DNA from: Catajapyx aquilonaris
Taxonomy: Eukaryota
Length of the DNA stretch: 34,577 nucleotides
NCBI GenBank assembly: GCA_000934665.2
Contig: JYFJ02004135.1
Span: 1 to 34,577 of the forward strand
Reading direction: 5' to 3'
In this document: positions 1 through 34,577 of the stretch, one piece after another
How the letters are laid out: every line of letters begins with the position of its first letter
Position numbering within the stretch: position 1 is the stretch's first letter
The notes under the pieces: generated by a model
What the model was told of the DNA's origin: nothing
The model's database searches: none
The model's input: the letters and a program-made list of their open reading frames with translations, nothing else
Translations under genes and position numbers: made by a program

Positions 1-301
1 CCCCCAAATCGAAAGTCTGGATCATCCCCTGCATCATAGTGAAAGAATGGAACCCTGACTTGCAACAATGACTTTCTGTAGCTGTATTGTGTAGTCAACT
101 ACTGTATGTGATTGTCACTGCCAGGCCTGATTGAATTAGAGGTGCCAAGCCAATTGACATTATTAGCTTTATCCTCTGATTTAATAATTAATTAATTATT
201 TCAATTACCAATCTTGAGTGTCCCCCCAACATTAATCAATGTTGTAGTTAGTGCCCACATTGGTAATGAATGTTATTCTATGATATTCTATTCAATTACA
301 G

Positions 302-547
302 CTATCATCAGACAGAACGTCTTTGATGAGAAGGGATGATGACCCTGAAGGAGGCTTGTCTCACAGAACTCAACTACTGCCTGATTGGGTTGATGGTTCA
401 GAGGAATTTCAATATGCTTTATCACGCATTAGAACCAAGATGCGTGAGTTGGATGCTCTTCAAAGGAAGCATGTGCAGCGTCCCACACTGGATGACAGCT
501 CAGCAGAGGAAGAAAAAATAGAAGCTTACACTAATGAAACAACCAAA
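302..547 (+). CDS. STX16: Syntaxin-16, internal coding exon (earlier exon(s) lie upstream of the window)
   Basis: Acceptor ttacag at 300-301, donor gtaggt at 548. Encodes LSSDRTSL...PDWVDGSEEFQYALSRIRTKMRELDALQRKHVQRPTLDDSSAEEEKIE, matching the syntaxin-16 Habc region (PKWVDGVDEIQY...HLNRPTLDDSSEEE). Phase 0. Confidence 0.95.
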
Positions 548-1284
548 GTAGGTTATAGTTCAGCCTTACTTTTAAAACTGTGTTGAAGAATCCAGGGTGT
601 AAATGAATTCAACCAACAAACGTGTAGGCTGCAGGGGTAATAGATGGGACCAAGACAAACATATTTCACATAGGAACCTGTGTCCAGAAACTCCATCTAG
701 AGGGGGTTCATAGACAAGGAACAGGTGTGCTCGGATGCGTCAGGCCCTAGGCGCGCGGACTGTTGAGTTACTAGGTGCCATGTGGATAGTAAACAACGGC
801 ACGGTGCGCAGTAACCTGGCAACGGCAGAGCCACCTCACAACTAAAGCCCGCTTGCCAGGTAGCATGTGGATTGTAAAGAACAACTCTGATCTTGCCATG
901 TTATTACGCATTGCACCGTTGTTTACTATCCGCACGGCACTTAGCCACTCAGCGCACCTAACGCCTGATGCATCTGAGGGCACCCATTGCTCATCTATTA
1001 ACCCCCTTGAGATGGAGTTTCCGGACATGGGTACTATGTGTAATATGTTTGTCTTGTCCCCTCTATTACCCCTACACATTTGTCGGATGAATTGAGGGCT
1101 GTGCGGGAAAAACAAGATAACTGACAAAGGAGTAACTTTTCAGGAGAGAGAATTTAAGTTTGCACTCTTGTCACAAATCAGCATATTACCTCAACTTGTA
1201 ACACTGGGTTTTATTATATTGCCTGACTTTCTGTCTTGTTGTCCATAACTTTTGGAACACTTATTCCTGTAATTAATGGAGATA

Positions 1285-2356
1285 CAGGGTGTAACAAAAG
1301 TTTCCGCCTCAATGACTCATGGGTGACGTAATTGTAGATAAAAAAATCCATATCTCACCAACGGCTCGTGTTAGCCCTGTGCTTCATGTATCATTCGAAT
1401 CGCATTGAAAGGCCGCTCCCGCCAGATCCACTGCGCATCTCCCATAGTCTAGGCAATGCGTAGCATAACAACTATAACTATTTCGGTGCAGCTACTCGGG
1501 AATCATAAAAAACGTTGCGGTGAAGTTTACAGGTTCAAAGAACGATTATATGCAAACTACAGCTTAGAAACCAGTCTAATTAATTGCTAAATTCCCATAA
1601 TTGTGCTAAGATTCATATAATCTCTATCGCTGCGCAAAGATCATATTCCAATATAGCCACCTTGTAGCCAGCGGAAGATGGCTTCATACGATAAAGTCCG
1701 ACAAAGCACTCGAGCATATGATTTTTGTGGTGAATTCCACTGGGTTTGCTTGTGAATATGCCGAAAACCGCATTCCTTTAGGATTGATAGATTCTTTGCA
1801 AAAAATATTAAATTAAAGTGAGTGTCCGTAAATCACGCACACGTCGTCAGGCAGAATGTTAATAATTTTTTAATTAACATAAGGTGTGTATGTATATGAG
1901 TTAAACATGTATTCAGACATGGAAGGATGTATGGTGTGTTAATATATTCAGTATGCATACCATTTGTCTCTCCAAAGACTGAGCTACACCTCTTCTCAAA
2001 CTGTCCACAAGTTTGAATGTACATCTCGTGTGACAGTTGCTAATTCCTTCTCATATTAACTGGTCATGATTTTTTGGCCTGGCTTGCTTACAGACACTGT
2101 CTAACACCTGGCCCACAATTATCAGACATTGAGAATAAAGCACTTGCAAGGAATCTTCATGACAGACAACACTTGCAGTGCAGACCTCTCATGAGCACAA
2201 AAGCAGAGTCAGTGCATGAGGATATGGATGGGAAAATCAGTCACACAGGGGATTATGGGATTAAAATATCAACATAAAAGATGACAGGTAACTTTAAAAA
2301 ACTGAGAATTTCCCGTGTATAATATTGACTGGGCCAGAAACCTTTGTTACACCCTG
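1285..2356. mobile_element. Tc1/mariner-type non-autonomous element nested in the Sola-like element
   Basis: TA-CAGGGTGTAACAAAAGTTTC ... GAAACCTTTGTTACACCCTG-TA. Confidence 0.8.
1324..1858. mobile_element. Truncated inverted copy of the piggyBac-like element at 6357-6918
   Basis: About 450 bp of inverted similarity to 6400-6875 (e.g. ggttcaaagaacgattatatgcaaa / tttgcatataatcgttctttgaacc); ends at TTAA 1859-1862; the other end lacks about 45 bp. Confidence 0.65.
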
Positions 2357-2898
2357 TATTAAATGGAAGAATGCGAAGCGTATAAAAATAGGGTCAGTTA
2401 TCGTGTTTTTCCCTTTGCGGAAGTGCATGATATGTGAACTTTGAGTATACCAAAATGTTTGTCATGTCTTTTACATAGTTGCTAGGTGTTTAGTTCAAAA
2501 ATGACAAAAATGTCAGTTATCATGTTTTTCCCCCACAGCCCTCAATTCATTTACACCCTGTATAAATAATAACTGGCCTTAAAAGAGAGTAACAAAAATT
2601 ATGTAGCGTATCAGGCTGTGTATGGAAGTCAGTGTTTCAGTGTTATGATTTATATTGCTTTTGTGGAATGTTTTCTTGATTACTTCTCTCAACTGAAGCA
2701 GGTTGGCTGCAAGCCCTGTTCAGTTCTCATGCACCCGCACCCTATCAAAACCTAAACATGGAAAGTAACAATGTGCACAAGAACTCATATCAAGTAAATG
2801 ATTCATAAACACCATAAAAATAATAAAATATTGAAAAGTGAGACCAAAACTGCTCCTGTTGGGTTGTGAACACCAGCCATTTTATGTATACTACTATG

Positions 2899-3450
2899 CA
2901 GGGTGTTTCTTATTCTGAGGTCAACCAGCAGTCTGAGTATTCCTTGGGCCACAACAAGTTGAAAACGTAGGGGTGAGAAATGTCGACGGACCAACCGGTA
3001 ACAAGGTAGACGACCAGAAACATTGTCCTATCCCTAGACACATGCAGCATCACACACGATGCCTCTTTGTAGGGAGATCGCCTGGCAGATGGACTCGCAT
3101 GCCTTAGAGAAGTTTTCTAAGGCTATGAGTGCGAAAATCACTTCTGCTAACGAGGCGATCTTACAAAATCCCATCAGTCATGATTATCACGCTCATATCC
3201 CGCTCCCCAGGCAACCCCTGCGCACGAGCTATCTGCCAGCCAATCTCCCTACAAAGAGGTGTCGTGGGTGTTTCCGCATGTGTAGGCCCGATGTTTCTGG
3301 TCGTCTGCCTCGTTACAGGTTGGTCCCTCGACATTTCCTCCTCTCTCTCTTTCCAACCCCCTCCCCACACACACACACACACATTTCAGACTTGGCTTGG
3401 GTCTAGGAATATGCTGACTTCCAGTTGACCTACTAGTAAGAAACACCCTG
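2899..3450. mobile_element. Fold-back Tc1/mariner-type MITE with internal (CA)n
   Basis: TIR CAGGGTGTTTCTTA..GGTCAAC; further inverted blocks 2982-3022/3291-3333 and 3055-3100/3222-3268. Confidence 0.8.
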
Positions 3451-3516
3451 CATTTGTTTTGGTAGTAGTACATGTAAAAGGAGGAGTCAATGTGCAAGTG
3501 GATTATGGTTACAGTA

Positions 3517-3681
3517 CAGTGTTGCACATTAATCGAGTCACACTACTAGCGACATTTTCCGAAGCGGCAGAAGAACGAATCTTGCTCCCATGGCTTGCAC
3601 TATCCATAATATCTTCGATACGTTCTTCTGCCACTTCGGAAAATGTCGCTAGCAGTATGACTCGATTAATGTCCAACACTG
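3517..3681. mobile_element. Palindromic MITE (CAGTGTTG family)
   Basis: TA-flanked, about 65-bp arms CAGTGTTG(C/G)ACATTAATCGAGTCA...GCAGAAGAACG. Confidence 0.85.
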
Positions 3682-3689
3682 TACAAAAA

Positions 3690-3941
3690 TACCACTCGTT
3701 TTATAAGTTAGCTTCACCTGTGTTGATGAAAATCTGGCAGATACTAATTTCCACTTCCCCCTGTGACCCCCCACCTTCAAGTTTTGAGTAGATTTGTACA
3801 TTCCGTTCATAAGCTCATGGAATGGGCTTTTGCAACAACGCAGGTAACCACTGCCAACAGAGGCAACGAAAGTGAGTGGAAATTAGTGGCTGTGAGATTT
3901 TCACTGCTACTGATATGAGCTAACTTGCAAAGTGCCTGGTA
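3690..3941. mobile_element. Degenerate MITE
   Basis: Imperfect inverted blocks aagttagct..gaaaatct..actaatttccact / agtggaaattagt..agattttc..agctaactt. Confidence 0.5.
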
Positions 3942-4049
3942 TATTTATTATTTACTTTAGAAGTGTAATTTTTAAGAGATGCTCAAGAATTCAGAGAAAT
4001 ATGCAAATATGATTAGTGTTGATAAATTGTTACATGCTTGGTGTTGGTA

Positions 4050-5299
4050 CGAGGTAGGCGCCAAAAGTTTCCGTCCTGGCTATGTTCCAGGGGTGATAGA
4101 GATGAAACAACTATAGTGTCAGGTAGTCCCAACCATGAGTTGAGGAATGTACAAGTTTCACCCGGCAACGTCAGTCAGTCTCTTAGAAAAGTCAACTTTA
4201 GTTAGACGAGTTGCAACATGGTGAAAATCGAGTATCGAGAGTGATCAAGTTCCTCACCAAGGAAGGCCTTACTACGATGTCTATTAAACAGGCCTTGGGT
4301 GGTGTGTATGGTGGAGCTTCCTCTTCATATTCCACCATGAAGGAATGGGCTAAGCAGTTTCGTTTGGGCTGAGAGAACATCGAAGGCGGGCTATGCGACT
4401 TTCGGCCCTTGGAGGTGATGACTGCAGAGACCGTCTCTCTTGTGGAGGAGTAGGTGCTGCAAGCAGGCCCTTGGAGGTGGAGGAACTCTTGGGAAGGTTG
4501 TGGCTTTCAGACACCACCATTCCTCTCATTATTCATGAACACCTTCACATGAAAAAGGTCAGCACAAGATGGGTGCCCCAACTTCTGTCCGCAATTAAAA
4601 TGCGTAACATGTTGCGAAACGTTTTCGGACCTTCGCCTTGGCAAACAGAAAGAAGTACTGGAGTTCATCGTCACAGGAGATGAAACTATGGTCCCGTGCT
4701 ATGATCCTCTATCAAAATGAGAATTAATGGAATAGCATAGGGCAGGCGGAAAGCGGCCGAGTGACCCGGTCAACCAAGAAGACCATGGTGACGGTTCTTT
4801 AGAATTCCAAAGGAATCTTACTAATAGACTTCAAGGATTAAACCTCGATTGTCTACGGGGAGTCTTACTCTGGCCTGCTGCACAGGTTTCGTGATGCCAT
4901 GAAGAAGAACAGATGCGGGAAGTTGAGTTGGGGTGTTCTCCAACATCTGGATAATGAACCAGGTTACAGGGCAATGTTTCCAAGACTGCTGTGAGGAACT
5001 GTCGCTTCGAGGAGCTTGATCACCCACCCTACTGGCGCCTAGTGACTATTACATGTTATCCAAACTCAAAAAAGAACTTCAAGGTACGGTTTAAAAGTGA
5101 TGAAGAGGTGTAAGAGGCAGTATATGAGCATTTTGTAGAGAAAACTTTGGACTATTTTTCCAGAGGTATTGAAATGATAATTATGAGATATGAGACGTGC
5201 ATTGATGTAGAAGGATACTATATTGAAAAATGACACTGTCGTTTTATTTCCATCACCCCTGGAACATAGCCATGACGGAAACTTTTGGCGCCTACCTCG
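4050..5299 (+). mobile_element. Full-length decayed mariner transposon (transposase pseudogene, irritans-like)
   Basis: TA TSD both sides; about 59-bp TIR CGAGGTAGGCGCCAAAAGTTTCCGTC; broken ORF with VIKFLTKEG, IIHEHLHMKKVSTRWVPQLLS, IVTGDET, HPPY..APSDY, CIDVEGYYIEK*; many stops and frameshifts. Confidence 0.93.
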
Positions 5300-5453
5300 T
5301 ACAAGTGGCTCTCCTTACATAATGTGCAGCAAACCTGTAGCATTGGTTATTGGAAATGACCTCTACTTACAGGCTAGTCAGCAGATAAAGTCATGTTCAG
5401 ATTATGTGACGATTCCATAGTGATCACACTGAAGTAATGTGTTCTTCTTTCAG

Positions 5454-5616
5454 ATGTTTGGTGTATGCCATCGGTTACTACAGCAAATCAAGAGCCGAAG
5501 TAGGGGTTCCACGGTGCAGGAGGAGAGACTGGGAAGCAACGTTGCTAGTGCTTTAGCTGCCACACTGCAAGATCTCTTCTTTGAATTCCGACGAGGGCAG
5601 AGCACTTATTTGAAAA
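5454..5616 (+). CDS. STX16: Syntaxin-16 coding exon
   Basis: Acceptor ttctttcag, donor A|gtatgg. Encodes MFGVCHRLLQQI...ERLGSNVASALAATLQDLFFEFRRGQSTYLK; phases fit both flanking exons. Confidence 0.95.
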
Positions 5617-6340
5617 GTATGGCAATTCATAGAAGCTAATAGTTAATGGGTTGTTTTTCTCAAGATGTGCCACCCTAACTTGAACCCTATTATCTGGGAC
5701 AGGTTCTCCCTGATTTCTTCCCAAAATGTGCCTGCACCCATGGTGCAAGGGCTAGCTGTAATTTTCAGGGCTAGTCTCACTGATCCAAGTGGCAATGAGG
5801 CCTTAGTAGCAATATACGTAAAAGCAAGGGTGTTCGTAGGAGAAAATATAAGATTTTTTCAGAAAACAGGTGGAACTCGAGACATTTGTGTTCATACTTG
5901 ATATTTCATTGGGGATTCAGGGTAATGTACCCTCTTGCAACAATTAATTTTCTGAGATTTTATACGGACAAAATGCTAGAATTTCCTATTTATTGTGGTC
6001 GTACAACCACACCCCTAAGAGTAGATGCAGTATCTAAAAGCCCCACTGCACACCACATTGTGTTATAGCTACCAGATGGAAATGTTCAATAATCTGGTCA
6101 CCCCTAATTTTATCAGCATGCCTGGGTCATAAGATTGGTGTATTTTTGGAATGCTACAGCACTCTGTCCAGTGAAGTGTAAACAAAGCTTTAGAGAAGTT
6201 CAAGTTGTCAAGTTTCAATGCAGGTATAGCACTCATTGTAAGATTATGACTGATATCAACATTAGCTGCAGAAATGATGGTTAATTGGTCTCTTTAAGAG
6301 AGTCTACAGGCAGTCCTCAGTATATGGTCCTGGAACTGTA

Positions 6341-7068
6341 CAGTGTTGGCCATTAACTATCTCCCTGCCGTGTCCGTCCTCCACGGACAATTCCCAACAA
6401 AAATTGTGGGATTTTTTTTGCAAAAAAAAATTATACTCGTAAATGAATACGTGGTTTTCGGCATATTCACAAGCAAAAAAAGCAGAATTCAACACAAAAA
6501 TCACATGCTCAAGTGCTATGTCGGACTTTTTCGGATGACGTCATCTTCCGGCGGCCATATTGGAAAGAGTTCTATGCGGAGTGATAGAGATTGTACAAAT
6601 TCTAGCTCAATTCTGTGACTTTAGAAATGATTTAGATTGGATTCTAAGCAATATTTTGCATATAATCGTTCTTTGAACCAGTAAATTTCACCACCCGACC
6701 TGCGAGTAGATGCATAGAAATAGCTATAGCAATTATGCTACGCATGGCCTAGACTATGGGAGCTGCACAGTAGATCTGGCGGGAGCAGCGATTCAGTGCG
6801 GTTCGAATGATATACATGGCATGGGGCTAACACATTGCCTAGGTAAGATATTGAATTTTTAAACTGTGATTAAGTCAAGCGGTGTTGCAGTAGCAGCAAC
6901 GCCGCGGTGGTTTGAGAGTTAATCTCATCGTACTGCTAGTTACGTTTTCCAAACCAACAGAAGAACGAATCTTGCTCGCCCGGCTCGCATTATCCATTGC
7001 TTCGATCCGTTCTTCTGCCACTTTGGAAAATGTTGCTATCAGAACGACGCGATCAATGTCCAACACTG
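6341..7068. mobile_element. CAGTGTTG-family MITE split by a piggyBac-like insertion
   Basis: TA-CAGTGTTGGCCATTAA at 6341; remainder 6923-7068 aligns to the intact copy at 3517-3681. Confidence 0.75.
6357..6918. mobile_element. piggyBac-like non-autonomous element
   Basis: TTAA duplicated at 6353-6356 and 6919-6922; degenerate CT.TC termini; second copy at about 1324-1858. Confidence 0.65.
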
Positions 7069-7150
7069 TACAACCTTCATCTGTAACGACTTCACACATT
7101 TTATGATCGTGTACTTGTTGTTCAAAGCATGGCCTTTCATTAAAAGAATT

Positions 7151-7268
7151 GGGTGAAATTTTCGTCCGACTGCTAGTTACTGCTAACTTAGCAGTACCAG
7201 AGAGAGAGTGTGTTCGCATTGGTACTGTTAAGTTAGCAGTAACTAGCAATGGGACGAAAATTCCACCC
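7151..7268. mobile_element. Small hairpin MITE
   Basis: 49-bp arms gggtgaaattttcgtcc...cagtacca / tggtactg...ggacgaaaattccaccc with 20-nt spacer; symmetric TTAA 7 nt outside each arm. Confidence 0.75.
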
Positions 7269-8081
7269 TTTGTCATTAACAGTTATGTGAATTTACACTA
7301 GCAAGACTGCATGCTGCTAAGTTATATCCCAATGGAACCTCTCTGTAACAACACTCAAGGGAATTCAGATTCCTTTCCTTATGTGGTAAACAACTTTAAG
7401 CTTAATTTTGTTATTGCCCATGCAGGGAGAGAATTGCTGGCATAAGAGTCCAAACTTGGGATGTGTGATGGGACTCAAAGCATTTATTACTCTATGAGAA
7501 AAATTCAACTTGCATGCCATGCTCAAGGTTAGTTTATCAAAACAAAGGCAAGTGAAAGTATGACATAGGTTCTCACAGCTTGGGGAAGGAGTAGATCCAG
7601 GAGAACTCAGAATTACACAGGGGCTACTAATAAAGTGATGGTAGAGATATTGTCACATGAATTAGGAAAATGTGTATTTCTGACCATGATATGTTGAATT
7701 GTCAAAAGCCATTGTCATATACGTAAAATCTGTTAGTTACATCATGCTTAAAACGTTTACTTTACTACAGAATCAAATAGTTGAAATCGTGGTAAGGCTT
7801 ATATTGCAGGAAGTCATCTGTATATTTTTAAAAGCCACTGAAATAGCTACGACTGTACCATGGTTTGAATTTGTTCATGAAAATGACCGAATTTCTTACC
7901 AAAAATACAAGGGATAGCATCAGGTGTGGGACTTCAAAATTCATTATTATCTTTTATTATGATAAAAGGTTATTCACAAATCCATAATACTCAAGTGGGT
8001 TTCTGATTGAAATTGCTCGTCACTGTGATTTATTTTCTGCAGCTACTTGGTTGCATATGTGAATCTAACATGCTGTTTACA

Positions 8082-8378
8082 GTAGGGGGGCATGGTGGTC
8101 TAGTGGCTATGCTACTGGCCAGCCAAGTGGGAGGTCCAGGGTTAAAATCCCATACCCATCACCTTTGCTTGGTCGCTTTTTCCGCTTTTCACCCGACATG
8201 TCCGGGCAGAATTGACTTCCCTTCTCTGCCCAGGGCCAAGAGAAAAGGTATGGTATTTAAGAGAGTCAGAAATGACTAGCGCTCCCCTTGGGAACCTCCC
8301 CTTCCCCCCCCCCCCCNCCCCCCCCCAAAGAGGGCCCCTGGCCCTACCACGGAGTATTAAAAACAAAACAAGCAATCA
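8082..8378 (+). mobile_element. tRNA-derived SINE (family A)
   Basis: A box TGGTCTAGTGG, B box-like GGGTTAAAATCCC, A-rich tail; 15-bp TSD AAC(A/G)TGCTGTTTACA at 8067-8081 and 8379-8393. Confidence 0.8.
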
Positions 8379-8458
8379 AACGTGCTGTTTACAACATGTA
8401 GGTTTGCAAAAATTTCAAGATATTTGTGATGATATCTCACGTGTTCTAATTTTTGCAG

Positions 8459-8730
8459 AGTTGCAGTCAAGAGAAGAGCAGTCGCAGCGGTATTTTTCAA
8501 CACCTGATAACCTAGGCGAGAACAGCAGCCAGTCAAGTCGCACCGAAGACTTTCTGTTTGAACAGAGCCACCTTCTGACAGAAGGCTCCATGACACAACA
8601 GCAGCTCCTACTTTTAGAAGAGAACACAGCCATGGTGGCTCAGCGGGAGAGGGAAGTGCAGAACATTGTGCGGTCCATAGTTGAACTCAACCAGCTCTTC
8701 AAAGATGTCATCTACATGGTTAGCGATCAG
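8459..8730 (+). CDS. STX16: Syntaxin-16 coding exon (start of Qa-SNARE motif)
   Basis: Acceptor ttttgcag, donor CAG|gtaaac. Encodes (K)LQSREEQSQRYF...EENTAMVAQREREVQNIVRSIVELNQLFKDVIYMVSDQ. Confidence 0.95.
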
Positions 8731-8986
8731 GTAAACCTACTGGTGCTATCATTTGACTCTGTGCTGATATTTTATGTGAAGTATCCTAAAATGCATGATT
8801 TATAATCTCTCCTGAATGCTGATTTTATAACACCTTACATGTTTTTGACTTGAGAATCACCAAACTCGCTTTTTGTAGATTGGTTCTAGTTTGCCCAATT
8901 GTCATTTCACTTAATACTGATTTGTATGTGCTAAATGACTGGGAAATTCATATTGATTTACATGACATTTTAATGCTGTTTTGCAG

Positions 8987-9169
8987 GGCACTGTACTTGA
9001 CAGGATAGACTACAATGTGGAACAAACACAAGTGAAAGTAGAGGCTGGAGTGCGGCAGTTGCGAAAAGCTGAGGGCCATCAGAGGAGCAGTAGGAAAATG
9101 CTGTGCATTATGATTCTTGCTGGACTCACCCTCCTGTTCCTCTTCATCCTCATTTTCACAAAGTTTTGA
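8987..9169 (+). CDS. STX16: Syntaxin-16 last coding exon (SNARE end plus C-terminal TM anchor)
   Basis: Acceptor ttttgcag. Encodes [13 protein letters not shown]...[24 protein letters not shown]. Downstream poly(A) candidates AATAAA 9428-9433 and ATTAAA 10129-10134. Confidence 0.96.
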
Positions 9170-10622
9170 ATGGAATGTAAATTATACATATGTTTTTAAT
9201 GTGTGAATGAATGGTGTGAAATGCGACATTTCAGGGAAAGGCATCTTCATTTGAAAATGGAATGATACCAGTTATTTCAGGCACCTCTATCAGTTGCACT
9301 GACCCAAGGCAATGTAAGCAGTGAACCATGTTTGGTGTGCAGTTGTTGGAATTGTAAATGTACTAAAGTATTTTTATGGAAGATTGCCTACCTATGAGTA
9401 GGTAAGATGTGTTCCATGTGCTCCTTGAATAAATTGTGATTATTTATTTGTGCCAGAAACAAGTGAGAGCAACAGGTAGTTTGTATTTGTTGGCTTCATA
9501 AACTACTGCTTGACTGGAAAGTTTGTGCTGTCATTTCATTTCAAATGCATGATAAAGCTATGCAGCTGTAGCAGAGGAAGAAAATGAATATCAGGTAAAG
9601 TTACGAACCATTGGAGATAGAATGCTTGCTTGTGCAGCTAGCTTGGTACTCGCAAGTGTGTTTCCTTGACTTTTGTCACACATGGGTTGCCTTTCTTCCC
9701 TGAGAAAATATGCTACTCTCAATTCATCAAAGAGTTTTGCTGGTACTGTAGGAGTAGACAAGACCTGTTGACAAAGTCTGCAAACAAAATTATTCCATTA
9801 TTTATTTATTTTTCGGTCCATCACATTCATGAGAAGTCTCTCTCAGTTGATATCCATAATGTAGGAGGTTTATTTTTGTACCTCATATAAAGGGCAATTT
9901 TGCAATTTCTTTGTAATGAGCGATTATTATTGAGAATGATTTAAGATTATGAACGAGTGCGTAGATCATCTGAACCTTTCTGAGAATGAGGCTTTGCTGG
10001 TGATATTTTTAATTTTAATGTAATATTTTGTCTGGAAAATCTCCCTGTTTGTCATGCTGACATTTCATTGGTGGGATATGTTTTTTTAAGCTTAATCACA
10101 TCGTGATCCTGACACTATGTTTAATAACATTAAAGGGCAGTGGTCTGCGATCAACTTACGAGAGTAAAATGCCAAATAAGTTGCAGGAGTAAATAGGGAT
10201 ACGCGCATGTGCATGACAAATTGGTAATCACATACATTTGAACATAGGCTAATTATGAAGTAGCCTACAGTTCAAGTGCATATGCCGCGGAGAGCAGCGC
10301 TGCCACATTTACCAATATGAGACTACTACTGAAGGTAACATTAACAAAAATGATTATATCACACAGGATAATATATTATGCTAATAGTGAATTCAGTGTG
10401 AAAAAATGTGATAATATGCGAGAACAAGATATTTTAAATACTTGGCTGGCAACAGTGTCACATAATTTAGACTTATTTAATAAAAATATTAGTGTAAAAC
10501 TTTAGCTTGCAATATTTGATGTGGGAATATGCAGATCAAGATAAAAAATATATCATGTGATGATTATGCTCGCGTAGTTTCGCCTGGTGGTCGGCAAGAG
10601 TCATCTGCTAGTCTCGAGAAAG

Positions 10623-10704
10623 ATGGCGGACGAAGAGAGACAGCCGCTTCTCTTCGCAGATCCCCGGCCCAGCATTGACATCGCCCCATCCGGCACTGAT
10701 TCAG
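10623..10704 (+). CDS. PIP4P: PIP4P/TMEM55-family protein, exon 1
   Basis: aagATGGCG start; MADEERQPLL matches the family N-terminal acidic-dileucine motif (ERxPLL); donor G|gtaatt at 10705, phase 1. Confidence 0.88.
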
Positions 10705-12503
10705 GTAATTACAATTATCATCATCTGGTTCACGTCGTCGACACAAATCAGTTAATGAGTCAACTTGTTACGGATTTGCAACATTCACACACCTTGATTG
10801 TTATCAGACATGTATCACCACACCTTATTTAGCGACTATAACATTTGTTAATTATAATTGACACTTAAATTTTATGGCAGCAAAATGTGGTTCGCAATGG
10901 CACAATAAATTTTGAATCAGCGTTTGACTGTCGTTCCGCTGCGAGTACTTCTAGTCCTGACTGCGAAAATAAACACAATTTAATAATGGGTAGAGGGTGC
11001 CAAATTTAATTTTGAGAGCTTTGACCATGGGACTAGTGACCACACTTTTATCGTTCATGTATTTGCATATCCTACTTGATTAGTCATGTCATGTGATAAG
11101 ATTAGTCATTTTCAGTTCAGCTGTTAACTAGTGTAATGTAAGCATGAAGGGAGTTAACATGTTGACCAAATGCATGGGCACATTTGATGACATGACCTTA
11201 AAACAGCTTGAATAGTGACCCTGGAGTTATGAGAAGTGCCCAAGTGTTTGTGATCATGTGACAGCATTTTGCAGCCATGTTGTTTATTGGTTACCTATAG
11301 GCAATGTGGGTTTTTGTAAAATTGGGTCACGTTTGCTTTTGAAAATAGTTCACATGATTATGCTTGAAACTGGTGCCATTTGGTATTGATATTTTACAAG
11401 TCAGGCAAATGAAACTAAGGGTCAGTTGCGTTGAGGCAAATTAAAATCTTGGGTTATGTGTTGTGAATTCTTGTCGGTACGTGAATAGCTGTTTTCTTCA
11501 TAATTTGAGTAGATACAAGTGGGTCTGAGGGTGGATTGTACCAGATTCAGGATTGCTGCATTCCATAAACAACAATGCAACTTGCCTTGAATATCTTAAG
11601 AATCCAGACCCATTGAGTGCGTGGACACAATGCTCCGATAAGAGAATAAACACGAAAACAATGTTGCATGCTTGTAATTCATAGTAAGTGGGAGCTGACC
11701 TCAGAACTAATAATCCTGAATATCCTATTGGAGCGGAGAAGAACTTGACATAAGACAGTGAGAAATGCATGTCCCATCATGTTCCGCAAAAATGAAGCAA
11801 GTCTTGTACAGTATGTTGTAACTGTTAAGATGCTGGGAAAAAATCATCGTAAATAAGGAGTTGTATGTTCCAGATGTCTTAAGAGTGCTCTGCCATTAGT
11901 ATGACAGTATTCTTGCAATGCACTGAACTTTTATATGTATTTGAAGGTAACATCATTGTCAAAGTCAAGGCGAATGTTTGATTCAAGAACAACCACAGCA
12001 AAATCTCGTATGTTTTCAGTTTCATTCAGAAGTGGTTGCCTCATTAATTGCGTTGAATGACCTTCAGTATTTTAACTCTGCAGCAAGTGAGATAAGAGAC
12101 CTTGTTGTCAAGGTCACCATGTGCCTTTACAAGTGCACCAAGTAATTGCCCTATCCCAGTACCTGTCCATGATAAATTCCCATGTCCACTTTATATCAGC
12201 TTCTGTGTTTTGATGCATTGAAAAAAAGGCTGACAGCAAGGAGCAAGTGAATAACTACTACTTATTAGTGGCAAAAAAGAAAGGGGCTCAATTTTTCTAG
12301 TTAGTGTTTAGGCATAATTTTGATGTGATTGTACCGCAGCAATTAATGTTCATGCAGTGTTCATGTCTCAACTAGCTGATTATGTTTTCTCCTCCATGAT
12401 TCGACATGTGGGCTGTACTGAAAATAATGCTGATTTGATCATATCTGCAAGGATAGCTTAGGAGAAATTTTTTTGCTGCCGATTCAAAATGTAACAAAAG
12501 GTA

Positions 12504-12719
12504 CAGTCCCGCTCATAAAGAATGGTACGACTCTACGGACGACGTGTTTATTCTGACTATCCAGCATTATTCCCAACCTGATTTCGTTGCAACACTATGG
12601 ACAACTTGTCCTAGATCTCTTGTGACCCATATGCTGTGGCATATCGTGGCAGGGGCAGTTGCCCCGGGCGCCAAAATTTAGGGGGCGCAAAATGAGAGAG
12701 GGAGAGAGAGAGAGAGAGG

Positions 12720-12762
<43 letters not shown>

Positions 12763-13294
12763 AACATTATTTCATTCACCTAAGCTTGTGACCTTCAACC
12801 CCCCAAAAAATTTCGCCTGCGCCGGGCTTATTGTTCCCCCCCTCCCCCCTCCCCTTTGGATTTTTCTGGGTGTGTCACTGTTTCGTTCGCTTCGTATTGT
12901 TCCGGGCTCTGTTCATCAACGTGATACAATTTGTATACATAAGAATGGCAAGGGACAGTGACCATTGTTGNGGGGGGGCGCAATTCTCCCCCCTTGCCCC
13001 TCCTGCCAAAAACTCACGGTACGCCACTGCCCATATCACCCCCTCCCGACTTTTTCCCAAATTTTTTATTGCCAAAATGTTCAACCTGGTACAATGTTGA
13101 CATAGATTTGAGATGAATTTCCCCCCTTAAATTTTCTTACTTTGCCTTGTATTTTTCTTCTCTTTTTTTCTTGATTTTAATTGCCTTTTCCCAGCCTTCC
13201 TCATGACCCCTAAAAACATGCTGGTGACCCAGGGGTTGGGAACAGAATAAACATTTTGTCCATAGAGTCGTGCCATTCTTTATGAGCACATAAT
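12504..13294. mobile_element. Tc1/mariner-type MITE (CAGTCCCGCTCATAAAG family) carrying a nested hAT MITE
   Basis: TA-CAGTCCCGCTCATAAAGAATGGTACGACTCTA ... TAGAGTCGTGCCATTCTTTATGAGC; collinear with copy 19691-20148; last few bases of right end degenerate. Confidence 0.85.
12634..13029. mobile_element. hAT-type MITE with internal (AG)n microsatellite (12694-12759)
   Basis: Termini CTGTGGCATA / TACGCCACTG; 8-bp TSD CCCATATG / CCCATATC; absent from the sibling host copy at 19691. Confidence 0.85.
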
Positions 13295-13538
13295 GTGGCA
13301 TCTACAATAGTTATATTTTAAAAACGAGCTAGAATTGCTAAATATCCACCTTATGTCCAAAGTAAACCATTGCATGTGTCTGTACTGAATGAATCATTTA
13401 ACTACAGGAAAGGATGAGTCATTCACCAATAGGATAACCCAAAGGTTGATGTAGACAGTTTCTACTTTACACTCTAGAATCAAGAGTCTAGAACCTGGTT
13501 GGATGCTGTTTTTTAAGCAAGTAATTAATGCCGTAGGG

Positions 13539-13789
13539 CAGTGCTTCCAATTTTTTTTCCGTTGGTGACCCCAAAAAATTGTCACGTAAAATTCGCCACC
13601 TCTCCCTCCCCGCTCAGATGTGGGTAAGCAGTGAAATGAAAATCATTGACAACTATTGTCGAATATCTGAATTGTTCAGTAACTTTATGGACGTAATTTT
13701 CAAGAGAGTATCATTTTGTGAAAATAATTTGTTACCCTTTCTCGCGACCTCAAATATTAAGTTTGCAACCCACAGTTTGGGAAGCCCTG
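13539..13789. mobile_element. hAT (Charlie-like) MITE
   Basis: CAGTGCTTCCAA ... TTGGGAAGCCCTG; 8-bp TSD ccgtaggg / acctaggg (6 of 8). Confidence 0.7.
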
Positions 13790-14108
13790 ACCTAGGGAGT
13801 GAAAATATTTTCTTTCGTATAGCCTTGCTTCACATTATGCCACTTGAGAACAAAGATGCATACACTTATGGTGGTGTTGACCTCTTCGTTTTTGCATTGA
13901 GTGAGAATACTTGAAGCAATATTTTCAGATGTATATGGAATATGGTTCTATCAGTCCAACAAGAATTGTCGCAGCGGCAGCGCACGAACTACAATCTACG
14001 AGCACAGGGACACGAGAGACTGTAGTTCGTGTGCTGCCGCTGCGACAATTCTTGTTGGACAGCAGGTACTTGCAAGAAACTATTGTGATCTAATATTAGA
14101 CGTTTCAG

Positions 14109-14344
14109 TTACCAGTGCAGCAGGGCTTCAAGCACAGCTTCAAGCACGACTTCAAGCACGGCTTCCAGCGCAGGTGCTAGATCATGCCTCACCTGTTGGT
14201 CCAAATGAGCTGCCTCCACCATATACTGTCTCAGCCCCTGGAGGTGGTCCAGTCATCACTTGTCGTGTATGCCAGGCCTCGATTGACATCTCTGGCAAGC
14301 GGGAGCAGCATGTGGTCAAGTGCACTCATTGCAACGAAGCCACT
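14109..14344 (+). CDS. PIP4P: PIP4P/TMEM55 exon 2 (acceptor position uncertain)
   Basis: Encodes ...ELPPPY...[31 protein letters not shown]; donor gtgagt at 14345. Best acceptor is gtttcag at 14107-14108, but other phase-1 AGs exist downstream. Confidence 0.88.
14126..14173 (+). repeat. 12-bp coding tandem repeat x4 ([16 protein letters not shown])
   Basis: CTTCAAGCACAG CTTCAAGCACGA CTTCAAGCACGG CTTCCAGCGCAG. Confidence 0.9.
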
Positions 14345-14983
14345 GTGAGTTGTGTTCAAATTGACAATTGACGAGTATGGCAAAAAGGCATGAGCTGGTT
14401 TCAAGGAAATGTAGGATATTTATGGAATATGGAACTTGATTGCTTTCCAATTATTTTATAGGCCTATAACCTATTTTTAAAAATCTACTTGGCAAGGCTA
14501 TGGTTATAAACATTCTTGTACTGTAAAACGGCTTGAGCAATTGGTTTTTAAGATATGTATTTTTCAATGGATTTGAAACCTATCTCAGCTGGTACATTGT
14601 AAAAATTAAGTTCTTACAATTTGTCCGCATCACCTGCCCTGATAATTTTATTTTACATTTATTGTATGGCAACCAGATTCAGTCTGGCTTGATCCTGAGA
14701 CATGTTAGAAATAATGAGTAGCTTATAAAAATTTTATGGAGGACTTCATAAAATTATGCAGGAGAGATTTTCACGTTCCTTTGTTGTTTGCATCACATTC
14801 TGCCCAAAAAGATATCACTTGAATGAGGGCCCTCTGAAAAGGGGCATAAGGAGCAATAATTGCCCTTTTCCAGACCAACCCTGTAACAAAATGCCCAATA
14901 TTTTGTACCTAGGTGGTGCATGCAATTCATTGTCCTTTTATGGAAAGGTTGTGATTTAAAATTTCAGCATTTCCACATTTATT

Positions 14984-15329
14984 TTATTTATTTTATTTTA
15001 TTTTTAAAAGTTACCCCGTGATAGGACCATAGGCCCTTTTAGGGGGGTGGCACACCACCATCAGTTTTCTAGTATTTTCATAATCTTTTTTCTTCAAACT
15101 CCGGTGCAAGGAAACAAGGAAATAGGGTAAGGGTGGGGATTTTTGGGGAGGGAACATGGGTACAAGTGCAGTGTCGGTAAATGGGTCATGTGTCCCCAGG
15201 AGGTTAGGTTGGCAGGTCAGAGACCCTCCTGACGCAGGCGAAAGGGAACACCCAGGCGGGGATCGAACCTGGGACCTTTCGCTCAGCAAGCCGAGACGTT
15301 ACCATCTCGGCCACCACACCTTCCCTGCG
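14984..15329 (-). mobile_element. tRNA-derived SINE (family B)
   Basis: Minus strand A box TGGCCGAGATGG, B box GGTTCGATCCC, (TAAAA)n tail; 14-bp TSD TTTCCACATTTATT at 14970-14983 and 15330-15343. Confidence 0.88.
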
Positions 15330-15533
15330 TTTCCACATTTATTACCACTCAATATGAGTTATTTGCTCCATAAGGATTTAGGTTCTAGAATACACATGAA
15401 TTTTCAATTGAATATGGAACATGCAGTTTAACCTCAATTGAACATGTAGGAACATCATATTGTGGAGAAATGTTTTTTCCCAACATCTGTGGTGATGGTA
15501 CCTTTTCTAGCTGTTTTCATTACATTATTGCAG

Positions 15534-15743
15534 CCAATACGAAGCGCACCTCCTGGGAAGAAGTATGTGAGGTGCCCATGCAATTGCTTGCTGATCTGCA
15601 AGAGCTCTTCACAGCGCATTGCCTGTCCTCGCCCCAACTGCAAACGGGTTATCAATCTTACACCGAGTCCTGTCACACCACCCATGCCCAATGTCCCTGG
15701 GATGTGCCGTGTCACCTGTGCTCACTGTCACGACACGTTTCTG
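15534..15743 (+). CDS. PIP4P: PIP4P/TMEM55 exon 3 (CX5R motif)
   Basis: Acceptor ttgcag, donor gtaaga. Encodes [42 protein letters not shown]...[12 protein letters not shown], the family signature including CKSSSQR. Confidence 0.96.
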
Positions 15744-15770
15744 GTAAGAAAACTCATGTGTTGGCATTGA

Positions 15771-16061
15771 TCTCAGTCTCCAACTGGTGTTGTGTGGAAC
15801 CCCAGGGTTCCGCAAAGATATATGTGGTTATGGACATATTAGTCAAGTAAATGTCCTAATATCAATGCAGTACTTATGTAATTCCCATGCCAGAAAAGCA
15901 GAAACTGGAAGTTGGGCCTCATGCATGTAATAAATTAGAGGCAAGTACCATGTTCTTAAGTAGGAATTCATAACAGTGGTAATGCTGGGCGATATTTTAT
16001 GGGGTTGCAGCACAGTTTGTGTAAAAGGGTTCCGTGACAAGAAAAAAGTTGAAGACTACTG
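15771..16061. mobile_element. Degenerate hAT (Charlie-like) MITE
   Basis: agtctccaact / agttgaagactactg ends with subterminal GGAACCC / GGGTTCCG motifs; no clear TSD. Confidence 0.45.
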
Positions 16062-16215
16062 ATCACGATGTGGTCAAATACTTTGACACAGTAACTGCCA
16101 GTTGCACTAGTGCAAGAATCAAGTTTAGGTATGGGTTTGCCCTGTTATTAATTTTTAGGTTCATTGTTGTCCACTATTAATAAGAAGGGCAAACTCACAC
16201 TTGAACCTAAATATT

Positions 16216-16474
16216 ATTTATTTATTTATTTATACCCCATTGGGAGAATCGGCGCTCCATTAGGGGGGTGGAGTACCATTGGATGGGGCCAAGGATAGGG
16301 AAGGAAGGAAGGGGCTGTGGCCTTTTATACGGAAACAACCCCGGAATTAACCTAGGGGGGACCGTGGCAAACCACAGGAAACCACGTTCAGGGTTGCCGG
16401 CCCCGGGATTCGAACCCAGGACCTCCCGATTAGCAATCGGGCTCCTTAACCACCACACCAACTTGCTTCGGTAT
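16216..16474 (-). mobile_element. tRNA-derived SINE (family C)
   Basis: Minus strand A box TGGTGTGGTGG, B box GGTTCGAATCCC, (TAAA)n tail; perfect 16-bp TSD CTTGAACCTAAATATT at 16200-16215 and 16475-16490. Confidence 0.92.
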
Positions 16475-16682
16475 CTTGAACCTAAATATTCCACAAGGCT
16501 GTTTGAAGACGGTTCGTGCATAATTAAATTGTAATTTCAGTGAAGTAGTGGATTTCATATCTAAATGCCTTGAGGCTTTTCACACTAATTTGTCACTGAG
16601 AGTCGCACTGTTGTAGGTACAATGAAAAAAGGAAAGAGAAATGACCCACATGTACCTGTACTAAATGGACAGCACTTGCATG

Positions 16683-17124
16683 CTGTGTGTTTCAGAATTG
16701 AGCTGACAGTAGTATCGGTGGGAATTTCTTGGACATTCCTGCATCAGAGGGAGTGGTCCTCCAGTGTCTAAAGCCTGTTTCACACTGGCTGAGTTTCTCC
16801 GATGGGGATATTTCCGGACAAGAAATTAAGCCAGTGTGGAGCGCGTCTCCTATCCAGTTGACGTCACCATGCGGATTTGAAAACTCAGCCGATTTTCAAT
16901 TTTCTCCAACGGAGTCTGGCTGGATTTTTCTGTGCGAGAAACTCAGCCAGTGTGGAGCGGGCTTTAGTGTACCTGAAAACACAGGCAGGAGGACCCAAGG
17001 CTTACTAACACTACTCTTCCCTTTCCCCCTCTTTCCGCATTCTTTTGCAGTCTGGGGGCCAAAGTGACTTATGGGCATATGCAGAATATCCACTGATATG
17101 TGAGGTCAATTCTGAAGCACATGG
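16683..17124. mobile_element. Tc1/mariner-type MITE hosting a Harbinger-like MITE
   Basis: tgtgtttcagaattgagctgaca..tatcggtgg / ccactgata..tgtgaggtcaattctgaagcaca inverted ends. Confidence 0.65.
16772..16963. mobile_element. PIF/Harbinger-like MITE
   Basis: 28-bp TIR AGCCTGTTTCACACTGGCTGAGTTTCTC / GAGAAACTCAGCCAGTGTGGAGCGGGCT flanked by TAA and TTA. Confidence 0.7.
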
Positions 17125-17146
17125 TACAGTATATGTAATCTCTCTA

Positions 17147-17384
17147 CTGTGTTTCAGAATTTAGCTTACAACTGCATCGGCGAAAATGTTGTGTACATCC
17201 ACAAGTCCTGTTGGCACCCTGAAGGGGAGGAAAAAGAGACATGAATTGCCAAGGGTCTGCACAGGGGAGGTGCACGTTCTTCTGACAGACTCAAATTTGG
17301 CACACTCAGGAATACCAACTTGATGCAGGAGAGTCTGCAACATTTCAACTGATATGGGTGTAAGCTAAATTATGAAGCACAGGG
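17147..17384. mobile_element. MITE related to 16683-17124, opposite orientation
   Basis: TA-flanked; CTGTGTTTCAGAATTTAGCTTACA / TGTAAGCTAAATTATGAAGCACAG, arms about 45 bp. Confidence 0.75.
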
Positions 17385-17803
17385 TAGATGCTACAGTGTA
17401 ACTCTCAAGTGGTGAAATGAGGTCTGTCAAATGAATGAATGATGATGATATGATTGGTGCAAGATTGATGCATGAATGACATTTTACTGTTAGATCATCA
17501 CTGTACTCTGATCAAGACTCTCGGAATAAGGGTATTCACTTACATTTCCTGCCCTTTCTCATATGGAAACCTACATACTACTTGAGTTCATCTACATTGT
17601 TGGGTTAAAAAAAAAAAAATCTTGGGGAAAATGAGCTGGAAGTTGTTGTCATCCAGTAGGTAACTGCAAATACTGCATAATGACATTCTGTGAATAGGGA
17701 ATGCATGCAGTGTCAATGATTAATATTTACAGTTCTTTCAGACTCCACGAATATTGCTTTGCCTTGCACTACAATGCATGCTTCCAGATCAGTATTCCTA
17801 CTA

Positions 17804-18388
17804 CAGTGGAACCTCGTACTTCGAACGCCCCTAACTTCGAACGTTCCAGAGTTCGAACGCAAAATTCGAGAGAAATTAATCCAGAGTTTGAACTACTCAC
17901 ACGATGAAAACAAGCTATCGCTGCGTAAACACCATATTTTATGCGGCAAAGTCATCTCTTGCTCTCGCTGGGAAAGCATACCTTGCGTTACCCCTCGTGC
18001 ATTTTCAGTGCTTTTATCACTTTATTTTGATTGATTATTATGTAGACCAACTGTATAATGGTCCCATTCTTTTCTTCTCTGCCTTCCTCTCCACCAGCCA
18101 CATCACCCCTTCTCACTGGTACAAAAAATGCCATTTTAAATTTAACATACAGTATGTACGTATTTTATTGTTTTATTTTTAATCTGTTAGGGTATTAATC
18201 GTGTTATTTTTTACCTTAAATTATGTGTATTTACTGTTTAAGTTGATCGAAATGGGTGTTGTTTAGGGCGTAGGAACGGATTAACTCACTTTCCATTATA
18301 TCTTGTGGGGACAATTGATTCGGACTTCGAATTCAGACTTTGAATGACTTCCTGCAACGAAATCAGTTCGAAGGATGAGGCACCACTA
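17804..18388. mobile_element. Tigger/pogo-type MITE
   Basis: TA-CAGTGGAACCTCGTACTTCGAAC ... GTTCGAAGGATGAGGCACCACTA-TA, with repeated subterminal TTCGAA motifs. Confidence 0.8.
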
Positions 18389-19307
18389 TATTTACAAATG
18401 TTGTACTTATGTAATCATAGAATCGAGTTATTGGGATTTTAAAAAACCTATTGAAGTGTATGACCTCAGAGGTCAAGGGTTACCTTCTATGCCGATTACA
18501 TAATCAGAACACAGACTGCCTCATTACGCTTTGTTTTAATACCCAATGGTAGGAGTCTTTAGTTCCGTTCCTTCGTAGAGGTACAAGTGGTAGCCTGTTG
18601 GAAAAGGGTTGAACACATTCCCCCCCTTTGCAATTAAGCATGTTAATACTGTGAAGTGGAATGTGACAACCTGTGTGGAAATTGTTTATAGCACTCACAT
18701 GGCTCCTTTATTTGTAGTTCTGTTGCCAGTTGGCATGCTATCCTTGTTCTCTCAAGCAAAATGGACTGGGGAAAACTTTGATCATTAAGAATTTTTTTGA
18801 AATGAGAGGGAAAGGTGGAAGAGGCCAAGTGATTGCACAAAGTGGAGTTCAAGTTCTCCATTTAGGGTTACAAGCAGCTGTCATCTCTATCCCTAGCTTA
18901 ATTCCTCCTTGTCTGTGCTAGCTTGGGTTAATTTTGCCAAGTTTACCTTGTGGTTGGGTGAGTCACGGCAAGGGGTAAAGTTGTCAGGTGTGAAGAATGC
19001 CTAGAGAGAGAATGTTTGGTCATGAAATTTGGCTGAGATGTTCTGGAGCCATTCGCTGAGGTAGCAGAGCAGTTGAGTATACCATGTTGTAGCAATTCAA
19101 GACAGTTATCTACAGTGGTAATTTTATGTGCACCAACAGTAGAACTACTGGAAAAAGAAGTTTTTAAGCACATTCAGAGATTTGCATAATTTTAATGTAG
19201 TGGTAAATGTGACAATATGTATTTAAGTGTTAATCCGGAAACTGAAAAATTCGGTGGTATGTTGTTTTATATTAATTTTGATCCATATTTTTTCTCCTCC
19301 CATGCAG

Positions 19308-19357
19308 TTTAACACCATCAATAATGCCCTGGCCCGGTGTCCACATTGCCGAAAAGT
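19308..19357 (+). CDS. PIP4P: PIP4P/TMEM55 exon 4
   Basis: Polypyrimidine tract plus cag acceptor; encodes FNTINNALARCPHCRK; donor gtaagc at 19358, phase 2. Confidence 0.93.
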
Positions 19358-19419
19358 GTAAGCATTGATTTTTTATATGCTTGCAAAATTTGGCAGGAAA
19401 CTTAACAACTCAATTTCAG

Positions 19420-19510
19420 GTCATCTGTTGGACCCGAGTATGTGAGGAGTAGGGGCATCATCTTCATGGTGCTGGCTGTCATCTTTGTTGCTGTTGGAGT
19501 TGGTGTCACT
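19420..19510 (+). CDS. PIP4P: PIP4P/TMEM55 exon 5 (TM1)
   Basis: Follows a 62-bp intron; encodes (V)SSVGPEYVRSRGIIFMVLAVIFVAVGVGVT; donor gtaagt. Confidence 0.93.
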
Positions 19511-19545
19511 GTAAGTTGCAAGTTTTCTATTTTTGATATGCACAA

Positions 19546-19691
19546 GTATCAACGGTTCAAAAAGAATTGTCCCTCGCGTCGAGCGGGCAGCCACGTGTCA
19601 GGATGAAAGCAACCAGTTAACTGGTTCCTTTCATCCTGACGCATGGCTGCCCGCTCTACGCGAGGGACGATTCTTTTTGGACTGATGATAC
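19546..19691. repeat. Spacerless 146-bp imperfect palindrome (probable MITE)
   Basis: 73-bp arms symmetric about GTT|AAC at 19618/19619; TA at both ends, right TA shared with the next MITE. Confidence 0.88.
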
Positions 19692-20148
19692 AGTCCCGCT
19701 CATAAAGAATGGTATGCCTCGATGTACGACGTGTTTATTCTGACTATCCAGCATTATTCCCAACCTGATTTCGTCGCGACACTGTGGACAACTTGTCCTA
19801 GATCTCTGGCGACCCCTATGACCCCTTCCCGACTTTTTCCCAAATTTTTTATTACCAAAATGTTCAATCTAGTACAATGCTTGTAAGCATTGTACTAGAT
19901 TGAACATTTTGGTAAGTAACATTTAAGGGGGGAAATTCATCTCAAATCTATGTAAACATAGATTTGAGATGAATTTCCCCCCTTAAATGTTCTTACTTTG
20001 CCTTGTTTCCTTCTTCTTTTTTTCTTGATTTTAATTGCCTTTTCCCAGCCATCCTCATGACCCCTAAAAACATGCTGGTGACCCATGGGTTAGGAACAGA
20101 ATAAACATTTTGTCCATAGAGTCGTACCATTCTTTATAAGCGATACTG
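19691..20148. mobile_element. Tc1/mariner-type MITE (CAGTCCCGCTCATAAAG family) with internal double inverted duplication
   Basis: TA TSD both sides; TIR CAGT(CC/AT)CGCT(C/T)ATAAAGAATGGTA; collinear with 12504-13294. Confidence 0.88.
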
Positions 20149-20179
20149 TACCTAAATGTGATGTTGATAATTGTTTCAG

Positions 20180-20234
20180 GTTGGCACACGTAATGTGGCT
20201 CGTGGAAACCCTGGGATTATAGTGCTATATATTG
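20180..20234 (+). CDS. PIP4P: PIP4P/TMEM55 exon 6
   Basis: Acceptor gtttcag; encodes VGTRNVARGNPGIIVLYI; donor G|gtgagt. Confidence 0.9.
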
Positions 20235-20293
20235 GTGAGTTTTTCATTTTGAATGCCATGGGTCAAGATTTTTGCTAACAACGGCTTTTACAG

Positions 20294-20379
20294 GTGCTTT
20301 TCTGGTTGCCCTATTCTTCTTGTTTCGAAGTATCTACTATTTCACTATGAAAGTCAGCATTATTGAGGGACCTCTGTAA
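20294..20379 (+). CDS. PIP4P: PIP4P/TMEM55 exon 7 (TM2 and stop)
   Basis: Follows a 59-bp intron; encodes (G)AFLVALFFLFRSIYYFTMKVSIIEGPL*. The seven exons sum to 810 nt in frame. Confidence 0.92.
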
Positions 20380-21292
20380 CTGGAAGGAGCAAATGCATTT
20401 TGGTGCAAGTGGCAACAATGGTCACGGGCCAAAATATATGACCATTGTGAAGAGGACATTATTCTTGGCTTTGCTTCCCATGTCTACATGTGTTTTGTTT
20501 TTTTTTTCTAGTGCACTGGTTAATTTTTTGGGTGTCATTCTTATAGTCATAAAACATTTTTGAATGATTATGTGCAAGGTACTATTTTGAGTGCCATCCA
20601 CAAGGATTGAGCTAATTATGGAGAGTTCTACTCTCTCGTTATATGCGTTGTTAGAGGGCCCTTTTATATACAGGCGAATTACACCAATTAAAAGTTTTTC
20701 ATGGCCTCAATTGCCTAAGTGAAATGTTTCGAGCATGTTGATCATCTCGGTTTTGTAATTTTTGGATTACCGGAGGAGGTCTCGTGTAAATTGGTGTCAC
20801 AATTTCTGCGAGAACATTCCAAATTTTGGGAGATGCCTATGGTTACACATTCATTAAGCCATGTTTTTTCCCTGAATAAAGTGACTCCTTGATTGTAATA
20901 TACGGTAAATGTGATTTGGTAATTGGGTGTACAATATACATGTAGGAAATATGCATATAAAATAACATTATTAGCAAAATAATTCTGCTTTGTGTTGTCT
21001 AATAAAAGTTGTGTTTATTCACAAATTTGTTCTACTTCTGGAAAATATCAGGAAGTGGTCCGTCATAAAGTACAACATGCTGACCTTTCATGTTTTTATT
21101 TGAGAATCACCTTCATGTCACACTCACATGAGTCACATCACACTGCCTTCCTCATTGTATGACAAGTCCTACTAGTCCCTACAAGTTGTCCTCTAGTCCA
21201 TACCTACCAGTGTGGCGTACTTTATGAAGAACCCATAATGATAGCAATGCAGGTCTTAACATGTCAAAATGTTCATGCTTTCTTGGTTGACT

Positions 21293-22999
21293 TTAATATG
21301 TATGCATTTTCACAATTCCTTTATTTTGGAAACTCTCAATGATCTTTTGTGAACACTTCTGGAAGCTATCGTGCATTGTAGTTGCCCAGTCTAACACTTT
21401 ATTTCGACCTGGTGCTACACATTTCCCACCTGCATCATTGTAATCAGTCCACAACTTGTTGACTAACCTATCAAAAGCATCTCGGACTGCATAATCCAGA
21501 GGTTGCAATTTGCATGCACAGCCTTTGGGAATCACTGCTAAGTTAGTGTTGTTTTCATGAAAAATTGCTTTAACAGATTGTTCCACATGCGGTTCATAAC
21601 AGTCAACCACTAAGAGATTTGGACTCGACACGTGTTTTGTCCATACTGTGTCAATCCAGGTTTTCATGCATGTTGAATCCATCTGTCCATGCTGTTGATA
21701 CACTGCATGTATGCTACCCTTTTGCATGACATCATTTGCCTGGCCTTTTAGGATCACAAAGGGTGGAAGTGCTGTGCCATCAGCCAAACAGGCAACAACA
21801 ACTGTCACCTGGCAATTGCCCCCGCTTCGCTGCAACAAACGTTTAGAATTGGTACCATTTCCGAGGAGGTGAAGTGGAAATTCATCCATGCTACCAATGC
21901 AGTTGGGTGGGAGATTAAGCTTTGCAATCAGTTCCTGTGTTTCAGAGTGGAATGCTGCAACCTTTTGCATCATCTGGAGGGGTAGATCGGCATCACTGGT
22001 AGTGTGTTGTAGCAGCGGGTGCCTCTTGCAGAAACGAATGGCCCAACCCGGAGATGCTTTAAAATCAGACCTTTTTTTTCCAATAATACTCACTGCAAAT
22101 AACTGCAGGTCAGCATGAGTGACAGTTTCATTATTATCAAATCTGGTCAATATCCACTCTATTATTTCGTCATCGTGAGTATGGCGGCTGTGAAGCCCAT
22201 GTCGGGCAGTCCACCTCTTGTACCACCCATGTGAACACTTGATATTATCGTGACCACTTAACTTGAACAATTCACAAGCTTTTTTCTGTACCTCACTACT
22301 CTGTGGTTGATTTCCACTTTGCTCACACTGCATGTACCAAGTCCACAATTGATCTTCCACATCAGCATCAGTAACAGACCTGCCTCTGGGCTTAATCCGT
22401 CTTATGCCTGACTGAACCATGGTGTCCAAACTTTCTTCCTTTTTCATCCACTCTGACACTTGCTTTCGGGAAACTCGAAAAACACGAGAGGCTGCACTCT
22501 GGTTGTTCACTTTCGCGTAAGCAGCCACTTCAAGCTTAAACTGGGGGGGATACTGTAAATGGTGGCCATCATCGCTAAAATTGGATTCACCGCGTTTCAG
22601 CCATGTTGACAGCCATTCTGGCACTGTTTTATGACTCGTCGCTAACTGTTGCACCTCCTCTTTCACTTCATTGGCACTAACAATGTGATTATCATCTCGC
22701 ATTTCCTGCAACCATGTGATAAAAGCATGTTCAGCTGTGTTGATGTTCTTGTCTGATCCCACCTTCTGTTGATCTACTGTTCTGGTCCATTCTGACACTG
22801 TTGCTTGGTGCACCCTAAATTTTTCAGATGTATCCTTGAAGGTATGCTTCTTGGCATAATATATGACTTTTGACTTAAACTGTGGCAAGTAGCGCTTCCC
22901 CTTTCTACAACGCTTCTGCTTGCATTCTGCTGCTCCACTTCCTGTTGCGTCATCAGTGACTTGTTCTGCTCGTGTTGATGTGCTTGTGTCAATGTCCAT
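21293..22999 (-). CDS. pogo/Passer-type transposase-derived protein (POGK-like; Brinker-type DBD x2, CENP-B-type HTH x3, DDE_1 domain), probably domesticated
   Basis: Uninterrupted 568-aa ORF with strong Kozak gcaATGG. Motifs: YxPQFK...F.V....VSEW twice; E/D..L..W...K.S.GW..RF/W..RH.L type HTH units; IGSMDE, VVVACLADGTALPPFVILKG, LLVVD-x35-D (KLQPLD). Splice acceptor 6 or 19 nt upstream of the ATG; no flanking TIRs seen. Confidence 0.9.
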   Translation of the reverse strand: MDIDTSTSTRAEQVTDDATGSGAAECKQKRCRKGKRYLPQFKSKVIYYAKKHTFKDTSEKFRVHQATVSEWTRTVDQQKVGSDKNINTAEHAFITWLQEMRDDNHIVSANEVKEEVQQLATSHKTVPEWLSTWLKRGESNFSDDGHHLQYPPQFKLEVAAYAKVNNQSAASRVFRVSRKQVSEWMKKEESLDTMVQSGIRRIKPRGRSVTDADVEDQLWTWYMQCEQSGNQPQSSEVQKKACELFKLSGHDNIKCSHGWYKRWTARHGLHSRHTHDDEIIEWILTRFDNNETVTHADLQLFAVSIIGKKRSDFKASPGWAIRFCKRHPLLQHTTSDADLPLQMMQKVAAFHSETQELIAKLNLPPNCIGSMDEFPLHLLGNGTNSKRLLQRSGGNCQVTVVVACLADGTALPPFVILKGQANDVMQKGSIHAVYQQHGQMDSTCMKTWIDTVWTKHVSSPNLLVVDCYEPHVEQSVKAIFHENNTNLAVIPKGCACKLQPLDYAVRDAFDRLVNKLWTDYNDAGGKCVAPGRNKVLDWATTMHDSFQKCSQKIIESFQNKGIVKMHTY

Positions 23000-23286
23000 T
23001 GCTCTCTGCCAGTAAAGACTGTAAAGAATACCATGTTTGTAAAACTACAGTTTGACTTTTTAATGCCTCTATGACCTATGCTTGTATACCAGTGGGTGCC
23101 AAACTTGGGGCTCTGCCCCAAATGCAGGTCCTGAAAGTGACCCTCGCGTCACAGTAAGGTCAGGAGGGGATGACAACATTTTTATAATAAATGGCAAAAT
23201 TGGCAGAAATAAGCAACTTGACTGACAAAAGTCATGTCCTATATCGTCGAGAAATGTACAAAGGGCCACAATCAACAATTTTGATA

Positions 23287-23429
23287 ACTGATATTGCCCA
23301 ATAGCAGTTATTTTTGAAGCTAGTTGTGCCCTTAACCATGTGCTCCATTCTATAGCAGTAGTTATAGAATGGGGGACATGGTTAGGGGCACAAGCTACAA
23401 AAAAATAACTGCTATCGGGCGATATCAGT
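23287..23429. repeat. Hairpin element (probable MITE)
   Basis: About 67-bp arms actgatattgcccaatagcagttattttt...ccattctata / tatagaatgg...aaaaataactgctatcgggcgatatcagt with short loop. Confidence 0.8.
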
Positions 23430-23869
23430 ATATCTTCCAGAAAGACACCACCTTGGACAAGGGGTTATTCACTAAGGGTAGTCCGGGTACACTTTCGTAG
23501 GTAGTCCTGGTAGTCCAGCCTGGACTACCCAAGTAGTCCGGGGTAGTCTGTGTATGCAAAAAATGTAAGTGAATAACCCTTGTTACATGTCGGTGGATAT
23601 TTGCCCTTCTTACTTGTGCCCTATAAGGTGTGGCGTCAAAGATTAAAAGGGCGAATATGGGATATTCGCCCTTTCTCCTTACGCTGCTTTTGGATATTCG
23701 CTGGGACCACTTTCCCATACAGGCAGACTGTTCCACGTACACATCTGCCGTTTCACCAAAACATGCAGTGGGTGATGACACCTTCAGATATGCATTTAAG
23801 CCATTTTGTTAAAAATGGTCTATTCGCCCTTTCTCCTTAATGCCGACGATATGTAGAGAAGAACTAATA

Positions 23870-24450
23870 CAAGGGGCATTCGGAAAGTCTTCACACTTTA
23901 TTTTTTTGCCACAAATCCAGGGCCCTTGCAGGTCGGCAGATAGGCACACATTATCGATAGAACCCTCTTGGAGCCAAATGAACTGGCATCATAGGTATGT
24001 CAACCTCTCCAGGACCTCTAGGAACCAAGTTTTGGAGGTGCTGCGCACCCTCTCTCGGGCAACTGCTTCCTGTTCAACAACTGTCAAGAATGTCCTGGAA
24101 ATGGAGTCGGCGAAGGGTTTTTTTCATGGCTCCAGGTTTGGATGCTTCCACACCTGCTGTACTCCCCTGGCTTGGCCCCCTGTGACTTTCACCTGTTCGG
24201 ATCCATGAAAGAACCTCTTCGCCGATGCCATTTAGAGGACATTGTTGTACAGGAAGCAGTTGTCTGGGAGTGGGTGTGCTGCACCTTCGAAACTTGGTTC
24301 CTGGAGGGCCTGGAGAGGTTGACATACCTCTGATGCCAGTGCATTCGGCTCCAGGAGGGTTCTATCGATTCTGTGTGCCTATCTGCCGACCTGCATGGGC
24401 CCTGTATTTGTGTCCAAAAAGTAGTGTCAAGACTTTCCGAACGCCCCTTG
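23870..24450. mobile_element. mariner-derived fold-back element made of two inverted 3' ends
   Basis: TA TSD; about 255-bp inverted arms; centre and right arm encode LPHLLYSPGLAPCDFHLFGSMKEPLR...WFLEGLERL (YSPDLAPxD motif). Confidence 0.9.
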
Positions 24451-24745
24451 TACATGTGTGAAATTTTAACCATTTCTTTCTTTTTCTTCAACCCAAAGGT
24501 ACGAACTTTATGAAATAATAAGCCTCAATAATCCAACCTGAATGGAACAGAAAAGTGGATCACTACAAATGTCAAGTTGTACAGAAATGGTGGGTATACG
24601 GGTGTGAAACAATATAATATTGGAAGTGAATTTTAAGTATGAAATCATAGTTTATTAATACCTTTTACACAAACTTGTCACTTTGCATGGAGTCTCAGGT
24701 GGCATGCAACTTGCACTGGATGCTTGTTTTACAACCTCTGATTAA

Positions 24746-25214
24746 CCCTTAACTGCGTAGGTGGCCGAAACACCTTTAACTACGTATGTGGAGCCTGAGC
24801 GGCTCCAACGGTATATTTAAATCTCTGCTTATCAACTAATTGTTATATTGGACTTTTCACATCCAGAAAGTGCAGTTCAGATCATTAGGCTTCCGAAAAC
24901 GTAAAAATCACATGCTTAGTCATCATATTCTGACAGGGAAAAATTTTTCATTAAAAGGTTACATCATGTTGGAGCCCCTCAGGCTCAACCTACGTAGGTG
25001 GAGCCTGAGCTGATCCAGGTGGGACCTGTTCCTCGTTACGAATTTTTTTCAACCAAAGAACAGGGACTAAAAATTTTTTTTTCTCCTTTTCATGCTTAGG
25101 AAGGTTTTTCTGACAAAGTCACGGAAGGACGGGGGGAAAAAAATTTCAATGAAAAAGTTACATGCGTTTAAATAGTCGTTGGAGCCTCTCAAGTTCCACC
25201 TACGTAGTTAAGGG
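24746..25214. mobile_element. piggyBac-type MITE
   Basis: TTAA-CCCTTAACTGCGTAGGTGG ... CCACCTACGTAGTTAAGGG-TGAA; internal GGAGCC repeats. Confidence 0.82.
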
Positions 25215-25340
25215 TGAACATTATGGTAATGATGCCAGACGAAAGAGAATCGTGAAGAGCATGTTGTACGACAGTGACAGATTACAGAAAGTTGTATTAC
25301 ACTGTTGTCCAGTTAGCCTGTCCCACAACTGAATACTCAC

Positions 25341-25546
25341 CAGCTGACGTAGCGTTGCAGCGATTTACCCACTGTTACTTGGAAGCACTACTGTGTCAGA
25401 GTTACAGCGACCTGACCAACTGGGGGGAATCAAGGAAAAATGCTTATATGCGCTCTCGGTTATTCTGGACGTGTTCTGGAAAATCCAACTGCATTCGGCA
25501 TACTGGCTGCAATGCTGAAGCAGACTTCAGGTCGTGCTTCAGGCTG
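25341..25546 (-). other. Predicted non-coding 5'-UTR exon of the pogo-derived gene
   Basis: Minus strand: ctgacactaaatttctgtcctttcag acceptor ending at 25547, donor gctg|gtgagt at 25340. An upstream donor aa|gtgagt at 25638 defines a 92-nt intron. Only short uORFs; in-frame stop precedes the main ATG after splicing. Confidence 0.6.
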
Positions 25547-25599
25547 CTGAAAGGACAGAAATTTAGTGTCAGACCATTTTGGGCGCGGTTATGGGCTAT

Positions 25600-25880
25600 T
25601 CGGATACACCCGTCGCTATGTGATAGATTTGGACTCACTTTGAGTGGTTATCGTGCTGCTCTGTTCGCGGCTTTCGATCAGCTTTCGATCAGCTTTCGAT
25701 CAGCATCGGTTCGATGTTTCAGACGTGTTTCAGACTACAATGACAGAGCTTACTGTTGTGGAAATGTGGAATGAGAAAAGACGTACAGCCGGTCTGTCGC
25801 TGCCGGTGCGAGTAGTAGGCGCTAGGCGGGCTTGCATTTCGTCTGCAGCCGGTGGCGGCGCTGCAGTAGGGGGTCAGTTC
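25600..25880. promoter_or_regulatory. CpG-rich candidate promoter / first-exon region
   Basis: Local CpG and GC enrichment in an otherwise CpG-poor window, directly upstream of the predicted minus-strand donor at 25638; contains GCTTTCGATCA x3. Confidence 0.45.
25670..25704. repeat. 11-bp tandem repeat x3
   Basis: GCTTTCGATCA x3 then GC. Confidence 0.9.
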
Positions 25881-27769
25881 TTTAAAATTTATGGAAGAGG
25901 ATGTGCACATGCCATAGAGGTATTATATTGCTCAAGAATATTGCGACAGTGTCAAAATTTTCTTGAAAGTTTTGAAGTGCAATGGTGGGGTGGGGTGGTG
26001 GGGTTTGGAAATGTTAGTGTTTCCGTAATAATTACTTTTTGTGTGTGCATGCTGTGGTGCATGTAATGAAGGTAATAAAGCCTTATTGTTCTGCTTTATG
26101 CAATGTCAGAGTTGTATTGCAGATATTTTGACCTCCCAAAAATAACTTTACCAGTAGGGCTATTGATGTAACGTGCACTTTTTGTGGTAGTACGGTAGCA
26201 GAAAAAAGGGCGTACAATAACAGGAGTGAAAATGGACAAAATGTTATAAAATGTTGAAATATTGGCATTTCTTAAAACTAAAAGATATCATAATAGGGTT
26301 TTTACAGGAGTGAAAGGAAGTCCTTTTTCTATGCCATTCCAAAAATTATTTGTGTCTAGATTGGCATGGCACTGAGAATCAGATGGTTATATTTTGGTAT
26401 CATTTTTATAACCTACAAACTGTTTGCTGGTTATTCAAGCAGGTGGTTAGGCCGATCACTTTGTCAAATATACACTGCAGAATGAAGTGGTGTTTGGTGA
26501 TTAATTTGAAATCTCTATAATGAAAATTGTGGAATTTTGAAAATTATTATGAATATTTTGGAAAACAAGCGTTTTGTGTACCTATGCAGTGCAGTGGGAT
26601 GAATAGAGACATGGAAAAATATCAAGTTTTTCAATGATGTATAATATGGGATTCCATTATTTATTAATATTTAAAGCTAGCTAAGCATTGCTGCGATGAG
26701 TATTTGTTGAAATTAAGTGAATTTTGAATAGAGAAAAGCTATATTTTTTGTGTTAGGTCCACTCGAGGCTAGTCACATAGTGTACAACAGTGGGTAGGTA
26801 GGACGTTTTAATAATGTAATTTTGAATAAAACTACCAAAGGTAATAATTTGCAACTGTTTTTGCCCATCAAAGATTTCTTAAAAACCAAAATTAAGTCCC
26901 TATTAATTCCAGTTGCATGTTGAAAAAGGGACTTACATTTTACATTGAAAGACAACAAGTGTCCTTATTGTCTCCACCAGGTCTCCACCTTTGGGCTCAA
27001 TAGGGGCAGGCAACTAAATGTGTATATGTACAGTATACTGTAAGCCTACATGAAACAGGCTTACAGGGAGAGAAAAATTATGCGTGCTATCACAGGCTTA
27101 CGTTAGGCTCGGTTAGGCTTAAGGGTCAAAGATAAAATATATAATAATTTTAACATTTTTTCATTCAGTAACTACATACAAAAAAAGAAAAATGTGTCCT
27201 TATCCATCCCAATACACACTATACATTTCTTATCCTGCCATAACACCATTTCATCGTGTGTATGGGCAAGAGGCAGTTTCAACTTTTAGTTTATCGCCTT
27301 TGATGAAATTGGTATCTTAAGCCTAATTACTTAGCTAATAGCCCTTTCATATGGTTAGGAGCAAACACGGTCGGGTGCAAGATAGCACGTGATGTGCAGC
27401 CATTTTAGTTAAGAGTTTATACTCTAGCCTCATAATGACATATAATCTGTTTCTGGCAGAGTATAGCCAAATAAGTTACTAGCAGCTGTTGTGCCATAAA
27501 AATTAACCTGGTGATATATGAAATTTGCATTATAATATGAATCTCATAATTACCTTGTATATTACTGGTGCAGTTGAATAATACTGTAAGTGGCTAGTCC
27601 CTAGTGTTTGATTGGATATATGGTTTAATTATGCCATTTGCAACTGCAATGCATGCTTATTTTCTTTTGACACAGGCACACGTGTGGAATGCACAGTGAA
27701 AATAACCTCTGGTGCATGTGAAAGTGATACTCCTATTACCATCAATTATGGATTTGATGTGGTAGATTC

Positions 27770-28155
27770 CCCAGCAACACACGAACATTCAGGAATGCCC
27801 AGTCAATGCCCTGAATGTCCAGCCAATGCCCTGATTGTCCAGTGTTCAATGCCAATAATGTTCAGTGGCCATCAAATGAATGTTCATCACTGCTGGACAT
27901 TGGATGTTTATCCCTTGATCAATGTCCTCTAAGTCAAGTCAAGTCAAGTTAATGTGAGGCAGTGAACCCACAACTTAAAATAAATTAATTTCAGTAAATA
28001 TGAATCAGTCCATGGATATAATCATATAATATATTAAAATTTAACAATTAATTTTTGAATACCAATAAATTAGACATGAATGTTCACCAAACATTCACTA
28101 CAGGGCAATGGCAATTGACAGAATGACATTCACTGAACATCTGTGTGTTACCAGG
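27770..28155. mobile_element. Degenerate DNA element with CCCAGC-type end and subterminal short repeats
   Basis: cccagcaacacac..ttcaggaatg vs reverse complement cctggtaacacac..ttcagtgaatg; internal ccag.caatgccctga repeats. Confidence 0.45.
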
Positions 28156-28407
28156 TGTTACTGAGGTTATGTTCCTATTATTGTGACAGTTTAGGATGGC
28201 AGGGTGGTGTAGTGGTCAGCACCACAGCCTTTCACCTTTCAGGTGCAGATATCAATCCCCAGATCACAGGGAGGACACTTGATCATAATTATGGAAAGGA
28301 TTTCAATGGGTTCTGTATACAGTTTGTAACTAGGCTTGCATTATTTCTCATGCCTCCCTACACATAATTATGAGGAAAGGTACATTGATTGGTATGTAAT
28401 CCTACTG

Positions 28408-28930
28408 CAGGGATATTCAACTGGCGGACCGCGACGCAATTTTGTCCGGACCGCGACAATATACAGGACAGTTTGAAATAGCATGATAAATATTACCAGA
28501 TATTACTAATTCATGATTTTTTGGGAAAAAGTGCTACCAATTTCATCAAATACACACCTATTCAAATCTCCCATATCTCACCTAAGCTTCGTGTGACCTT
28601 GAACCCCAAAAAATTTCGCCTGAGGCGGGCTCGTTCCCAGCCCTTTATGGCTTGTTCACCTTTTGCTTACGAAATGGGCCCCCTCCGAAATTCTTCTGCC
28701 TACGCCCCTGTACAGGACATCGTAAAGGGCGAAAATGTCTTAATATCCCCTGTCTTGATAGGCCCTTGTACCCTTGCTGCACATGTTTATATTTTCGCAT
28801 ATGTACCCTGTGGTACCATGTAAAAACTATATATTCCCCCGGGGGGGGGGGGGGNGGGTCCGGACCTTCAATGGCCCAGGAAAGGTAAATACTGGACCTT
28901 GTCAGAAACTACCGTAGTTGAATACCCCTG
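28408..28930. mobile_element. hAT MITE
   Basis: CAGGGATATTCAACT ... AGTTGAATACCCCTG; perfect 8-bp TSD TCCTACTG at 28400-28407 and 28931-28938. Confidence 0.92.
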
Positions 28931-29432
28931 TCCTACTGTATAGTACCAAGTATAAGTGCTGATTTTAGGCTATCAAAATTTTGAACTGACTGCGGCAAGT
29001 CGTGTATTTATGGACAGGCCATATGTCACTGAATTCACAGTTGAAATAACAATCACTCGAAGAGTGTAATGATTTGACAGGTTCATAATCCTTCTATCAC
29101 TGTCTTCTTGTGCATCACCAATGGGATTGTGGATGGCAACTTAAGCTGTGCCATGTTCTAGGCAGTTGGGAACAGTATTGAATTAATAGTCATGCCATGA
29201 GAGGGTATTGATTTTATGAAACATTACTGGCACCTCTGCATATTTTATGTGCAACAGGTTCTTTTCTGCATGCAACGTGTAGTCATGCGCATTGCCTAGA
29301 CGTATGGTCAGCCTTTATTCTGGGTCTCTGGTGCACTTCCCCTGAGACACAAATTTTGATTACTCCTAGAGAATGGAACAAGGGGAACAGGAAGACATAA
29401 GTAGTGATGCATTGTAATCAGCAGATGTGACC

Positions 29433-29600
29433 ATGGAACTCTACACAAAAGGAAAGCTCAAGAATATTCTTTTTATTTTTTTTCTGTCCATGATCTTCAT
29501 TGTCATCAGCTTGATTCAGCACAGTAATTACAATGCAGACAACTTGGTTGTTTTTCTCGGCCCTCAACCAAAGATGGAAACAGAGGAGATGTTTGCACAG
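29433..29600 (+). CDS. Carbohydrate sulfotransferase (Sulfotransfer_2, CHST11-like), coding exon 1 with type II TM anchor
   Basis: accATGG start; short basic tail then hydrophobic NILFIFFLSMIFIVISLI; donor CAG|gtaagc, phase 0 into next exon. Confidence 0.82.
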
Positions 29601-29695
29601 GTAAGCTACTAGATTCAATAAGGAATTGAAAAATGGAGCAACTATTTAATGTAATGGTCAGAATTTATATTTAGCGTGATGTGCTTCAACATACA

Positions 29696-29996
29696 TAGGG
29701 TGTTTCTTGGCCCAAGTTGATGATCTATGAGGTGGGGACGGGGAAAAGATTATGAATAATTATTTTATTCTTCTTATCATTTTCCTGTCCCCAACTCTTA
29801 GATTTGAATGCAGCACAGGAGTGTCTAATAGTCACTACTGTGCTGCACTCAAAGTCCAGTCCAGACTAGGCACTAGTTTTTGGGTCTGCCTTTACCACTT
29901 TGAATTCCGGTGACTTTGTTTGCATTGCTAAATAATCCATCAACTCTTCCTGGGGTCCCTCTTTGAGTCATCAATTAGGCCTAGAAATAACCTTTA
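29696..29996. mobile_element. Degenerate Tc1/mariner-type MITE
   Basis: agggtgtttcttggcccaagttgatga vs tcatcaattaggcctagaaataacct imperfect inverted ends. Confidence 0.45.
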
Positions 29997-29999
29997 ATC

Positions 30000-30052
30000 A
30001 CCCCAAAGAGATCTCTGTCTCATCACGGGGTACGTAATAAATAATAAATAAA
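30000..30052 (+). mobile_element. 5'-truncated SINE/LINE 3' tail
   Basis: ccccaaagagatctctgtctcatcacggggta followed by (TAAA)-rich tail, similar to the tails of SINEs at 8082 and 14984. Confidence 0.55.
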
Positions 30053-30778
30053 CATTTATTTAGTATAACAGCCAGCAGAAGAAGGGCGTCAAAAGGGATA
30101 TAACCAACATATTATAGAAAGTGAAGTTTTTTTAACAACATTTCATTCATGAAGTTTACAGTATGACTAAAATTAAAGTATATAACTCCAATCACAGGAG
30201 GATCCAAAAAAGTAGTAGTTTAGAGTGGTGTCACGTTGTTAGCAGGCGTGGCGTAGTCCTAAAAGCTTCAGAATCAGGAATGCATTATGCTGAGACGGTA
30301 TTGTCATGGGCATTATGATTATATTGGATGTTTTATATATATAAAAGTGTATATTATTATGCACTACACTCTCAATTTTTAAACAAAAGACAAATATGTT
30401 TTCATAAGAGAAGCTCAGAAGTTTATTACTTTCTAGTTTTCTACCACTGTACCAAGTGTATTGTGTCAAGAGTGGCTTCTCTCAACTTATATGTTTAACT
30501 CTAGTTTAGTTGTGAAAATTATATTTTACCAAAGCAGTTTGCAGTTTTATATGATACACGCATCAGCCAAAGGGGTGTAACCCTCAAGGCATGAGATGGA
30601 ATAGTGAACTCACACTACATGTGCATTGCAGCTTTGGTTCAATATGGCATGGAACTTATTATCTCTCTAAAATTTTCCTTCATTGTTGGCTTGAACACTG
30701 GTCACAATACATGATACTAGGCAGTAAAAGAAAAGTGTTTCTAAATACCAGTACCTGTATATTAAACTGATTTTTCAG

Positions 30779-31029
30779 ATGGTGCAAAAGAGACGTCTGA
30801 AGAGAATAAATATGGTCTGTCATTTATACCATGCAAATTACTTTGACACGATGGCATATAACCGGAGTGAAATTAACATTCGCAAGGTGAAGAAGGATCA
30901 TTTTGTTAAGGATGATGCTCACCGCCTTCTCTATTGTTGGATTCACAAAGTGGCATCTACATCGTGGTTAGCCCTTTTTGCACACTTGACTAATGCAACA
31001 GGGATTTTGTTAACACAGAAATTCTATCG
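30779..31029 (+). CDS. Carbohydrate sulfotransferase (CHST11-like), coding exon 2 with 5'-PSB motif
   Basis: Acceptor tttttcag; DDAHRLLYCWIHKVASTSW (cf. YCYVPKVACTNW); donor CG|gtgggt. Confidence 0.92.
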
Positions 31030-31090
31030 GTGGGTACATTTTAACATTTGATTAAGGAAATATGGTTACAAATTTTGGTTTTGTTGGCAG

Positions 31091-31784
31091 GATGGCTGTG
31101 TTGCAACGACCGCTGAGCGATGAGGATCTTCTGGTAGCAAACGTCAAAAAGCGATACTTTACGTTCCTTGTAGTACGCCACCCTTTTGAGCGCTTGTTGT
31201 CAGCCTATCGTGACCGAATTAACCGTAACACCACATACTCATTTGCTGCATTCAGGCATGCTCCAAAAATTCTCCGTATGAGCCGCCCTGGAATTGATCG
31301 TGACAAGATCTTTCACAATCGCTCTCGAGTTCTTGCGATCATTCCAACATTTGAGGAATTTGTCCGCTATGTGATACGCTACCCAATGCAAGAATTTGAC
31401 AACCACTGGGCTCCATATTGGCGGCATTGTAGCCCATGTTCCATGAGATATGATGCTGTCTTCAAGCTGGAGACCATGACGCAGGATGCCAAATATTTTC
31501 TTCACAAAAACCATTTGACTGGAGCACAACTGGAGCATTTGCACCTGACAAATTCAGGTGCTTCAAAAGAGCACTTGCGCAAGTTTTATTCCCAAATATC
31601 TCTGAGTTTGCTCAAAGCACTGCACAGTAAATATTCATTAGACTTTCAGTTATTTGGGTATGATATTAGTGAATATCTCACATATGTAAGAAATGACACC
31701 AAACCAGCTTTTCCACTAAACAATATCCCAGTACATGTGAATGATGACAATAGTGACAGTACATCTGATCCACCTGCTGAATAA
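31091..31784 (+). CDS. Carbohydrate sulfotransferase (CHST11-like), last coding exon
   Basis: Follows a 61-bp intron; FLVVRHPFERLLSAYRD (3'-PB), PTFEEFVRY, NHWAPYWRHCSPC..YD...KLET...DA, YSLDFQLFGY; stop TAA; ATTAAA at 31825. Confidence 0.94.
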
Positions 31785-31915
31785 TAAGTGCAATATTGTG
31801 AACAAATGTTTATTTTTCTGTCTAATTAAATGTGATTTTAACATGCCTTGCCTCTGTAATATATAATTATGGGAATAATAGATTTAGTGATAGACCCAGA
31901 CAACCAGTAGAAGTA

Positions 31916-32625
31916 CAGGGTCATCGAAAAATAATGTCCCAATTTTAAAACCCTATAACTCGGAAACATGTCGACATATCTGAATGATTCATGTTTTGAA
32001 ATGTTAAGAAAGGTCAAAAGTTATTGTTTCACTTTAGTTTGTTTCGATATGAACCTCATGTGTCGCTTGGCAGATTAAAAAGTCAGTAATCTGTGTTGTG
32101 CCAAACCCTATCAATCATACCTGGAGTTAGCATTGCAATCCTATCCCGTAGGTGCTGGATATCTTGGGTCTTTACACCACACACATTGTTCTCGATGATT
32201 CACATAAAAAGTCACCTCATTCATGAAACAAACCAGCAGTAGGAAAGTTTCATTTGTTCAGCCTCCCAATATGAGAAGTCTTTAATGAGAAGTTTTGCCA
32301 TGCCTAGCCCCTCCAGAAAACCAGATCTTACCCCGGTGGACTTTTTTGTGGAGACACCTGTATGGTGAAAAGATCCGGCATCACCAGCACCTATGGGATA
32401 AGATTGCAATGGTAACGCCAGACATGCCTGAGAGGGTTTGGCACGACACCGATTACCGTATTTTAATTTTTCGAGCAACATATGGAGCTCATATCGAAAC
32501 AAATTATGGTAAGGCCAAAACTTGAGACACTTCTGAGCATTTCAAAACTTAAACGATTAAGATATGTCCACAAGTTTTCGAGTTATAGAGTTTTCAAATT
32601 GGGACATTCTTTTTCGATGACCCTG
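31916..32625. mobile_element. Tc1/mariner-superfamily (rosa/DD41D-like) fold-back derivative made of two inverted 3' ends
   Basis: TA TSD; TIR CAGGGTCATCGAAAAA..AATGTCCCAATTT; inverted similarity extends about 270 bp; remnants PSRKPDLTPVDF/LWRHL and PDMPERVWHDTDYR...RATYGAHIE. Confidence 0.85.
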
Positions 32626-33020
32626 TATAAGCCTATATCACCTATATTCAGGAGGAAAAATTAGTACAAATATTAATCATTACAGACTTACAGTTGCATG
32701 ACTCCAGGATTCATTGAGAAATCTTTTTAGTGTAAAACTGATTGAGATTTCTGTTTTTTTGCTATACAAATCTACAATGTTCTGCAGTAACTAAGACTAT
32801 GACAATTATGTGCCTTACATAGAGTGCCATTGTGAGCAAAAAGAGGGAGATGACTGGTAACTTATATATCGAGAGCTTCCTGGGATGGCAGAAGTTGGAC
32901 CCTATACCCTTACCCAAAGTAACACCTGAAAACCTTGTGTCTTTAGTTACTTATGCTCCTGCATGCAAGAAAAAATCAAGCCTGCTACCAACTGGCTACC
33001 AACTTTTGCTCATGATGGTC

Positions 33021-33210
33021 CAGTGCTGAACATTAATGGTAGAGTACTGACAGCAACATGAGCCGCAGCGGCGAACGAGCACATTGAACCAAAGAATAAG
33101 GTGACATCACCCAGGGTAATCCAATCTTATTCTTCAGTTCGATACGCTCGTTCACCGCTGCGGCTCATGTCCCTGTCAGTACGGTACTCTACCATTAATG
33201 CCCAGCACTG
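33021..33210. mobile_element. Palindromic MITE (related termini to CAGTGTTG family)
   Basis: About 80-bp arms CAGTGCTG(AA/GG)CATTAATGGTAGAGTAC...GAATAAG; TA after right end. Confidence 0.85.
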
Positions 33211-34577
33211 TACTACATGTGTTACTTTTAAATGGGAAGTTTTGCAGTTAAAGAATTAAAACATGATAGGAAGGATCCTGAGGAGCCCTAGATAACAACA
33301 CACTGCAGTACTCAATACAAAGCCAAGAATTATTCAATGCTCTTTATGTACCATCAATTTGTGTAACTGTGAACATAATTACATCATAAAAAATGTTGTA
33401 GTTGTCATTTTTGCAGGGTAAATACCATAAATCATAATCAACGAGAGGTTTTCACTGATTTCATTTATTTTGGTGGGAACAGTGGGAAGGGACTGGTCAA
33501 GGAATAAATGCTGCAGATTCTGTGTAAATGTGGACTGACGAGATATCTGTGTGTAAGAAGCAGGACCCATGCCAGGGATGGCTATATCCATTACAAGTTG
33601 GCCAGAACAAACAATCTCCTCAGTAATTTGCAAATTGCATCAGTTCTCAAAAGGACCTTCCAGGTGCGCTGCAACCTGATCAAAAATTCACATGCTCTAC
33701 AACTGGAATTAATGGCAGATTACAATACTTATGAAGGAAGTCGTCAAAGTAGTCTTAAGATTTTAAAAATCCGCCCCATTAAAGTTGGACAAAATAATAA
33801 CATTTAAGGAACCTTGCTGCTCATGATCAGAAGTATAGTTTTTAAACCAAACCTATGACAGCTAGTTATGTGCAACATTGCCAACATATCTAGTCTTATT
33901 AATATTTTAATCACACCTACGTCAAATTTCATCTGTGTCCTTTGTAAGTAAAGCTGCTGATGTACTCTGTAGTATGCAAGTAATATACAATATTATAATG
34001 TGATTAAAAATAAAAAGATAAAATAATGTGACAGGAACACATCGGTCGGTGCTAATGAAAAGTACTCCCACAGAGTGAATGAAAAAAAGACAAATATGCT
34101 TCATTGGCTGCATGGGCAGTGGATAACATAACTTTTTGTTATCCATTGGACATTTTTTTTAGGTTGACGTTTAGGTTGACGTTGGTTAAGGTTGATGTTG
34201 GAGTGCCTACAAAATGTGCAAATGCTGCCTACGTCTCTTTAATACTGGAATGTATGGTAAGTGAGAGGCAAGAGACTCTGACTCCCCCATCGGGGCATAT
34301 TCTCACCAAATATATTGTCACTGTTGGGGATTGACGTGACCTTCCACAAGTATGCACAACATGTACACTTATTCACCTAAAGCAACTTTGTCTGGATAAA
34401 AACTATGCCAGATTTTTATGCTTGCTTCACTGGCCATAACTTTCCTTACTTGAATGGAATTGGACTCTGCATTTTTCAAATGAGGGGGTGAAAATCAAAA
34501 ACCGACAGCTCCGTCATAAACGTAACGGAGAAAAACGAGAAAAACCTACAGTTTCGCCGTATGTCAACGTAGACACC

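Follow-up and report, generated by a model that had tools for sequence, protein, structure and literature searches.

The open reading frame at positions 21293..22999 of contig JYFJ02004135.1 from Catajapyx aquilonaris (34,577 nt, the whole of which is called the window here) is a host gene and not an active transposon. We consider it likely that the gene goes back to an ancient Passer-type domestication, dating from before the split between chelicerates and mandibulates, and that its product acts as a multi-HTH DNA-binding factor. The intact 568-aa ORF of the original prediction was recovered and assigned to the minus strand, the strand not having been given before. The frame is intronless, comprises 1707 nt and starts at the first ATG, with an in-frame stop 15 codons upstream. 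A splice acceptor just before the ATG and downstream AATAAA signals had also been predicted; both are present as motifs only, with the acceptor-like tract ending at 23019, 19 nt before the ATG, and the AATAAA motifs lying 193 and 274 nt past the stop codon.

21293..22999 (stop codon included), minus strand: multi-HTH pogo/Passer-derived arthropod gene, intact 568-aa ORF (ORF, Pfam and relatives)
23019..23028, minus strand: pyrimidine tract plus AG (ttctttacAG), possible splice acceptor (motif only)
21014..21100, minus strand: two AATAAA motifs, at 21100-21095 and 21019-21014 (motif only)

Pfam matches agreed with the proposed neighbours, namely Tmemb_55A (PIP4P), with exons at 13901-14368 and 15450-15767, and Sulfotransfer_2 (the CHST gene) at 30728-31781. 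The best matches to the CHST neighbour, from Odonata and a crab, share only 40% identity with it and place the host as an arthropod, probably a pancrustacean. The claim that all other transposase remnants are broken was not confirmed, as the seven other ORFs tested gave no Pfam match (E ≤ 0.01). Contigs of run X5, which belongs to a different study and whose kind is not on record, span 21175-22953 in four pieces. The match of one X5 contig begins no more than 3 nt from the splice acceptor of the CHST gene, suggesting that X5 is an RNA run; its contigs are therefore a hint of expression of the window gene. There were no X5 joints among the joints listed for the window, and several bins, for example 26173-28173, had no X5 cover.

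Pfam, profile-profile comparison within the family and an AF2 model (mean pLDDT 81.7) all revealed the module order Brk-Tc5-Brk-Tc5-Tc5, followed by DDE_1. The predicted composition of two Brinker-type HTHs, three CENP-B-type HTHs and one DDE domain was thereby borne out.

22757..22900, minus strand: HTH 1 (Brk1), Brinker-type, aa 34-81 (below Pfam cutoffs; hhalign; AF2)
22586..22738, minus strand: HTH 2 (CENPB1), Tc5/CENP-B-type, aa 88-138 (below Pfam cutoff; hhalign; AF2)
22409..22555, minus strand: HTH 3 (Brk2), Brinker-type, aa 149-197 (Pfam; hhalign; AF2)
22184..22366, minus strand: HTH 4 (CENPB2), Tc5/CENP-B-type, aa 212-272 (Pfam; hhalign; AF2)
22007..22177, minus strand: HTH 5 (CENPB3), Tc5/CENP-B-type, aa 275-331 (Pfam; hhalign; canonical alignments)
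21323..21901, minus strand: DDE_1 / RNase H-like transposase domain, aa 367-559, DD35D (Pfam; alignment; AF2)
21884-21886, minus strand: codon of D372 (SMDEF), triad
21602-21604, minus strand: codon of D466 (LVVDC), triad
21494-21496, minus strand: codon of D502 (QPLDY), triad

With the whole protein as query, Pfam returned HTH_Tnp_Tc5 in three stretches (E 4.2e-25) and BrkDBD and HTH_28 in two each. The scan was also run on each piece alone, a pass being defined by the Pfam gathering score. Brk2 (29.8 bits for BrkDBD, E 5.8e-7; aa 149-192), CENPB2 (46.9 bits, E 2.7e-12) and CENPB3 (42.6 bits, E 6e-11) exceeded it. Brk1 (14.1 bits for BrkDBD, 20.5 for HTH_28) and CENPB1 (17.9 bits for Tc5 versus a cutoff of 22.2) fell below. 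These weak modules are nevertheless real HTHs, because Brk1 and Brk2 share 45% identity (E 8e-7), family sub-profiles compared with hhalign gave 98.3% for Brk1 with Brk2, 97.4% for Brk1 with the canonical Brk and 96.3% for CENPB1 with the canonical Tc5, and AF2 folds both into bundles. The corresponding values were 98.7% for Brk2 with the canonical Brk, 98.8% for CENPB2 and 99.0% for CENPB3, and no cross pair of Brk with Tc5 exceeded 3%.

In the AF2 model, three-helix bundles occupy aa 39-81 (HTH 1; helices 39-51, 54-61 and 65-81), 89-138 (HTH 2; helices 89-102, 109-122 and 128-138), 152-197, 212-266 and 276-326, and the linkers at 79-85, 141-145 and 201-207 are of low confidence. HTH 5 is the module aligned by most canonical pogo-type proteins, whose matches begin at aa ~265-278. 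A sequence search of the PDB with the window protein gave no match at E ≤ 0.01.

The DDE_1 match covers aa 397-555 (E 5.4e-15 in the whole protein; 57.7 bits for the piece alone, above the gathering score). AF2 places beta strands at 368-376, 398-405, 414-418, 430-435, 461-465 and 485-489, in an RNase H-like fold that matches the catalytic domains of Mos1, SETMAR and Sleeping Beauty. Exactly 35 residues separate D466 from D502. Since all three Asp remain, the window protein may possess residual nuclease activity. The motifs DEF, GQMD and RDAFD are present in the protein, as expected from the drift noted previously, and the DDE_1 score amounts to 55.9 bits, compared with 62-109 bits in 19 of the 20 canonical relatives and 24.4 bits in the twentieth (P0104).

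A Passer origin had been proposed from these domains. The accessible portion of Gao et al. (2020; PMC7386202) defines Passer by DD35D together with BrkDBD and HTH_Tnp_Tc5, and the window protein has both the DD35D spacing and the two DNA-binding domains. Membership of the pogo superfamily (ITm group) follows from DDE_1 being preceded by HTH_Tnp_Tc5 and from the matching fold. The nearest canonical clade, sister to the family, consists of unnamed proteins, 8 of 11 of which carry one BrkDBD, one Tc5 and one DDE_1. These findings support the proposed origin, within a tree that holds no named Passer reference. That such transposases normally have one copy of each DBD also held, inasmuch as a single Tc5 stretch was found in 20/20 canonical relatives; CENP-B_N occurred in 0/20. 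Pfam detected neither CENP-B_N nor HTH_psq in the window protein, CENP-B_N was found in one of 23 family members, and KRAB and zinc fingers were absent among the 13 Pfam families matching the window protein at E ≤ 10.

An inverted-pair search in the window revealed no TIRs bounding the ORF, in agreement with the original prediction. The inverted pairs that span it measure 15-19 nt with 78-93% complementarity, and in several of them one arm falls within the ORF. No second copy of the ORF was detected within the window by tblastn. The DNA contig of run X1 at 20113-23308 had a word depth of 32.9, and the seven other long X1 contigs listed ranged from 27.6 to 36.8, compared with 900-52,000 in repeat-holding bins; word depth is not a copy number, and a depth at the unique level counts as a hint. 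Thus, with no bounding TIRs and an X1 depth equal to that of neighbouring unique contigs, the ORF is not mobile. An ORF that is intact, lacks introns and encodes a complete DD35D triad might also be expected of a low-copy autonomous Passer-like transposon that encodes a five-HTH transposase and was either inherited vertically or moved horizontally among arthropods, where pogo elements are common (Gao et al., 2020, PMC7386202, and Dupeyron et al., 2020, as far as these sources were available). The missing TIRs and the unique-level depth speak against this explanation, as do the features of the family described below; it is very unlikely and already largely refuted.

Full-length relatives with the same five-HTH array were identified in 24 named arthropod species from Orthoptera, Phasmatodea, Blattodea, Thysanoptera, Hemiptera, Collembola, ticks, a spider and scorpions. 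They belong to Anabrus, Gryllus (two), Timema (two), Bacillus, Dryococelus, Blattella, Frankliniella, Megalurothrips, Clastoptera, Lycorma, Macrosteles, Nilaparvata, Cimex, Nesidiocoris, Homalodisca, Bemisia, Orchesella, Ornithodoros, Hyalomma, Oedothorax and Centruroides (two). No holometabolan, crustacean or myriapod was among the named members of this search, and "arthropod-wide" accordingly covers only chelicerates and those hexapods that are not holometabolan. The window protein shares 32-40% identity with relatives in other arthropod orders. Of the 60 representatives that head the deep search, 19 were covered by a single BLASTP segment beginning at aa ≤34 and reaching aa ≥501. Alignments with ordinary pogo-type proteins start only at aa ~148 or at ~265-278. 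In many orthologues a long N-terminal extension, missing from the window gene, contains a sixth HTH of Tc5 type. In a tblastn comparison of four homologues with the window, no match at E < 0.3 lay beyond the ORF, self-matches of its own HTHs aside; a sixth HTH is therefore not encoded within 11.5 kb upstream, and an exon beyond the window may exist.

A profile search with the family alignment, which scored the 7999 candidates sharing most words, gave nine matches, and those with a name added no further order. In the ESM Atlas, only generic DDE_1, Tigger and POGK-like clusters matched. The third-best match, Phytophthora P0007, was rejected as an orthologue, as it consists of 33 repeated DDE_1 fragments. 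The arthropod five-HTH family seems to be undescribed: we found no published description of it, and the supplementary tables of Gao et al. (2020) and Dupeyron et al. (2020), parts of these sources outside the search, might list members as 'pogo'.

For every named member, the records list a single contig or no contig at all. Macrosteles has three loci within one 90% cluster, as a transposon would allow. Against this stand the small size of the family clusters (1-7 members, except one of 23 short fragments) and ORFs of 600-1600 aa that stay open despite a triad broken in most members. A tree was calculated from 44 rows over aa 275-563, aligned with MAFFT on trimmed sequences at faster settings; it included 20 canonical rows chosen from ~125 listed, and Centruroides was left out as too short in this region. 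The family forms one side of a branch with support 99/95 (starred), present in 98% of the bootstrap trees. All five groups with several samples were recovered, namely ticks (100/99, starred), thrips (Thysanoptera; 100/100, starred), Orthoptera (99/98, starred), Phasmatodea (94/92) and Hemiptera (86/76), as was a bug clade of Cimex, Nesidiocoris and two unnamed rows (100/99, starred). Ticks and the spider form the chelicerate clade (94/82), and the hexapod clade has 88/70; neither is starred. The window protein groups with Orthoptera and Phasmatodea (94/89). Branching within the family thus largely matches arthropod phylogeny at the order level, which also speaks against a transposon. We conclude that the family has descended vertically; the orthology of its members is suggested by the tree together with their shared architecture. 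As the family occurs in both chelicerates and non-holometabolan hexapods, it probably originated before their split.

The retained triad of the original prediction proved correct for the window protein and not for the family. D3 is Asp in 7/21 family rows, the window protein included, versus 16/20 canonical rows, and the D2-D3 spacing is 35 in 10/21 family rows covering D3 and in 15/20 canonical rows. D1 is kept in 22/23 rows (Gly in Bacillus) and D2 in 20/21 (Asn in Nilaparvata). The whole triad persists in six of 21 rows, those of the window protein, Timema, Anabrus, Gryllus and both thrips. This distribution leaves room for a domesticated protein that is still an enzyme here, the five-HTH array targeting a DDD nuclease or recombinase to specific sites, for instance the ends of MITEs derived from Passer/pogo or sites of programmed rearrangement, with catalysis persisting in a Polyneoptera/Thysanoptera-like group that contains the window protein. 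Besides the preserved D1 and D2 and the matches to Mos1, SETMAR and Sleeping Beauty, the motif IPxGC..(K/R)LQPLD is invariant in the seven D3-keeping rows, with a basic residue 4-5 positions later, and MITE-like palindromes are abundant around the gene. We nevertheless regard an enzyme as unlikely. With D3 lost in 14/21 rows, the conserved function of the family cannot need this residue; Bacillus, a row from within the D3-keeping group, carries Gly in place of D1; and the DET and NK motifs of the canonical relatives have drifted. Moreover, 25 of 137 DDE columns (18%) are invariant among the seven D3-keeping rows, so that the retention of D3 among these close relatives is not exceptional. The stronger version appears distinctly improbable to us, in which the triad-keeping group (the window host, Orthoptera, Timema and thrips) would have owned an active five-HTH-guided DDD nuclease or recombinase for hundreds of millions of years, acting on Passer/pogo-derived MITE ends or in programmed DNA rearrangements, while other arthropods reduced the gene to a DNA-binding factor.

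Conservation follows the modules. Mean identity to the window protein is highest for Brk1 (0.49), followed by CENPB3 (0.47), Brk2 and CENPB2 (0.41 each); HTH 2 is the least-conserved HTH (24%). At 0.32, the DDE domain ranks below every HTH except HTH 2, a further point against an enzyme, and the linkers reach only 0.10-0.25. Among the 17 invariant columns are five tryptophans of the HTH modules (W71, W184, W221, W259 and W282). This preference for domains over linkers supports constraint on the family. Members from unnamed metagenome contigs (L001-L004) were compared by pN and pS values rather than dN/dS, as dS was saturated throughout the six pairs. Within L001-L003, the three pairs gave pN 0.14-0.30 versus pS 0.83-0.86, and the three with the short L004 gave pN 0.40-0.43 and pS 0.84-0.96. 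A pN far below pS is at odds with a transposon. No RNA run is on record for the window, as would suit a decaying relic, that is, an old insertion without function in the host whose ORF is open by chance. This explanation is hardly credible, because a 1707-nt frame at 32-40% identity across orders cannot stay open without selection, conservation lies in the folded domains and not in the linkers, and the AF2 model is confident. Of the predicted old domestication with DBD expansion, the domestication is supported by the lack of TIRs, the array in 24 species, the 99/95 clade, the loss of D3 in 14/21 rows with intact ORFs and the low pN of the metagenomic members. The array, however, did not expand in this lineage, as it is already present in ticks and the spider.

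Under the preferred reading of a host-owned DNA-binding factor, the ancestor would have had one Brk HTH, one Tc5 HTH and DDE_1. Gain of a second Brk-Tc5 module and of one further Tc5 HTH would have led to Brk-Tc5-Brk-Tc5-Tc5-DDE, and many lineages would have added the sixth Tc5 HTH in the N-terminal extension. The five flexibly linked three-helix bundles may recognise a long or composite target site. The degenerate RNase H-like domain would serve as a structural or oligomerisation/partner platform and not as a nuclease; catalysis, on our reading, would be dispensable for the family. An array that reads DNA, combined with a non-nuclease DDE platform, would make the protein a sequence-specific chromatin or transcription factor like POGK, POGZ, CENP-B and fission-yeast Abp1. 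We infer DNA binding, the non-catalytic role and any age in years.

CENP-B, POGZ, POGK, JRK and the TIGDs are domesticated pogo transposases and, in vertebrates, important genes of chromatin and neurodevelopment. To our knowledge, few comparable genes are on record from arthropods, and these are small CENP-B_N-type genes of Holometabola. If our reading is correct, chelicerates and non-holometabolan hexapods have in common a deep, independent Passer-type domestication. Its architecture, a two-HTH DBD module duplicated to a five- or six-HTH array with the catalytic domain kept and the third Asp repeatedly lost, seems not to have been described. The family offers a system for asking how transposase DBDs become long-site DNA readers, and raises the questions of what purpose a retained non-catalytic RNase H-like domain serves and why Holometabola apparently do without the gene. 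Gryllus, Blattella and Nilaparvata are insects commonly used for RNAi; as all three have members, the function is directly testable.

Canonical Passer elements, such as the active fish Passer (PMC9976928, as far as available), share BrkDBD, Tc5 HTH and DDE_1 with DD35D. They contain a single Brk and a single Tc5, possess TIRs, occur in many copies and show a conserved DET / D(V/I)S.NK context. The window gene, by contrast, has two Brk and three Tc5 modules and lacks TIRs; its depth is at the unique level, its motifs have drifted and its DDE_1 scores lower. The CENP-B-related genes of insects (Drosophila CAG, the lepidopteran CENP-B homologue and the Tribolium CR genes; Mateo & Gonzalez, 2014, PMC4231638) likewise encode pogo-derived HTH proteins domesticated in insects. 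In contrast to the window gene, they combine CENP-B_N with Tc5 and belong to the pogo/CR clade; in the available portion of that study they are listed for Holometabola only and are often ~225 aa long without a DDE domain. The DNA-binding domain of CENP-B (1hlv) consists of two adjacent three-helix HTH modules and binds DNA. Its chain 1hlv_A gave a weak match to the AF2 model (E 0.02; TM 0.38 when normalised to the target), and the first HTH of each window pair is Brinker-type, not CENP-B_N. POGK and POGZ are conserved, Passer-derived host genes of vertebrates in which the DDE domain is likewise kept in full and the triad is partly degenerate (DN35D in POGK, DD35D in POGZ), according to the accessible portion of PMC7386202. 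The window protein has neither the KRAB domain of POGK nor the N-terminal zinc-finger array of POGZ. Given its taxon range, which is arthropods, the window family is an independent arthropod domestication and an orthologue of neither gene; it multiplies the transposase's own DBD to five HTHs, and to six in many orthologues.

The original prediction of an intact 568-aa ORF was confirmed: the frame is unbroken and begins at the first ATG past an in-frame stop 15 codons upstream. Its position and other features of the window are as follows.

21293-22999, minus strand: the 568-aa ORF
19546-20150, 23287-23429, 23868-24452 and 24742-25218: nested MITE-like palindromes, on both sides of the gene
23899-24080 and 24242-24423: 182-nt arms, as an example of these palindromes
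19918-19991: perfect 36-nt palindromic pair
The X1 bins (DNA run X1, below) that contain the listed palindromes have word depths of up to 900-9000.
8146-8802 and 284-583, plus strand: open frames without a Pfam match at E <= 0.01, which we take to resemble SNARE/syntaxin-like coding exons
around ~8300, ~12970 and ~28870: assembly N (X in translations)

In agreement with the original observation that no terminal inverted repeats were seen, none bounded the ORF. Inverted pairs spanning it were only 15-19 nt long with 78-93% complementarity, and several place one arm within the ORF. Using four homologues as tblastn queries, we detected no second copy or further exon in the window. The ORF is contained, with zero differences, in a single 3196-nt contig (20113-23308) of X1, a DNA sequencing run that is possibly the source of the assembly. 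Word depth, which is not a copy number, was 32.9 for this contig, a hint against many near-identical copies; it was 27.6-36.8 in seven other long X1 contigs listed and 900-52,000 in bins with the flanking MITE-like palindromes. From the window sequence and run X1 we conclude that the ORF is not a transposon copy.

Among the sequencing runs recorded for the window, none is listed as RNA. X5, a run from a different study whose kind is not on record, yielded contigs that match the ORF with zero differences at 21175-21683, 21701-22064, 22048-22401 and 22661-22953. In the neighboring sulfotransferase (CHST) gene, one X5 contig matches 30776-31028 only, preceded by 177 letters and followed by 47 letters without a match. 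The aligned part begins 3 nt upstream of an acceptor, ttttcAG, whose AG is at 30777-30778, and ends just before a GT (31030-31031). Its 47-letter tail would finish at 31137, the start of the next X5 contig, which implies a 61-nt intron at 31030-31090. These contig ends, rather than a listed joint, suggest spliced RNA as the source of X5, and transcription of the ORF.

The whole protein gave Pfam matches to HTH_Tnp_Tc5 (E 4.2e-25) in three stretches, to BrkDBD and HTH_28 in two stretches each, and to DDE_1 at aa 397-555 (E 5.4e-15). In a second scan, each piece was searched alone and judged against the gathering scores.

Pieces of the window protein: Pfam score of each piece alone, and mean identity between this protein and the family members
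Brk1: HTH_28 20.5 bits, BrkDBD 14.1 bits, below gathering score; identity 0.49
CENPB1: HTH_Tnp_Tc5 17.9 bits (cutoff 22.2), below gathering score; identity 0.24
Brk2: BrkDBD 29.8 bits, above gathering score; identity 0.41
CENPB2: HTH_Tnp_Tc5 46.9 bits, above gathering score; identity 0.41
CENPB3: HTH_Tnp_Tc5 42.6 bits, above gathering score; identity 0.47
C-terminal piece: DDE_1 57.7 bits, above gathering score; identity 0.32 (DDE domain)
Linkers and N-terminus: identity 0.10-0.25

The profile search thus upheld four of the six predicted domains and left Brk1 and CENPB1 below threshold. Brk1 and Brk2 share 45% identity (E 8e-7), and profiles of the family sub-alignments matched each other and the corresponding canonical modules with hhalign probabilities of 94.7-99.0%; all 12 Brk-versus-Tc5 cross comparisons remained at <=3%. 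On these sequence comparisons, we regard the weak first module (Brk1 plus CENPB1) as genuine despite its sub-cutoff Pfam scores. An AlphaFold2 model built on the family alignment of 23 sequences (mean pLDDT 81.7, pTM 0.58) predicted five separate three-helix bundles at aa 39-81, 89-138, 152-197, 212-266 and 276-326, the first four separated by low-confidence linkers, followed by a long helix (341-361) and then by an alpha/beta domain. Foldseek matched the model to the catalytic domains of Mos1, SETMAR/Metnase and Sleeping Beauty and to retroviral integrases; the CENP-B(1-129)-DNA complex appeared lower in the list (E 0.02). The predicted structure hence shows an RNase H-like domain of the ITm type preceded by five HTH modules, each folded independently and joined by flexible linkers, and Pfam, hhalign and the model together bear out the 2+3+1 architecture. 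Also as predicted, the triad is present (D372, D466 and D502), D466 being separated from D502 by exactly 35 residues, and the neighboring motifs have drifted in the window protein.

A HMMER search against 1.84 billion representatives gave 1988 matches at E <= 0.001, only 35 of them at E <= 1e-30. For 19 of the first 60 listed, a single BLASTP segment reached from aa <=34 to aa >=501 of the window protein, covering the entire five-HTH array and the DDE domain. Alignments of ordinary pogo-type proteins began only at aa ~148 (from Brk2 on, with one Tc5 gapped out) or at aa ~265-278 (the last Tc5 plus DDE). Cluster members with species names represented 24 species, listed here under the groups to which we take them to belong: Orthoptera (Anabrus simplex, Gryllus longicercus, G. 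bimaculatus), Phasmatodea (Timema bartmani, T. monikensis, Bacillus rossius, Dryococelus australis), Blattodea (Blattella germanica, a fragment), Thysanoptera (Frankliniella fusca, Megalurothrips usitatus), Hemiptera (Clastoptera arizonana, Lycorma delicatula, Macrosteles quadrilineatus, Nilaparvata lugens, Cimex lectularius, Nesidiocoris tenuis, Homalodisca vitripennis, Bemisia tabaci), Collembola (Orchesella dallaii), ticks (Ornithodoros turicata, Hyalomma asiaticum), spiders (Oedothorax gibbosus) and scorpions (Centruroides vittatus, C. sculpturatus). The named matches listed include no holometabolan, crustacean or myriapod, an absence that does not demonstrate loss. Database labels read 'uncharacterized', 'HTH CENPB-type domain-containing' or, automatically, POGK/POGZ-like. 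Clusters held 1-7 members, except one of 23 short fragments, and each named member was recorded on one contig or none. In Macrosteles, three separate loci (LOC128993503, LOC128991670, LOC128993465; recorded contig size 99,947,680 bases each) fall in one 90% cluster, which looks like a recent lineage-specific gene duplication. The third-best deep-search match, P0007 from Phytophthora fragariae (2055 aa), was rejected as an orthologue: it consists of DDE_1 fragments repeated 33 times (700 bits), either a tandem array or an oddity of assembly or annotation.

Many orthologues are 800-1600 aa long; their N-terminal extension is poorly conserved and bears an extra Tc5-type HTH ('FKASDGWYRRW'). This sixth HTH, seen in P0002, P0003, P0005 and others (columns 1-110 of alignment A1), is closest to CENPB2 of the window protein (32% identity over aa 203-268). 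The extension is absent from the window gene, Cimex and three further short members.

For phylogenetic analysis, 24 family and 20 canonical rows, the latter hand-picked from the listing, were compared over aa 275-563 with IQ-TREE (LG+C20+F+G4, 44 rows); Centruroides, with 11 residues only in this region, was left out. The family formed one side of a branch with support 99/95, present in 98% of bootstrap trees.

Support for groups within the family
Ticks plus one further row: 100/99
Ticks plus spider: 94/82
Hexapod rows: 88/70
Thysanoptera: 100/100
Orthoptera: 99/98
Phasmatodea: 94/92
Hemiptera: 86/76
Cimex, Nesidiocoris and two further rows (bug clade): 100/99
Cicadomorpha: 97/92
Window, Orthoptera, Phasmatodea and one further row: 94/89

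Because the tree agrees order by order with arthropod phylogeny, and the derived array is common to chelicerates and hexapods, the data argue for a single domestication predating the chelicerate-hexapod split, followed by vertical inheritance.

The regional identities show apparent constraint to be strongest on four of the five HTHs, and of the 17 columns that do not vary in the 23-row alignment, 5 are HTH tryptophans (W71, W184, W221, W259 and W282). Codons were compared among four (L001-L004) of five fetched metagenome loci that are relatives of P0272, a member of the family, L005 being left out. The three pairs among L001-L003 (460-1057 codons) gave pN 0.14-0.30 and pS 0.83-0.86, and the three with the short L004 (136-138 codons) pN 0.40-0.43 and pS 0.84-0.96. 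Synonymous sites were saturated, hence no ratio is given; non-synonymous change was far lower. This pattern shows apparent purifying selection within the family, on metagenome members rather than on the branch of the window gene itself. L001 and P0272 share 99% identity. On their short environmental contigs, L001-L003 form frames of 503-1514 codons without interruption, and small arthropods in these samples therefore carry the gene.

The triad is, as aligned, no family-wide feature. Among the 21 rows covering D3, Asp occurs in seven (window, Timema, Anabrus, Gryllus, Bacillus and two thrips); the other 14, comprising the ticks, the spider, the springtail, every Hemiptera row and further rows, have N, E, I, V, R, C, A, L or a gap. 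With D1 replaced by Gly in Bacillus (and D2 by Asn in Nilaparvata), the complete triad occurs in 6 of 21 rows. Canonical rows have the D3 Asp in 16 of 20 cases, mostly inside a D(V/I)S.NK motif, and 19 of these 20 relatives score 62-109 bits for DDE_1, versus 55.9 bits for the window protein; the remaining one, P0104, scores 24.4 bits. The alignment shows repeated apparent loss of the catalytic residue across the family. Among the seven rows that keep D3, 25 of the 137 DDE columns free of gaps do not vary, and D3 retention there is therefore not in itself evidence of catalysis. In the mechanism that we favor, the HTH array would read a long or composite DNA site, and the DDE domain would act as a scaffold, a role already put forward for other factors derived from pogo. 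With the triad intact in the window's lineage, the protein may instead have a targeted nuclease role there, which is improbable.

Gao et al. (2020; PMC7386202), in the relevant passages, describe nearly all Passer elements as DD35D, assign BrkDBD plus HTH_Tnp_Tc5 to the DNA-binding domain of Passer transposases, and name Passer as the source of POGK and POGZ. The window protein has both sequence features, in line with the original Passer-type assignment, and a Passer origin of the family is supported by this resemblance; phylogenetic membership in Passer is putative, the canonical rows of the tree coming from the HMMER listing. The canonical clade nearest the family carries one BrkDBD in 8 of 11 rows, one Tc5 in 11 of 11, and one DDE_1; CENP-B_N was found in none of the 20 canonical rows. 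Among the canonical-clade relatives, P0048 (949 aa) has a Chromo domain (E 2.3e-14) fused to BrkDBD, Tc5 and DDE_1, with Lys at the D3 position, and may represent a domestication of its own, of chromodomain-Passer type. The expansion of an array is in itself not unique, since pogo-type multi-HTH arrays lacking DDE exist elsewhere: P0052, P0063, P0135, P0146, P0149 and P0101 (1239-1746 aa) contain 3-4 Tc5 HTH stretches and several psq/HTH_28-type HTHs, with no DDE_1 match at E <= 1e-4. Unlike POGK and POGZ, the window protein has no KRAB domain or zinc fingers in Pfam, and we therefore rejected it as an orthologue of either.

In the full-text literature searched and the passages compared, we found no description of the family; the works compared are Mateo & Gonzalez 2014, Dupeyron 2020, Gao 2020, a 2023 survey of metazoan TE-derived transcription factors and a 2026 Drosophila study. 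The arthropod pogo domestications in the corresponding passages of Mateo & Gonzalez (2014; PMC4231638) are CENP-B_N-type genes, from Holometabola only. Domesticated pogo genes as such are an already known kind; what is new here is the multiplied Brk/Tc5 array, its range from chelicerates to hexapods and the pattern of triad loss.
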